Below are positions 1-58,885 of a DNA stretch of 58,885 bases, in pieces. This DNA is from a virus (Duplodnaviria; Caudoviricetes). Where the stretch lies: the IMG/VR virus record IMGVR_UViG_3300034120_000898, positions 1-58,885 of that record. One strand, 5' to 3'. Under the pieces are notes generated by a model. The model was not told where the DNA came from. It saw nothing but the letters and a program-made list of their open reading frames with translations, and searched no databases. Numbering within the stretch: the first letter of the stretch is position 1; each line of letters opens with the position of its first letter. The position numbers and the translations under genes were made by a program.

Positions 1-1
1 A

Positions 2-541
2 GAAGGATCATATGCATTTCATAATAACAAATTAAATTCTCAGCATATTATAGATCAACTTGATAAATATCAACCAGATGGTTATCAAGAGACAGGAATG
101 AGCTTTATGAGGCATCAGAGTCTTTCTGGCAATCATTTTAAAGTTGTAAGGTCTGGGAAAATATCTATAGATAAGACTTTTGGATATACTGCTGCTAAAG
201 TTTCGGAGAAATTAGAGCCTTATGCATATTCAAATACTATTCCTCTAAGAAGTAGTGTGAAAAGAATACCCATAAATTATGGTGAGTTCACAAGTATTTC
301 AGTATACATATACAAATCTATAACTCCTAATTATGATGGGACTCCTCCAAGATTAATATTAAGACAAAATTCTTCTATAGGATATTCTTATACTGTATTG
401 GCGACTAGTATAGAACCTAATGGAATATGGGAGAAATTGTTTGCTACTCTTCCGTTTGCTACTAATGATGGTGTTATGGAAGTTTATATAGAATGCAGTG
501 CCAATTCTGGTTATGTATCTGTTGATTATTGGAATTTCTAA
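2..541 (+). CDS. 3' end of a large tail spike/fibre protein, truncated by the window edge; paralog of the C-terminus of 586..5739
   Basis: Frame is open from base 2. Shares 'PPRLILR..S.G...VL...DGV.E.Y..C....G...VD.W' with the end of the next gene. Confidence 0.75.
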   Translation, partial: EGSYAFHNNKLNSQHIIDQLDKYQPDGYQETGMSFMRHQSLSGNHFKVVRSGKISIDKTFGYTAAKVSEKLEPYAYSNTIPLRSSVKRIPINYGEFTSISVYIYKSITPNYDGTPPRLILRQNSSIGYSYTVLATSIEPNGIWEKLFATLPFATNDGVMEVYIECSANSGYVSVDYWNF

Positions 542-574
542 TATTACTGTTATGAGATTTACAAAAATAACAGA

Positions 575-580
575 TAAATA
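575..580 (+). promoter_or_regulatory. T4-type late promoter core TAAATA
   Basis: TAAATA-N5-ATG(586). Confidence 0.7.
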
Positions 581-585
581 ATAAC

Positions 586-3500
586 ATGCCATCTTATGTA
601 TATGCTTTAAGTTCTGGAGGAGATTTTACTAGTAATCAATTTTCTCCAACTTTAGATTATTATTTCAATAGAGATAATACGGTCTCGAATCACCAGCACC
701 TCCCTGCTGGTTATAAATATAGATCACAAGTTCTAGCTGCTAATAATCGTAATATAGATGGTATTCTGCTTCAGCATTATACTGGAACTAGAGATGATTC
801 TTCTATATTGTCAGCAACTATTAATGGCGTAACAAATTCATGGCGTTTAAGCGCGATGTATGATATTACTAATGTAGTCGTAAATCCTATTTATTATAAT
901 TCTACACCATCAGCTTGGAAGTATTTGAAATTTGCTAATAAAGTAACAAACCCAGGGGCTACTGTTGAAGTAGTGTTCGATGTTAGTACTGGAAATACAA
1001 TTGCGCCTGCATTTGATGTTGAAAAAGTACATATTGGATCTTTTGTTGCAAGACCAGGTGTAACAGACCCATCAAAGACTCTGACAAATAGATGGTGGCC
1101 TGCAAGTGGAGAAAATCAAGGTGGTTATTATTATTTCGATGGAACAATTAATTCGCATTTAACAGCAGATAAAGCTTTTGCGATGTCAACAGAATGGTAT
1201 TCTGCTTGTTGGCTAGTAGATAATTCGTCAAATCAATGGACTTATCATTATCCATATAATGGAAATAATTGTGGTACTCAAAATAGACTAGTTACAATAG
1301 TTCCAAATAATTATGTCGGATTGTATGTACATAATGCCTGCTATAGTTCAGGTACTATGCAGTTAAGTGGTGCTGTACCACCTACTGGTAGATGGTATTT
1401 TCTAGTAATCCAAAAACGAAATGGTCGTACTTATGCATATATAGACGGAGTACAATGTACTCGCAGAGCAGGACAACCTAATTATGAAAATCTTAATCTG
1501 TCAACAGCAGCAAGCTATTGGCTTAAATTTTATAATTTTCATGCTGGTCAATATTTTACTGGTGCTGTAGCACATCTTTCCGAGGGAGCATTAGGCGTTT
1601 ATACAGGAGATACCGAAGACTTTACGGGATTTGTTCCTAGGCTGTGGCCTTATGATTCTTGGTATACATATAACTATATTTATTTTTTTACTAGATTTAA
1701 TATGGCTTTGGTATCAGATACTTTATCATCATTATCAGCAATACCTAATTTTGGAGCGAATGATGATGTTTATATAACAAAACCGTATTATTCAAGAGAA
1801 TCTAATATTTCTAATAATACAGATCTAGTATCTATCACAGCAAATGTTAATGAAAATGTGCCTAGTATTGTTCTTGATAGAGCAGAACTTAAATTTGATC
1901 CAGCAAAAAAAGTTACGTTAACTCTAAACAATATAAAAGGACTTCAAATACAACCATATTGTGTATTGTCAATGGGAACTAAAGATAGTCCTATGTTATC
2001 AAGCGGGCATGCAGTTTTAAGTGGTACTCTTCCAATCAGATTAGATGCATATGAAAATGCAACTATAAGCATGTATGGAACAACGAAACAAAGATATGCA
2101 TATCTTGTTAATGATGCATTATCGGGTAGTAAATCATTCCAGACCACAGATGACATTTCCACCAATTGGCTACCAGGCGACACAGTACTATTTTATTATA
2201 ACACAGGAGGATCAACATTCGAAACATCCATAATAGACACGGTTTCTCCTTTTTCTTTTACAACAAGAACATCAATAAATAACACTGTATTAGGAATTAA
2301 TAAGGTTGCGATAGTACCTGCTGTATACAATTTAACTAGAAACGCAAGATTTGACTCTGTTGGCGGGTCTTTTAGTATTAGTGATTTTTCATCCGCATAT
2401 TTTGTTAATACAGAATTTAAAAATATAGGAACTAATACAATAGATGATCAGTATTTTAATAGAGTTTATAATACTGCTAATTTTTCTTTAATTTCTAGTG
2501 TATATCATTCTCCAAGTCCGTTTATTAGTGCTGGTGGAACTCAAGATATGTTATATCTTGATGGTGGTGATAGAAGCGAATTTTTGATGTATGATAATTT
2601 GTTTTATAGACATCAAAAAAGATGGATTGTATCTGGATTAACTTTTAGAAAACCTTCAAACTTTAGTAATAATTTCTTTTTGTGTGGAAGGGCAGAAGGA
2701 TTTGAGTTTTCTAATAATAGATTATATCATCCTCTTTATTTTAATAATAATGTAGCCATAGAAAATGGATACAATGGAATTGAAATGAGAGCTAATACGT
2801 TAATCGATCCTTATGTTAATTGTAATAATAATATAGCTATAGGAAATAGATACGTTGGTGCTACTTATGAATCTAATACTTTGTCTAGTTTAAGTTGTGA
2901 GAATTTTTACGGAAATAGAAATCATACAACTAATATTCAAATTCATAACAACTATATGTATAATAATGGAACTGTATATGCTCGTAATATAAGTTCTAAT
3001 AATTCAAATGTTGGATATGGGATGTATATCGAAGCTAATAGATTAGGAAGCATTTTTTTAAATGATTCGATAATTATAGATAATGCTGGAAGAGGAGTAC
3101 ATTTTGGTAATCATCTTCAAAGAGATAACACTTCTCCACAATATGTAAATTTAAGCGGTCTGTATATATTCTCAAATGGTGATAGAGGATTATACATGCA
3201 TACTAGTAATATTTATGGTAACATAAATATAAATAATTTGTCTTCTATCCAGAATCTTTATGGATTAGAACTTGATGGGTGTGATTCTTATAGTTTAAGT
3301 GCTAATAATATTATATGTAATACCAATCGAGGATATGCATTGAGATATGCAAATATAAAAAGTGGAGATGTTTATTTTAATAATATATTAGCATCTAACA
3401 ATCAATCAGATTCATTGTATTTTTATAGATCATCTGTAAGTTCTTTTGGAATTAATAATGCCTTTTTATCTTCAAACGTAGGAGGTGGAATATTTATAGA

Positions 3501-5739
3501 TACATTAACTGTTAAAGATAATTTAACTTTTACTAATATATATTCATATTTTAATAGAGCAAATAACGGAGTTTATTACTATAATATAAATTGCGATAAT
3601 TTTATTATTGATAATCAAATTGTATCAGCATGCGCCGTAAATACTGGCACTGCTGGAGGATTTAAAATAGATAGATTATATGCAAAGAATTCAATTGATA
3701 TTAATAATTTAACTGTTATAGATAATTGGTTTGTTGGAATTGATATAAAAAATATAAATCCTCGTTCATTTAAAATGAATAATGTATTAGTATCTGGAGG
3801 TAGATCTAATGCATCATATGGATTAAATGTAGATTTTATTTCTGCCGCAAGTTTAAGCTCTATAAATTTACAAAATATATCAGCAATTAATAATCCTTCT
3901 TATGGATCATTATATGATAATATCACTAGTATAAATTCTGTTTATATTAAAAATTATGTGAGTAATTTTAATAAAGGAAATGGATTTGGAATGTACATAA
4001 AAAAATCTCTTTCTGATGTAAACGTAACTTTACTTGATAGCGCATTTATATCTAATACAGGAACAGGTTGTACTATACATAATAGTTTCGATAATAAAAA
4101 TACTTCTTATTTGTATAATATAAATTCTAAATCTAATACATTAAATGGATTGAGCATTTCAGGTTCTAGTAATTATCTCAATCCTTTGAATTTAAGTTTG
4201 TTTAACTCTTATTTAAGTTCCAATTCATATGGTGGATTGGAAGCACTTAATGTATGCGGGAATATCAGTGCTACAGAAATACTAGACAATAAAAATAATA
4301 ACATCAGAGCTTTAATAGGAAATGGACCAGTTTTAATAGATTCTCTAACTTCTTATTATAATAATGTTGTAACAAAAAATCTTACTGGATATGGAAACGG
4401 AGGATTAACTTTATCTTCTTCTTCTCCATTCCCAACAGGAAACGATTCCTTGTATTTTAACGGAACTAACTATTTGGTTGCTCCTGCTAGCAATGATTAT
4501 GTATTCAATGGTAATTTTACTATTGAATTTTTTATAAATTTAAGAAATAATCCTGGTTGTACTTATTTAGATCAATGGTTTGGTAGTAGTGGTTGGCAGA
4601 TTGGTAATAACGGCAGCAAAACATTACAATGGTTCTATGATGGAACTAAAGTCTTAAATGGTCCAGTAATTTCATTAAATCAATGGAATCACATTGCATT
4701 GGTAAGAAATTCTAATAGATTAGGCTTGTATGTTAACGGTTTATCTACTACTGGAGTATTTTTTAGTGGTGGAATGGGTAGAAATGATTTGCTATATATA
4801 GGAGCGCAAAGATATTTGGGTCCGATATTCTTTGCGCCTATGTGGTTGTCTAATGTTCGTATTGTAAATAATGCTGCATTATATACAACATTATCATTTA
4901 CTCCACCAAGTTCTAAATTAGGTTCTACAGCAGGAAACGTAGCATTCTTATATCAGTATCCTTATGGGATACCATACACCTCGTTTCTAGGTCCAGCTAC
5001 TAGAAGTAATATATCTTTGTCTGGAATTAATTATCATACATTCTATATCAAAAATTCGAAATTGCATGATTCGGGATTTAGTTATTTTGCTGCTCCCGCA
5101 TTATTTTTTGATGCAACTAATTACAAACAATTTTATATTGATAATTCTAATGCTGGAAGTTCTCAATTAGGGGCTAAATCCATGACATATGGATCTTACA
5201 CTTTTAATAATTGTGCATTTAATAATATTCCAATACAAAATGGATTAGCTGGATTGTATCAACCTAATGCTTCGAAAACTACGGGTTGGGCTTATATGAA
5301 TTATAATCAAACAAGTGGTTATCATGTAACATACTATGCTAATGGATCTAGAATGATTGATACATCAATACATAATGATAACTATGTATCTGAAAGATTA
5401 ACTCCTACTAGTAGAACAGAGAAACTAAAAAGTGCTAGTAAGTTCGTAGCATTAAACAATGGAGATACTACATTTATTAGTGTATTTATCAGAAAATCTA
5501 CACTAGCTTCTGATGGTGAGGCTTATAATGGAAATCCTCCTAGATTAATCTTGAGACGAAATGTTTCTATGGGAATATATGATGATATTGTATTAGGAGA
5601 ATACGTTGCTACATCTGATTTGTTCCAACCGATAATTAATACCACACCAACAGTTATAGATGACGGTGTGTTAGAGTTTTATGTTGATTGTGACGGAACA
5701 CAAGGATGGATTAATGTTGATACTTGGTCTGCACAATAA
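586..5739 (+). CDS. 1717-aa tail spike/adhesin: LamG-like domain, G8/CEMIP-like region, long parallel beta-helix, second LamG, conserved C-terminal domain
   Basis: LamG motifs 'WYFLVIQKRNGRTYAYIDG' and 'FTIEFFIN...WNHIALVRNSNRLGLYVNG'. G8-like 'LSMGTKDSP...WLPGDTVLF...VYNLTRN'. Asn-rich N.xxNN.xxG beta-helix repeats. Confidence 0.7.
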   Translation: MPSYVYALSSGGDFTSNQFSPTLDYYFNRDNTVSNHQHLPAGYKYRSQVLAANNRNIDGILLQHYTGTRDDSSILSATINGVTNSWRLSAMYDITNVVVNPIYYNSTPSAWKYLKFANKVTNPGATVEVVFDVSTGNTIAPAFDVEKVHIGSFVARPGVTDPSKTLTNRWWPASGENQGGYYYFDGTINSHLTADKAFAMSTEWYSACWLVDNSSNQWTYHYPYNGNNCGTQNRLVTIVPNNYVGLYVHNACYSSGTMQLSGAVPPTGRWYFLVIQKRNGRTYAYIDGVQCTRRAGQPNYENLNLSTAASYWLKFYNFHAGQYFTGAVAHLSEGALGVYTGDTEDFTGFVPRLWPYDSWYTYNYIYFFTRFNMALVSDTLSSLSAIPNFGANDDVYITKPYYSRESNISNNTDLVSITANVNENVPSIVLDRAELKFDPAKKVTLTLNNIKGLQIQPYCVLSMGTKDSPMLSSGHAVLSGTLPIRLDAYENATISMYGTTKQRYAYLVNDALSGSKSFQTTDDISTNWLPGDTVLFYYNTGGSTFETSIIDTVSPFSFTTRTSINNTVLGINKVAIVPAVYNLTRNARFDSVGGSFSISDFSSAYFVNTEFKNIGTNTIDDQYFNRVYNTANFSLISSVYHSPSPFISAGGTQDMLYLDGGDRSEFLMYDNLFYRHQKRWIVSGLTFRKPSNFSNNFFLCGRAEGFEFSNNRLYHPLYFNNNVAIENGYNGIEMRANTLIDPYVNCNNNIAIGNRYVGATYESNTLSSLSCENFYGNRNHTTNIQIHNNYMYNNGTVYARNISSNNSNVGYGMYIEANRLGSIFLNDSIIIDNAGRGVHFGNHLQRDNTSPQYVNLSGLYIFSNGDRGLYMHTSNIYGNININNLSSIQNLYGLELDGCDSYSLSANNIICNTNRGYALRYANIKSGDVYFNNILASNNQSDSLYFYRSSVSSFGINNAFLSSNVGGGIFIDTLTVKDNLTFTNIYSYFNRANNGVYYYNINCDNFIIDNQIVSACAVNTGTAGGFKIDRLYAKNSIDINNLTVIDNWFVGIDIKNINPRSFKMNNVLVSGGRSNASYGLNVDFISAASLSSINLQNISAINNPSYGSLYDNITSINSVYIKNYVSNFNKGNGFGMYIKKSLSDVNVTLLDSAFISNTGTGCTIHNSFDNKNTSYLYNINSKSNTLNGLSISGSSNYLNPLNLSLFNSYLSSNSYGGLEALNVCGNISATEILDNKNNNIRALIGNGPVLIDSLTSYYNNVVTKNLTGYGNGGLTLSSSSPFPTGNDSLYFNGTNYLVAPASNDYVFNGNFTIEFFINLRNNPGCTYLDQWFGSSGWQIGNNGSKTLQWFYDGTKVLNGPVISLNQWNHIALVRNSNRLGLYVNGLSTTGVFFSGGMGRNDLLYIGAQRYLGPIFFAPMWLSNVRIVNNAALYTTLSFTPPSSKLGSTAGNVAFLYQYPYGIPYTSFLGPATRSNISLSGINYHTFYIKNSKLHDSGFSYFAAPALFFDATNYKQFYIDNSNAGSSQLGAKSMTYGSYTFNNCAFNNIPIQNGLAGLYQPNASKTTGWAYMNYNQTSGYHVTYYANGSRMIDTSIHNDNYVSERLTPTSRTEKLKSASKFVALNNGDTTFISVFIRKSTLASDGEAYNGNPPRLILRRNVSMGIYDDIVLGEYVATSDLFQPIINTTPTVIDDGVLEFYVDCDGTQGWINVDTWSAQ

Positions 5740-5742
5740 ATA
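5737..5742 (+). promoter_or_regulatory. late promoter core TAAATA overlapping the upstream TAA stop
   Basis: TAAATA-N5-ATG(5748). Confidence 0.7.
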
Positions 5743-5747
5743 ATAAT

Positions 5748-5939
5748 ATGGCTAATAGAAATGTAAATAACTTGCTGTCTTTTTGGTTTGATGGATCATC
5801 TTCATCAAGTATTAAAACCAAAGCAAATTCTTATACAGGATTACAAGCATATTGGATTGATGGTGCTCCCACAGGGTTTATAGGAGCAATAGCTAGAAAT
5901 CCAGTGCCTAGAACATATTCTATATTAATAAATTTCTAA
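5748..5939 (+). CDS. small hypothetical protein (63 aa), start revised to ATG 5748
   Basis: The promoter motif fixes the start. Internal duplicated FWFDG/YWIDG motif. Confidence 0.65.
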   Translation: MANRNVNNLLSFWFDGSSSSSIKTKANSYTGLQAYWIDGAPTGFIGAIARNPVPRTYSILINF

Positions 5940-5960
5940 TATAGTATAAATAAAAAAAAT

Positions 5961-5997
5961 AAAAACCCCGCTTACCATTCAGTAAGCGGGGTTTTTT
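5961..5997. terminator. bidirectional rho-independent terminator
   Basis: AAAAACCCCGCTTAC-cattca-GTAAGCGGGGTTTTTT perfect hairpin with A/T tracts on both sides, between convergent genes. Confidence 0.9.
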
Positions 5998-6016
5998 GGC
6001 TATATTACTAGTAATA

Positions 6017-9000
6017 TTATATCTTAATACATCTTAGACTTATTGTTACGTTTCCTGCATTATCATTTACCAATAGATTAAATTTCAATATAGTGTCTTG
6101 TTCTAAAATTGGTTTCCAATTTACTAATGTACTATTTGTATTTTTGGTAGCCCTATTAGATTTGATATAATCATTATTTGCATTATTGTCACCAGAAATT
6201 CTATCGAAAACTGGATAATTAGCAAATGTTGATGATAAAATTTCGACATATACTGTTGCAGATCTATCATTCATTAATGACCAACTAGAAACCAATACTT
6301 TTGCTGGTATTTGTATTACTCCAGTAGATCCACTAGCAACAACATCTCCTCCACCATCAAAAACGAAATTAAGTTGAGAAGAACCTACTGTTCCTGATGT
6401 AGCTCTTATGTAACTATAAGCAGAATCATAAGATGAAGATTTTGATCTGAATAAAGTGTCTGTTCCTATCTTACTAGAATTGGTATTTAAGAAAGTATAA
6501 GAATTTATTAATGTCGCTGTTTGTGATACGGTTGTAGCGTAGGCTGAATCGTATAATGGTTTGGTAACACTAAAGAAATTGCTTACATTGTCACACACAG
6601 ATCTTACATAAGTATCTGTGCTATCATACCCTGCTTTAGCTAAGAATATGCTATTTATATTTGATCCACTTAATGTTAAGTAAGCTGCGGCAGCTTCGTA
6701 TGTAGCAGACATTGTGGTGAATGCTAAAAACTCTGGTGGGGTGAACCCATATATCATACCCGTAGCAGAAATATCTCCTACTACAGTTAATGCTTTATTA
6801 GGCAGCGATGTATTTATACCTACTTTATTATTAGGATCTATATAAAGAACAGCAGAACCATTATAGGTAAATGTTCCTAGTGCTCCACTTAACTGGGTTT
6901 TAGTTACGACTAATGCATCAGTAAATCCAGTGTTATATATATTAAATGCGGTTGCAGGACTTGTGCTCGAAGTAGATAGTGCTACTATTTGTCCTAAAGC
7001 AGATAAGGTTCCGTATATTATTGCACCCGAAGCAACATACAAATTGTTGGCATAATAATCTTGTGAACTAGAACCCGACAACCATCTGGCAGAATTATTA
7101 TAAATTATGTTGTAAGGAGCAACCCATGCTGCCGAATTACTACTAATTACGTTTGTTAATGCTTCCCAAGCACCTGTGTTTGCGGTTAATACCGTATAGA
7201 AAACATTATATCTGTCATATGCAGCAGATAAACTGTTCCAATAACCAGAGAAGGAACATATTGTGTTATAAACACTTGTCCAATAACCAGAATTAGCACT
7301 TAAAGTAGTTACATCGGATAAGCTGCTCCAATAACCAGAATAAGCACAGACTGTAGTATAAGTAGAATCCCATCTTGCAGAATTATCATTATAATCAGTA
7401 TTAATCGAAGTTAGATAACTGTATGTATTGTTCCAATTTCCAGAAGATTGTGATAATTTAGTATATGAATCTGTCCAGTTACCAGAATTTGTATTTACAA
7501 CACTTACTAAATTAGAGTTGTCCCAATTTCCAGAATTAGCCTTGATATAAGTATAAGCAATCTGCCAATCACCAGAATATGTTTTATAAGCATTAGCTAC
7601 AGACAATACATCTATAATATTTTGGTTCCATGCAGCAGAACTAGCGGTAACTATGTTGAATGCATTTGTCCATTTAGCAGAGTTATTAGCTATTAAGTTT
7701 GTTATTGATATATTGTTAACAGGATCGTACCATAAAGCAGAATTTGCAGTTAATATAGTATAAGCTGCATCATAATATCCTTTGTTTTTATAAACATCTT
7801 CCCATCCTGCTGAATATGTGCTTATTATTGTATAAGCAACATTACTATTATCCCAGTAACCAGAAAACGAGCAAACTGTATTATAAGTTGAATCCCAATT
7901 TCCAGAGTATTGAGCATAATTAGTACTAAGTATACTCAATATAGAAGCAGATGACTGCCAATTGGCAGAATTGGTGCTTACTATAGTATAAGTAGAATTC
8001 CAATTAGCAGATCCACTAGTTAACAACGAAACCAATAATGCTGTACCCCAATTTGCAGAATTATCAACCATTGTGGTATATGCAGTTTGCCAACTAGCTG
8101 ATAAAGAACACACACTATAATAAGCAGCATCATAGCTTGATTTTCTTAAAAGCATCTTCTGCCAATCAGCAGAGTTGCTACTAAGGAATGAGGTTAAGTA
8201 TGAAACATCCCATTCAGCAGATTTTGCTGATAATATTGTGTAAACTTGATCCCAATTACCAGAATTTGCTGTTAATGTATTTAATCCATTATTAAATACC
8301 GACATTTTATAATATAATGTATTCCAATTTGCTGAATTAGAAGATATTATAGTACCTAAAGTTCCTATATCCCAAGTGTTATATGTGGAAGAAACTATAT
8401 CAGATGCAGTTTTCCATGCACCAGAGTAAGCACATACAGTATTATAAGTACTATCGTATGCAGATTTTTGTCTATATACAGAATTCCAATTTGCAGAATT
8501 TACAGATAGAATGGTAGTTAATGAAGTAACATCCCATTTAGCAGAATTTGCAGATATTACAGTATATGCATTAGTCCACAATCCAGAATAAGCACATACA
8601 GTACTATATGTGCTATCATATGCGGATTTCTGCCTATATACAGAACTCCAATTCGCAGAATTTACAGATAGAATGGTAGTTATTGTTTTTGTGTCCCATG
8701 CCGCAGAGTTTACACAAAGTACAGTATATGCAGTTGTCCATATTCCAGAATAAGCACATACAGTATTATAAGTACTATCGTATGCAGATTTTTGTCTATA
8801 CACAGAATTCCAATTTCCAGAATTAGCAGACAATATGCTTCTTAAAGAATTTTCATTCCAAAAAGCCGAATAGGTACATACTACATTAGTAGTCATATCC
8901 CATAATCCTGAATTGGTGGAAAAGTTTGTACTTAATGCAGTTAGCAACAATAAAGAATTAGTCCATCTTGATGAGTTAGCACATATTATAGTGTAAGAAG

Positions 9001-11224
9001 TATACCAATCACCAGAATTTGCATTTATTAAATTTCTTATTGTTGTTGTATCCCAAGAAGCAGAATAACCACATAAGATATTATAAGTGTCAGTCCAAGA
9101 ACCAGAAAAGACGTTATAGTTAGAATATAGTGGACCTATTTGGTTTGCCGCATCATTCCATTCTGCGGAATTAGCACATACTACATTATAAGTATTAACC
9201 CAAGCAGCAGAATATGCTTGGAATTGAGCAGAAACTGGAGAGAAATACGAAGCAACATCATTAAAGTTTGTTTGATTGTTGTTTATATAAGTTACTCCTG
9301 CATCATATAAACTTTTTTGGTTGTATACTGATTCCCAATTACCAGAATTAGATAATATTAAATTATTAAGATTATCTATATTCCATTTAGAAGAATTAGC
9401 GCATACCGTTGTGTATGTGGTATCCCAATTAGAGGAGTTTGCAGCATATTGTGTACTAATAGTTGCTAATGTAGTTCCTGCGCCACTCCAATTTGCAGAT
9501 AACGAACAAACTGTTTGATAATTAGTATCCCAATATCCAGAATTTATTAATAATAAATCTTTTATTGGTGTGATATCCCATGTGGATGAAAACGAACAAA
9601 CTGTAGTATAAGCAGTCTGCCAGCTACCAGAGCTTCCAGCATAACTAGTGCTTAACTGATCTAACGTAGATTTTGCAGTCTCCCAAGATCCAGAACTGGA
9701 TTGTAATGTATTATAACCATCGTTCCATTTACTGGAATTAGCACTTACATAAGTAAATAACGATCCTGTATCCCATGATGCAGAGTATCCACATACAGTA
9801 GTGTATGTAGAATCCCAATTACCAGAATTAGTATTATAATTTGATCTTAATATTACTATGTCATTATTGCTATTTTCCCATCTTCCAGAAGATGTTTGAA
9901 GAGTATTATATGCATCATTCCATCTACCTGATTGTGATTGAAATTCCGAAGAAACCACAGCAAAATTAGCAGCAACAAAATTCCAAGTTGCAGAATTAGA
10001 ACATAAAACTGTATACATACTATCGTATACAGATTGTCTAAAATACACAGAATTCCAATTAGCAGATCCTGATGTTAATATTGATAAAGCTGTTAAATCA
10101 GACCATACACCAGATTGTTGTTGAGTGGTTAAATACGCACTCTCCCAATTACCAGAATATGTCATATACTCTGTTGATAAAGAAGAAAGAGTGTTTCTTG
10201 CTGCTTCATTTAAGCCAGATATATCTCTTGTTGTGACGTATGCTGTGTTCCAATCTGCACTATAGGAAGTTAAAATTGATATGATTTGTGTTTTATCCCA
10301 TGAGGCTGAATAAGAACACACAGTATTATATGCGCTATCCCAATTACCAGAATTAGAGCTATATGCATTTGTTAAATTATATAAATCTGTTATTCCTTGT
10401 TCCCATGATGCAGATTTTGAACATATAGTAGTATATGTGTTGATCCAATTTGCAGAATTATTAAAAAATATAGTTGATAATGGCTCGTAATGAGTGGATA
10501 CTAGCAACCAATAACCTGAATTAGCAGCTACAGTAGAAGCCATGCTATCATATGTTGGTTTTAGATTGAAAACAGAATTCCAATTTGCAGAATTTGCTTC
10601 TACTACAGAAGCTGCACTATCGAATCTATAAGCATTTATTCTCATCCATTGTCCGCTATTAGCATTCAATGTTGCATATGCACTATCCCATCTTCCACTT
10701 GCCACGGAAATAACAGTAGCTGTAGCCTCTAATGAGGTTAATTGCTGCATTATCCCATGTGGGTATCTTATCATCGATCCATTTACTGTGGTAACAGTAA
10801 GCGAACCTGTAGTTTGATATTGACCATCACTTATGGTGTAAATTATACTGTCAGTAGAATCAAATCCATAAGATTTATAATATATTACGTTGTCTTTGAA
10901 CCATGCTCTACCATAATAAGGTTCTGATATATCAACAAGCTTTAATCCAACTACTAAATTATCTGGATCTGATATGTATGGCGTAATATCTATTTTAAGA
11001 TCATCATCAGTATTTCCAGAAAGCGTTATATTTCCTGCTGTGGGTGGCTGGTTTACTATATCTACATAATTTGTTAAGACTTTTGTAACTCCATTTTCAA
11101 CAGAAGTGTATATATAGTAATCTTTTCCTGTAAAACCTTGATTCGGGGTGTATATAAATCTAGTACCATTCCAGTACACCGTACCGTACAAAGGTTTCTT
11201 GTTAATAGTAACATTAATAGCCAT
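6017..11224 (-). CDS. 1735-aa fibre: N-terminal cadherin-like/Big_9 Ig domains, ~1200-aa Trp-repeat (NSxxW) stalk, fibre beta-motif and C-terminal domain
   Basis: 'PLYGTVYWNGTRFIYTPNQGFTGKD...NQPPTA' Ig signature; dozens of S/ANS.xW..xY.TV repeats; 'VGINTSLPNKALTVVGDISATG'. Confidence 0.75.
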   Translation of the reverse strand: MAINVTINKKPLYGTVYWNGTRFIYTPNQGFTGKDYYIYTSVENGVTKVLTNYVDIVNQPPTAGNITLSGNTDDDLKIDITPYISDPDNLVVGLKLVDISEPYYGRAWFKDNVIYYKSYGFDSTDSIIYTISDGQYQTTGSLTVTTVNGSMIRYPHGIMQQLTSLEATATVISVASGRWDSAYATLNANSGQWMRINAYRFDSAASVVEANSANWNSVFNLKPTYDSMASTVAANSGYWLLVSTHYEPLSTIFFNNSANWINTYTTICSKSASWEQGITDLYNLTNAYSSNSGNWDSAYNTVCSYSASWDKTQIISILTSYSADWNTAYVTTRDISGLNEAARNTLSSLSTEYMTYSGNWESAYLTTQQQSGVWSDLTALSILTSGSANWNSVYFRQSVYDSMYTVLCSNSATWNFVAANFAVVSSEFQSQSGRWNDAYNTLQTSSGRWENSNNDIVILRSNYNTNSGNWDSTYTTVCGYSASWDTGSLFTYVSANSSKWNDGYNTLQSSSGSWETAKSTLDQLSTSYAGSSGSWQTAYTTVCSFSSTWDITPIKDLLLINSGYWDTNYQTVCSLSANWSGAGTTLATISTQYAANSSNWDTTYTTVCANSSKWNIDNLNNLILSNSGNWESVYNQKSLYDAGVTYINNNQTNFNDVASYFSPVSAQFQAYSAAWVNTYNVVCANSAEWNDAANQIGPLYSNYNVFSGSWTDTYNILCGYSASWDTTTIRNLINANSGDWYTSYTIICANSSRWTNSLLLLTALSTNFSTNSGLWDMTTNVVCTYSAFWNENSLRSILSANSGNWNSVYRQKSAYDSTYNTVCAYSGIWTTAYTVLCVNSAAWDTKTITTILSVNSANWSSVYRQKSAYDSTYSTVCAYSGLWTNAYTVISANSAKWDVTSLTTILSVNSANWNSVYRQKSAYDSTYNTVCAYSGAWKTASDIVSSTYNTWDIGTLGTIISSNSANWNTLYYKMSVFNNGLNTLTANSGNWDQVYTILSAKSAEWDVSYLTSFLSSNSADWQKMLLRKSSYDAAYYSVCSLSASWQTAYTTMVDNSANWGTALLVSLLTSGSANWNSTYTIVSTNSANWQSSASILSILSTNYAQYSGNWDSTYNTVCSFSGYWDNSNVAYTIISTYSAGWEDVYKNKGYYDAAYTILTANSALWYDPVNNISITNLIANNSAKWTNAFNIVTASSAAWNQNIIDVLSVANAYKTYSGDWQIAYTYIKANSGNWDNSNLVSVVNTNSGNWTDSYTKLSQSSGNWNNTYSYLTSINTDYNDNSARWDSTYTTVCAYSGYWSSLSDVTTLSANSGYWTSVYNTICSFSGYWNSLSAAYDRYNVFYTVLTANTGAWEALTNVISSNSAAWVAPYNIIYNNSARWLSGSSSQDYYANNLYVASGAIIYGTLSALGQIVALSTSSTSPATAFNIYNTGFTDALVVTKTQLSGALGTFTYNGSAVLYIDPNNKVGINTSLPNKALTVVGDISATGMIYGFTPPEFLAFTTMSATYEAAAAYLTLSGSNINSIFLAKAGYDSTDTYVRSVCDNVSNFFSVTKPLYDSAYATTVSQTATLINSYTFLNTNSSKIGTDTLFRSKSSSYDSAYSYIRATSGTVGSSQLNFVFDGGGDVVASGSTGVIQIPAKVLVSSWSLMNDRSATVYVEILSSTFANYPVFDRISGDNNANNDYIKSNRATKNTNSTLVNWKPILEQDTILKFNLLVNDNAGNVTISLRCIKI
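8421..8834 (-). repeat. three imperfect intragenic direct repeats, 162-bp (54-aa) period
   Basis: Copies begin at 8421, 8583 and 8745, encoding LS(V/A)NS(A/G)NW.SVYRQKSAYDSTY.TVCAYSG. Confidence 0.85.
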
Positions 11225-11229
11225 AAGTA

Positions 11230-11235
11230 TATTTA
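11230..11235 (-). promoter_or_regulatory. late promoter core TAAATA overlapping the upstream stop
   Basis: TAAATA-N5-ATG(11224). Confidence 0.7.
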
Positions 11236-14200
11236 TCTTTTTGTAACCCTGAGATTAATTAAAATATAATTTGCAGCACTATTTGTTTGTAAAACAAATT
11301 TTAATATGGAATTTCTGTTAATATTAACCCTCCAATGGTTTGGGTTCGCTATTCCATAATTAAATATTGGATTTGTATTATCTAAGTGAGGAATATTATT
11401 TCCTATTATGCTAGATGTTCTTGGATAATTATTATAAGTACCGCTCAATATATCTATTGAAGCAAAAGTTGGTTGATCTGAATATATTGTCCAACCTTGG
11501 ATAGTTATGTCATCATTAACATTATACAAACCATATGTTCTGCTTCTGATTGCATTGTATCCAAATACATAACTTATCTGATATGAAGATGCAACTTGTG
11601 AAGATGTTGTGTTTACATAATTATATAAATCTTCATAACTACCAGAATTATCTCTGTATCTAGTGTCAACTCCGAAAGAATCTCCAGAAACAGATATATA
11701 ACTAGATAGATATTGTGTTTTGTAATTATAATCAGATAGTTGATTGAATATAATAGGTAAAACTGATGGACTGTTTATTGTGTTATAAGAACCAGAATTA
11801 GCTCGTACATAACTCTTAATTATATCATATTTTGGATACGAAGATACGAATTCTGTAAATGTAGCAGAATTAGAAGTTAGATATGAGTAATTGCTTAAAT
11901 ACGTTCCTGATTTAGCTGTATATGTTGTAACAAACTGACTTGCATAAGGAGTTATATAACCAAAAGCCGATAAATCTCCTGAGATTGTTAACGTATTTGT
12001 AGTTCCTCTTATAGAGGAAATATTAACACCCAATGTTCCTGTTTGAGTATTAATATACAAAACCGAAGATGATGCAGTTCTGAAATGAGTAACACCAACA
12101 TACGGAGTTCTACTAGCTACAGATAATGCTGCTACTCTGTTACTACTATTGTTTACAACTAAACTAGTTAAATTTATTATATTAGAAGCAAATCTTAAAA
12201 GATGAGCAGCGGTTAAAGTTCCATTAATTAATGCATCTCCATAAACAATTAAATATTTTGCAGCTAAATTAATATCATAAGCTCCAGATACAGCATTCGC
12301 CGTTAAAGGAAATAATAATTCTACCGAAGACAACCAATTTCCAGAATTAGTAACAATTAAATTATATCCATCATTCAGTGCTCCAGAATTTGCATTAAAA
12401 TAACTATAAGAAGTTTTGTATGTATCATCTTCATTAAAATACCAACTACCTGTTATCGCAGATGCAGTATTGTAGGCTTCAGTCCAAATAGAAGAATTGG
12501 CGCAAAGCAAATTCACTATACTTGTATCTTCCCAGCTTGATTGTTGATTGTATACTGTGCTTGATACTGATAAAAATTTGTTATTTTTATTATTATAATA
12601 TACAGCACAAAGTGATTTCGCATCTGTTATGTTAGAGTCCCATATAGAACCAAAATCATCTACAAATATAACATCATATGCCTTGTCCCAACTTGGAGAC
12701 CATAAATTTATCCCTCTTACCAAATAATCAATATCCCATATTGTATTATATGTTGTAACTGTTTGATACAAACTATCATAATTCGTATTTGTGGTGGAAA
12801 CCGAGTAACTTATGCTTTGTAATAAGCTTGTATTTTGGTTTAAACCTAATCCACTAAGATATATAAAGTCAGTATAAGCACTCCAGATATCTGCTTCTTT
12901 TTTTGCTTCTATGACTACAGGTATAAAAACAGGATAATTAGCACATAAAGCACTTATGTAAGTGCTGTTGTTATTGTAACGAACAAAATTATTTGCCGTT
13001 GATTGCCAATTTGCGCTATTAGTTTCAAATGATGTATAATCAGGACGATAAAGCCATTTAGCAGATGCTGATGACACAGCAGTAGATGCATTACTGTAAT
13101 TAGATGAATTTATAAAATAATCTGATGATATAGCACCAATTTGATTATTAAATGCATTTAAATATTCTACTGTATTGTCACTGTTTAAATTATTTAAAGA
13201 ATCCCAATTAGAAGAACAAGAACTAAGTATGGTTTTTGCATCGTATACAATATCACCAAAACTTATGTCTTTGAGTTGTAACCAATATGCAGAAGTAGAA
13301 CTAACGGTAGAATTTAAAAAATCATATGTTGAAATTGATCGGTATAATGTATTCCATGAATCACCATTATTTCTAGTTATAAGATTTGCACTATTAATAT
13401 TGTCAACAAACTTAAAATCCACAGTCCATCCACCAGAATAAGTTCTTATAATATTAACCATATTCTCAAATTGTGGTATTTTTATGTACCCATCATTCAA
13501 AGAAGATGATATTGTTTGTGTTTGTAATATTAAAGAATTTATATACGGAGCACCCGTAACCATCTGAGAAAAACTCGATGAATTAGCTAATATAAAAGTA
13601 TAATTTTTATCATAGATTGGTTTACTATTATAGATAGAAACCCAATCTGCTGAAGCTGAACTTAAAATTGTTTGAGCTTCGTATATTTTAGTAATCCAAT
13701 CTAAATTTGATATATAATTAGAAGAATTATTTCTAATTATAGAATACATCGAATCAAACACAGATTGTTGCTGTGAAATAGTTTGCCAATCTGCTGAAGT
13801 CGAACTTAAAACTGTATTTGCTTGATATATTTTATCTGCAAAATCAAAACTAGAAATCCATTTTGATTTATAATCATCAACAGTTTCTGTCAAATTATCA
13901 AATGTTGATTTGGACTGGTAAATAGTTTCCCAATTTCCAGAATTAGCTAGTAACAAGCTGCTTAATCTAGATTTATAAGTAAACCAATCATTACTTAAAG
14001 TTTTAACCAAGTTATAGCTTGGATTTAAATAATTATTTGTTACATTATAATAACCAGTAGTAAGAATGTTTACTTGATTACTAATATAATCGTAATTATA
14101 AGGGAGATTTTGATATATATAATCGTAATTAGCACTAAATGTTCCAACTGTGCTACCCAATTCAATAGCACCCCAATAAGGAGCAACGTAGTGTACTATA

Positions 14201-16305
14201 TCATATACAGAATTCAGCACTATAAGTGTTCTTAATATTTCTGTTACAGCTTTTGAAGATCTTGTCCAATGATAACCACTAGTGGCAACTATTTCTGTGT
14301 TGGCATCATATATTTCGCTAGATAATGTTATTAAATCATTTATCAATAGTGCTGTACTAACATCATTGGCCCAAGCAGATGGAACAGTATACAAAACATT
14401 GTAAGTAGATATATTTTTATACATCAAATCCCACTTGCCAGAATTTGCCGAAAGTAAACTAATCATGTTTTCTTTTTTACTTTCCCATTGAATATAAGCA
14501 GGAATAATTATGTTATAAACAGAATTGTATACATCATTTTTGAAGTCACTTAAGAAATAATTAGTGGTTTCGTATATATTGTTCCAATAATCTATATTAT
14601 CAGACAATATAGATTTTGTGTATTCCCATTGAGCAGACCCTGCACTTACAAGAGTATTAATATCAGTATAGAAATAATTTGATGATGTCTGATTTAAATA
14701 TGTATAAAAATCGTCAAAAAATGGCTTATCTGTGATGTAATATTGTGTAGATAAAGCATTTATGATGTTGTAAGTATAATCCCAAAGTAAAGAATAGCTA
14801 CTATTTGATAGTTTGTATACCTCTTGCCATTTGGGTGCTTCTATTGATAGTAAAGCATTTAAATCAGAACTCTTCCATTTAGAAGAATTTGATTGTATAA
14901 GATTATACACTCCATCTAATAATGGAAAAAATGAACTTATATCATAATATTTTGTGCTTAGTTCATCCCATGTGTTGTACTTGGAATCTATAATATCTGC
15001 TGTGGAAGACCAATCTTGTCCACTTAAAGTTATTACGTTTTTGAGATCCTCGGATGTATATTCATCAGATACCCAATTCGGTGATAAACTAGAAACCAAA
15101 GAGACTTGTGTATCTAGTTCAGTTTTATCTTCTAATATAGAATCCCAGTTTGCGGAATTAGCTGATAAAGTGCATGCTATACTATAAATTCGGTCATTCC
15201 ATCCTGAAAAATTGCTCAAAATAGCATTCTTCATCTCGTTAAAACCAATACTATTGTAATAATAACTAGTACTTAAATTATCCGTTGTTATGTTTAAGAA
15301 CTGCCAATCTATACTTTTTGTTGTTACGGTATCTGTGTAAGTCATCCATTTAGCAGAATGACTACTGAGTATGGTGTTGGTTTCGGTGGAGTCCCAATTT
15401 GAAGAAAAACTACATACTGTATTATAATACGAATCAAATAAAGGAAATGCCTCTTCGGAAACAGAGCTTAACTGCTGTATTTTTGAGGTGTTGGTGTCCC
15501 ATCTAGACTCATTTGCTACAGTGTTATTATAAGATTCTACCCATGTTGCAGAATTAGCACAAACTAATGTGACTAAACTGGTGTCTGATATCCAATTTCC
15601 AGAATTTGATGTTAATGTATTATATAATAAAGAAAATTCATCTGTTCTGTCATACAAATCTATCAAAGATGAAGATATAGTTTCTGCTATAGTACTGTAA
15701 TTATGCCATCTTGTGATGTCTAAAGTATTTAAATTAGATGTATTAGCTGTTATGAAACTGTATAAAGTCTCGTAATTAACGCTTAATACGGTTACTAAAT
15801 TTAACTGTCCTTCAACTCTGTCTGCTCTTTGTTTTACTGTTCCGAATCTAGTTCTAACCAATTCATTCAAAACACTAAGGACTACCACCCCAGTAGTGTT
15901 ATACTGTTTATCACTTACAGTGTATAATATATTATCTATTCCGTTTTTACTGTATGAATCATAGTAAAGATTCTGACCATCGGTGTATGCGCTTCCGTAA
16001 TTGCCAGCTTTGACATCAATTATTGTTAATTCATCAAATGGATTTGTTAAATCAGTTACTAGGGATGATATGTTTAATTTTAAAGTGCTAGATACATTGG
16101 TAGATAATTCTACGATATTAGATATTGGTGGTCTGTTGTATGCATTTACAAATTTTGTATATATTATAGATCTGCTACCTTCTATTTGTTTATAAATAAA
16201 CGAATCATTCCCCGAAAATCCTACATTTGGGGTGTAAATAAATTCGGCATCATTCCAATAAACACTTCCATATAATGGTTGTTTAATAATTTCAATAAAA
16301 GCCAT
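11233..16305 (-). CDS. 1690-aa paralog of 6017..11224 with a more degenerate Trp-repeat stalk
   Basis: Same N-terminus 'PLYGSVYWND..FIYTPN.GF.G.D', same NSxxW repeats and same C-terminal domain ('...NYP....I.G...W...I....ILKF.L'). Confidence 0.75.
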   Translation of the reverse strand: MAFIEIIKQPLYGSVYWNDAEFIYTPNVGFSGNDSFIYKQIEGSRSIIYTKFVNAYNRPPISNIVELSTNVSSTLKLNISSLVTDLTNPFDELTIIDVKAGNYGSAYTDGQNLYYDSYSKNGIDNILYTVSDKQYNTTGVVVLSVLNELVRTRFGTVKQRADRVEGQLNLVTVLSVNYETLYSFITANTSNLNTLDITRWHNYSTIAETISSSLIDLYDRTDEFSLLYNTLTSNSGNWISDTSLVTLVCANSATWVESYNNTVANESRWDTNTSKIQQLSSVSEEAFPLFDSYYNTVCSFSSNWDSTETNTILSSHSAKWMTYTDTVTTKSIDWQFLNITTDNLSTSYYYNSIGFNEMKNAILSNFSGWNDRIYSIACTLSANSANWDSILEDKTELDTQVSLVSSLSPNWVSDEYTSEDLKNVITLSGQDWSSTADIIDSKYNTWDELSTKYYDISSFFPLLDGVYNLIQSNSSKWKSSDLNALLSIEAPKWQEVYKLSNSSYSLLWDYTYNIINALSTQYYITDKPFFDDFYTYLNQTSSNYFYTDINTLVSAGSAQWEYTKSILSDNIDYWNNIYETTNYFLSDFKNDVYNSVYNIIIPAYIQWESKKENMISLLSANSGKWDLMYKNISTYNVLYTVPSAWANDVSTALLINDLITLSSEIYDANTEIVATSGYHWTRSSKAVTEILRTLIVLNSVYDIVHYVAPYWGAIELGSTVGTFSANYDYIYQNLPYNYDYISNQVNILTTGYYNVTNNYLNPSYNLVKTLSNDWFTYKSRLSSLLLANSGNWETIYQSKSTFDNLTETVDDYKSKWISSFDFADKIYQANTVLSSTSADWQTISQQQSVFDSMYSIIRNNSSNYISNLDWITKIYEAQTILSSASADWVSIYNSKPIYDKNYTFILANSSSFSQMVTGAPYINSLILQTQTISSSLNDGYIKIPQFENMVNIIRTYSGGWTVDFKFVDNINSANLITRNNGDSWNTLYRSISTYDFLNSTVSSTSAYWLQLKDISFGDIVYDAKTILSSCSSNWDSLNNLNSDNTVEYLNAFNNQIGAISSDYFINSSNYSNASTAVSSASAKWLYRPDYTSFETNSANWQSTANNFVRYNNNSTYISALCANYPVFIPVVIEAKKEADIWSAYTDFIYLSGLGLNQNTSLLQSISYSVSTTNTNYDSLYQTVTTYNTIWDIDYLVRGINLWSPSWDKAYDVIFVDDFGSIWDSNITDAKSLCAVYYNNKNNKFLSVSSTVYNQQSSWEDTSIVNLLCANSSIWTEAYNTASAITGSWYFNEDDTYKTSYSYFNANSGALNDGYNLIVTNSGNWLSSVELLFPLTANAVSGAYDINLAAKYLIVYGDALINGTLTAAHLLRFASNIINLTSLVVNNSSNRVAALSVASRTPYVGVTHFRTASSSVLYINTQTGTLGVNISSIRGTTNTLTISGDLSAFGYITPYASQFVTTYTAKSGTYLSNYSYLTSNSATFTEFVSSYPKYDIIKSYVRANSGSYNTINSPSVLPIIFNQLSDYNYKTQYLSSYISVSGDSFGVDTRYRDNSGSYEDLYNYVNTTSSQVASSYQISYVFGYNAIRSRTYGLYNVNDDITIQGWTIYSDQPTFASIDILSGTYNNYPRTSSIIGNNIPHLDNTNPIFNYGIANPNHWRVNINRNSILKFVLQTNSAANYILINLRVTKR

Positions 16306-16310
16306 ATTAC

Positions 16311-16352
16311 TATTTAGATTTAAATCAATCCATCATCAATTAAATCTAAATA
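16311..16352. promoter_or_regulatory. 13-bp perfect inverted repeat with an outward-facing TAAATA in each arm
   Basis: TATTTAGATTTAA (16311-16323) and TTAAATCTAAATA (16340-16352). The left arm gives TAAATA-N5-ATG(16305). Confidence 0.65.
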
Positions 16353-16379
16353 ATACCTTCAAAAATACCATATTATCTG

Positions 16380-16385
16380 TAAATA
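16380..16385 (+). promoter_or_regulatory. late promoter core TAAATA
   Basis: TAAATA-N5-GTG(16391). Confidence 0.7.
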
Positions 16386-16390
16386 CCTGT

Positions 16391-17854
16391 GTGCAGATTT
16401 TACTAGATAACAATAAAATTTCTAATTATTCGTTAATACCAGAAGGAATGAATACTTTTGGCTATGAAAGTTTGAATGAAGTTTTCTTTGATGTATACGA
16501 AATAAAAAGTAATGGCTTGGATTTAGTAAAAGAAAAAAAGGGCGATTTTGATGGCAATCCTATCATAGAATTTGATATTCGTGTTGACAACGAAATCTAC
16601 AAGAATGTTCGATTTGTTCTTACAAAAGAAAACAAAATTTGTATTAATCCAAATTTGCTAGACCACACAAAAGTCGTAGCATACGAAAAGAAGGCAGAAA
16701 AACTTAAAGAAACACCAAAACTGCCAGTAATAAAAGAAAACGAAGAAGTTTTCGTAAAACAAAAAAACAAGGTAATTCAAGAAGATCCTGTAATTAAAGA
16801 AGAGAGCTTGATAGAGAAAACAAAAAAAGAATTTTTCGAATCTATCAGAGGAGAAGTATTGGAAGAACTAAAAAGAGAAATAAAAGCGGGTATTATTTCT
16901 GATTTAATCAAAGAAAACGTACAGATAAATTTTGATTCAGTAGTTTCTGACAACGGAAATAAAAATAAATTACAAAAGATTCTAGAAAATTACAATAATT
17001 CTTTCAGAAAAGATTACATAGAATTAGCGGAAAAGGTTTCTAGGAGAGAAGCAATGCGCTATACAGAAGGTGGTGGAGGAACCAATGCCGTACAGTTCGC
17101 AAACGGAGGAAGAATGGACGGTGATTTGTTTGTTACTGGGAACTTCCAATCAAATTCGATGGCAGTTGGTGCGTTGAATGTTGATTCACTAATAGTGAAT
17201 AAATTAAGCGCAAATACTCAGTTTGTGTTTAATGATTTAACTGTTGCCCAAGGATTCACTGCTAATAACATTTATTCCAACTATATCGAAACACTTTCAT
17301 CCAAAGTTAAAGATGTTTTATATGTAGATAATAATGCATATGTATCTGGATTGTTGAGCGCAAATAGAATAACAGTAGATACCACATTAAATGTAGATAC
17401 TCTTACGGCTAATTATGGAGTTATAAATCATGATTTAACTGTTTATGGAGATTTGTGTGCAAATAGAGGATATATAAACACAAATTTAACTGTGGCAGGA
17501 GCAGTTAGCTCTGGTAGTGGTCACGTTTTAGGTGATGTTTTAATCACAGGAAATTTAAAAGTTTTAAACTCAATTGATGGAGGTTCAATAATTGGAAGTA
17601 CTATTGTAGGAAGTAATTCATTAGAAAAAGCTGTCAAGAATATAACAGGAGCTAGTTTCGTAAATGGAGATTGTACTGTGGTACACAATTTAAGTACATA
17701 TGATCTATTACTTACTTTGTATAGTGTGAATCCAGACGGGAAAAATGAAGTTGTTCATGCATCCATGATCAACAATTCTCTCAGTACAACTCTGATAAGT
17801 TTTGCGGAACAACCAGATCCTTCAGAAAATTATAGATTGATAATAATTAAATAA
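16391..17854 (+). CDS. virion/fibre-associated protein: charged N-terminal half, GGGG linker, beta-repeat region, C-terminal 'HNL' domain
   Basis: 'EGGGGTNAVQFANGG.MDGDL.VTG'. C-terminal 'VVHNLSTYDLLL...ISFAEQP...YRLIII' resembles the end of 17885..18559. Confidence 0.6.
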   Translation: MQILLDNNKISNYSLIPEGMNTFGYESLNEVFFDVYEIKSNGLDLVKEKKGDFDGNPIIEFDIRVDNEIYKNVRFVLTKENKICINPNLLDHTKVVAYEKKAEKLKETPKLPVIKENEEVFVKQKNKVIQEDPVIKEESLIEKTKKEFFESIRGEVLEELKREIKAGIISDLIKENVQINFDSVVSDNGNKNKLQKILENYNNSFRKDYIELAEKVSRREAMRYTEGGGGTNAVQFANGGRMDGDLFVTGNFQSNSMAVGALNVDSLIVNKLSANTQFVFNDLTVAQGFTANNIYSNYIETLSSKVKDVLYVDNNAYVSGLLSANRITVDTTLNVDTLTANYGVINHDLTVYGDLCANRGYINTNLTVAGAVSSGSGHVLGDVLITGNLKVLNSIDGGSIIGSTIVGSNSLEKAVKNITGASFVNGDCTVVHNLSTYDLLLTLYSVNPDGKNEVVHASMINNSLSTTLISFAEQPDPSENYRLIIIK

Positions 17855-17873
17855 AAAAATAGCGTTTTTAAAC

Positions 17874-17879
17874 TAAATA
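17874..17879 (+). promoter_or_regulatory. late promoter core TAAATA
   Basis: TAAATA-N5-ATG(17885). Confidence 0.7.
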
Positions 17880-17884
17880 TTAAT

Positions 17885-18559
17885 ATGGCTAACATCAGAG
17901 TATTAAATAACATTTCTTTATATAATTCCATTACCGCGACTTCTGGAATTCAAGCAAATACATTAACAATCAAGAATAATGCAACTGCTGATAAAATCGC
18001 TATTGGCGGTGCTGCTTTTAATGGATATAGTTTAGCTGTTTCTGGAGATGCTTATATATCTGGAAGTTTAAATGTAGCTGGATCTGCTATATTTCACAAC
18101 ACAACTTACACAACAACCAGTGCATTAAGTATTACTAATACTGGAACTGGTCCTGCATTAGCAATTTCTCAAACAGGAGACGAAGCAGTTGCTGTGTTTT
18201 ATGATGATACAAACGTAGCACTATACATAGATGGACACACTGCTAGAGCTGGTAATGTAGGTGTTAGCACAGCTACTCCAAACGAAAAATTAACTGTTGT
18301 TGGAAATATTTCTGCAACTGGTAGTGTATTTGGATTAGGAATGTTGTCTAAGTTTGTTTCTGCATTTGGAAATGGATCTAGCACAAGCTTTGCTATTAAT
18401 CACAACTTGGGTGTTCGTGATGTTGTGGTTAGTGTAGTGGATAATATCACCCAAGAAGTAGTATATCCTTCAGTAACTTATACTGCTATGAACCAAATAA
18501 CTTTAGAATTCTCTGATGCTCCTGCTTTAACAGCATACAAAGCAATCGTTATTGGATAA
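17885..18559 (+). CDS. short tail-fibre-like protein
   Basis: 'GNVGVSTATPNEKLTVVGNISATG' fibre motif; C-terminal 'INHNLGVRDVVVSV' domain. Confidence 0.65.
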   Translation: MANIRVLNNISLYNSITATSGIQANTLTIKNNATADKIAIGGAAFNGYSLAVSGDAYISGSLNVAGSAIFHNTTYTTTSALSITNTGTGPALAISQTGDEAVAVFYDDTNVALYIDGHTARAGNVGVSTATPNEKLTVVGNISATGSVFGLGMLSKFVSAFGNGSSTSFAINHNLGVRDVVVSVVDNITQEVVYPSVTYTAMNQITLEFSDAPALTAYKAIVIG

Positions 18560-18580
18560 TTTAACAAATTTAATAGATTT

Positions 18581-18618
18581 AAATCCCCTATTTGGTAAAC
18601 CAGATAGGGGATTTTTTT
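18581..18618 (+). terminator. rho-independent terminator
   Basis: AAATCCCCTATTTGG-taaa-CCAGATAGGGGATTT followed by a T-run, downstream of the stop at 18559. Confidence 0.85.
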
Positions 18619-18629
18619 ATATCTTAAAG

Positions 18630-18635
18630 TAAATA
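18630..18635 (+). promoter_or_regulatory. late promoter core TAAATA
   Basis: TAAATA-N5-ATG(18641), immediately after a terminator. Confidence 0.75.
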
Positions 18636-18640
18636 TTGGT

Positions 18641-20002
18641 ATGCCTCGCTTTTTAGCACCTATTAGAGTAAAAGAAGAAATAGTCACAGGAAATGAAACC
18701 ATTTCTGGTAACGAAACCATATTGGGGGTTACTTCTGGTAAAGACTCTTATTGGGATACAGTTAATGTAATTGAAGGAATAAGTGCAGATTATGGTTTTT
18801 TTGTTAATAATGTAAGCGCAAATACATTTTATGGTGATGGTAGTAAATTAACTGGTATAACCACTGGAAGTTATTTGTCTGCTTCTGGTGGGACTTTGAT
18901 CGGAGGTTTAACAGGAACTACTGGTGTATTTACAATTAGTTTATCATCACCATCTATAAGTGGTGTATTTTATGGAGATGGTAGTAATTTAACAGGTATT
19001 GCAGCAGGAACTTCTATATTAAGTACTGGATACCTAAGTTCATATAATTTTTTTGGTGATGGTAGTACAGTATTATTTGATTTAAGTTCAAAAACGCAAC
19101 AAACAAACGCCGCTGGTTATCTAGTCGTTCTTAATGGAGCAACACAAATTCCTAATAAAGATTATATTATAGTATACTCAAGTCAAACTAATAAACTAAG
19201 TACATTATTCATACCTCCGTTAGGTTGTGAATTAGCAGTAACATATTTAGGTAGCCATATACCATCTATAACTATTATAGAATCTGAAGTATCTACTTTA
19301 AGCTCGAATTGGCAGAATACTTATACTACAGTATCGAGCAATAGTGCTAAATGGAACAATTGGAGTTCAGTTAGTGGTGGGTATGTTTTAACTAGTTCTT
19401 TGACTTCAGTTACTGGTAACTGGCAAAATACTTATACTACAGTATCGAACAATAGTGCTAAATGGAACAATTGGAGTTCAGTTAGTGGTGGGTATGTTAA
19501 TACATCATACCTATCCACGAATAATATAAGATTAAGCGGAGCTACTATTACTGGAAATGTAAGTGCTACTGGAATTATATCGCAAGCTCCAAATCATTGT
19601 GTATTAGTACTTTCAGCATCACAGAATATTCCAGCGGGCATCGCTACTAATTTAAATTTTATTAGACATGATGATCCAAACTTTTGGTATGTCAACAGAT
19701 CTATAAGACCTACTATAGCTGGGTATTATAATGTTGGTTTAACAGTAATGTGGAGTCCCGATTATAATGATATTAAACAAATGCAGATTCTTAAAAATGG
19801 TGCAATTATAACAGTATCGAACCTCCCACAATTTCCAAATAATGTTGGTGGTTCAGCATATAGGACGTTATCTATGCAAGTTATAGCGTATTTGAATGGA
19901 ATTTCAGATGAAATATCCGTTGCTGGATATACTGTGACTGCTGATTTTATTGTAGGTGCTTCGTCTTGGTATACAAGATTAGAATTATTTAAAATTAGTT
20001 AA
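18641..20002 (+). CDS. tail-fibre-like protein with FYGDGS.LTGI repeats, Trp-repeat segment and a probable C1q/TNF-like beta-sandwich tip
   Basis: FYGDGSKLTGI, FYGDGSNLTGI and FFGDGS; 'PTIAGYYNV...QILKNG....YLNGISDEISV' C1q-like pattern. Confidence 0.6.
   Translation: MPRFLAPIRVKEEIVTGNETISGNETILGVTSGKDSYWDTVNVIEGISADYGFFVNNVSANTFYGDGSKLTGITTGSYLSASGGTLIGGLTGTTGVFTISLSSPSISGVFYGDGSNLTGIAAGTSILSTGYLSSYNFFGDGSTVLFDLSSKTQQTNAAGYLVVLNGATQIPNKDYIIVYSSQTNKLSTLFIPPLGCELAVTYLGSHIPSITIIESEVSTLSSNWQNTYTTVSSNSAKWNNWSSVSGGYVLTSSLTSVTGNWQNTYTTVSNNSAKWNNWSSVSGGYVNTSYLSTNNIRLSGATITGNVSATGIISQAPNHCVLVLSASQNIPAGIATNLNFIRHDDPNFWYVNRSIRPTIAGYYNVGLTVMWSPDYNDIKQMQILKNGAIITVSNLPQFPNNVGGSAYRTLSMQVIAYLNGISDEISVAGYTVTADFIVGASSWYTRLELFKIS
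19310..19498 (+). repeat. 78-bp direct repeat x2 (111-bp period)
   Basis: 19310-19387 and 19421-19498 differ at 2 positions and encode WQNTYTTVS(S/N)NSAKWNNWSSVSGGYV. Confidence 0.9.
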
Positions 20003-20005
20003 ATA
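20000..20005 (+). promoter_or_regulatory. late promoter core TAAATA overlapping the upstream stop
   Basis: TAAATA-N5-ATG(20011). Confidence 0.7.
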
Positions 20006-20010
20006 ACATT

Positions 20011-21093
20011 ATGCCTACTTTAATTAACAGTTATTCACTATCATCCGTAATTGGGATAGGAACATACACTCCAAATGAAAATCTAACCGTAGTAGGTAAT
20101 ATTTCTGCTTCTGGAAAAGTTTATGGGTCTACCGCTGTTGTTGGTGCTAGTAGCAATCAATTAGCAAATACAGCATTTGTTTATGATAGCTTAAATACTG
20201 GATTAGCTTCTGGATCGGCTGTCGCATCCAAAGTAATTGCATTAGTAACTAATGCAGATAGCGTGCAATTAACTAGAGGTACGGTAGTATATGCTTATGG
20301 AGCACAAGGTGATCGAGTATCAGTAAGAATGGCTTCTGCTTCTGGAGACCCAACATCTGCTAAAACTTTTGGTTTTGTAAATGAAACTATCCCTGTAAAT
20401 GGAACTGGGTATGTTACATTGTATGGTACAATGGACAAACTTGATTTTCCGTCTCCATATGTTGATGGAGATCCGTTATATTTAGGTGTTACACCAGGAA
20501 CCTACACAAGAGTCAAACCACAAGCACCCATTCATACAGTTTCTCTTGGTATTGTAGAGAGAGCAAATAATGGTAATGGAATTGCTTATATAAAAATACA
20601 AAACGGCTACGAAATAGACGAGCTTCATGATGTACAAATAATAAATCCGTTATCAGCACAAATTTTACAACGAAATGACGATAATAATTTATGGATCAAT
20701 AAAACTCCATTATTTAACGATTCTCAAATAGTTAATTCTGGAAGATGGAATAATACCACTACTACAGTAAGCTCGAATTCTGGTAAATGGGAATCTGTTT
20801 ATACTACAGTAAATTCTAATAGCTCTACATATGTCACATTATCTGCAACACAAAAATTAACAAACAAGACAGTAATCGATTGGATGACTCTAGTTAGAGG
20901 TTATAACACTACTCCTACATTACTTGCAACCATAGGAACTGGTGATGTGTACACCTATGTATACAATTCGTCGCCATCAAATGTAACCTATTATCGTTAC
21001 ATAGCAACTGATGGATCAGTAGATGCATTTTACACATATTACTCTGGTAGCACACTATCTGGTTTAGTAGCTAGTAAATCAATTACAATCTAA
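20011..21093 (+). CDS. virion structural/fibre-associated protein
   Basis: 'IGIGTYTPNENLTVVGNISASG', 'GYEIDELHDVQI' and a short NSxxW repeat. Confidence 0.6.
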   Translation: MPTLINSYSLSSVIGIGTYTPNENLTVVGNISASGKVYGSTAVVGASSNQLANTAFVYDSLNTGLASGSAVASKVIALVTNADSVQLTRGTVVYAYGAQGDRVSVRMASASGDPTSAKTFGFVNETIPVNGTGYVTLYGTMDKLDFPSPYVDGDPLYLGVTPGTYTRVKPQAPIHTVSLGIVERANNGNGIAYIKIQNGYEIDELHDVQIINPLSAQILQRNDDNNLWINKTPLFNDSQIVNSGRWNNTTTTVSSNSGKWESVYTTVNSNSSTYVTLSATQKLTNKTVIDWMTLVRGYNTTPTLLATIGTGDVYTYVYNSSPSNVTYYRYIATDGSVDAFYTYYSGSTLSGLVASKSITI

Positions 21094-21109
21094 TAAATAA
21101 AGATATTAT

Positions 21110-24100
21110 ATGGCAGTTTATATTTCAAATCAAACAGGAAATTGGAGCGCAGCTTCTACATGGCTAACTGCTGCTAATGGTACTTTAAGCCCTACTGCTC
21201 CTGCTGGTTCACCACCACAATCTGGAGGTGGTGATAAATTTTTTATCAGAGGTGGTCATGTAATAACTTATGATGTTATTGGAGAATTTGGTGACGGTAC
21301 AAATAACGGTACTGCGAATTCTCTTCCTGCAATTTCTGCAAATGCAATAGTATTAAGTGGTGGGGAATTAAAATGTAGTAGAACCGTAAATACTGAGTTA
21401 TCAGCTTATGGTAATATAATGATTGCTAATAGCGGAGTTTGGAATTGGGGGACTGCAAGCGATCCTGTAACCGCAGTAACATCACTAATAACATTAAATG
21501 CATATCGAACTTCTGCTGTTGGTGGGTTTCCCGTAATAGGAAGAGCTGGGATATCTTTTTATAGTTATGGATATAATGCAACATCTCCTGCATATACTAG
21601 CTTTTATACATATGGAAAAGAAAAAACCGTAAATGCATATTTAACTTTATCGGGATTAAGCGGTTCGAATTCAATAACAGTAAACGATTCAAACGGATGG
21701 CAAATAGGAGATAAATTAGTAATTGAAACCGAAGCGGTATCGGCAATTGCCACAAGAACTTTATCTGCTACGTTTATAACAGGCATTGCAGGTACTACTA
21801 TTAGTATTAATCCAACTTTAAACGAAAACAAATCTGCACTTAGAAAAGTATGTAACTTTAGTAATACAATAACGTATACTTCCAAGTTTATAGATCAACC
21901 ATCATATGGATTGTATCTACTTGCTAGTACGAAATCAAATATACAAATTCAAAATTGTAGTTTTAATGAAGTTGGTTGTACCGCTTGGTCACAATTAAGT
22001 TCTGCTGCTGCATATGTAAATCCTAATTCAACTATTAGCATGAATATAGGAAATTATGATAATAATGCAGTTGCTGTTAGAAATATTTCTCTGTATAGTA
22101 GTTATGTTGGAACTGGTGCTCTCCCAAATTCAATTGCTTTTAATGGAGCTTTACCAGAATTTTCAACACTAGAAAATATAGGAATTTATAATCCAGCCGC
22201 GAATTCTGTAGGAATTCAATTGAATAGTTTAATTAATTGTAATGTAAATAATGTTGTAGTTATTAGAGCTGCTTACGGAATAAATCCTTCAACAGGATTT
22301 CCAAATAAAGTAAATGTTAATAATTCTTATTTTTGTAATAGTATAGCTCCTATAGGCCCAGCCACAAACGGTCTTATATTTAATGTAAATAATTCTACTT
22401 TAAAATCTGGTCAAGCTATTGTATTCCTTGATGGTCTACAAAATTTTAATATTAATAACTGTACATTGCAGTTTGCTACAACTTACGGAATTACAAGACC
22501 AAACAGAAATGCTGCTGGTGTTTTAAAATATAACAATTGTAACATTATTCAACCTAGTGGCATTATTGGAAGAGATCCTACGGGAACTAGTTTAACAAAT
22601 AAAACTAATTACGATTGCTCTGTAAATGTTATAAATTTATCAGGAAATGTTTTTGATAATAGAAGATTTAATTATTATTATTATTCTATATCTGATTTAA
22701 CTAAACGTAAAAATGGTATAAACTCATGGAGATTTAAACCAGAAAATGCTAATACTTTGTTAAAATCAATTGATACAATCCCAGCAACTGTTGGTATCAC
22801 ACAAAAACTTAAAGGAAATATCCAATTTGATAGTAATTATGGAACTTCTTATCCCCCATCAATTTCTTTTGTTGGTGCTGGTGTTAATCAAACCTTTACA
22901 TGCGGTCCAACAGCTAATATTTGGCAAACTTTTGAATTAGATTTAACTCCTACTGAAACTGGTGAAATCGATATTACCTTAACAGGACAAAGCACTTTGA
23001 CTTCAGGTTATATTTGGTTAGATGGATTAAATATAGAACCTTTTGTTAAAACAGTTAAATGGTATGGATATGAATTTGATAATAATATTTTTAGAACTGT
23101 TGACACTTTAACGACACTAACAGAAGCACAAGTATCAGCACTAGGATCTATATCTAATTTAGATCAATTGTATGATGCTGCTAGTTACTGGTCTGTTACT
23201 AATCCTACATTAACTTCGTATGTTGATTTATATACTGCAAATGGAACTGTTCTAGATTTTGGTAATAAGAACATTGTTATCAATAATACAGGAACTGCAT
23301 TAAGTTACGATTCATCTACCAATACAATTACTCTTGATGCTCCTACATTATCAGCAGGAACTAACTTCGATACATTGAAAACTTCTGGTACAGTTACACT
23401 ATCAACTGGAGTAATTTCCAATATTGATATTAATGCACCCATCGTACAAACTATTCCAACTAATTTGACTGGAGTATTTATGTTGAGCGGTACGCTATCT
23501 TATAATACCAATACTCCAATTGAAGTGGAATATACTAATTGTACGATGGTTGGAGTTCAGAATACGGGTACTGCAATTGTAACAATTAAGCGTACAAATT
23601 CAACCGTTACTGAAAGTGATGCGGAAATCACTACATATGCTCCAACATTAATCAATCTAACCCTTCAAGGTGGTTACATCGCACTGTATGATAATACAGG
23701 TGCTCGCCAGTACTTTCAAAACACTGATGGCACTTTGATATTACCTGCAAACGCCACAGGAAATTGGAGCTATAAGATTGCTAGATATGGCTATCAATTA
23801 GTAGCAGGTAGTTTCACAGTAAATCCTGCTGTTGGAGGAACTATTGATATAGCTCCTAGTTATATACCCGATACATTCATTACTCAGAGTAATGTTTCTG
23901 TTGTATCTGGATATACAGACTTAAATGCAACAGATAAGATACATGATTACCTTTCCTACTATCTAACAACATCTACTGGTATTGATTATGGTATATTAGA
24001 TTCGGAATCATTTGGTGTATTGAGTTTCTATGGCAATCTCACCTTGTCGAACTCTGCTACATCGGTTGTAGAATATAATAGCGGATCTAATGCACTAAAA

Positions 24101-24550
24101 TTAAAATCTAGTTCAATAAACGATAGTATTATATTCGTTGTTGCTAGTGCATTTGCTCAAGATGGAGGAAATACTATTGGAGATAACTTAAAAATCAGAG
24201 CAAGTAATATCGACAGTGAATTGTACTTCAATAACGTAGAAAAAATCGTATTCTATCCAACTGAATCAGACAGAGACAACAATACTAATCAGTCATTGAG
24301 TTCTTCTGGTACTATCTACAGATACAAATACGGTTCTACTGTGAATGGAACTACATTTAGTAGTTACATATTCTGTCGTGTTACAGTAGGAGGTGTGACA
24401 TTATTAAATACCACACCTATTGCTCAAGGAAGCACTACAATTGACTTTAGTACTACTGGAAATATCCAAACATTGTTGGCAAATCAAAGGATTATTAATA
24501 CTGGTGTGCAGAAAGCCAGTAAGCTAATTCCACACACCACTAATGTTTAA
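21110..24550 (+). CDS. 1146-aa tail spike-like protein with G8-like region and beta-helix (possible depolymerase/adhesin)
   Basis: 'GNWSAASTW', 'WNWGTASDP...SITVNDSNGWQIGDKLVI'. Asn-rich beta-helix followed by a domain resembling the C-terminus of 586..5739. Confidence 0.6.
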   Translation: MAVYISNQTGNWSAASTWLTAANGTLSPTAPAGSPPQSGGGDKFFIRGGHVITYDVIGEFGDGTNNGTANSLPAISANAIVLSGGELKCSRTVNTELSAYGNIMIANSGVWNWGTASDPVTAVTSLITLNAYRTSAVGGFPVIGRAGISFYSYGYNATSPAYTSFYTYGKEKTVNAYLTLSGLSGSNSITVNDSNGWQIGDKLVIETEAVSAIATRTLSATFITGIAGTTISINPTLNENKSALRKVCNFSNTITYTSKFIDQPSYGLYLLASTKSNIQIQNCSFNEVGCTAWSQLSSAAAYVNPNSTISMNIGNYDNNAVAVRNISLYSSYVGTGALPNSIAFNGALPEFSTLENIGIYNPAANSVGIQLNSLINCNVNNVVVIRAAYGINPSTGFPNKVNVNNSYFCNSIAPIGPATNGLIFNVNNSTLKSGQAIVFLDGLQNFNINNCTLQFATTYGITRPNRNAAGVLKYNNCNIIQPSGIIGRDPTGTSLTNKTNYDCSVNVINLSGNVFDNRRFNYYYYSISDLTKRKNGINSWRFKPENANTLLKSIDTIPATVGITQKLKGNIQFDSNYGTSYPPSISFVGAGVNQTFTCGPTANIWQTFELDLTPTETGEIDITLTGQSTLTSGYIWLDGLNIEPFVKTVKWYGYEFDNNIFRTVDTLTTLTEAQVSALGSISNLDQLYDAASYWSVTNPTLTSYVDLYTANGTVLDFGNKNIVINNTGTALSYDSSTNTITLDAPTLSAGTNFDTLKTSGTVTLSTGVISNIDINAPIVQTIPTNLTGVFMLSGTLSYNTNTPIEVEYTNCTMVGVQNTGTAIVTIKRTNSTVTESDAEITTYAPTLINLTLQGGYIALYDNTGARQYFQNTDGTLILPANATGNWSYKIARYGYQLVAGSFTVNPAVGGTIDIAPSYIPDTFITQSNVSVVSGYTDLNATDKIHDYLSYYLTTSTGIDYGILDSESFGVLSFYGNLTLSNSATSVVEYNSGSNALKLKSSSINDSIIFVVASAFAQDGGNTIGDNLKIRASNIDSELYFNNVEKIVFYPTESDRDNNTNQSLSSSGTIYRYKYGSTVNGTTFSSYIFCRVTVGGVTLLNTTPIAQGSTTIDFSTTGNIQTLLANQRIINTGVQKASKLIPHTTNV

Positions 24551-24834
24551 TCCATAGATTTTGGTTTGTCTATTTTCTCTATGTAACCAGAGCCTTCGTT
24601 ATCTTTGAGCATTTTTTCAAGCCAATACAAAGTTTCTTCATAAAATTTGTTTTGTCTTGATTCTTCGATGCAATTTATATATCGATCTATGATCATATAT
24701 GCAAGTCCTGCTACCCATACAGGACTAATATCATGGGAAGTTACATCTTGAATGGCAGGCATCCAATTACCCTTCTTATCTTTAATACGATGTATTTTAA
24801 AAAGAAGATCGCTATCCGTGTTTTCTAAACTCAT
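24547..24834 (-). CDS. hypothetical protein (95 aa)
   Basis: ORF coupled to the upstream gene by an ATGA overlap. Confidence 0.65.
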   Translation of the reverse strand: MSLENTDSDLLFKIHRIKDKKGNWMPAIQDVTSHDISPVWVAGLAYMIIDRYINCIEESRQNKFYEETLYWLEKMLKDNEGSGYIEKIDKPKSMD

Positions 24835-25106
24835 CGTCTTTTCTTTCCTAGATTTTTCTTAGAACAAGCGCAATTTTCGTAAATTTTACATTTTACACAT
24901 GAATCATCATTGTCTAAATAAATGTTTGGAAACAAACAAGAATCTTTTGTTAATTCTTGTACTTCGTTTACATCTTTTTGTAAGTTGACCAACTTTGGTG
25001 CGTATTTAAAAACATATTCCTTACCAGCACTCATCAGATTCTGTAGTTGAATGCTTTTATCCGTCACATATTTGCCTCTTTTACGAGGCTTTTCTTCATT
25101 ATCCAT
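24831..25106 (-). CDS. small basic Cys-rich protein (possible Zn-binding)
   Basis: C-x12-CxxC-x5-CxC pattern; basic termini. Confidence 0.6.
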   Translation of the reverse strand: MDNEEKPRKRGKYVTDKSIQLQNLMSAGKEYVFKYAPKLVNLQKDVNEVQELTKDSCLFPNIYLDNDDSCVKCKIYENCACSKKNLGKKRR

Positions 25107-25392
25107 AATTTTCTACTAATAAGATCTCAAGCATTTTATAATGCTCATACGCCTTTTTAAGAGATTCGTACTTTTCTAAGTGTACTGGATTTGGCACTAA
25201 AATAGCAAGTCTTTTTTCTATGGTAGATAATCTTTTCTCTAATTCTTCTTTAGTTACAAAAGAAACGGCTGATCCGTTACTATTATTAGTAATATGATGG
25301 ATTAAATTACCTGAGTTAATTCCTATCGTATTATTAGTTGTATTTAAGGCTAAAGTTCCAATAGGAGTAGTACTTAATATATGATTACTCAT
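25099..25392 (-). CDS. hypothetical phage protein with a C-terminal helical motif
   Basis: 'LSTIEKRLAILVPNP...LKKAYEHYKMLE'; overlaps its neighbours in an operon-like way. Confidence 0.6.
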   Translation of the reverse strand: MSNHILSTTPIGTLALNTTNNTIGINSGNLIHHITNNSNGSAVSFVTKEELEKRLSTIEKRLAILVPNPVHLEKYESLKKAYEHYKMLEILLVENYG

Positions 25393-25885
25393 TCTCTTCT
25401 GAGTTTTTTCTTGCCTTGCTTCTTTTTTCTTTTTTATTTCCTATGGATTCTAGATACTCATCATATTCTTCGAAATCATCCAAGACGTTTTGTGGAGAAG
25501 GAACAATTAGATTGAAATAATCGTCTTCTGTAGGCAAGACAGTACTAAAGTTGTTAAACTGATCAATACCTTCTATTAACGAATCTACAATAGAAGGATC
25601 ATCCCAACATTTTTCATAAAAATCAAAACCCTTTGATACTACTTCAAAGGCTGCATAGAGATATGAGTTTTTTTTATCAGAAAAAACATTTCTATATAAC
25701 GAGAAAGCTAATTCATCTCCTATATCTTTGTATTTCTCTGCTGTTGATGGAGTTAGTTGTTTGAGAATCTTGCCTCTGACTGTTGAGGCATCTTCAGTTT
25801 TACTATCAAAAGATAGTGTTTCGATAAAAATCCAAAAATTTTGGATTGATTCTTTTCCGTATTTGTTAATGATGTCTTGCTGCAT
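25385..25885 (-). CDS. DUF4240-like protein
   Basis: 'FWIFIE...LKQLTP...DEL...VVSKGFDFYEKCWDDP' resembles the DUF4240 pattern (by eye). Confidence 0.45.
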   Translation of the reverse strand: MQQDIINKYGKESIQNFWIFIETLSFDSKTEDASTVRGKILKQLTPSTAEKYKDIGDELAFSLYRNVFSDKKNSYLYAAFEVVSKGFDFYEKCWDDPSIVDSLIEGIDQFNNFSTVLPTEDDYFNLIVPSPQNVLDDFEEYDEYLESIGNKKEKRSKARKNSEENE

Positions 25886-25943
25886 TGGATAATAAATATG
25901 TGTTATTCATTTCTTAAGTATATTAACACTTATTTATTAATTT

Positions 25944-26648
25944 TCAACTGTCTTTTTTTAATTTATCATTAAAAAGATCAACAACTGAAGACTTCATATA
26001 TATACATGGAATATCTTGCCAGAAGGTTTTATCATTAAACTCTCTTAGATAGAAGATCTTCAATCCTCCACACTTTTTACCAGTCAACAATTCATACATA
26101 TAAGCATAAATTGATAATTGTATGGTGTAAATGGTAAATTCACACTGAGGAAGGTAGTCAATAGGTTCGTAAAAGTAGTCGTTATACTTACTAACGAAGT
26201 TGAATTTCTTATTCGTCTTGAAATCCATCACATAAAACGTGTTATCGTTCTCTACAATAAGGTCTGCTGTTCCTGCTAGCTTATGTGGATGAGAGTAAAG
26301 AAGGTGTTCGCTGAGTGTAAGCGAATTATCTTTGAGAATTCCATTGGTTTTTTTGATAAAAGAATCAATAAGCTCTTCATATCCAGAAGCCACCTTTTTA
26401 TCTTTGATAAATTCTTCCATAATCAAGTGAACATTAGTTCCTCGATTCTGAGCAGTAATAGTAATATTACTCCAGCGATTAAGAATCTCTTTCTGAGAGA
26501 CACCTTCACGCTTTGCAATTACATTACTCCATTTATCTTTATCAAAAGGTTTTTTATACGAACCAATAAAAGTAGTTACCGAGGTATATACTTCCCCAGT
26601 TTCGGTGTTTGTGTATGTGTGGGTATCGTGATCTAGAATTACAGACAT
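25944..26648 (-). CDS. PD-(D/E)XK exonuclease (Cas4/RecB-like phage nuclease)
   Basis: 'SVTTFI', 'RGTNVH..ME', 'E...AGTADLI....VMDFKT', 'Y.IQLSIYAYM'. Confidence 0.85.
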   Translation of the reverse strand: MSVILDHDTHTYTNTETGEVYTSVTTFIGSYKKPFDKDKWSNVIAKREGVSQKEILNRWSNITITAQNRGTNVHLIMEEFIKDKKVASGYEELIDSFIKKTNGILKDNSLTLSEHLLYSHPHKLAGTADLIVENDNTFYVMDFKTNKKFNFVSKYNDYFYEPIDYLPQCEFTIYTIQLSIYAYMYELLTGKKCGGLKIFYLREFNDKTFWQDIPCIYMKSSVVDLFNDKLKKDS

Positions 26649-26654
26649 TTTTTG

Positions 26655-26682
26655 ATAATATCACAAAAAAAATTTATAGCAA
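26655..26682 (-). promoter_or_regulatory. sigma70-like early promoter
   Basis: TTGCTA-N16-TATTAT with TGn extended -10, ending 6 nt before ATG(26648). Confidence 0.5.
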
Positions 26683-26687
26683 CAATT

Positions 26688-28433
26688 TTATCGTCCAATT
26701 GCTGTATAAGATATTATTGTTCCGATAGTTCCACCATTAGTAGAAAAACCATTTACAGTTTTTCCAGTAATCCAAGGAGGTGATCCAGTTTGTTGTCTAT
26801 CTTCGGATATAACTACTTGGTATACAGCATTAGTAAATACTTTAGGAAATGTTATTGTAGTAGCTCCTGATATCATTGCTTGCCCCCATTGCATTAATAC
26901 TCCACTTGGAAACTGCTGCCATCCAATAGCTGATAAAGAGGCTGCCATTGGTTTAGGTTGCCATTCTCCATATGTTTTGTCCCAAGTTAATACTGATCCA
27001 TCATCAATAGGCGTTAATGGTTTTGGTATATAATCTCCCGTAGGGACTACTATACCATTAACAGTTTGTTTGGCTTTTATACATGCCATTAATGCTACGT
27101 TACGGGGACGGGTTACTCCCCATCCTCCTTCACTAGTAACCGAACCCACACCAGGTGATGCTACACTACCAATATCTCTAGCTTCCGTGCCAGTATAATC
27201 ACTTAGATTTGTTATTGCATCATATCCCATGTTTGTTAATGCGGAACTAGAATTATCTACACCTAATCCTCTAGTAACGACATCAGTTCCGCAATCAAAT
27301 ACCATAACAGAACCTTTTTGATTACTACCAAAAACACGACCAGTATCTACACCTCTTCCATTATCCCAACCACGAACAAACTCTCCACGCAAATCTGGTA
27401 ATCTAAATTGATTTGCTAACTCACCACCTGTATTATAAGTTCCAGATATAGATAGATATAACTGTGTATAATCTGATTTATTCTTAACACTACCATCACA
27501 TTCTAAATATCCAGCAGGTGCAGTAGATAAAGCAAACCATGATATACTACCTATTGGAACTGAATCAAAATATTGACCATCAACATCTACTACTCCTGTA
27601 TTCGAATTAATATTCAATCCATTTCCAATTACAATTCCACCTAAAGTAGAATCTGTAGCTATTCTTACATTAGTCACCCCCTCTGGATTGGCACTTAATC
27701 CTGTTCCTATTCTTATAGATCCTATTTTTGATACAGATGCTATTTTATCTGCCGCATAAATGGTGTTATCAACATTATTTAATTTTATTGAATCTTCATC
27801 TATGTTAACATTTATGAATCCTGCATCTACGTTTATACCTCCTTTGCTACTATTTTTAAGAATACGAACTATCCCATGATTACTATATGATGCGTTTGTT
27901 GTTGTCCCACCACCACCTCCACCTCCACCTATAACTGTTAATTTATTTGATACTATGCTTAATGTAGTGGGATCATAATCAACAGATATTACTCCATTCA
28001 CCGCATTCAATCCATCTCCTACAATAACCCCACCTTTTGTAGTTTTTGTAGCATCAGGAAGTACAAATGTTCCACCCCCTCCTGTACTAGTCATACTATT
28101 CACTAGTTTTCTTCCACCAACTAATACATAATTATCTTCCATCAGATATCTATCACCAGTAAGAATATAAAATGCGCTAGTATCTGTTCTATATACACAA
28201 TCGTTTATTTGTATGTTTGGTAATTTTTGAAAACTATCTACAAACCATACTTTATTTCCTGCTAATATTCCACCCACACTAATATTATCCCCAACAAATA
28301 ATCTTTTCTTATCTGTAGACCATACAAGCTCCCCATCTTCGTATATTTGAGTCATTCTATCTGACTCTGGACCTCTCCGAACACGAATAATAGCTTTTAC
28401 TGGATCTGCTAATTGAAATGGATTACTAGGCAT
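26688..28433 (-). CDS. tail fibre: Mtd_N-like anchor, AT.T..G.V.. repeats, tail-collar domain, gp53-like C-terminus
   Basis: 'IRVRRG...GELVWSTDKKRLFVGD'; collar 'VPIGSISWFA...GYLECDG...FRLPDLRGEFVRGWDNGRGVD'; 'WQQFPSGVLMQWG...ITFPKVF'. Confidence 0.85.
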   Translation of the reverse strand: MPSNPFQLADPVKAIIRVRRGPESDRMTQIYEDGELVWSTDKKRLFVGDNISVGGILAGNKVWFVDSFQKLPNIQINDCVYRTDTSAFYILTGDRYLMEDNYVLVGGRKLVNSMTSTGGGGTFVLPDATKTTKGGVIVGDGLNAVNGVISVDYDPTTLSIVSNKLTVIGGGGGGGGTTTNASYSNHGIVRILKNSSKGGINVDAGFINVNIDEDSIKLNNVDNTIYAADKIASVSKIGSIRIGTGLSANPEGVTNVRIATDSTLGGIVIGNGLNINSNTGVVDVDGQYFDSVPIGSISWFALSTAPAGYLECDGSVKNKSDYTQLYLSISGTYNTGGELANQFRLPDLRGEFVRGWDNGRGVDTGRVFGSNQKGSVMVFDCGTDVVTRGLGVDNSSSALTNMGYDAITNLSDYTGTEARDIGSVASPGVGSVTSEGGWGVTRPRNVALMACIKAKQTVNGIVVPTGDYIPKPLTPIDDGSVLTWDKTYGEWQPKPMAASLSAIGWQQFPSGVLMQWGQAMISGATTITFPKVFTNAVYQVVISEDRQQTGSPPWITGKTVNGFSTNGGTIGTIISYTAIGR

Positions 28434-28438
28434 AATAA

Positions 28439-28444
28439 TATTTA
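28439..28444 (-). promoter_or_regulatory. late promoter core TAAATA overlapping the upstream stop
   Basis: TAAATA-N5-ATG(28433). Confidence 0.7.
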
Positions 28445-30340
28445 ACTAAAGTTTGCATTGAAAGTAGTTGGTCTACCTACTAAAGTGCCAGCACTTCCTC
28501 CAGCCCCGCCATCATCATAATAATAATTAAAATTAAATAACCCTCCACCTAGATTTTGATTCCATCCAGCCATAAACAAAGTTTTATCCTCTGTTACAGC
28601 TTTTAATGCCATTTCCGTGCCGTATCCACACAAATCAGCTTGATATACTTTTAAAATATTATTAAAAGTATAAGTATCTGTTCTATTGTCTGTTGCTTTA
28701 TTTGATAAAATTAATGTCTTAGTAAGCGGATCTACAACCAATACTTTTGTACCAGTTGGTATGCCTATACCTGTTACTGTCATTTGTTTGTTAATATAAA
28801 CATTTTCAGCTTTTGGTCCTGTTGGAGAAGGACCAGTTTTAGGAGAAAATATACTACTCATAACCATTCTGTCACTTCCAGCCGTTATAGTTCCAGTGAT
28901 AAGCAATGGATATCTGTCTGGATCTTGTACTAATGGTGGATCTTCTCCAAAATATTCATTCCTAGTAAATGTTGTAATTGGACCTTTTATTGGAACTCCT
29001 CCAATAGTTGCTCCTAATGCATAAGTTTCATTAAAACCAGCAGCATATAATGATCCGTCTTCATAAACAACTATAAATGCGCCATTTATCATTCCGTACA
29101 TACCACCTCCATGTATCATCCTAATTTTCTTTTTAGGTATAACAGCTTTTGTTGGAGAAAATGTATCCGTAGTGTTTCCTAGTCCTAATTGACCCCATTG
29201 ATTATTTCCCCAAGAATAAACTTCATCATCTGTAGTTGTTACTAACACTGAAGTTCCTCCCGCAGTTGTACAAATAGATGAAGCTTTTGTTAAACTAGTT
29301 TTTGTAGCTCGTATTCTAGTGTCTGATGATGTTAATCCCAAACCTAATTGACCAAACTTATTACTTCCGCATGTATAAACAAATCCATCACTTGTTAAAA
29401 AATAAGTACTCATATACGATGAAGAACCACCACCACTCCAAGTGGAACCTCCAATTACCGCTCCACCAATAAGTACCCAATTAGTCACCACAATATCTAT
29501 TACATTTGTTAATGGAGTTCCGTCTTCTTTACATACAGTTCTCCATTCATATATAATTCCATCAGTTGAATTAACTCCCAAACTTCCATGAGCATTATTT
29601 CCACATGCACTAACTAATCCTCCTTCTCTCAAAACAAAAGATCTACTATATGTAGTAACATTCCCACCAGGCCAAGAACCTGAATCAAGTGGTGATGTCG
29701 AAAATACTTTTAATGCATCGTTTATACCTAAGTAATTTGAATCCGTGCCAACATCTTTATCTAATAATTTTTGTGATCCATTAGCAAATCCAAATCCATA
29801 ATCTATTTTTGGGCCTAATCCATATAATTTTTTATTTCCTTTTACATATAATAAATAAGATTTTCCACTAATACAAAAATCAATAACATTTTTAGCAACC
29901 AAACAAAATTGTTTAGCTGCTTTAGCTGCTGATGCTGCGGAAGATTTATTTAACATGTATGTAGAATTGCTACCTGTTCCATACAATTCTCCATCAAAAG
30001 TCAAAAAGAAACTATTCATTGGATCTGCCCCACCAGATGAATATAGTCTAACTATAGTTTTTTTTACGCTATCCCATGTTATTAAACAAGTTGATGGCAC
30101 ATTACTATTTAATACTGAAGGAGCAACAGCACCATATCCAGTGCCTCCCCATGACATTATATTATTCTTATTTGCATTTATAATTAAACTAAAATGGTTT
30201 AATACCATTTGAGCTAAATCTAAACTGCTTTTTAAGTCTCTAGGTTTACAAGGAGGTTTAAGACAACAGCCGAAAGGATCTGTACAGTCATCTGGTCCAT
30301 CAAAAGGAGTATTTCTTCTATAAATCGGTGTTCCGTACAT
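28442..30340 (-). CDS. RCC1/BLIP-II-like beta-propeller tail protein with a Cys-rich N-terminus
   Basis: 'VYTCGSNKFGQLGLG', 'VYSWGNNQWGQLGLG', 'ACGNNAHGSLG'. Confidence 0.8.
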   Translation of the reverse strand: MYGTPIYRRNTPFDGPDDCTDPFGCCLKPPCKPRDLKSSLDLAQMVLNHFSLIINANKNNIMSWGGTGYGAVAPSVLNSNVPSTCLITWDSVKKTIVRLYSSGGADPMNSFFLTFDGELYGTGSNSTYMLNKSSAASAAKAAKQFCLVAKNVIDFCISGKSYLLYVKGNKKLYGLGPKIDYGFGFANGSQKLLDKDVGTDSNYLGINDALKVFSTSPLDSGSWPGGNVTTYSRSFVLREGGLVSACGNNAHGSLGVNSTDGIIYEWRTVCKEDGTPLTNVIDIVVTNWVLIGGAVIGGSTWSGGGSSSYMSTYFLTSDGFVYTCGSNKFGQLGLGLTSSDTRIRATKTSLTKASSICTTAGGTSVLVTTTDDEVYSWGNNQWGQLGLGNTTDTFSPTKAVIPKKKIRMIHGGGMYGMINGAFIVVYEDGSLYAAGFNETYALGATIGGVPIKGPITTFTRNEYFGEDPPLVQDPDRYPLLITGTITAGSDRMVMSSIFSPKTGPSPTGPKAENVYINKQMTVTGIGIPTGTKVLVVDPLTKTLILSNKATDNRTDTYTFNNILKVYQADLCGYGTEMALKAVTEDKTLFMAGWNQNLGGGLFNFNYYYDDGGAGGSAGTLVGRPTTFNANFS

Positions 30341-30341
30341 A

Positions 30342-31301
30342 TTAACTTAAATCTCCTGATATTAAAATTCTTGAAGAATCTATATATACTAAATTACAAA
30401 CTCCATATTTTTTACCTATAGTTCTATAATCATAAACATTTCCTATTGTAACCCCACCAGGCACCGAAGATATAAATGAAATACTAAAATTAGATAAGTT
30501 AACAATTAATGCATTAAATCCCACTGGAAGACCACTAGGTAACCCTATGTATCCTGCATCAGAAGCATCCACACAAACAACACAACCATTATCATTTTGT
30601 GTTAAATTATATTGATACGAATTACTAGCATTTAGCATTGTACTATTTGTTACTTTAACAGAAAAATGTTGTAATAATTTATTATTTAATTCTACATCTC
30701 CTTTAAAATTGGCTGCACTCAAAACACTTAATCCACTATTAATAGTAAGTGGACCCGTCATTGTGTCTCCTGATAAACGCACGAAATTATTTCCTATATC
30801 ATTTTTTAATCCGCTTAATCCTTGGTCTACAGACCATTTTGTAGCGGCATGCATTGCAGCAGTAGGATGTGCATGCAATGTTAAAAACCCAAACATTAAA
30901 TCACCACTTAATCTTACATAACCTAATCCACTATCTTTAAAATATGATGGATTTATACCATATTTTCCGTTTACAAACACCAAAGAAGGATCTACATCTG
31001 GTGTAATTCTTGCATAGTTTTGTATGTTATCTGGCCCTGCATTAGAACTAAGTATATACAATATAGTATTAGCATCATCAAAATATAAATCTCCGTATAT
31101 TCCAGATGGACTTGGAGTTCGATTTCCGTTTATATAATTTAAATTACCTACTAATTTTCCTCCTGTAGTTTCTCCATCACCAATAAAAAGATGACTTATA
31201 TCCGAAGAAAATACTATTTCTCCCCTGTCAAAAGTAATTAATCTTCTTTCGGAATCTGGACCTCTTCTTAATCTAATGATTGCTTCGACTTGATCGGACA
31301 T
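30342..31301 (-). CDS. short tail fibre with Mtd_N-like anchor
   Basis: 'IRLRRG...GEIVFSSDISHLFIGDG'; 'YVRLSGD.M.G.LTL..HPTAAMHAATKW.VD'. Confidence 0.75.
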   Translation of the reverse strand: MSDQVEAIIRLRRGPDSERRLITFDRGEIVFSSDISHLFIGDGETTGGKLVGNLNYINGNRTPSPSGIYGDLYFDDANTILYILSSNAGPDNIQNYARITPDVDPSLVFVNGKYGINPSYFKDSGLGYVRLSGDLMFGFLTLHAHPTAAMHAATKWSVDQGLSGLKNDIGNNFVRLSGDTMTGPLTINSGLSVLSAANFKGDVELNNKLLQHFSVKVTNSTMLNASNSYQYNLTQNDNGCVVCVDASDAGYIGLPSGLPVGFNALIVNLSNFSISFISSVPGGVTIGNVYDYRTIGKKYGVCNLVYIDSSRILISGDLS

Positions 31302-31306
31302 ATTAG

Positions 31307-31312
31307 TATTTA
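31307..31312 (-). promoter_or_regulatory. late promoter core TAAATA
   Basis: TAAATA-N5-ATG(31301). Confidence 0.7.
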
Positions 31313-31390
31313 GTTACAAAATAATTATTTATTATGTATATATTAGTGCCATCTATTGTGGATTGCATTTAGATATTTTTATATCATATA

Positions 31391-33112
31391 TTATAATATA
31401 AATGGTAATTTTACTGGTAGACTTCTATTGGTAGTTGTTCCATCTCCTAATTGTCCGTCATAATTACCTCCCCATGCTGATAATGTTCCGTCAAATCCTA
31501 GTGCTATCGTATGAAATGCACCAAGACAAATTTCTTTAAATGGTGGTAAATTTTTTACTTTTACTGGTGAACTTCTATTGGTAGTTGTTCCATCTCCTAA
31601 TTGTCCAGCATCATTCCTACCCCATGCTGATAATGTTCCGTCAAATCCTAACGCAAACGAGAAATCCAAACCCGTAGCGATTGTTTTAACTGGTGGCAGA
31701 TTTATTTTTACTGGTAACCTTCTATCGATAGTTGTTCTATCTCCTAATTCTCCGAAATTATTCTCTCCCCATGCTGATAATGTACCGTCAAATCCTAGTG
31801 CTAATACATGATCTCCAGTATTAGCAGCTATGGTTTTAACTGGTGGTAAATTTTTTACTTTTACTGGTAAACTTCTATCGGTAGTTGTTCCATCTCCTAA
31901 TTGTCCGTTATAATTATTCCCCCATGCTGATAATGTTCCGTCAAATCCTAGTGCATATGCAGATGTATTTCCACGAACAAAAATTTCTTTAACTGGTGGT
32001 AAATTTTTTACTTTTACTGGTAAACTTCTATTGGTAGTTGTTCCATCTCCTAATTGTCCAACAGCATTATTCCCCCATGCTGATAATGTTCCGTCAAATC
32101 CTAGTGCATATGCTTGAACATGCCCTACATCGATTGCTTTAACTGGTGGTAAATTTTTTACTTTTACTGGTAAACTTCTATCGGTAGTTGTTCCATCTCC
32201 TAATTGTCCGTTATAATTATTCCCCCATGCTGATAATGTTCCGTCAAATCCTAGTGCTAACGACATAGAATCACCAACAGAAGTTGCTTTAACTGGTGGT
32301 AAATTTTTTACTTTTACTGGTAAACTTCTATTGGTAGTTGTTCCATCTCCTAAATTTCCAAGAGCATTATTCCCCCATGCTGATAATGTTCCGTCAAGTC
32401 CTAGTGCTATCGTATAATATCCAGTCGTAGTAATACGTTTTAATTCTGCTAAATAAGCCACATTACTGCTAGCTGTTCCAACTATACTGTCTGTAGCAAC
32501 ACATTGATAAGCAGCAAAATCTGTTAATCCAACAGGATTTATTCGTAATAAATCCGAAGTTTTTCCTAATAATTGTCCTGTATCTTTTCTGCTCCATTGG
32601 TAGGTTATGGACCCTGGTCCCACGGCACTAACCATAAATGTCGCAAGATCACCAACATTGGAAATTACATCAAAAGGTTGGATAACCCATGTTAAAACGC
32701 CTAGAGGTGGAGGTGGAGGTGGTGGAGGTGGTGTAATACATCCTGTTAACACACTTAAAGCCACTAACATTAATTTTACTTGCTCTCGATAATAATCAAA
32801 ACAATTATCGTCAGTAATTACTAAAGGAATTAAAGTTCCGCTATTGTCTTTGTCTAATATAACAGTTTGTCCAAGTACTGGATTAAAAATAATATCTCCG
32901 TATCCAGCTTTTTTTGGTATTGCCAAAGTAGGTGAGCTAACAATATAATTATTGTTTCCTACAGTTACTCCTGCTTTACTTACTCCGTCTCCTACATGAA
33001 GGTGTGTTTTGTCTGTTAAGTACACTAATTCACCAGAATCGAAAGTTATATTATTCGCTTCGCTTGCAATTCCTTTTCTTAGCTTTACTTTTGCTATCCT
33101 TCTGTGTATCAT
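31391..33112 (-). CDS. adhesin: Mtd_N-like anchor, poly-Pro linker, I-set Ig domain, 7-repeat RCC1 propeller
   Basis: 'VKLRKG...GELVYLTD..HLHVGDG'; P9 run; 'QPFDV...G..ATF...ITYQW....D.A.YQCVAT'; 7x 'ALG.DGTLSAWG.N..G.LGD.TT'. Confidence 0.85.
   Translation of the reverse strand: MIHRRIAKVKLRKGIASEANNITFDSGELVYLTDKTHLHVGDGVSKAGVTVGNNNYIVSSPTLAIPKKAGYGDIIFNPVLGQTVILDKDNSGTLIPLVITDDNCFDYYREQVKLMLVALSVLTGCITPPPPPPPPPLGVLTWVIQPFDVISNVGDLATFMVSAVGPGSITYQWSRKDTGQLLGKTSDLLRINPVGLTDFAAYQCVATDSIVGTASSNVAYLAELKRITTTGYYTIALGLDGTLSAWGNNALGNLGDGTTTNRSLPVKVKNLPPVKATSVGDSMSLALGFDGTLSAWGNNYNGQLGDGTTTDRSLPVKVKNLPPVKAIDVGHVQAYALGFDGTLSAWGNNAVGQLGDGTTTNRSLPVKVKNLPPVKEIFVRGNTSAYALGFDGTLSAWGNNYNGQLGDGTTTDRSLPVKVKNLPPVKTIAANTGDHVLALGFDGTLSAWGENNFGELGDRTTIDRRLPVKINLPPVKTIATGLDFSFALGFDGTLSAWGRNDAGQLGDGTTTNRSSPVKVKNLPPFKEICLGAFHTIALGFDGTLSAWGGNYDGQLGDGTTTNRSLPVKLPFIL
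31421..32440 (-). repeat. 7-unit coding tandem array: ~120-bp near-identical scaffolds alternating with unique 30-33-bp segments
   Basis: Unit length 147-153 bp. 31835-31954 and 32138-32257 are identical over 120 bp. Confidence 0.95.
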
Positions 33113-33117
33113 AACAA

Positions 33118-34863
33118 TTAAAATAATTTTATTCTAGTATTTATTGGTACATTACTATCAGTAGTTGTTCCGTTTCCTAATGTTCCGTATTTATTATTTC
33201 CCCATGCTGATAATATGCCATTAAATCCTAATACATATACAATATAATTTCTTCCTGTAAGATCTCCAGGACCACCATCTTGATAAACACCTGCATAAAT
33301 ATCTTTAACTGGTGGCAAATTTATTTTGATTGGTACTTTACTATTAGTAGTTGTTCCGTCTCCTAATTGTCCAAAATTATTACCTCCCCATGCTGATAGT
33401 GAGCCATCAAATCCTAGTGCATAACTAGTAAACATATTAGAAGCAATTTTTTTGATTGGTGGTAAGTTTATTTTAATTGGTACTCTACTACTAGTAGTTG
33501 TTCCATCTCCTAATGAAACAGTTGTATCCGTATTACGCCCCCAAGCTGATAATGTATTATTAACTCCTAATGCATATACAATACATCTTTGAGTAGAAAT
33601 TTGTTTAACTGGTGGCAGATTTATTTTGATTGGTACAAAACTGCTAGCAATTGTTCCATTTGCGTGTTGCCCAAAATTATTACGCGCCCATGCCGATAAT
33701 CCCCCGTCAAACCCTATTGCAAAGCAACAATGATTTGCATCAACATGAAGTTGTTCAAATGGTGGTAGATTTATTTGTATTGGTATTCTACTACCAGTAG
33801 TTGTTCCGTTTCCGTATTCTCCCCACGAATTACTTCCCCATGCTGATAATGTTCCATCAACTCCTAATGCATAGCAACATCTACTTCCACCTAAATTAGG
33901 ACCAATATAGAATTGTTTAACTGGTGGCAGATTTATTTTAATTGGCACATTGCTACTAGTAGTTGTTCCGTTTCCTAATTCCCCTGCGCTATTACGCCCC
34001 CATCCTGATAATGTGCCGTCAATTCCTAGTGCATATGATGATTGATAACCAGCAGCAATATCTAATATGTTTGATAAATGTATTTTAATTGGTGATAAGC
34101 TATTAGTAGTTGTTCCGTTTCCTACTAAACCAAATCCTACATTATATCCACCCCATGCTGATAATGTGCCATCAAATCCTAGTGCTAATGTATGTAACCC
34201 TGTAGTAACAAATTTATACTCTTTTATTTCATCCAAATAAACCACATTACTGCTAGTAGTTCCAACTATACTGTCTGTAGCAACACATTGATATCCAGCA
34301 TAATCTGTTACTAAAACAGGATTTATACTCAATGTGTTTGAAGTTTTTCCTAATAATGGTCCTGTATCTTTTCTGTTCCATTGATATGTTATGCTCCCTG
34401 TTCCTATCGCACTAGCAGTGAACATCACAGTATCACCAACATTAGCAGTTACATCAAAAGGTTGAATAGTCCATGTTATACCTCCTAAACATGCTTTTAA
34501 TTCGTTAATTTTATTCCATAAATCTATTATTCGACTCCTCAAATTGATGCATATAGAGGTATCATATATTAAAATTAAGTTCAATTCTCCTGTAGGTTCC
34601 ATGCCTACTATATAAGTTTTTCCTAATGTCTTGTCGTGTATAATATCGCCATATGCACCATTATATGGTACAGTAGTAACTACAGTCGATATAATGTGAT
34701 TTTTGTTAGATACTAAAATGCCACCATAAGTAGTACCATCTCCTATGTATAGTCGTTTTCTATCAGTGATATAAACGAATTCGCCTAGTTCAAAGATAGT
34801 TCCTATTCTTTGTTCTTCAGTTCCTCTCCTTACTTTAATACTACCTGTTCTACGATCTATCAT
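33118..34863 (-). CDS. paralogous adhesin: Mtd_N-like anchor, I-set Ig domain, 7-repeat RCC1 propeller
   Basis: 'IKVRRG...GEFVYITDRKRLYIGDG'. Ig domain is highly similar to the neighbour at DNA level. 7x 'LG..G.LS.W..N..G...GT'. Confidence 0.85.
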   Translation of the reverse strand: MIDRRTGSIKVRRGTEEQRIGTIFELGEFVYITDRKRLYIGDGTTYGGILVSNKNHIISTVVTTVPYNGAYGDIIHDKTLGKTYIVGMEPTGELNLILIYDTSICINLRSRIIDLWNKINELKACLGGITWTIQPFDVTANVGDTVMFTASAIGTGSITYQWNRKDTGPLLGKTSNTLSINPVLVTDYAGYQCVATDSIVGTTSSNVVYLDEIKEYKFVTTGLHTLALGFDGTLSAWGGYNVGFGLVGNGTTTNSLSPIKIHLSNILDIAAGYQSSYALGIDGTLSGWGRNSAGELGNGTTTSSNVPIKINLPPVKQFYIGPNLGGSRCCYALGVDGTLSAWGSNSWGEYGNGTTTGSRIPIQINLPPFEQLHVDANHCCFAIGFDGGLSAWARNNFGQHANGTIASSFVPIKINLPPVKQISTQRCIVYALGVNNTLSAWGRNTDTTVSLGDGTTTSSRVPIKINLPPIKKIASNMFTSYALGFDGSLSAWGGNNFGQLGDGTTTNSKVPIKINLPPVKDIYAGVYQDGGPGDLTGRNYIVYVLGFNGILSAWGNNKYGTLGNGTTTDSNVPINTRIKLF

Positions 34864-34872
34864 ATAAATAAA

Positions 34873-35055
34873 TTATCGAAATTTTACATATTCAATATGA
34901 GGTTTATTTTTACATAAATGACAAATTTCTTTTTGTGTAAATTCATACACCAAACCACTTTCTTGAAAGTATGTTTGTATTTCTAGTAATTCTTCATCAG
35001 AAAGATCTTTGGTTGTTACATCTTTTTTTATTAATTCTTTTATTCTTTTATCCAT
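34873..35055 (-). CDS. small hypothetical protein (60 aa) with CxxC
   Basis: Fills the gap between two large genes; CHLC...H. Confidence 0.6.
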   Translation of the reverse strand: MDKRIKELIKKDVTTKDLSDEELLEIQTYFQESGLVYEFTQKEICHLCKNKPHIEYVKFR

Positions 35056-35057
35056 AA

Positions 35058-37070
35058 TTAACCTCCTATTCTATATTGAACAAGTAAATTCGCATCGCTA
35101 TTAAATTTAATAGTTATTAAATCTGTTGTATTACAAGACATAGGTATTGTAACTGTAGAAGATGTTGTTCCTCCTCCAATTTCAGTTAATGTTCCTGCTA
35201 CAGATTTATAAATTTTAAATCCATCGGTGTTTTCATTTAAAAATGTATATGCAGTTCCTCTTCTTAAACTTGCAAAAATGTAATAACCCCATGTTGATGG
35301 AGTAACATAAAAAGCTGCTTTGTACCAACCACCAAAATTATATTGCTTGATATATATACCAACGCCAGTTTCTAATTTTATTTTAAGAACATTTGGTGTG
35401 TAGGTATCTGCTTGTGTATAATCAACTATATAACCCAAATCTTCTAATGCTCCCAAAGATATTTTAGACAAAGGCATATCTGAAGAGTTTTCTGCATTAG
35501 AAGACATTAATTCTCCTATCATAGCATAGGCTCCTCCTGTTATATTACCATAATATGTTCTGTTATCGTATCCTGTTAAAATTCCATAAGTACTAAAATC
35601 TGGAATACCTTCATACCAATGACTTCCGTATGATCCTGCACCCAAAATACTTTCTACTGGAATCGCAGTAACATTAGAAGAAAATGTTTGGTTATAATGA
35701 TATACAGCTTTTGAAGAATTTCCTACTGAAGTATTTGGATTGTATGCTATACTGTATGTGGTATCGCCTCGTTTTCTACCTTCAACCAATAAAGATCCTT
35801 GACTATTTGCTGTTCTAGATCCATCTCCTCTATTTATAGTATAGAAAATATTTCCTGTAGGACCGAATGGGTTTGTATTAGAGGTGTCTCCAGCACCAAC
35901 TATAAAACTTCTATGTACGTTAGAACCAACTCCGTAATCTAATACATGCCATTCTGTACCAAATCCTAATGTATGACCTAATTCGTGTAAAACCGTGTAA
36001 TATAATTCAGAAACTCCTAAATCTGTTATAGGATTTAATGATGTTGAAAATTTTCCAGAATTCAAAATGATATATCCAACGACAGGAATTCTATTAGATT
36101 TTGATCCAATATATTGTCTAGAAAAAAGTTTTCCAGCATATCCTAATGTATCTGATAATGAAGCTACTGAGTTCCAATTTTCTTGACCTATTGTTAATAT
36201 TAATCCGTCAAAATATTCGTCCTCAAAAGGATTTGGCAATATTTCTCCATATCCAGCAAAAACTGTGTACATTGTACCAGGAACTTTATACCTAGGAAGT
36301 TTAGTATTTTTTAAAATATTTGACCATCTATTAGCAGCAGAAATAACAATATCTTTTACAGAATCTGTCCATGCAGGTGTAATTGTATCTTTTACAAATA
36401 TTAATTTTATTTTATATCCTTGATCTATCTCGTATATATCAAACGAATATTGGTCGTCTAGAGTATCATTAGTAAATACTCCAATATCTCCATAAACAAC
36501 CCAATTATTAATATCAGTTTTTAGTAAATTAATTACAGAATTTTTTTCTTTTGATACTATTTTATATCCAGCAAGTTCTATGTTGGAGTTTAATGTGACT
36601 GCATTGGTTTCTACATCTATTTCTATGATACCTGTGTTCTCTTGTACTAAGACAATCTGCGTTCCGATAGGAATTGGTTGTGAGGCATTCGATGGGACTG
36701 ATACAGTTACTTTACTTGTGGAATTTACTTTTACTATATAGCCTGCTTCGCTTACATTAAGTAATGTGTCATTATAAATAGTTTTTACTCTAAAATTACT
36801 AGATAATTTAAATTTACTACTTGTAGAATCATATATTATAACATTTCCATTAACTGCTCCAGTGCTTACTATAGCACTAACATCTAGAGTAGTAGTGCTT
36901 GTGCCTGATGAAGTATTTACTCCATCCAAAACAAAAGATTTTATTTGCTGTAAATTTGCTTGATATGTGGTTCTAGTAAGACCAAACCCATCCAATTGAG
37001 AAATTGGTAATACGTCCCCTGCTGTACAAGACAGAGGAAGTGTTGGCAAATTTATTATTTTAATTCCCAT
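35058..37070 (-). CDS. tail-associated protein with a leishmanolysin-like (M8) zinc metallopeptidase domain
   Basis: 'AANRWSNIL', 'VLHELGHTLGFG', 'GSYGSHWYE', 'GELMS', 'PLSKISLGALEDLGYIVDY'; fibre-type N-terminus 'IKIINLP...GDVLPI'. Confidence 0.8.
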   Translation of the reverse strand: MGIKIINLPTLPLSCTAGDVLPISQLDGFGLTRTTYQANLQQIKSFVLDGVNTSSGTSTTTLDVSAIVSTGAVNGNVIIYDSTSSKFKLSSNFRVKTIYNDTLLNVSEAGYIVKVNSTSKVTVSVPSNASQPIPIGTQIVLVQENTGIIEIDVETNAVTLNSNIELAGYKIVSKEKNSVINLLKTDINNWVVYGDIGVFTNDTLDDQYSFDIYEIDQGYKIKLIFVKDTITPAWTDSVKDIVISAANRWSNILKNTKLPRYKVPGTMYTVFAGYGEILPNPFEDEYFDGLILTIGQENWNSVASLSDTLGYAGKLFSRQYIGSKSNRIPVVGYIILNSGKFSTSLNPITDLGVSELYYTVLHELGHTLGFGTEWHVLDYGVGSNVHRSFIVGAGDTSNTNPFGPTGNIFYTINRGDGSRTANSQGSLLVEGRKRGDTTYSIAYNPNTSVGNSSKAVYHYNQTFSSNVTAIPVESILGAGSYGSHWYEGIPDFSTYGILTGYDNRTYYGNITGGAYAMIGELMSSNAENSSDMPLSKISLGALEDLGYIVDYTQADTYTPNVLKIKLETGVGIYIKQYNFGGWYKAAFYVTPSTWGYYIFASLRRGTAYTFLNENTDGFKIYKSVAGTLTEIGGGTTSSTVTIPMSCNTTDLITIKFNSDANLLVQYRIGG

Positions 37071-37076
37071 ATGTAT

Positions 37077-37082
37077 TATTTA
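37077..37082 (-). promoter_or_regulatory. late promoter core TAAATA (6-nt spacer variant)
   Basis: TAAATA-N6-ATG(37070). Confidence 0.55.
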
Positions 37083-37085
37083 GTT

Positions 37086-37535
37086 TTATGCTAAAATTAA
37101 CTCATCGGAATCAGTTAATATATTTATATCATTATCCGTCATTAATATACGACCACAACAGTTTGTTTGTATTTTGGTTATTAGATCATCTATATAAGAC
37201 AAATCATTCAAAATATCATTGTAAAATCCAGTAGAACTTGCTATTGTTATTGACAATAGATTATTTACTCCAGTATTATTGGTAGCTATATAAGTTTGAT
37301 TATCTGTAGTATTATATGCTAATTCACCTCTTTCGAATGTATCAGGCTCATTATTTAAATCTGTTATAAATTTATTTTTACGAGTTTGACAAATTCCTCC
37401 TTGAGATTTATTATCTCCAATAAAAACTCTTTGTGTATCTGTTGTGAACACAGGTTCTCCATCCTCAAACACAACTTCTTTTCTTTGACGATTGAGTCCT
37501 CTTCTTATTCGAATTCTTTTTAAATGTTTGTCCAT
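37086..37535 (-). CDS. small Mtd_N-like adaptor protein (start probably ATG 37535)
   Basis: 'IRIRRG...GEPVFTTDTQRVFIGD'; C-terminal 'ILMTDNDINILTDSDELILA'. Confidence 0.7.
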   Translation of the reverse strand: MDKHLKRIRIRRGLNRQRKEVVFEDGEPVFTTDTQRVFIGDNKSQGGICQTRKNKFITDLNNEPDTFERGELAYNTTDNQTYIATNNTGVNNLLSITIASSTGFYNDILNDLSYIDDLITKIQTNCCGRILMTDNDINILTDSDELILA

Positions 37536-37540
37536 AAAAT

Positions 37541-38833
37541 TTACCATTTTATTGCATATATTAATGCTATGTTTTTTGGTCTAGTTTCTAATCCAGAAGG
37601 ATCTCCTATTGGTGGAGTGTATTCGGTTCGCCCTGGGGATCTTCCTCCAGCTATATCTTTGAAGGTTTCGCCTCCTTTTATTCCAACCGAATAAGGAACA
37701 GCAGTGCCAGTAAACATAATGGGCGACCCTGGTGTGGGAAAAACTCCATATGGATGCCCAATTATTCCTAAATATGGATTAACTATACAAATGCTTGGTA
37801 AGGAAACAGCATCAATCCAATTATTATAAGTAAGTTGCTTATCATTTGATATACCATGTAGATAATGAAAATGTGATTTGTATGTATCAATCTGATATGA
37901 TCCTATTAGCCTATTAGGTTCTTGATCTATATTTTTAGAAGTTTTTTCGTCTTTTCTTTTTTTATCTAAATGTCTAACAAACAAACCTCTCAAATCAGGA
38001 ACAGAAAATTGATACGATGGAATCGAAGGATCAGTATAAAGATACCCTATTTTTGAAAATAACTCAGGAAATGTAACTATATCATATGTTTTGCCATCAC
38101 ACTCAAGCCACCCCTCGGGAAGTCCCAACGCAGCAAACATAGCTATTTGTCCTATAATAATTTCATGTCTGTGTGCATTTGGTGTTCTAGGTTCTACGAT
38201 TGGAGGATCTGGTTTTGTTGGATCTTCTCCTGTAGTAATTTTAACAACTCTTAAAGTTCTTATATGAACTATACCTGTAGCCCTTTCTATCCATAAAGGA
38301 CATGAAGCATCAGGGTCAGAATAAACATTTTTAATATAAAAATTATTATCAGAATCATTATTTACTTTTAGAGTGAATAAATTTTTATCAATGATCGAAT
38401 CGTTCGGATTCCCATATATCAACTCATAATGATCTAAGGTATTTTGAGAATCTCTTATTCTAAGTTTTCCTGATTGAACTGTACTCAATGCTCTTAGAGA
38501 AACATCAGAAGATTTTTCGTATATAATTATATCATTTATCGCACCTCCACCAATAAGTGATACGTTTCCGTTTATTTGAACATTCCCAGTAACAAAAAAA
38601 TCTCCTCCAACAGATAAAGATTTAGATATCGTCACATCTCCTCGTATATCAGTTTTAAGTCCAGAACCTCCAACTATCAATGCTGTTCTAGTTCCCAATC
38701 CATCATATACTTGTTGCACAGCAAAAGCCGTAGAAGAAGGCACAACACTATGAGGCATATGTAGAAGACCTTGAAAAGTTCTAGATATTCTATAATTTGA
38801 TAAATCTGTTGCTGTATCTTCTGGTATTGCCAT
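37541..38833 (-). CDS. short-tail-fibre-like protein with tail-collar domain
   Basis: 'IGQIAMFA...PEGWLECDG...FSVPDLRGLFVR...IGSYQ.D..KSH.H...ETRPKNIALIYAIKW'. Confidence 0.85.
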   Translation of the reverse strand: MAIPEDTATDLSNYRISRTFQGLLHMPHSVVPSSTAFAVQQVYDGLGTRTALIVGGSGLKTDIRGDVTISKSLSVGGDFFVTGNVQINGNVSLIGGGAINDIIIYEKSSDVSLRALSTVQSGKLRIRDSQNTLDHYELIYGNPNDSIIDKNLFTLKVNNDSDNNFYIKNVYSDPDASCPLWIERATGIVHIRTLRVVKITTGEDPTKPDPPIVEPRTPNAHRHEIIIGQIAMFAALGLPEGWLECDGKTYDIVTFPELFSKIGYLYTDPSIPSYQFSVPDLRGLFVRHLDKKRKDEKTSKNIDQEPNRLIGSYQIDTYKSHFHYLHGISNDKQLTYNNWIDAVSLPSICIVNPYLGIIGHPYGVFPTPGSPIMFTGTAVPYSVGIKGGETFKDIAGGRSPGRTEYTPPIGDPSGLETRPKNIALIYAIKW

Positions 38834-38837
38834 ATAA

Positions 38838-40067
38838 TTACCATTTTATGGCATAAACCATTGCCATGTTTTTAGGTCTAGTTTCTTTTGCTAAAGGATC
38901 AGACGCATCTGGAAAGTTTTCGGTATAACCACCAGATCCTTTTTTAATTACATTTGTTGCACCAACACCTACAGAAACACCAGCACCCGAAGAGGTAATC
39001 CCTGGTGGAGTAATAGATACATATACCAGTGCAATCGCATAGCTACTATATACATCTAGAGAACCATCACTAATATTGTGTAAATCGTGTTTATGACTTT
39101 TTAGTATATCTTGTTGTACCGATCCTATTGCTCTAGAAGTGTCAGTATCTTGAAAAACGTGTCCTGTTTCTCCTGTTCTTACATGATCCCAACCACGAAC
39201 AAACAAACCTCTTAAATCAGGAATTGCAAATTTAGAAGATCCTATAACTGTTCCAGAAGAATAGTTCCATTTTATTATTGCAAATAATTCTGGAAATAAT
39301 GCGGTGTCATAAAGACTTCCATCACACTCTAACCATCCATCAGGCATGGTATTTGGAGAAGTAGCTCCGTTATATGCAGAAACGGGAAAAATAGCAACCA
39401 TTCCTATAGGAATTTCATTTCTTTTTGGATCTGGCGTTCTTGGATATGTTGGTGGAGGTCCAACAGGATCTTTTGGATCTGGTATGGTAATAATTTTGCT
39501 TACCTTTAAATATCTTATATTAACTTCTCCTGTGGCTCGATTTATCCATAAAGGAGAAAACAAATCAGGCTGGAAGTAATCATTTTTGATATAAAAATTT
39601 CTAGATAAATCATTATTAACCTTTAAGGTAAATAAATTCCTATTATTATTGATAATATTAGGATTTCCGTAAATTAATTCGAAATTTTCTGAAGATTCTC
39701 TTATTCTAACTTTTCCTGCTTCTAAACCATTAAGAGATCGTAACGAAACTTCTGATCCTACATTATTAATTGTTACATCGTTTATAGTACCTCCGCTTAA
39801 TAAAGATACATTTCCACCAATTGCAGCATTTCCAGTTAAAGAAAAATTTTGACTTACAGATAAAGATTTACTAATACTAACATCACCAGATATATCTGCT
39901 CCCATGTTAATACCACCAAGAGTTAATGCTGTTGGAGTACCTTGACCATCATATACTATCTGTTTTTCGAATGTAGTAGTATCGATACTATGGGGCATAT
40001 GCATCAAACCCCGAAATGTTCGTGATATTCTTCTTCCTACTAAATTGCTTGCAATTTCTTCTGCCAT
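38838..40067 (-). CDS. paralogous short-tail-fibre-like protein with tail-collar domain
   Basis: 'IPIGMVAIF...PDGWLECDG...FAIPDLRGLFVRGWD...ETRPKNMAMVYAIKW'; collinear with 37541..38833. Confidence 0.85.
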   Translation of the reverse strand: MAEEIASNLVGRRISRTFRGLMHMPHSIDTTTFEKQIVYDGQGTPTALTLGGINMGADISGDVSISKSLSVSQNFSLTGNAAIGGNVSLLSGGTINDVTINNVGSEVSLRSLNGLEAGKVRIRESSENFELIYGNPNIINNNRNLFTLKVNNDLSRNFYIKNDYFQPDLFSPLWINRATGEVNIRYLKVSKIITIPDPKDPVGPPPTYPRTPDPKRNEIPIGMVAIFPVSAYNGATSPNTMPDGWLECDGSLYDTALFPELFAIIKWNYSSGTVIGSSKFAIPDLRGLFVRGWDHVRTGETGHVFQDTDTSRAIGSVQQDILKSHKHDLHNISDGSLDVYSSYAIALVYVSITPPGITSSGAGVSVGVGATNVIKKGSGGYTENFPDASDPLAKETRPKNMAMVYAIKW

Positions 40068-40072
40068 ATGTA

Positions 40073-40078
40073 TATTTA
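40073..40078 (-). promoter_or_regulatory. late promoter core TAAATA
   Basis: TAAATA-N5-ATG(40067). Confidence 0.7.
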
Positions 40079-40085
40079 TGTTAGT

Positions 40086-42011
40086 TTAATCAATTGGATA
40101 GATGTTAGCATCATTACCAAAATCAACCCAAGTTCTATAATTTTTTATTCTTGGTTTACTTAACTTAAGTAAAGATAATTGCAATTCGTATATTTTATTA
40201 AAAATACGATTCAATACATTTGGTTCTACTAATTCGTTGTCATTTACGAAAGTATTATATGTTAATTCGATATCTACCGAATTAATTTCCTCATCAGCAA
40301 GATAGATATAATCTTTATATACTAAATCTCCGTATTCGTTATACTCTGCATAGAATCTTCCTTTTAAATTATTCTTAAATTGCAATATGTTTGCAAACAA
40401 TTTGTAAATTTCTTTATTTAGAACTAACGATTGATTATATTCATTTCCAGTAAATTTTAATCTATCATAATTATAATATTCTAGATTGTCTTTTCTTAAT
40501 AAACTCAAATAATCAGTTCTTTCGTTTAGATGTGAAATGTAAGATTCTCCAGCAAAAAACACATTATCTCGATTTCCTTTACTAGCTGCTATGTATATGT
40601 CAGTAATACTAAAATTAGACATAAAGTATTCTGCATAATTCCATATTCCAAAATCAGCTAAAGTCGCCCATGTTTGATCTACTAAATTCCACTGAAATAA
40701 ATCCGCAGAATAAAATTTGTTTCTATTAAATACGGCAAAAGTTTTTTCTGGCTTCGAGAAAAATTTCTTAAATACCGAACTCACAGTAGAAACGTAAAAA
40801 ACATTAGAATCTTGTTCTGATATAGCAATTCTATTAAATCTTCCGTCTGTTTCTTTGTATATTACATCCTCGAATACATATACTCCTACTGATTTTCTTA
40901 ATTCATTATATTCAAATAATCCGTATTTAGGATTTTCTGGATCATAATCGTTTTGAAATAATACATAAGTATGATTATTCATAACTCTATGTCTTATATC
41001 TAAAACTGTATAAACTCCATTATTTGGTAGTTTTATAGTTGTTATCCAAACAAAGTTACTATCAAAAACTTTAATAGCATTATTTCCAGAATCGTACACC
41101 CACACCTCATTTGGTTTTGATCCTAAAACCGTACATCCTTTAAATTTATTTTTTCTTTCTGGACCTCCAAAACCACCTATAGGTTCTATTAAAAACCTTT
41201 TGCTCTCGAAGGCAGCATCGTTAGTGTAATAAGAAGTCACATCATATTTAAATACTTGACCTGTTCCGTTTATTTTAGAATCACTTATATACATGTATCG
41301 ACCATCAAATGTTATATCTTCTAAATTTTTACATAATTCGCTAGTATTAGAATCTATTATGTTTGTGTACAATTTAAATTCTGCTCCAGATAATTGTCCG
41401 TTGTTATCTATGGAACTAGTCAAAGAAAATACATAAGTATCTGTTATGGCTACAATACTAACGCCACTATCATCATCAAAAGGAATAACTATAAATCTTT
41501 TGATATTATCAAATTCAGAATAATCTGATAAAGATGGAACTGCTGCTAAATTGGACCAACCAAATGGACCTCCTATGGTTTGCTTTGCCTCCCATTTAAA
41601 GCTGCTAGTAGTAATTAAATTGCATAATATGTTTACATTATTATCTACAGGAACATCCGTACTTCCCATAAACATTTGACTATACATATAAATTAGATTA
41701 TTCTGTAAATATTCTAATTTTGTGTTTAAAACTTCTGATGTTACAATTTCACTAGGTTCTATTAATATTTTTTCTAATGAGTATGGTAATTGCAATACGT
41801 CATAAACGTATCTATCTTTATAGTATCCAGATTTATAATATCCTGCTGAATATTCACTTATAGGATTTAATAAGACGCTAGACTCTTCTGCGTAAAACTT
41901 TTCTTCGTATGCAGTTCCGTTTTCATCTACATTAAAAAACCCAATATAATCCGTAACTCCATCAGAAGTTTTGAATTCTCCACCACTAGTATAATTATAT
42001 CTTGTTTGCAT
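40086..42011 (-). CDS. baseplate-region protein with NHL-like beta-propeller
   Basis: 'DITFDGRYMYISDS', 'VWVYDSGNNAIKVFDSNF'. Confidence 0.6.
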   Translation of the reverse strand: MQTRYNYTSGGEFKTSDGVTDYIGFFNVDENGTAYEEKFYAEESSVLLNPISEYSAGYYKSGYYKDRYVYDVLQLPYSLEKILIEPSEIVTSEVLNTKLEYLQNNLIYMYSQMFMGSTDVPVDNNVNILCNLITTSSFKWEAKQTIGGPFGWSNLAAVPSLSDYSEFDNIKRFIVIPFDDDSGVSIVAITDTYVFSLTSSIDNNGQLSGAEFKLYTNIIDSNTSELCKNLEDITFDGRYMYISDSKINGTGQVFKYDVTSYYTNDAAFESKRFLIEPIGGFGGPERKNKFKGCTVLGSKPNEVWVYDSGNNAIKVFDSNFVWITTIKLPNNGVYTVLDIRHRVMNNHTYVLFQNDYDPENPKYGLFEYNELRKSVGVYVFEDVIYKETDGRFNRIAISEQDSNVFYVSTVSSVFKKFFSKPEKTFAVFNRNKFYSADLFQWNLVDQTWATLADFGIWNYAEYFMSNFSITDIYIAASKGNRDNVFFAGESYISHLNERTDYLSLLRKDNLEYYNYDRLKFTGNEYNQSLVLNKEIYKLFANILQFKNNLKGRFYAEYNEYGDLVYKDYIYLADEEINSVDIELTYNTFVNDNELVEPNVLNRIFNKIYELQLSLLKLSKPRIKNYRTWVDFGNDANIYPID

Positions 42012-42012
42012 C

Positions 42013-45000
42013 TTATCTAAATTGTATCTCGTTTATTGTTGTGGTAATTGGTAAAACTTTCTCTAGTTTTTCAATAATTAGAGACTTCATTTTTTCTGTT
42101 ACTTCAGAATTTGTTAATTGAGAGTTCTTAACAATAAGATTTATTTTATTACTCTTATTGCCAGTGGTGTTTAACTTGAATTGTCTGTCGATTCCATCTA
42201 GTTCGTTTCTTTGATCACATGGCAAAGATACTACCAAGTCATTGATTCCGATTCCTCGATAAACATGATATTGTATTTCTGTATTTGTCAAAGCTCTCTT
42301 ATACATTTTAAATTGTTTTATCTGCAATCCATTTATAAAGTAATAATTTTTTTGACCTAGATGAGCATCTAATGTTTCGTTATTGTAGAAGTAAGTTTTT
42401 CCTATAGCCATATTTTCTCTTACTATATCTTGGAAAATATATTGGCCTTTTCTAATGCTTACTGTGTCTATTTCTTTTCCGTCACAAAACACAGAAATAT
42501 ATCCTTCTATTCCATCAATTCTAAAAGCAAAATGATGATATTCAGATGTGAATTTATCTTTACTAATAGGAATTTCTACGTTTATCTTTTCAGTATTATT
42601 ATAAGCATTTTGTAAAACTAATTTAAAAACCAGTTCGTTCTTTTCTGGATATCTCGAATTCAATTGTTCATAATTTGTTAAATTATAATTAATTTTCCTT
42701 ACATCACCATAATCATAATTGACTGCGGTTAATCCTAGAAAATTTGCATATGATACGATGTTTATATCTTGTAAAATAGTATTTGTTACTGATTCATCCA
42801 ATCTGCCCAAAAATAATTCGTTTGGTTGTATATCTCTTGTTCCATTTTTTATTTTTCCTAAAATTATAGGATATGAACTCAATCCATATTTTGTATACTC
42901 TCTAACATAATCAATTTTAAATAATTCAATTTCATCATTTGCAATTATACCAAATCCATTAAAAACTGTAGATATAGATGGTTTTAATGTAGTGGAATAT
43001 AATAATATTCTATCCTTTGTGAATTTTGATATCTTATTTGTATTATGTAATACATAATAATTGTATTCGTCATCTATATAAAAATCAATAATATTAGTTT
43101 TGCTTTTTAATAATTGATATTTGATTTCTCTATCAAAAGATTCTTGATATAAGATGTTATCTTTTATGTATAAAACTGTGTCGTTTACGAATTGTTTTGC
43201 TCTATATCCATTAAATGCATACAAACCGTCTTTATATTTTAATATAGAATGAACATCTTCTCCTTGAGGTAAATTTACATATTTTACCATGTCCTCATGT
43301 AAGATGGCTTGTTTTTCCTCGTTATAATTTATGTATTCTTTAGGTTTTAAAAATAGAGGTATTTCGGTAGCAAAAGATTGTGGTATAGTCGTTAGTTTTT
43401 CTGTTGTTGTGTCAAATGCAACAACAGTTCCTATTTTATTAGTGAGAAAATATATATAATCTCCATGATTATATGTCATTGATTCATAAGGCATTGCTTG
43501 ATCACCCAAAGCATCATATAATACAGAATTTGAATTAAATTTTGTTATTAATGGTATTCCATCCAATGGATAATCTGTTCTAAATTCTGTGCTGGTGCTT
43601 ATTGTGCTATATGAATCTAAATGATCTGTTTTATACACATCTTTTATAAACATAAATTCCATTTCTGCTTCATTTTCTAAAGAAGCTTGATTAATAGAAT
43701 TAAAATTTGTATTAAACGTATAAACTTTTTTCTTGTTTTGTACTGTTATAAAAGGAGTTATCTTTCTGTCATCCAATAATGCCAAACCTTTATTATTTAA
43801 ATTTCCTATTATCTGATAACCACTTTTTTTACTCCAATCGTCAGATCTAGCCCAAAAACTTATTGTGTATTGATGTGAATCATTTACAGATTTATAGTTA
43901 TTCAACATAGAATAACAATTATTGTTAAAAGTATATTCTACATCGTCTGTATCTATGTCATCTACATAAACATATGAATCGTTTCCGTTTTTAGGAATTA
44001 ATCCATTTTCTATCATATCATCTGTTATTGTTTTGAGAACAGATTTTACATATTCATCACCAACTCTGTAATATATGTATTCTGTATTTGGTAAAATAAC
44101 TAAATCACTCCTCTTATCATAAAAAGATATCCCATACACAGCACTTTTTATGGTTTGTGGAGTTGCTTGTAGTTCTTCTTCTGGAGTGTTGTAAACAAAA
44201 GGAACATCATAATACTCTTCTGTCTTCAAAGAAGTATTGAACAATTCTACGTTTTGATCTATGTTAGAATAATTAAATGTTGTCTGTAAAGCTTCTGCAA
44301 AAGTAGTTTTATCTGGATGATAATACCTATCTAACCATACATATTCTCCTTTTCTATTTTTGTGAAGCCAAGAACACAAATACTGAGCAGTAATCTCTCC
44401 TGTTTGTGCTGTTTTTTTATAGATTCTATCTGATAAATAAGGATTTTCTGCTGCTATAGAACCCATTCTATGCCAATTTAGATCATTTATGTTTATTTGT
44501 TTGTATGGATACAAACTTTCTGGAGTAAAAAATATGTTATATGTATCTGGTTCTAATCTATAATCATTATTATAGAATTCGTATCCTGTAGTTATTGCAT
44601 AACTTCCTTTTTCTTGTTCGTTTCCAGTAAACAACCCATAGTATGTTCTGTTATCTACAGTTGGCACATTTTCATTCTCTTTTTGTAGAAAATTAGATCT
44701 GTAATTATAATTTTTATTTGTCTTTTGATTTTTAAGCGTTAAAAAATTAACAGGCATCTCATTTCCTGTAAGATTACTATATTGTGTATGTATAATGTAA
44801 TTATTTAATAAATTATCAGCACTTCTTTCTGGATTTATATCATACGAATTTTTATGCCTTATATCATAAGATACCCAAGAAGTGTTTAGTTTTGGTAATA
44901 TCTTTTGAATATAATAATTCACGTTAAAATAATTTTTTGTCACATTTGATGTGACATATTCCATTTCAAGAGAATAATCAGAAATTTTTAATGAAAATAA

Positions 45001-45585
45001 TCCATTATTAGATTTCATGAATAAAGAAATCTTGTTATCTTTTTTATCTAATACATATTTGAAGGTAGAACTCTCTGGAGTGGCAGATAAAGAAAATTTG
45101 AATTTTTCGTCATCATAATTATAATTTAAATAATAAAAATTTCTATCTTTGCTTCTGTGCATTATTTTTGCATCAGTCTCATCAATAATGTTGATTTCAA
45201 AAATTCTTGCAGTCTTTTCTACGAATTTTTGATCCTTTAAAGTAAAAAAATAAACAGCATCAAATGCTCCGCTAACAGAAGATATCGTAAGATACAAATT
45301 TGTGGTTGGATCTACCAAAGATGTGTTAAATGACAGCAGATCTATTTGCTGTTCAGTTTGTAATCCTTTAAAATTTAAAAAATCAGAAAATTTTTGTTTA
45401 TCAGTGAGATAAATAGATGAATAATTGTTTATATTTCTGTCTGTGACATTACTTAAATATGGTTCATTACATGATGGAATTCCTTCTTCTGTATTTGATT
45501 TGAAAGATACAAATTGTATATCAGTATCTTCAGAATAAGAAGTTGATAGTGCGACTGAATTAGACTCTAGATTAAGAATATCCAC
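42013..45585 (-). CDS. large baseplate-region protein with a split LamG-like domain
   Basis: 'YTISFWARSDDW' and 'YHHFAFRIDG..GYISVFCDG...IKQFKMYKRALTNTEI'. Confidence 0.6.
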   Translation of the reverse strand: MDILNLESNSVALSTSYSEDTDIQFVSFKSNTEEGIPSCNEPYLSNVTDRNINNYSSIYLTDKQKFSDFLNFKGLQTEQQIDLLSFNTSLVDPTTNLYLTISSVSGAFDAVYFFTLKDQKFVEKTARIFEINIIDETDAKIMHRSKDRNFYYLNYNYDDEKFKFSLSATPESSTFKYVLDKKDNKISLFMKSNNGLFSLKISDYSLEMEYVTSNVTKNYFNVNYYIQKILPKLNTSWVSYDIRHKNSYDINPERSADNLLNNYIIHTQYSNLTGNEMPVNFLTLKNQKTNKNYNYRSNFLQKENENVPTVDNRTYYGLFTGNEQEKGSYAITTGYEFYNNDYRLEPDTYNIFFTPESLYPYKQININDLNWHRMGSIAAENPYLSDRIYKKTAQTGEITAQYLCSWLHKNRKGEYVWLDRYYHPDKTTFAEALQTTFNYSNIDQNVELFNTSLKTEEYYDVPFVYNTPEEELQATPQTIKSAVYGISFYDKRSDLVILPNTEYIYYRVGDEYVKSVLKTITDDMIENGLIPKNGNDSYVYVDDIDTDDVEYTFNNNCYSMLNNYKSVNDSHQYTISFWARSDDWSKKSGYQIIGNLNNKGLALLDDRKITPFITVQNKKKVYTFNTNFNSINQASLENEAEMEFMFIKDVYKTDHLDSYSTISTSTEFRTDYPLDGIPLITKFNSNSVLYDALGDQAMPYESMTYNHGDYIYFLTNKIGTVVAFDTTTEKLTTIPQSFATEIPLFLKPKEYINYNEEKQAILHEDMVKYVNLPQGEDVHSILKYKDGLYAFNGYRAKQFVNDTVLYIKDNILYQESFDREIKYQLLKSKTNIIDFYIDDEYNYYVLHNTNKISKFTKDRILLYSTTLKPSISTVFNGFGIIANDEIELFKIDYVREYTKYGLSSYPIILGKIKNGTRDIQPNELFLGRLDESVTNTILQDINIVSYANFLGLTAVNYDYGDVRKINYNLTNYEQLNSRYPEKNELVFKLVLQNAYNNTEKINVEIPISKDKFTSEYHHFAFRIDGIEGYISVFCDGKEIDTVSIRKGQYIFQDIVRENMAIGKTYFYNNETLDAHLGQKNYYFINGLQIKQFKMYKRALTNTEIQYHVYRGIGINDLVVSLPCDQRNELDGIDRQFKLNTTGNKSNKINLIVKNSQLTNSEVTEKMKSLIIEKLEKVLPITTTINEIQFR

Positions 45586-45589
45586 TTAA

Positions 45590-46060
45590 TTATTTAATTT
45601 TTAAGTTTAAAATATCACCTTTTAATGTATCTAAAGTTATAAACATAGAATTATCAGCATTATCGATAAATTGGCATGAAGCCACTGTTAATTTTTCGTG
45701 TTGAGAATAAAACGAAGATTTTCCTATTGCTATAGGAATTTGGTAGTATAATTTAGTAAAATTTGCAAAGACAATGATAAATGTTGGATAATATATCATA
45801 TAATGATGCGAATCTGTTGGTTCATACCTACCAAAGATAGGTTGTTTCATCTTTTCTGGATCATCATAAGAGTAATCTTTAATAATAACTGGTGTATCGT
45901 TATTTAAATCAGCAATAATTTTAAGTATTGGTATGTTTCCAGAGCCAACAGCACTAAATGTGAACATCACATCAGTTTGACCCTTGAATCTTTTTAATTC
46001 CTCATAATACTGACGATCAATTCCATTGAAATTAGCTGGTATAATATAATTCGTATTCAT
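45590..46060 (-). CDS. hypothetical baseplate-region protein
   Basis: 156-aa ORF packed tightly within the operon. Confidence 0.65.
   Translation of the reverse strand: MNTNYIIPANFNGIDRQYYEELKRFKGQTDVMFTFSAVGSGNIPILKIIADLNNDTPVIIKDYSYDDPEKMKQPIFGRYEPTDSHHYMIYYPTFIIVFANFTKLYYQIPIAIGKSSFYSQHEKLTVASCQFIDNADNSMFITLDTLKGDILNLKIK
45591..45596 (-). promoter_or_regulatory. late promoter core TAAATA
   Basis: TAAATA-N5-GTG(45585). Confidence 0.7.
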
Positions 46061-46061
46061 A

Positions 46062-49000
46062 TTAAGAGAATGTTAATACATCCGAGTCAAAACTTGCTGT
46101 ATTGTTTAGTGTTATGTTGTTAAATGTTATATTATTTTGTGTTAAAGATGGTGTATCATAAAAATTAATAGTTTTTATGTACTCATTATTAATAAAATTA
46201 TAAAGTTTAACGTCAAATGATGAAATATCTACTCCGTCATACCAGAATTTCATCTGTAATATATATGCTAATCCGTTTTGATCCTCCAGAGTCGAAACTA
46301 CAGCATACTTCTGATTTCTTGTATTAAATGTTAATACAGGAGGATTTATTCTGTTTAATTTGATCTGATTTAAAGAAGAATTATTATAAAATAACGTGAA
46401 ATCCGAATTTTCGTGTGGATATATTTTAGTTTTTGTTGCTTTTGTATAATCTATTTTGTATATAAAAGGCACAACACCAAAATTGTTTGATATCGTATTA
46501 ACAGCAGATAACTGAACCATCATAGCATACTCTCTATTTTCAAAAATAAAAGGATTTGATATGTTGTTCAATACTCCAGTTGAATCATATTGTGTATGAT
46601 TTGCTATAGTTTCCGAATATACGAATTTATCTTGTTCGTAATTTAATATTTCTACTATGTTGTAGTTCTCTGTTCGTATCCACAAAAAATTATTGTATAT
46701 ATTAAAATCTAATACTTTTCTATCTATCTCTTCTAGTACTGTTTGATTGTATTTGTTTACTAAAATTATAGATAATGCTGATATCAAAGGAGTTATGTTA
46801 CCAGAAACGATATCACGAACATATATCCTACCTAAAGTATTTCTTAATTCATAAGAATTTTTGTTATCTTGTTGTACATGATCGGATGATAATGTTTTAC
46901 TAGATGCCAATGTCTGATTTATTATAAACTTTGTTTGATCTTCAAAGTCAAAATCCATTTCACATATTTCAGTTATTAAACCCGCATCAAAATCCTTATA
47001 TTTTATTGAAGATAGTATGTATCCGTTATTAAAACTTGGCTTGTCTTTAGACACATTATCTTCTGCATTTCCGTCTAATGTACTACTTAAAGAATCTGAT
47101 ATATTTGATGGGTTTCTAGTATATCTCAAACCATCTATAGTATAAGAAATCCTATCGTTTATCGTTTCATGAAGTATATTAATATCCCAATTATAAAAAA
47201 TCTTACTTCTATCTATAGTATCATCTAATAAATTATAAAAATTTCCATCTATCAGTAAAAGATCTTTAAATATTAATGGATTAATATTAACATCAAATAC
47301 AACAGATTGTCTTTTAATGTAATTAATCATCATTCCATCTATACGAGTTGGAAATTCATATAGAGGTCTTACCATAATACCATTTCGTATCCCACCAACA
47401 CCACCATCTATAGATATATTATAATAATAATAAGAAGACCATATATTAGGTTTTACCCAATCTGGATGTGTTGTATATACAACCTCTGGAAGATAATCAT
47501 TTGCTTCTTCAAAAAATTTAATTGGTCCACCATCATATTCTTCGCATACCAAAGAAGAATTAGATATAAAAAAGGAATTGTCTATTATATTTCTTCTGGA
47601 TTTATCTTTAAAAAGAGCAAATTGATTACCGAAAATATCCGAACTCCATTTTGTAACCACACCCATATTATACATGCTGGAAAAATTGGTTTTTAATCCT
47701 TCTTTTCCTGTATAGATACTATCTACTATTTGATTTTTAGAAAAATATGCATAAAAATCTTGAGTATATGCTGTAGAATTGATGTCTCCTTCTGATAATC
47801 CTTGGTCTAAATTTTTAACGGATTTTGTATAATCACATATATGAATTAATGGATACTTGGAATCAAATGTTCTTTTTAATCCTGTGGTATTTCCATACTT
47901 ATCTGGATCTGGAAAGATATACAGTTTGTTTGGTTGAAGTTTTTTATAGTCTAGTTTGTATCTTTTTTCTGGAACCGAATAATACAAAATACTATTTTTT
48001 TCTGGAGTAAAAAATAATCCAATCCTTCTACAAGATTGCACATCGGACTCTTCTTCTACAGAAGCCGTTGTAGGAAAGTGCCTGTTTAATAAATTTCCAG
48101 AAGGATTATCTGCTTTAAATAAAATTGCTGATGTTACATCCGTGATAGTAGATCCTGTTTGAATATAATAAAAATCACTTCCTATATATTTTTTGATAAG
48201 AGACTCTTTAAGTTTGACTAACCTTTCTGCTTTTGGTCTGTTATTAGTAATTAAGTCGTACAGAGCTTCATTCGGTTTACAATCAAGATTTATAGTATCT
48301 GTATCATAATTAATAGTAAACAATCTTCCGAATTCAGTTAAAAATATTCTTACGTTTTCTAATAACTGATTTTTTACTGCTTTTGATATATTTAGAAATA
48401 TATTAGCATCTATAAAATTTATATTTGCTGTGTATAAATCTTGCCTTAATTTAGTTTTTACATCATATTTTTTGTATGTTTCATCTGGATCATTATCTAG
48501 ATAATTTGTGTACAAATCATACAATTCTTCTATTTCTATGTCTAATTTTTTAAGTAAAGTTTTATAATTTACGCTTGGTTGGTATACTCCAACATTCAAA
48601 ACATCAGAAAAAATTACATCAGTAATAGTCTCGTATATAGATTTTTCTATACTATTAAACGTGCCTTTATTCTTGTTTTTATCTATTTTATATTTTAGTT
48701 TTTCTCTTTTTTTATTATAAAAATCACATATTTCTATGACTTTGTTAGAAAAGAAAGGCAGAAGTATGTCAACTTCCGTTGGATCATCAAAATCTATGTT
48801 AGCCAAAAATCTTTTTTCGTCTGATGTAGTATAATTTACCGTGATATCTTTTATTAATTCAAAATACCTCTCTTGTATGGTATCCAATACCTTAACATCT
48901 TTTATTTTTTTAGCTTTATTCCATTCCTCTATATAATTAGAATAAGAATCTTCTAATTCATTAGCATTTACGTTGTTTTGTGTGTATTTTAAGTAGTCAA

Positions 49001-49106
49001 ATAAAGAAAACGGAGAATTAAAATCCAAGTAAGATTCGGGAGTAGAATCCGAATTGGTTATTGAATATAATACTAGTATTTTAGAGAATACAAATGAATT
49101 AGACAC
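46062..49106 (-). CDS. large baseplate-region protein with clustered (I/L/Y/F)DG motifs
   Basis: 1014-aa ORF; position downstream of the gp6-like gene. Confidence 0.6.
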   Translation of the reverse strand: MSNSFVFSKILVLYSITNSDSTPESYLDFNSPFSLFDYLKYTQNNVNANELEDSYSNYIEEWNKAKKIKDVKVLDTIQERYFELIKDITVNYTTSDEKRFLANIDFDDPTEVDILLPFFSNKVIEICDFYNKKREKLKYKIDKNKNKGTFNSIEKSIYETITDVIFSDVLNVGVYQPSVNYKTLLKKLDIEIEELYDLYTNYLDNDPDETYKKYDVKTKLRQDLYTANINFIDANIFLNISKAVKNQLLENVRIFLTEFGRLFTINYDTDTINLDCKPNEALYDLITNNRPKAERLVKLKESLIKKYIGSDFYYIQTGSTITDVTSAILFKADNPSGNLLNRHFPTTASVEEESDVQSCRRIGLFFTPEKNSILYYSVPEKRYKLDYKKLQPNKLYIFPDPDKYGNTTGLKRTFDSKYPLIHICDYTKSVKNLDQGLSEGDINSTAYTQDFYAYFSKNQIVDSIYTGKEGLKTNFSSMYNMGVVTKWSSDIFGNQFALFKDKSRRNIIDNSFFISNSSLVCEEYDGGPIKFFEEANDYLPEVVYTTHPDWVKPNIWSSYYYYNISIDGGVGGIRNGIMVRPLYEFPTRIDGMMINYIKRQSVVFDVNINPLIFKDLLLIDGNFYNLLDDTIDRSKIFYNWDINILHETINDRISYTIDGLRYTRNPSNISDSLSSTLDGNAEDNVSKDKPSFNNGYILSSIKYKDFDAGLITEICEMDFDFEDQTKFIINQTLASSKTLSSDHVQQDNKNSYELRNTLGRIYVRDIVSGNITPLISALSIILVNKYNQTVLEEIDRKVLDFNIYNNFLWIRTENYNIVEILNYEQDKFVYSETIANHTQYDSTGVLNNISNPFIFENREYAMMVQLSAVNTISNNFGVVPFIYKIDYTKATKTKIYPHENSDFTLFYNNSSLNQIKLNRINPPVLTFNTRNQKYAVVSTLEDQNGLAYILQMKFWYDGVDISSFDVKLYNFINNEYIKTINFYDTPSLTQNNITFNNITLNNTASFDSDVLTFS

Positions 49107-49110
49107 ATAA

Positions 49111-52100
49111 TTATTTAATAACCCCTAATCCTTTTGCTAAAGAATATGTTATCATCTTATTTTTTATTTGATCCCATTGGTTTACAGAAGATATCTTCTC
49201 AGATATGGTATTATATGGGTCTGCCCAATTTATAAGACCCTCTGTTTGTAGATCCAAATAAGCTTTTTTGTACTCAAAAAATTGATAATATCTAGGAATT
49301 TGCTCATTAACATATTCGTCAGGCAAACTCAATCCCCAGCCCCAATTTTTATGATATGAACTCAAAGCGTATGTTCTATTAACAGGATCAATAAAATTGA
49401 TATAAGAAGAACTTAACAAATTGGTGTTTATCCTTTGATATGTCTCACTAAACTTTTCGTAGGCTATTATATCTACACCAGCAGTCAGTACACTTGTAAA
49501 GAAATTCAATTCATCACCTTTATTTGTTCCATATATACTATCTACTGAAGTGTATCCTTTCTTATCGTAATTTTGGTCAAATTTATTTCTACTTCCTTTA
49601 ATTTTAGAAAAGTTAATAGAAAATATATCAACCAAGCGATTCAATTCCGCAGGAAAATTATAATCATTATTTTTAAACGAATACAAAGTTTCATCAAACA
49701 TAGAATACATAGATTCTAATGCTTGTATATTACAAGTATCAATATTGTTTACGTTATCTGTAAAATTTGATATTTTTTCATAAATTAATTTTCCGAGATA
49801 TGCTGGACTAGATGTGCTGTCTCCCACAATAGTACCGATAAAATCCTGAAAAAGAATATTAGAATTTACTAGATATTCTTGAAATCTATAAGAATTTATT
49901 TGTGTTTTTAGATCAAAGTTCTCATTTAATTTTCTTATGTTGAGACCACCAGATCTGTTAGAATATATAGAAAACGTATTGCTATCTCCTAGTATTCTAA
50001 ATTCTTGTGCGTCTGCACGGACATATTTATTTATAAATTTAAATCCGTTCCAATCTCCATATGCATTCAATTTGTCCTGTATATTTACAGGATTGTTAGA
50101 TATTGAATGTAAGTCAAGACTTTCTACAATAAATCCAGTTCCACTGGTATCAACATCCGAATCAAAAGAATGCAATTTTTTATTTTTATTATCTACGACA
50201 ACTATAATATTCTCAGTAGTGCATGCTATGCCTTCCAAATCACTAATATAATTATACTGATCGTTTACTGCTACAGTTGATAATGTATATGTATTAATAG
50301 TATTAAGTATATTATTAATTTTTGCTACTTGATTTATATTTTTAGTAACCCATATATTGTCATATACATCTATTGTAATATTCCACAAGCTTCCTTGGAC
50401 AGAAAAATATTCTACGTTTTGTCCAAATTTATCTATTTTAAAAACTTGGTCATTTTTACTAGATAATGTATTGGTTACAGACTTGTCTTTCATTATACCC
50501 CATACATTCATTTTTCTATCAGTAACAATTTCTGTTATTTGGTATGCAGGATCTAGTATTTTAGACACTAACAACCCTCCAACAGAATTATATTTTTCTA
50601 TAAAAGATGATAATTGGTTTGAATAACTCACCCAAACATTATTATCTCTATCAGTGTCTATAGACGCTGGAGTTATAGTATTTTGTTCGTTTATTATTTG
50701 ATTTGCTAGTGATGATACAATTATTCTATTTGGATAAACTAAATTTGATATAGTACTTATTTTTAATACGCTTATAGAGTCATATAATGTTACCCAAACA
50801 TCCCCAGAGGAATCAGCGCAAATGTCAGATGGCGAGCAACTATCTGGGAGTGTAAAATTATTATACAATACATTAAATGATCCATCGTATTTGGATATTT
50901 TATCTCTATCTGCATCTACTAACCAAATTTCATTAACATATTGTCTACTAGTTGGATCTAATCTAGTGACTACACATGAAGAATATATCCCAGATAACGA
51001 ATCTACTGTTCTTATTGTATCTACTAATGTTTTAGTTCCAGTACTTGCATCCGTTTGAAATCTAATATCGTGAACTTTTTCGTATTGAGGTTCATTTATT
51101 ATAAAATATGTGGTTTGTGTTCTATATTCTTCGAATACAGTTGGTGCAGCCACAGCATGGATATGAACATTTCTTAATTCTTTATCAGATATAAAATATC
51201 CTTTAAAAAATCCTCCATATGTTTCTGAAGACAACACACCAAAATTAGAATAAAATTGTATTCCGTCAATCTTATTATTGTTTTCATCTCTCAAACAAAC
51301 ATAAACTTGTGCAGAAGATGGAGGGTTCGAATCAGTTAACGTAAGTACTTTATTTCCTTTTGATGGAGAATTTTTGGGATCTTTTATTCTTACCACAAAA
51401 GGAATTTTCTGATTTGTATATTTTTCTTCGTATATATTAAAAGAAGTTATAGGATTATCATATCCGTCAGAATCTATACCGTTGGAAGTAATAGTTAAGC
51501 GATCAGAATCTGCCTTTTGCATCAAAACCGCATAAGAATTTGCATCTAGTATGGTATTGATTATTGGATAAGTAGTACTTGGATAATTCTTATTGAAAGA
51601 ATCATGATCTTTAAATCTTCTCGAATCAAAAGACACAAAAATTCTAGTTGGTTTTGATACTGTTATGTTTATTGGTTGTTTGATTACATCATCTATATAA
51701 AAAAATCTTTTTCTTCCATAAGTACCAGCAAAACAAGAACCTCTATCATTTTTATCACAAAAAACTAGTTGGTTATTTACTAATCTAACATATAATTCTT
51801 CGTTAGATGTTTCCACAGTATTTACGGGAAGAATAGCTTCTGATCCATTGTATGGATCGTTAGTCAAAGATTCGAATCTTGCTGTTGCCTTTAGGTGACC
51901 CCATTTATCTTTTTCATATTTAACTACATCTAATATAGGAGAGTTATTTCCTGTTACATGTAGATTTATTGTATACGGAACAGGATTTTTGGGATCGTAT
52001 GTCTGCCAACTATTGTATCGAAATACTTCGAAAGGACTTTCTCTAGTTCCTGCTTGTGTTTTCTTATTAAAACCAGTTAACACTAAAGTATCTGTTATAA

Positions 52101-52401
52101 AATCTTTTACCAAAAGCAATTGAGAGAATTTATCTTCGTAACCAATTCCACCCTTACCCAAAACGTAGCACTTAACATTGTACCACCCTGGTAAAGAATA
52201 CGAATGGGTTGCTGTTATGGATTTTGATGTTGTTCCGTCACCAAAATCCCAAAAAATTTCTCTAGTAGAATACAAATTTCCATCTCCATCATCAAAAACA
52301 GGTATAAATGTAAATGGTGTTATAGGAAGAGTATAACCACTTGTGGTATACGTTCCCGTATGGTCTAATGTATAGAAATATATGTATCTATATTTATCCA
52401 T
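49111..52401 (-). CDS. baseplate-region protein with N-terminal PKD domain and a central beta-propeller
   Basis: 'WDFGDGTTS....THSYSLPGWYNV'; repeated 'I..D..GNVWV'-type blades; immediately downstream of the gp6-like gene. Confidence 0.7.
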   Translation of the reverse strand: MDKYRYIYFYTLDHTGTYTTSGYTLPITPFTFIPVFDDGDGNLYSTREIFWDFGDGTTSKSITATHSYSLPGWYNVKCYVLGKGGIGYEDKFSQLLLVKDFITDTLVLTGFNKKTQAGTRESPFEVFRYNSWQTYDPKNPVPYTINLHVTGNNSPILDVVKYEKDKWGHLKATARFESLTNDPYNGSEAILPVNTVETSNEELYVRLVNNQLVFCDKNDRGSCFAGTYGRKRFFYIDDVIKQPINITVSKPTRIFVSFDSRRFKDHDSFNKNYPSTTYPIINTILDANSYAVLMQKADSDRLTITSNGIDSDGYDNPITSFNIYEEKYTNQKIPFVVRIKDPKNSPSKGNKVLTLTDSNPPSSAQVYVCLRDENNNKIDGIQFYSNFGVLSSETYGGFFKGYFISDKELRNVHIHAVAAPTVFEEYRTQTTYFIINEPQYEKVHDIRFQTDASTGTKTLVDTIRTVDSLSGIYSSCVVTRLDPTSRQYVNEIWLVDADRDKISKYDGSFNVLYNNFTLPDSCSPSDICADSSGDVWVTLYDSISVLKISTISNLVYPNRIIVSSLANQIINEQNTITPASIDTDRDNNVWVSYSNQLSSFIEKYNSVGGLLVSKILDPAYQITEIVTDRKMNVWGIMKDKSVTNTLSSKNDQVFKIDKFGQNVEYFSVQGSLWNITIDVYDNIWVTKNINQVAKINNILNTINTYTLSTVAVNDQYNYISDLEGIACTTENIIVVVDNKNKKLHSFDSDVDTSGTGFIVESLDLHSISNNPVNIQDKLNAYGDWNGFKFINKYVRADAQEFRILGDSNTFSIYSNRSGGLNIRKLNENFDLKTQINSYRFQEYLVNSNILFQDFIGTIVGDSTSSPAYLGKLIYEKISNFTDNVNNIDTCNIQALESMYSMFDETLYSFKNNDYNFPAELNRLVDIFSINFSKIKGSRNKFDQNYDKKGYTSVDSIYGTNKGDELNFFTSVLTAGVDIIAYEKFSETYQRINTNLLSSSYINFIDPVNRTYALSSYHKNWGWGLSLPDEYVNEQIPRYYQFFEYKKAYLDLQTEGLINWADPYNTISEKISSVNQWDQIKNKMITYSLAKGLGVIK
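49112..49117 (-). promoter_or_regulatory. late promoter core TAAATA
   Basis: TAAATA-N5-GTG(49106). Confidence 0.7.
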
Positions 52402-52402
52402 T

Positions 52403-54232
52403 TTAAACTACCTCAATTTTATTGATTAGATTAGATATTTGATAGAAAAACGGAAATTGAAAATAACTTAACTTCAAATTTTGTGCTGTGGATCGTATTG
52501 TAGAGCCACTATATAATGGATTCCAATATATAAAATTTAATTTGGATGATTTATATTCTGTATTTCCTACTTGTCTAACTGTTTCTAATGATTTCACTCC
52601 ATTTAAACTCAATATCTCATAACTAAGATTTGAAATATCCATTGATTGACCTAATTCATTGTTGCTCTGATCGAAAAAATTCTTTATTAGAGCATAAACA
52701 GAATTTTTTATTTGATCTTTAGATAAAAGCTCATCATCTTTTCTTGTTATTCTTATAATAGTTTGATCTTTTACTGTTGTTGATATATTAGTTTCTCCTG
52801 TTACTGGTAAACCTATTTCAAATGCTAAATATACTGGATCACTAACAACAATATTATGTGATATCATTTTATAATCATTTAATTTGTCTATTATAGACAT
52901 TTTTTGTGAATAAAACAATTCTGTTGGTGTGGTTTCATTGATTATGACTCCTAGTCTTGGAACACAAAAGAAATAAACATTATTAAAATCACATGCATCA
53001 TTAAATGATACTTGATTAAACAATAATTTGTCATCTAAATTTGGTCTCTCTAATCCCAAATCATAAAAATATGCCAAGTATTCACTTGTATAAAGCTTGT
53101 TAGATACCGCTTTAATACTTTGTAATATATTAGAGAAGTTCTTATTAATAATAGCTTCGTAATCGAATACAGTAACTGCTCTATTTTGTGCTGAAAATAT
53201 CAAAGGAGCATTACGTCTTATTTCTTCAACAGTTTCTATAAATTTTGGAGGCACTGAAGCATAAGAATTATTCAATTTCAATCCAGTTATTTGATTTGGG
53301 TCCAAATAATTAGAATTTGTATCTTTTATATCATTAAATATCGCATCAAATTGTACAGTATTGTATAATACAAAGACTCCTTCTCTAGCAGTGTTAGATC
53401 CGATAACTCCTCTTGCTCCATCACTTTCTAAATAATATAAAGCTATAGTATCTCCTGAATTTAACTGCTTTCCATTTACATTATTGCCTACTTTTACTTC
53501 AGTATGCCCATATTCATTAACTCTCTTCTCAAATACTGTAGAAATACTATTTGCTAGATAAAGACTACTAATTTCTTTCCATTCAGACCACTTTTGTGTA
53601 TTAACATCCTTAACAAACATATAAACTTGATTGTTATCAATCATTTTTGTTGATCCAAGATCTGAGGGATAGTCTATATTAATGGTAAATTGTTCATTCT
53701 CTTCACCAATTGAAGTATATACTGGATATTCTCTAAATACTCCTTGATATAATACGTTATTCTTTCCAATACTCTCTATATATTCATTCCCTGATCTAGT
53801 TTTTTGAAATGTTACATCACTATTGAATGAATACGGAACATTTCTTATCGTTATATTTGAAAATCTCTTTATTGTGTATGTATATGGAGATAATATAGAA
53901 TCGTTTGCACTAACATCAAAGTTTAATGTTGATGTATTATTGCCAGTTGGCTTGTATTGTATCAAAGATACAATTTTATTCATGTTTTCAAACAAATCTG
54001 CTTGGGTAAACATCGAATCTGATGCTGTTTGGTTGAGATAAAACAATAATACATGGTATGTATAGGCAACAACATCTATTAATCCAGACATGTTACTTCC
54101 TTCATAGTCCACATCAGGAAATAAACCGCTATCTTTCAAACGATTTATTATTAATTGCTTCATACTTACTGCATCAAATGCAGCATAAGCATTTCTTGGT
54201 AGATTAAATTCTGTAAAATTTGATGTGCTCAT
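52403..54232 (-). CDS. gp6: baseplate wedge subunit, T4 gp6-like
   Basis: 'FD...MKQLI...F.DVDYEGSNMS.LIDV.AY..H...FY.N', 'ETVEEIRRNAP..FSAQNRAVT..DYE'. Confidence 0.85.
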   Translation of the reverse strand: MSTSNFTEFNLPRNAYAAFDAVSMKQLIINRLKDSGLFPDVDYEGSNMSGLIDVVAYTYHVLLFYLNQTASDSMFTQADLFENMNKIVSLIQYKPTGNNTSTLNFDVSANDSILSPYTYTIKRFSNITIRNVPYSFNSDVTFQKTRSGNEYIESIGKNNVLYQGVFREYPVYTSIGEENEQFTINIDYPSDLGSTKMIDNNQVYMFVKDVNTQKWSEWKEISSLYLANSISTVFEKRVNEYGHTEVKVGNNVNGKQLNSGDTIALYYLESDGARGVIGSNTAREGVFVLYNTVQFDAIFNDIKDTNSNYLDPNQITGLKLNNSYASVPPKFIETVEEIRRNAPLIFSAQNRAVTVFDYEAIINKNFSNILQSIKAVSNKLYTSEYLAYFYDLGLERPNLDDKLLFNQVSFNDACDFNNVYFFCVPRLGVIINETTPTELFYSQKMSIIDKLNDYKMISHNIVVSDPVYLAFEIGLPVTGETNISTTVKDQTIIRITRKDDELLSKDQIKNSVYALIKNFFDQSNNELGQSMDISNLSYEILSLNGVKSLETVRQVGNTEYKSSKLNFIYWNPLYSGSTIRSTAQNLKLSYFQFPFFYQISNLINKIEVV

Positions 54233-54234
54233 GA

Positions 54235-54714
54235 TTATTGTCTAAAAACGTAACCATTATTATTTAATGTGCCTAATAAGGGTACATTAATTATATTTAA
54301 AGATGGTATATTTATTACCAATGTTATGTCAAATTCATTAACATCTTCCAAAACTGTTATGTTAATGTTCTTTATTTTAACTCTAGGCTCAAATTTAGCT
54401 ATTTGCCTGTATATTTCATCCCGTATGTTCTCTGCAACGTCTCTAGTTGCTGGATCAAATAGATATTTTCTAAGGTCCATTCCGAATTCTGGATTCAAAA
54501 CCTTCTCTCCTGGTGTTGTGGAGAATAAATTTGCCAAGGAATTCTTAATAGCATTTATATCATAGTCTAATTTGAAATCATTTATCTCTGGTTTTTGGTA
54601 TAAAGTGTTTCCTACATTGTAACTACCTTCCAAATCCAGATGAAGATCAGCATATAAATATTGTTTTCCTCCATTTATATTCTTTGGAAGACCATTTAAT
54701 GTTATTAATGCCAT
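54235..54714 (-). CDS. gp25: baseplate wedge subunit, T4 gp25-like
   Basis: 'AIKNSLANLFSTTPGEKVLNPEFG..L...LF.P......I...I...I..FEPRV'. Confidence 0.9.
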   Translation of the reverse strand: MALITLNGLPKNINGGKQYLYADLHLDLEGSYNVGNTLYQKPEINDFKLDYDINAIKNSLANLFSTTPGEKVLNPEFGMDLRKYLFDPATRDVAENIRDEIYRQIAKFEPRVKIKNINITVLEDVNEFDITLVINIPSLNIINVPLLGTLNNNGYVFRQ

Positions 54715-54719
54715 AAAAT

Positions 54720-54741
54720 TATTTAACAGAGATGATAAATA
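54720..54741. promoter_or_regulatory. back-to-back divergent late promoter cores
   Basis: TAAATA on the minus strand (54720-54725) N5 to ATG 54714, and TAAATA on the plus strand (54736-54741) N5 to ATG 54747. Confidence 0.75.
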
Positions 54742-54746
54742 ATCGT

Positions 54747-55280
54747 ATGGAAAAGAAATTTATTAAAGTCTTAGAATCTGCTATGTCTAGATACACCCGT
54801 GGAGGGTTTTTAGTTGGTGATTATGTAGAATTTGTTAAAAACTACAAAACTTTGGAAGCATATAAACAATTACAAGACTTAATGAGAGAAACCATTGATG
54901 ATTTGATAAAATCCAACCTTAGAATTCGTGTTGTTGGTGTAGATGATTATTATCCTGTACGGTTTGCAGGTTCAGCGGAACATACAAACGGAAAAGTGAC
55001 AATTAAAATAGCTGCTGATCATGGAGGAGGAAGAAATATGTATGCTATTACCGTTTGTCCTAGTTTATTAACAGTATTAGATTTCTATCCAAATTTAGCT
55101 CCTTTGCCAGACCAATTTAACCGTCCAAACAACGAAATTCTCCAACCTAAAGAGGTTGGAGAAGTCCAAGGAGCAATCAAAGGTGCTGATTATTCTCTCC
55201 CCACAAAGAATGTGGAGTTGAAAATAACTAAATCTAAGAAGAAAAAGGGAGAATCATATACTGCTAACTACATGCAGTAG
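54747..55280 (+). CDS. hypothetical late protein (start revised to ATG 54747)
   Basis: The promoter motif fixes the start at MEKKF... Confidence 0.7.
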   Translation: MEKKFIKVLESAMSRYTRGGFLVGDYVEFVKNYKTLEAYKQLQDLMRETIDDLIKSNLRIRVVGVDDYYPVRFAGSAEHTNGKVTIKIAADHGGGRNMYAITVCPSLLTVLDFYPNLAPLPDQFNRPNNEILQPKEVGEVQGAIKGADYSLPTKNVELKITKSKKKKGESYTANYMQ

Positions 55281-56205
55281 CTAAAATCTTAGAAAGAGAC
55301 ACAATACAAGCAAAAAAGTTAATTTCCACATCAATTACATGGCTATGTCTATCCATATGGTGTGCTAATACCAATATGCACTCTTTTTTCTTCAAATCAT
55401 CCACACAAGCATCGTAGATTTGATTCAAAATGCCTTTTAATAGCCTATGGTAGTCTGATTGGAAGACTGTTTCGTTAGAAATAACAAACTTTCTAACCTC
55501 ACAGATATCAATTTTCTTGATCTTTTCTACTAAATCGACCAAAAACTCGTTATCTACGCCTGTATTACGAATTTCTAGTACTCCAGACGAAGAAAATCGT
55601 TGTAAAGTGTTCAATATCTTCCTAATATCTGGAAAATTGTCTCTAATTAGCGTATGAAATAGAGGATATTGCTCTTTTGGTATCGAAACATTCTCTTTAG
55701 CCAAGATTTTTGCACAATGTTTGGCTACTTCTACTAAAGTAGGCTCAAAACTAATGGTTTGACACCTGCTTTGAATAGGAGTTATAATTTTGTGCTTGTA
55801 ATTTGCTGTTAAAATGAATCTAGTGTTGTCAGAATACTCCTCCATAACATTACGGAGTGCTCTAGCTCCATCACCACTTAGAGAGTCTGCTTCATCAAGG
55901 ATCACAACCTTGATTCCACCATCAAAAGATTTGGTTTGAGCAAATCCAATGATCTTATGTCTAATGGTATCAATACCATTTTCGTCTGAAGCATTGATAT
56001 ATAGATAATCACATTTCAAAATGTCATTAACTATGATCTTAGCTGTTGAAGTTTTTCCTGTACCAGGGGTCGAAACAAACAAAAGATGCGGAATATCTTT
56101 GTTTGTTTTATAAACTTCCAATACTTTTCTAGTTTCATCAGATAAAATCAAAGTATCTAATGATTTAGGACGATATTTCTCACACCAAATGTTGTTAATG
56201 TTCAT
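55264..56205 (-). CDS. gp44: sliding-clamp loader AAA+ subunit (T4 gp44 / RFC small subunit); start probably ATG 56205
   Basis: 'WCEKYRP', Walker A 'PGTGKT', 'INASDENGIDTIR', Walker B 'VILDEAD', 'IQSRC'. Confidence 0.92.
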   Translation of the reverse strand: MNINNIWCEKYRPKSLDTLILSDETRKVLEVYKTNKDIPHLLFVSTPGTGKTSTAKIIVNDILKCDYLYINASDENGIDTIRHKIIGFAQTKSFDGGIKVVILDEADSLSGDGARALRNVMEEYSDNTRFILTANYKHKIITPIQSRCQTISFEPTLVEVAKHCAKILAKENVSIPKEQYPLFHTLIRDNFPDIRKILNTLQRFSSSGVLEIRNTGVDNEFLVDLVEKIKKIDICEVRKFVISNETVFQSDYHRLLKGILNQIYDACVDDLKKKECILVLAHHMDRHSHVIDVEINFFACIVSLSKILATACS

Positions 56206-56206
56206 A

Positions 56207-56665
56207 TTATCTTCCAGAAGAACCAAATCCTTTGTCTCCACGGTTGGTTTCGTCTTTTGTTTCTGACCAAGAGATATCAGATTCTATCAATTTGTAAACA
56301 ACTAACTGAGCAATTCTATCACCTTTATTAACTTTATATTCTACATCTGTATTATTGATCAATGCTGCTCCTAGCTTTCCTCTATAAGAGCAATCAATAA
56401 CACCAGGAAACGCAGTAATCCCATGTCTAAAAAACATTCCTGATCGAGATTCAATCCTAATCCAATAACCTCTTTCAATAAAGCCAATATCTAATCCAAT
56501 AGGTACGATAGTCGTACTGTGTGGCGGTATATTAACGTCTTCAACAGAATAAATGTCATATCCAGTGTCTCCAACTAACGGTTCTTCGTTGTTTCTTTTT
56601 GGAAGTTTGGCATCTTCGTGTGTTTTTACAAATTTAACAGTGATTTTTTCGGAATATACTGACAT
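56207..56665 (-). CDS. dut: trimeric dUTPase; start probably ATG 56665
   Basis: 'GYDI', 'RSG', 'GVIDCSYRG', 'GDRIAQL', 'RGDKGFGSSG'. Confidence 0.95.
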   Translation of the reverse strand: MSVYSEKITVKFVKTHEDAKLPKRNNEEPLVGDTGYDIYSVEDVNIPPHSTTIVPIGLDIGFIERGYWIRIESRSGMFFRHGITAFPGVIDCSYRGKLGAALINNTDVEYKVNKGDRIAQLVVYKLIESDISWSETKDETNRGDKGFGSSGR

Positions 56666-56672
56666 ATAGGCT

Positions 56673-56701
56673 AAATTACTATTATTTACTCTAGAAAGCA
56701 A
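56673..56701 (-). promoter_or_regulatory. sigma70-like early promoter
   Basis: TTGCTT-N17-TAATTT ending 7 nt before ATG(56665). Confidence 0.4.
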
Positions 56702-56711
56702 GCAAAAAACT

Positions 56712-56719
56712 TATAAATA
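56712..56719 (+). promoter_or_regulatory. full T4 late promoter consensus TATAAATA
   Basis: TATAAATA-N5-ATG(56725). Confidence 0.75.
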
Positions 56720-56724
56720 TTCGT

Positions 56725-57186
56725 ATGTCTGATGATAATGAACTAGATACTACAGTAAATTCTATATTAGATCAATTAAAAGATGTTCCTGCTGTAGCAA
56801 AAAAAGCAGAAAAACTTTCTGTTGATTCGAATAAAGAAGCTTTAGAAAATTTCGTAGTAGAATATGCTAGTCGTTTGATAGAAAACGCAACAGAGTCTGT
56901 GGAATACATTAAAGACTCTGTACAAGCCGCACCAACTGCTGATGATGTAATATCATTGGCAGAACTTATCAAGTCCACTTCTTCTGCTTTGGAAGTTTTA
57001 AACAAAATAGTAGTCAACAACAAAAAGATTGATACTTCTCTAGCTATAAAGAAAATGGATATAGAAAGCAAGAGAGAAGAATTAGAAATAAAATCTAATA
57101 CCATATTAATAGCTTCAAGAGAAGAGATGATGAATCAATTATTTAAAAAAGCTAAAACTATAGAAGCAAATGTAATTGATGTTTAA
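56725..57186 (+). CDS. possible terminase small subunit (T4 gp16-like)
   Basis: Size, late promoter, helical hairpin 'LIENATESVEYI...P....V..LAELIK.....L..L' and tail 'NTILIASREEMM.QL' recall the gp16 layout. Confidence 0.4.
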   Translation: MSDDNELDTTVNSILDQLKDVPAVAKKAEKLSVDSNKEALENFVVEYASRLIENATESVEYIKDSVQAAPTADDVISLAELIKSTSSALEVLNKIVVNNKKIDTSLAIKKMDIESKREELEIKSNTILIASREEMMNQLFKKAKTIEANVIDV

Positions 57187-58883
57187 GAGAATCTACAATA
57201 AGCATCATATGCTCCTGATTGCATTTTAGCATTGATAGATCCTTTTAATCCTTGGCCTTTTCCGTTCACTAATGCATTTCTCCAATCTGATTTACTAAAG
57301 AACATACATGCATATTGTGATGCTTCTTGTACCGTCCATTTTGCTAATGGCTCTTTAGTATCTGCAACCATTATAGACATTTTAAATTTATCGGTATTTC
57401 CATCTGCTCCATATAATCTGCTCCTATAATTTCCATTAGGAATATATTCATCTATCAAAAATTTAAATTTTCCTGTTAATAACCCACCACCAGATGTATC
57501 AGCTACCTGTCTTCTTTCTTTAAATACATTTCCGTTTCTATCAGTACATGTTATAATTAACACATCTCCTGTTTTCACTTGATTACTTCTAAGACTTTCT
57601 GGAGCAACAGCTATACTCTTAAGTGGTTGTAATAAATTATCAGAATTACCCACAGCCATTTGACTTCCTGAGTCTGGAGTCTCGTCATTAGGATAACCAT
57701 ACTTGGTTACTTTAACTTCACCAAAACCAAATTCCATTGTTCTTCCAGTTGTTGGAATAGTTTCTCCAGTATTAGACACAGTAGACCCAGAAGAAGCTGC
57801 TAAATCTAAAGGACCATTTCCAGCAGTCACAACAGAATCATTTGCTTTAGATTTTCCATTATTATAATCATTTGATAATACAGCTTTTTCTGTATCTTCG
57901 TATTTCATGATGTTATCTTTAGTGGGAATATCTAATGCATTAGCATATGTATTTTCTGTGGCATATTGACTTGGTGCTAAAGACCCTGTGATGTCAATTA
58001 AAGATGTTCTATCCCCATTTCGCAATCCAATATACTTTCTTTTGGCATAAGCAGTATTCATCTCTGGATCATACGGATTATATCTCATCAAATAATCATG
58101 TCGCCTATAACAATCTCCTAATCTTTGTCTTATATTCGCTTCTGATTCGGAATAACTTGCTGCTGCTGCATAGTATGTTGATGTATCACCAGTTAATGGT
58201 AATCGTTCAAAATCCGTATTAGGACTACTCATTCTTGAGTATTTCGTATCTGGTCCCAAACCTTGTCTTGATTGCTCTTTAACTCTTTCTCTGTCTTCTT
58301 TAGAAAAGAATGGCTTTACACCATCTCTATAAACATCTTCAGTCATCACTTTTAGTTTATAAAATTCTGATCTGAAAATTGGATTTATTTTATTTAACAT
58401 GTCTCTTCCGATATTCACAGGAGCATGCATAGCACTATCCAAACTATCACCAAGAATAGATGCCGAATCACTTAATGCTCTTCCGAAATCGGTTAGAGTT
58501 CCAAAAGTAGATGAAGGTTTAACAAAATAATTACAAGGTCTTTTACAAGTCTTTAATAAATTTGCTAATTTGTTTAAGAAATTATTATCGTTATGTATTT
58601 GTGTGTTATTAGTTACATAACATGCGTTTATAGTAGTCTTTGATTGATCACTACTAATCTTTTTTCCATTTAAATACAAATCCGTAGTAACTGTAGTGGT
58701 TGTTAAACAATCAGTTGTAGTAGTTGATATGCTTTTAACTCTATCAAAAGCTAATTTTACTTCGTTTTGTATTGTATTTCCATGATCATTAGGTTGATTT
58801 GTTACTTTTTTAACAAAGAAATCAAGAGTTTGAACATCTAAGTCAGGACCATTTATAATAAGTTTTTTTGTGAAGTTTCTTAA
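57183..58883 (-). CDS. large protein truncated at its 5' end by the window edge; C-terminal 3D/RlpA-like domain (possible virion muralytic protein)
   Basis: Frame stays open from 58679 to the window end. 'VTKYGY...SIAVAP......GDVL.I........QVADTSGG.......IDEY' resembles 3D/double-psi barrel motifs. Confidence 0.5.
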   Translation of the reverse strand, partial: LRNFTKKLIINGPDLDVQTLDFFVKKVTNQPNDHGNTIQNEVKLAFDRVKSISTTTTDCLTTTTVTTDLYLNGKKISSDQSKTTINACYVTNNTQIHNDNNFLNKLANLLKTCKRPCNYFVKPSSTFGTLTDFGRALSDSASILGDSLDSAMHAPVNIGRDMLNKINPIFRSEFYKLKVMTEDVYRDGVKPFFSKEDRERVKEQSRQGLGPDTKYSRMSSPNTDFERLPLTGDTSTYYAAAASYSESEANIRQRLGDCYRRHDYLMRYNPYDPEMNTAYAKRKYIGLRNGDRTSLIDITGSLAPSQYATENTYANALDIPTKDNIMKYEDTEKAVLSNDYNNGKSKANDSVVTAGNGPLDLAASSGSTVSNTGETIPTTGRTMEFGFGEVKVTKYGYPNDETPDSGSQMAVGNSDNLLQPLKSIAVAPESLRSNQVKTGDVLIITCTDRNGNVFKERRQVADTSGGGLLTGKFKFLIDEYIPNGNYRSRLYGADGNTDKFKMSIMVADTKEPLAKWTVQEASQYACMFFSKSDWRNALVNGKGQGLKGSINAKMQSGAYDAYCRFS

Positions 58884-58885
58884 TG

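What the first reader, a model, noticed from the sequence alone, without database searches (positions are those of the whole stretch)
31421..32440. Constant-scaffold / variable-cassette RCC1 propeller: a repeat-spacer-like array inside a phage adhesin gene
Seen: seven ~150-bp units. The ~120-bp scaffolds are nearly or fully identical, including synonymous sites (31835-31954 = 32138-32257). The intervening in-frame segments are unrelated and vary in length (30 or 33 bp): RITTTGYYTI, ATSVGDSMSL, AIDVGHVQAY, EIFVRGNTSAY, TIAANTGDHVL, TIATGLDFSF, EICLGAFHTI. A second micro-variable site (NNAL/NNYN/NNAV/NNYN/ENNF/RNDA/GNYD) sits after WG. Known: RCC1 repeats form 7-bladed propellers. Inference: both variable sites lie on one binding face. 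Loops diverged this far within an undiverged scaffold imply either targeted cassette exchange or scaffold homogenisation plus strong diversifying selection. Either would give an antibody/VLR-like receptor-binding repertoire distinct from DGRs and shufflons.
Basis: partly seen in the sequence, partly recalled or inferred. Interest (0 to 1): 0.85.

Follow-up and report, generated by a model that had tools for sequence, protein, structure and literature searches.

The report
Phage RCC1 propeller with homogenised blades
A tail-fibre-like gene of an uncultured lake phage ends in a seven-bladed RCC1 propeller whose blade frameworks are kept almost identical at the DNA level while one hairpin and one loop per blade stay blade-specific, which fits copying between repeats plus selection on a binding face and not a dedicated cassette-swapping machine.

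Summary
Gene 31391-33112 (minus strand, 573 aa) carries seven 150/153-nt RCC1 units. Their 111-120-nt scaffolds differ at 0-20 nt, and two are identical over exactly 120 nt. A 30/33-nt block per unit is only about 43% identical. Three or four codons after WG also vary.

The variable block is not an unrelated spacer. It is the strand-turn-strand hairpin of each blade and keeps its core Ile, Gly and hydrophobic positions. Synonymous sites inside it have diverged, so it looks older than the scaffolds.

Four natural alleles show stable cassettes: identical in three, and 7 of 51 residues changed in the 89%-identical one. They also show whole-unit deletion or duplication at scaffold joints. The window holds no reverse transcriptase, recombinase or donor copy, but it is only about 27% of the genome.

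Best reading: short-tract gene conversion homogenises the scaffolds, while selection keeps blade-specific residues on one face of a host-binding head. The closest published analogue is the fungal NLR WD40 repeats with high internal conservation. This scan has noted the same pattern before in other large phages.

Unit order and number rest on short-read assemblies and are not verified. Function is untested.

The parts
31391..33112 (-). Whole gene, 573 aa: N-terminal anchor domain, Pro-rich linker, Ig-like domain, seven RCC1 units
   Evidence: ORF list. Pfam WD40_RLD 255 bits and RCC1 242.7 bits in 7 stretches; Ig_3 aa 144-207; Mtd_N aa 9-45 at 24.6 bits, below the 26.3 cut-off.
32813..33112 (-). 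N-terminal ~100-aa domain shared with three neighbouring genes; putative fibre anchor
   Evidence: Alignment A2 of four gene starts: 30-38% identity and 15 invariant columns. Mtd_N hit below cut-off here, above it (26.9 bits) in the paralog.
32708..32734 (-). Nine-proline linker (aa 127-135)
   Evidence: Translation. Model pLDDT is below 50 across aa 100-222.
32459..32683 (-). Ig-like domain (aa 144-218)
   Evidence: Pfam Ig_3 and I-set hits below cut-off. The same domain is above cut-off in paralog 33118-34863.
32288..32437 (-). Unit u1: cassette 32408-32437, scaffold 32288-32407
   Evidence: A Logan contig piece 32368-32504 is exact in X1 and X4.
32138..32287 (-). Unit u2: cassette 32258-32287, scaffold 32138-32257 (identical to the u4 scaffold)
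   Evidence: Pieces 32230-32352 (X1), 32230-32331 (X2) and 32218-32353 (X4) are exact.
31988..32137 (-). Unit u3: cassette 32108-32137, scaffold 31988-32107
   Evidence: X8 piece 32073-32203 has 1 difference.
31835..31987 (-). Unit u4 (51 aa): cassette 31955-31987 (33 nt), scaffold 31835-31954
31685..31834 (-). Unit u5: cassette 31802-31834 (33 nt), scaffold 31685-31801 (most diverged scaffold, one codon shorter)
31535..31684 (-). Unit u6: cassette 31655-31684, scaffold 31535-31654
31394..31534 (-). Unit u7 (47 aa, last strand closes the ring): cassette 31505-31534, scaffold 31394-31504
   Evidence: Piece 31477-31599 is exact in X1 and X2. The model has a long final strand, 563-572.
33118..34863 (-). 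Upstream paralog, 581 aa, same architecture. Scaffolds are less homogenised (nt identity 0.75) and cassettes equally diverged (0.43), with loop insertions

Best explanation
The gene encodes a tail-fibre-type protein whose C-terminal head is a seven-bladed RCC1-like propeller. In the array, the roughly 120-nt stretch of each unit that encodes strands 3-4, the long GQLGDG loop and strand 1 of the next blade is repeatedly overwritten by short-tract gene conversion between units, that is, by concerted evolution. The 30/33-nt stretch that encodes the strand-turn-strand hairpin escapes conversion. Two reasons are proposed. It is too diverged to pair, and copies that lose their blade-specific hairpin are removed by selection. 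The hairpin turn and the three residues after WG lie on one face of the propeller. That face is the likely host-binding surface, so each blade contributes a different patch. Because the scaffolds are identical, recombination between them also deletes or duplicates whole blades. Shown here: the sequence pattern, the fold, the allele comparison and the absence of machinery in the window. Inferred: gene conversion as the mechanism, selection, the binding face and the adhesin role.
For: (1) The boundary is sharp and the identity is at codon level. Same codon for the same residue: 615/657 in scaffolds against 19/34 in cassettes (p=5e-9). The longest exact repeat is exactly the u2/u4 scaffold, 120 nt.
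(2) The cassettes look older than the scaffolds. Ile and Gly columns inside cassettes use 3 codons each. There are one-codon indels. The paralog has equally diverged cassettes (0.43) with scaffolds at only 0.75 nt identity. That value is roughly what purifying selection alone preserves.
(3) Conversion is recent. u2 and u4 scaffolds are identical in this allele, yet the same two units of the 89%-identical allele P0002 differ from each other at 4 residues.
(4) The cassettes are inherited. They are identical in P0001, P0241 and P0003, and P0002 shows 7 of 51 changes over five orthologous units.
(5) Whole-unit events occur at scaffold joints. P0003 lacks u3+u4 exactly. P0002 carries copies of its own units 2-3 in place of units 5-6.
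(6) Fold: pLDDT is above 90 over the array, with four strands per unit, and the cassette is strand-turn-strand. The best PDB match is UVR8, TM 0.85 normalised to the target, rmsd 2.6.
(7) Face: the cassette G-x-x-x aligns with UVR8 G-W-R-H, and the residue after WG aligns with the second Trp of the UVR8 SWGWG motif. The UVR8 triad Trps, R286/R338 and W94 are all at its dimer interface (PMC4501546 passages).
(8) The pattern is family-wide. In 44 other RCC1 ORFs with internally conserved repeats, within-protein identity drops to 0.12-0.16 at the same five positions, two in the turn and three after WG.
(9) Between strains, changes concentrate there: 15 of 71 variable-site residues against 5 of 177 other scaffold residues (p=1e-5).
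(10) Context: tail-collar-fibre and baseplate-wedge PHROG hits nearby, and four consecutive genes share the N-terminal domain.
Against: No DNA of the close alleles could be obtained, so there is no dN/dS and no direct test of concerted evolution at synonymous sites. Positional orthology of cassettes with the paralog is only marginal: 249 of 5040 permutations score at least as well, and only u1 is clear. Cassette change between strains (7/51) is not significantly above the N-terminal part (12/225, p=0.058), so diversifying selection on the whole hairpin is not shown. About half of each cassette is beta-strand and is probably partly buried, so not all of it can be binding surface. Only 27% of the genome is in hand. 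Unit order and number come from short-read assemblies. Binding and virion location are untested.
Confidence: 0.65

Rival explanations
1. Recent amplification of one blade unit, followed by very fast change of the hairpin through positive selection or local hypermutation. Under this reading the cassettes are younger than the scaffolds.
For: Scaffolds are near-identical, including synonymous sites. Between-strain changes are enriched at the turn and the WG site.
Against: Synonymous codons of conserved residues inside the cassettes have diverged (19/34 against 615/657), which selection on protein sequence alone does not predict. There are one-codon indels. The paralog has the same cassette divergence with older scaffolds. 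The u1 cassette clearly matches u1 of the paralog, with the highest score in the matrix. Cassettes are identical in three of four alleles.
Confidence: 0.1
2. A dedicated diversification system writes or swaps the cassettes, of DGR, shufflon or donor-cassette type.
For: The array looks like repeat-spacer DNA. The N-terminal domain resembles that of Mtd, the classical DGR target. 73% of the genome is unseen.
Against: The window has no RVT_1, resolvase or phage-integrase hit. No second copy of a scaffold lies outside the two paralogs. No cassette has a match better than shuffled controls. Third codon positions vary, so the pattern is not adenine-only. Cassettes are stable across alleles and runs.
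Confidence: 0.04
3. The pattern, or at least the unit order and number, is an artefact of short-read assembly across a repeat.
For: P0003 equals the window protein with the loop between the two identical 120-nt scaffolds left out, which is what a collapsed assembly would give. P0002 has an exact internal two-unit duplicate. k=31 contigs break inside every scaffold, so they cannot confirm the order. Short-read assemblies of comparable fungal repeats are reported to be unreliable (PMC12222747 abstract).
Against: An assembler cannot create sequence identity. The identical 573-aa protein is on 4 contigs, and P0241 on a fifth contig has the same array. Cassette-plus-flank pieces are exact in runs of different studies. 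The longest exact repeat is 120 nt, shorter than the largest k-mers of common metagenome assemblers (for the length; the assembler settings are recalled).
Confidence: 0.06
4. The hairpins are merely unconverted islands with a structural role and no ligand binding. The protein is not an adhesin.
For: Half of each cassette is strand with conservative replacements. PHROGs label the family 'regulator of chromosome condensation'. The function of phage RCC1 proteins is stated to be unknown (PMC7247149 passage).
Against: The five most variable positions coincide with the hypervariable positions of 44 other RCC1 proteins and with the UVR8 interface residues. The gene sits among fibre genes that share its N-terminal domain.
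Confidence: 0.12

Closest known systems
HNWD/NWD WD40 repeats of Podospora anserina NLR-like proteins (het-d, het-e, het-r) and other fungal NLR repeats with 'high internal conservation'
   Same: These are beta-propeller repeats kept highly similar by concerted evolution, with a few hypervariable positions per repeat on the interaction surface and with repeat-number and repeat-combination polymorphism. Short-read assemblies of them are unreliable (PMC4986451 passages; PMC12222747 abstract).
   Different: Here the repeat is RCC1, not WD40, and the protein is a phage fibre, not an NLR (no NACHT or NB-ARC domain). The variable part is a contiguous 10-11-residue hairpin plus a second site, not four scattered residues. 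Whole-unit identity is about 72-78%, below the 85% criterion. Positive selection was not tested.
RCC1-like domains with solved structures, above all Arabidopsis UVR8 (4dnw, 4d9s), also HERC2 RLDs and human RCC1
   Same: The fold is a seven-bladed propeller: TM 0.85 normalised to the target, 27-28% identity; phmmer E=4e-45. The interface residues of UVR8 (GWRHT and the Trp after WG) align with the two variable sites.
   Different: The cellular proteins have diverged blades and no DNA-level homogenisation. There is no photoreceptor Trp triad here.
Diversity-generating retroelement targets (Bordetella phage BPP-1 Mtd)
   Same: Both are phage fibre proteins with a similar N-terminal domain (PF18454) and a variable binding surface.
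   Different: Mtd varies a C-type-lectin fold through a reverse transcriptase and a template repeat. Neither is present in the window, and the variation here is not adenine-specific.
RCC1-like proteins of jumbo phages (phAPEC6, eleven copies)
   Same: Large phages carry several RCC1-like genes (PMC7247149 passage).
   Different: That paper proposes a DNA-ordering role and reports no internal repeat homogenisation in the passages I read.
Lamprey variable lymphocyte receptors and designed consensus-repeat binders
   Same: A constant repeat framework carries variable surface residues.
   Different: VLRs are assembled somatically from donor cassettes. No donors or somatic variation are seen here.

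Membership tests
RCC1-like repeat beta-propeller (PF00415, PF25390) | Pfam hits above the curated cut-offs | tested here: met
   WD40_RLD 255 bits (cut-off 150). RCC1 242.7 bits (cut-off 21.7), 7 stretches.
RCC1-like repeat beta-propeller (PF00415, PF25390) | Seven four-stranded blades closing a ring | tested here: met
   AlphaFold2 model has 28 strands over aa 224-572 with pLDDT mostly above 90. Foldseek match to UVR8: TM 0.85, 362 aligned columns.
Repeats with high internal conservation and hypervariable sites (fungal NLR type) | Repeats over 85% identical over at least 100 aa (criterion in PMC4986451) | tested here: inconclusive
   Mean column identity of the scaffolds is 0.84-0.85, and u1-u4 scaffolds differ at 0-9 of 120 nt. 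Whole units including cassettes fall to about 72-78%.
Repeats with high internal conservation and hypervariable sites (fungal NLR type) | Variable positions lie on the ligand-binding surface | tested here: inconclusive
   Supported by meander topology and by alignment to UVR8 interface residues. No coordinates were available and no ligand is known.
Repeats with high internal conservation and hypervariable sites (fungal NLR type) | Repeat-number or repeat-combination polymorphism between alleles | tested here: inconclusive
   P0003 has 5 units, and P0002 has units 2-3 copied over units 5-6. Either could be an assembly error.
Repeats with high internal conservation and hypervariable sites (fungal NLR type) | Positive selection (dN/dS above 1) at the variable codons | not testable with these tools
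Repeats with high internal conservation and hypervariable sites (fungal NLR type) | NLR architecture (NACHT or NB-ARC domain upstream) | tested here: not met
   Pfam finds only Mtd_N, Ig and RCC1 families. The resemblance is in how it works, not in membership.
Diversity-generating retroelement target | Reverse transcriptase gene nearby | tested here: not met
   No RVT_1 match in the 58.9-kb record; the control genomes gave matches. Only 27% of the genome is held.
Diversity-generating retroelement target | Template repeat whose adenines correspond to the variable bases | tested here: not met
   Scaffold copies exist only in the two paralogs. No cassette copy matches above chance. All three codon positions vary.
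Shufflon or invertible-cassette system | Site-specific recombinase | tested here: not met
   No resolvase or phage-integrase match in the window.
Shufflon or invertible-cassette system | Inverted repeats flanking the segments | not tested
   All units are direct repeats in one frame. No separate scan for inverted repeats was run.
CRISPR-type repeat-spacer array | Non-coding array of short repeats with acquired spacers | tested here: not met
   The array is one open frame of a 573-aa RCC1 protein. The 'spacers' are homologous hairpins.
Phage fibre with Mtd_N-type N-terminal domain (PF18454) | Hit above the curated cut-off | tested here: inconclusive
   24.6 bits against a cut-off of 26.3 for this gene, and 26.9 bits for the paralog. 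The domain is shared by four consecutive genes.

The most novel reading that the evidence does not exclude
The identical scaffolds may be kept not only as a by-product of conversion but because they serve as recombination sites. Under this reading, each blade with its hairpin is an exchangeable module, and one crossover between scaffolds deletes, duplicates or transplants blades, as the P0003 and P0002 alleles suggest. A large phage could then change its host-binding surface combinatorially within and between its RCC1 fibre genes, without any dedicated enzyme. That would be a protein-coding counterpart of a repeat-spacer array.
Probability: 0.15. Interest if true: 0.7.

Novelty: new variant of a known kind. 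Interest (0 to 1): 0.45.

Why it matters
If the reading holds, large freshwater phages use RCC1 propellers as host-recognition heads that evolve the way fungal immune receptors do: a frozen framework, a small variable face, and blades that can be reshuffled by ordinary recombination. That would add a third route to receptor-binding variation in phages, beside retroelement mutagenesis and exchange of whole fibre domains. It would also offer a natural consensus-framework binder. My four paper searches found no description of this for RCC1 repeats or for phages. There is also a practical warning: such genes are prone to misassembly from short reads.

Tried and rejected
Searches that found no close relative:
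- BLASTN of the gene against the phage collection gave no match.
- The viral-contig scan gave 5 loci at 35-41% identity.
- The metagenome-contig scan kept 80 loci, the best at 53% identity.
- The protein search for shorter fragments listed 120 proteins, the best at 57% identity, with no close fragment. Only the 8000 candidates sharing most words were scored.

Because of this, no allele DNA, dN/dS or synonymous-site test of concerted evolution was possible.

Other dead ends:
- Laying Logan contigs of runs X1, X2, X4 and X8 could not confirm unit order. The k=31 contigs end inside the scaffolds. Bins without cover and the many 'joints' are cross-alignments of the upstream paralog's repeats and of other RCC1 genes. 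I read record 3 (1809 nt) as a contig that runs from 32480 into the paralog. The 35-nt exact match between the paralogs at that place supports this.
- Loose ends that join a scaffold to other cassettes occur in 4 of 4 runs. They match no gene of the window (compared by eye). They may be further paralogs or relatives, and I do not count them as evidence of exchange.
- The positional-orthology test of cassettes against the paralog was marginal, 249 of 5040 permutations.
- Free-end pairwise alignment of cassettes gave meaningless short overlaps. I use the codon-aligned figures instead.
- Model coordinates are not exposed to scripts, so solvent exposure was not computed.
- The DGR, shufflon and CRISPR readings were considered and rejected, as set out in the membership test.
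Full report
**What the window is.** The window is a complete IMG/VR virus record of 58,885 bases, classed as linear and estimated by CheckV to be 27% complete. GC content is 31%. Around the finding lie tail genes. Two genes match tail-collar-fibre families (38838-40067 and 26688-28433). One matches a baseplate wedge subunit (52403-54232). Several very large ORFs have no known family. Twenty-four public runs hold words of the region, and most are labelled lake water metagenomes.

**The observation.** ORF 31391-33112 on the minus strand encodes 573 aa. Pfam finds an N-terminal Mtd_N-like stretch (24.6 bits, just under the 26.3 cut-off), an Ig-like domain and seven RCC1 repeats.
- Tandem Repeats Finder gives a 150-nt period with 6.7 copies.
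- In frame, the units are 50, 50, 50, 51, 50, 50 and 47 residues long.
- In the codon alignment, columns 12-51 are almost invariant, including third positions. Columns 1-11 are highly variable, as are columns 24, 26 and 27, with 29 and 37 less so.
- Scaffold pairs differ at 0-20 of 110-120 nt. Units u1-u4 form a tight group with 0-9 differences.
- The u2 and u4 scaffolds are identical over exactly 120 nt. This is the longest exact repeat in the array, and it ends at the cassettes on both sides.
- Where two units share a residue, they share the codon in 615 of 657 scaffold cases but in only 19 of 34 cassette cases (Fisher p=5e-9).

The array is 31394-32437. The cassettes are not unrelated: they keep Ile at column 2, Gly at column 6 and hydrophobic residues at columns 4 and 11.

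**How unusual it is.** I built a unit HMM and split RCC1 proteins into units.
- Protein hits: all 120 best hits had at least 4 units. Many bacterial proteins have internally conserved repeats (scaffold column identity 0.7-0.83), but their cassette columns are conserved too (0.5-0.86). Only this gene's alleles and its paralog combine high scaffold identity with low cassette identity: P0001 0.84 against 0.19, P0002 0.86 against 0.28, P0003 0.80 against 0.19, P0045 0.67 against 0.24. These figures come from the 25 listed proteins with the highest scaffold identity. The other 95 have scaffold identity of 0.67 or less.
- DNA level: 79 RCC1 ORFs had at least 5 units, out of 108 ORFs with hits, taken from 85 fetched loci plus the window. 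This gene has the highest scaffold identity (0.90) and shares the lowest listed cassette identity (0.43) with its paralog (0.75 against 0.43).
- Protein-level contrast among those 79: this gene ranks first (0.63), its paralog second (0.57), and a 5.4-kb viral contig held twice (L012 = L064) third (0.50).

**A family-wide pattern.** In the 44 non-window ORFs (of 77) whose scaffold identity is at least 0.6, the mean within-protein identity falls to 0.12-0.16 at five positions. These are the two residues after the hairpin Gly and positions 1, 3 and 4 after WG. Neighbouring columns stay at 0.6-0.99. What is special here is that variability extends over the whole hairpin.

**Structure.** An AlphaFold2 model built from a 58-sequence alignment gives pLDDT mostly above 90 over aa 223-572. 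Confidence is low for the linker and Ig part.
- Each unit has four strands. The cassette covers four residues of one strand, a three-residue turn and three residues of the next strand, for example strands 324-329 and 333-338 around turn 330-332.
- In a four-strand meander, successive loops alternate between the two faces. The hairpin turn and the start of the long loop after WG therefore lie on the same face. This step is an inference from topology.
- The best solved match is UVR8 (TM 0.85 normalised to the target, rmsd 2.6 over 362 columns).
- In the phmmer alignment, the cassette G-x-x-x aligns with the UVR8 G-W-R-H motif, and the residue after WG aligns with the second Trp of SWGWG.
- Passages of PMC4501546 place the triad Trps 233/285/337, Arg 286/338 and Trp 94 at the UVR8 dimer interface. 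That Trp 94 is the Trp of SWGWG is my recollection.
About half of each cassette is strand and is probably partly buried.

**Natural alleles.** The protein search found three close relatives, and a cluster look-up found a fourth.
- P0001 is identical to the window protein and occurs on 4 contigs.
- P0241 differs at 8 residues, all between aa 49 and 178, and at 0 of 348 residues in the array. Four of the eight are shared with P0002, so it looks like a recombinant of N-terminal and head modules.
- P0003 (472 aa) is the window protein without u3 and u4. The u2 scaffold is joined to the u5 cassette, exactly at the identical 120-nt scaffolds.
- P0002 (572 aa, 89% identity) keeps the u1 and u2 cassettes unchanged. 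It changes 1, 3 and 3 residues in u3, u4 and u7. In place of u5 and u6 it carries exact copies of its own units 2 and 3.
- Over the five orthologous units, cassettes differ at 7 of 51 residues, scaffolds at 13 of 197 (8 of the 13 at the WG site) and the N-terminal part at 12 of 225.
- Turn-plus-cassette and WG-site residues together change at 15 of 71, against 5 of 177 elsewhere in the scaffolds (p=1e-5). Cassettes alone against the N-terminal part give p=0.058.
- The u2 and u4 scaffolds, identical here, differ at 4 residues in P0002. At least one homogenising event is therefore younger than the split of these strains, assuming P0002 is correctly assembled.

**Reads.** Only Logan contigs (k=31) were available, for runs X1, X2, X4 and X8. 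They break inside the scaffolds, as expected. Pieces carrying a cassette with both flanks are exact: 31477-31599 in X1 and X2; 32230-32352 or slightly shorter or longer in X1, X2 and X4; 32368-32504 in X1 and X4. Piece 32073-32203 in X8 has one difference. This supports the cassette-scaffold joints in independent studies. It says nothing about unit order.

**Machinery and donors.** The window has no RVT_1, resolvase or phage-integrase match, while control genomes gave matches. Scaffold-like DNA occurs only in this gene and in the upstream paralog. For each of the 7 cassettes, the best match elsewhere in the window (10-12 mismatches of 30-33) is no better than for shuffled cassettes. Variation affects all three codon positions, unlike adenine-directed mutagenesis. 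The unseen 73% of the genome remains a caveat.

**Interpretation.** The cassettes look older than the scaffolds. Their synonymous sites have diverged, there are one-codon indels, and the paralog shows the same cassette divergence with scaffolds at only 0.75. The scaffolds look recently and repeatedly overwritten. Short-tract gene conversion between misaligned units explains this. Conversion would be limited by the heterologous hairpin block and filtered by selection that keeps blade-specific residues on one face. The whole-unit deletion and duplication in P0003 and P0002 are what unequal recombination at identical scaffolds would produce, but they are also what assembly errors would produce. 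I put this reading at about 0.65.

Rivals:
- Recent amplification followed by fast cassette change: 0.10.
- A dedicated diversifier: 0.04.
- An artefact of assembly for the pattern itself: 0.06. Uncertainty about unit order and number is higher than that.
- A purely structural role without binding: 0.12.

**Comparison with what is known.** The closest published system is the set of fungal NLR WD40, ANK and TPR repeats with high internal conservation. These show concerted evolution, a few hypervariable surface positions, repeat-number polymorphism and unreliable short-read assemblies (PMC4986451 passages; PMC12222747 abstract and impact statement). This gene works like them but is not a member. 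It has no NLR domains, it uses a different repeat family, and its whole-unit identity is below their 85% criterion. Jumbo phage phAPEC6 is reported to encode eleven RCC1-like proteins of unknown role (PMC7247149 passage). Four searches found no paper describing homogenised RCC1 repeats with variable faces in phages. Supplements were closed, and subscription journals are not covered.

**Earlier notes of this scan.** After recording my own reading, I found that the scan had already noted the same pattern in other large phages (e1-5703762, e1-5743027, e1-5402133, e1-5831665, e1-5860878), with the same analogue. They agree with my reading. One of them reports loop codons scrambled between near-identical strains, which is not the case here. 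A first-reader note on this genome (e1-6294332) claims DNA exchange between the two paralogs. I found 72% overall identity, a longest exact match of 35 nt and a best local identity of 80% over 125 nt, so there is no sign of recent exchange.

**Verdict.** The pattern is real and striking, in a probable host-binding head. The mechanism is ordinary recombination plus selection, not a cassette system. I class it as a new variant of a known kind, with interest 0.45.

Noticed in passing
window 26688-28433, 30342-31301, 31391-33112, 33118-34863 (all minus strand): Four consecutive genes share an N-terminal domain of about 100 aa (30-38% identity, Mtd_N-like) but carry different C-terminal parts: a tail-collar-fibre domain, an unknown domain, and two RCC1 propellers. 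This looks like a set of alternative fibres on one attachment site.
   Followed up: partly
window 28442-30340 (-): A third RCC1 protein (632 aa) lacks the shared N-terminal domain. It has a Cys/Pro-rich start and an extra C-terminal region of about 200 aa with no family match.
   Followed up: no
window 35058-37070 (-): This 670-aa protein of the tail module contains an H-E-x-x-H-x-x-G-x-x-x-x-x-H motif typical of zinc metalloproteases. Its only PHROG hit is weak, to a minor tail protein.
   Followed up: no
protein P0241 compared with P0001 and P0002: P0241 has the array of the window allele unchanged (0 of 348 differences) but 8 N-terminal changes, four of them shared with P0002. It appears to be a recombinant between the anchor and head modules.
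   Followed up: partly
window 32475-32509 and 34259-34293: A 35-nt exact match is the only long identity between the two paralogs, which are otherwise about 72% identical. It explains the break of k=31 contigs there. I found no sign of recent exchange between the paralogs.
   Followed up: yes
loose ends of runs X1, X2, X4, X8 at window 32258, 31505, 31765: In all four runs, contigs fit a scaffold and then continue into other RCC1-type sequence not present in the window. There are therefore further RCC1 genes with similar scaffolds in the same samples, either in the unseen part of this genome or in relatives.
   Followed up: partly
loci L009-L093 (44 RCC1 ORFs with scaffold identity of at least 0.6): Across unrelated bacterial and viral RCC1 proteins with internally conserved repeats, the same five positions per repeat are hypervariable within a protein (identity 0.12-0.16). 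The phenomenon is therefore family-wide.
   Followed up: partly
window 586-5739 (+), 6017-11224 (-), 11233-16305 (-): Three ORFs of about 1700 aa each have almost no family match. One has a hit to phrog_3545, of unknown function.
   Followed up: no
L012 / L064 (the same 5.4-kb contig in two collections): A five-unit RCC1 ORF shows the next-largest contrast between scaffold and cassette identity (0.70 against 0.19) after the two window genes.
   Followed up: no
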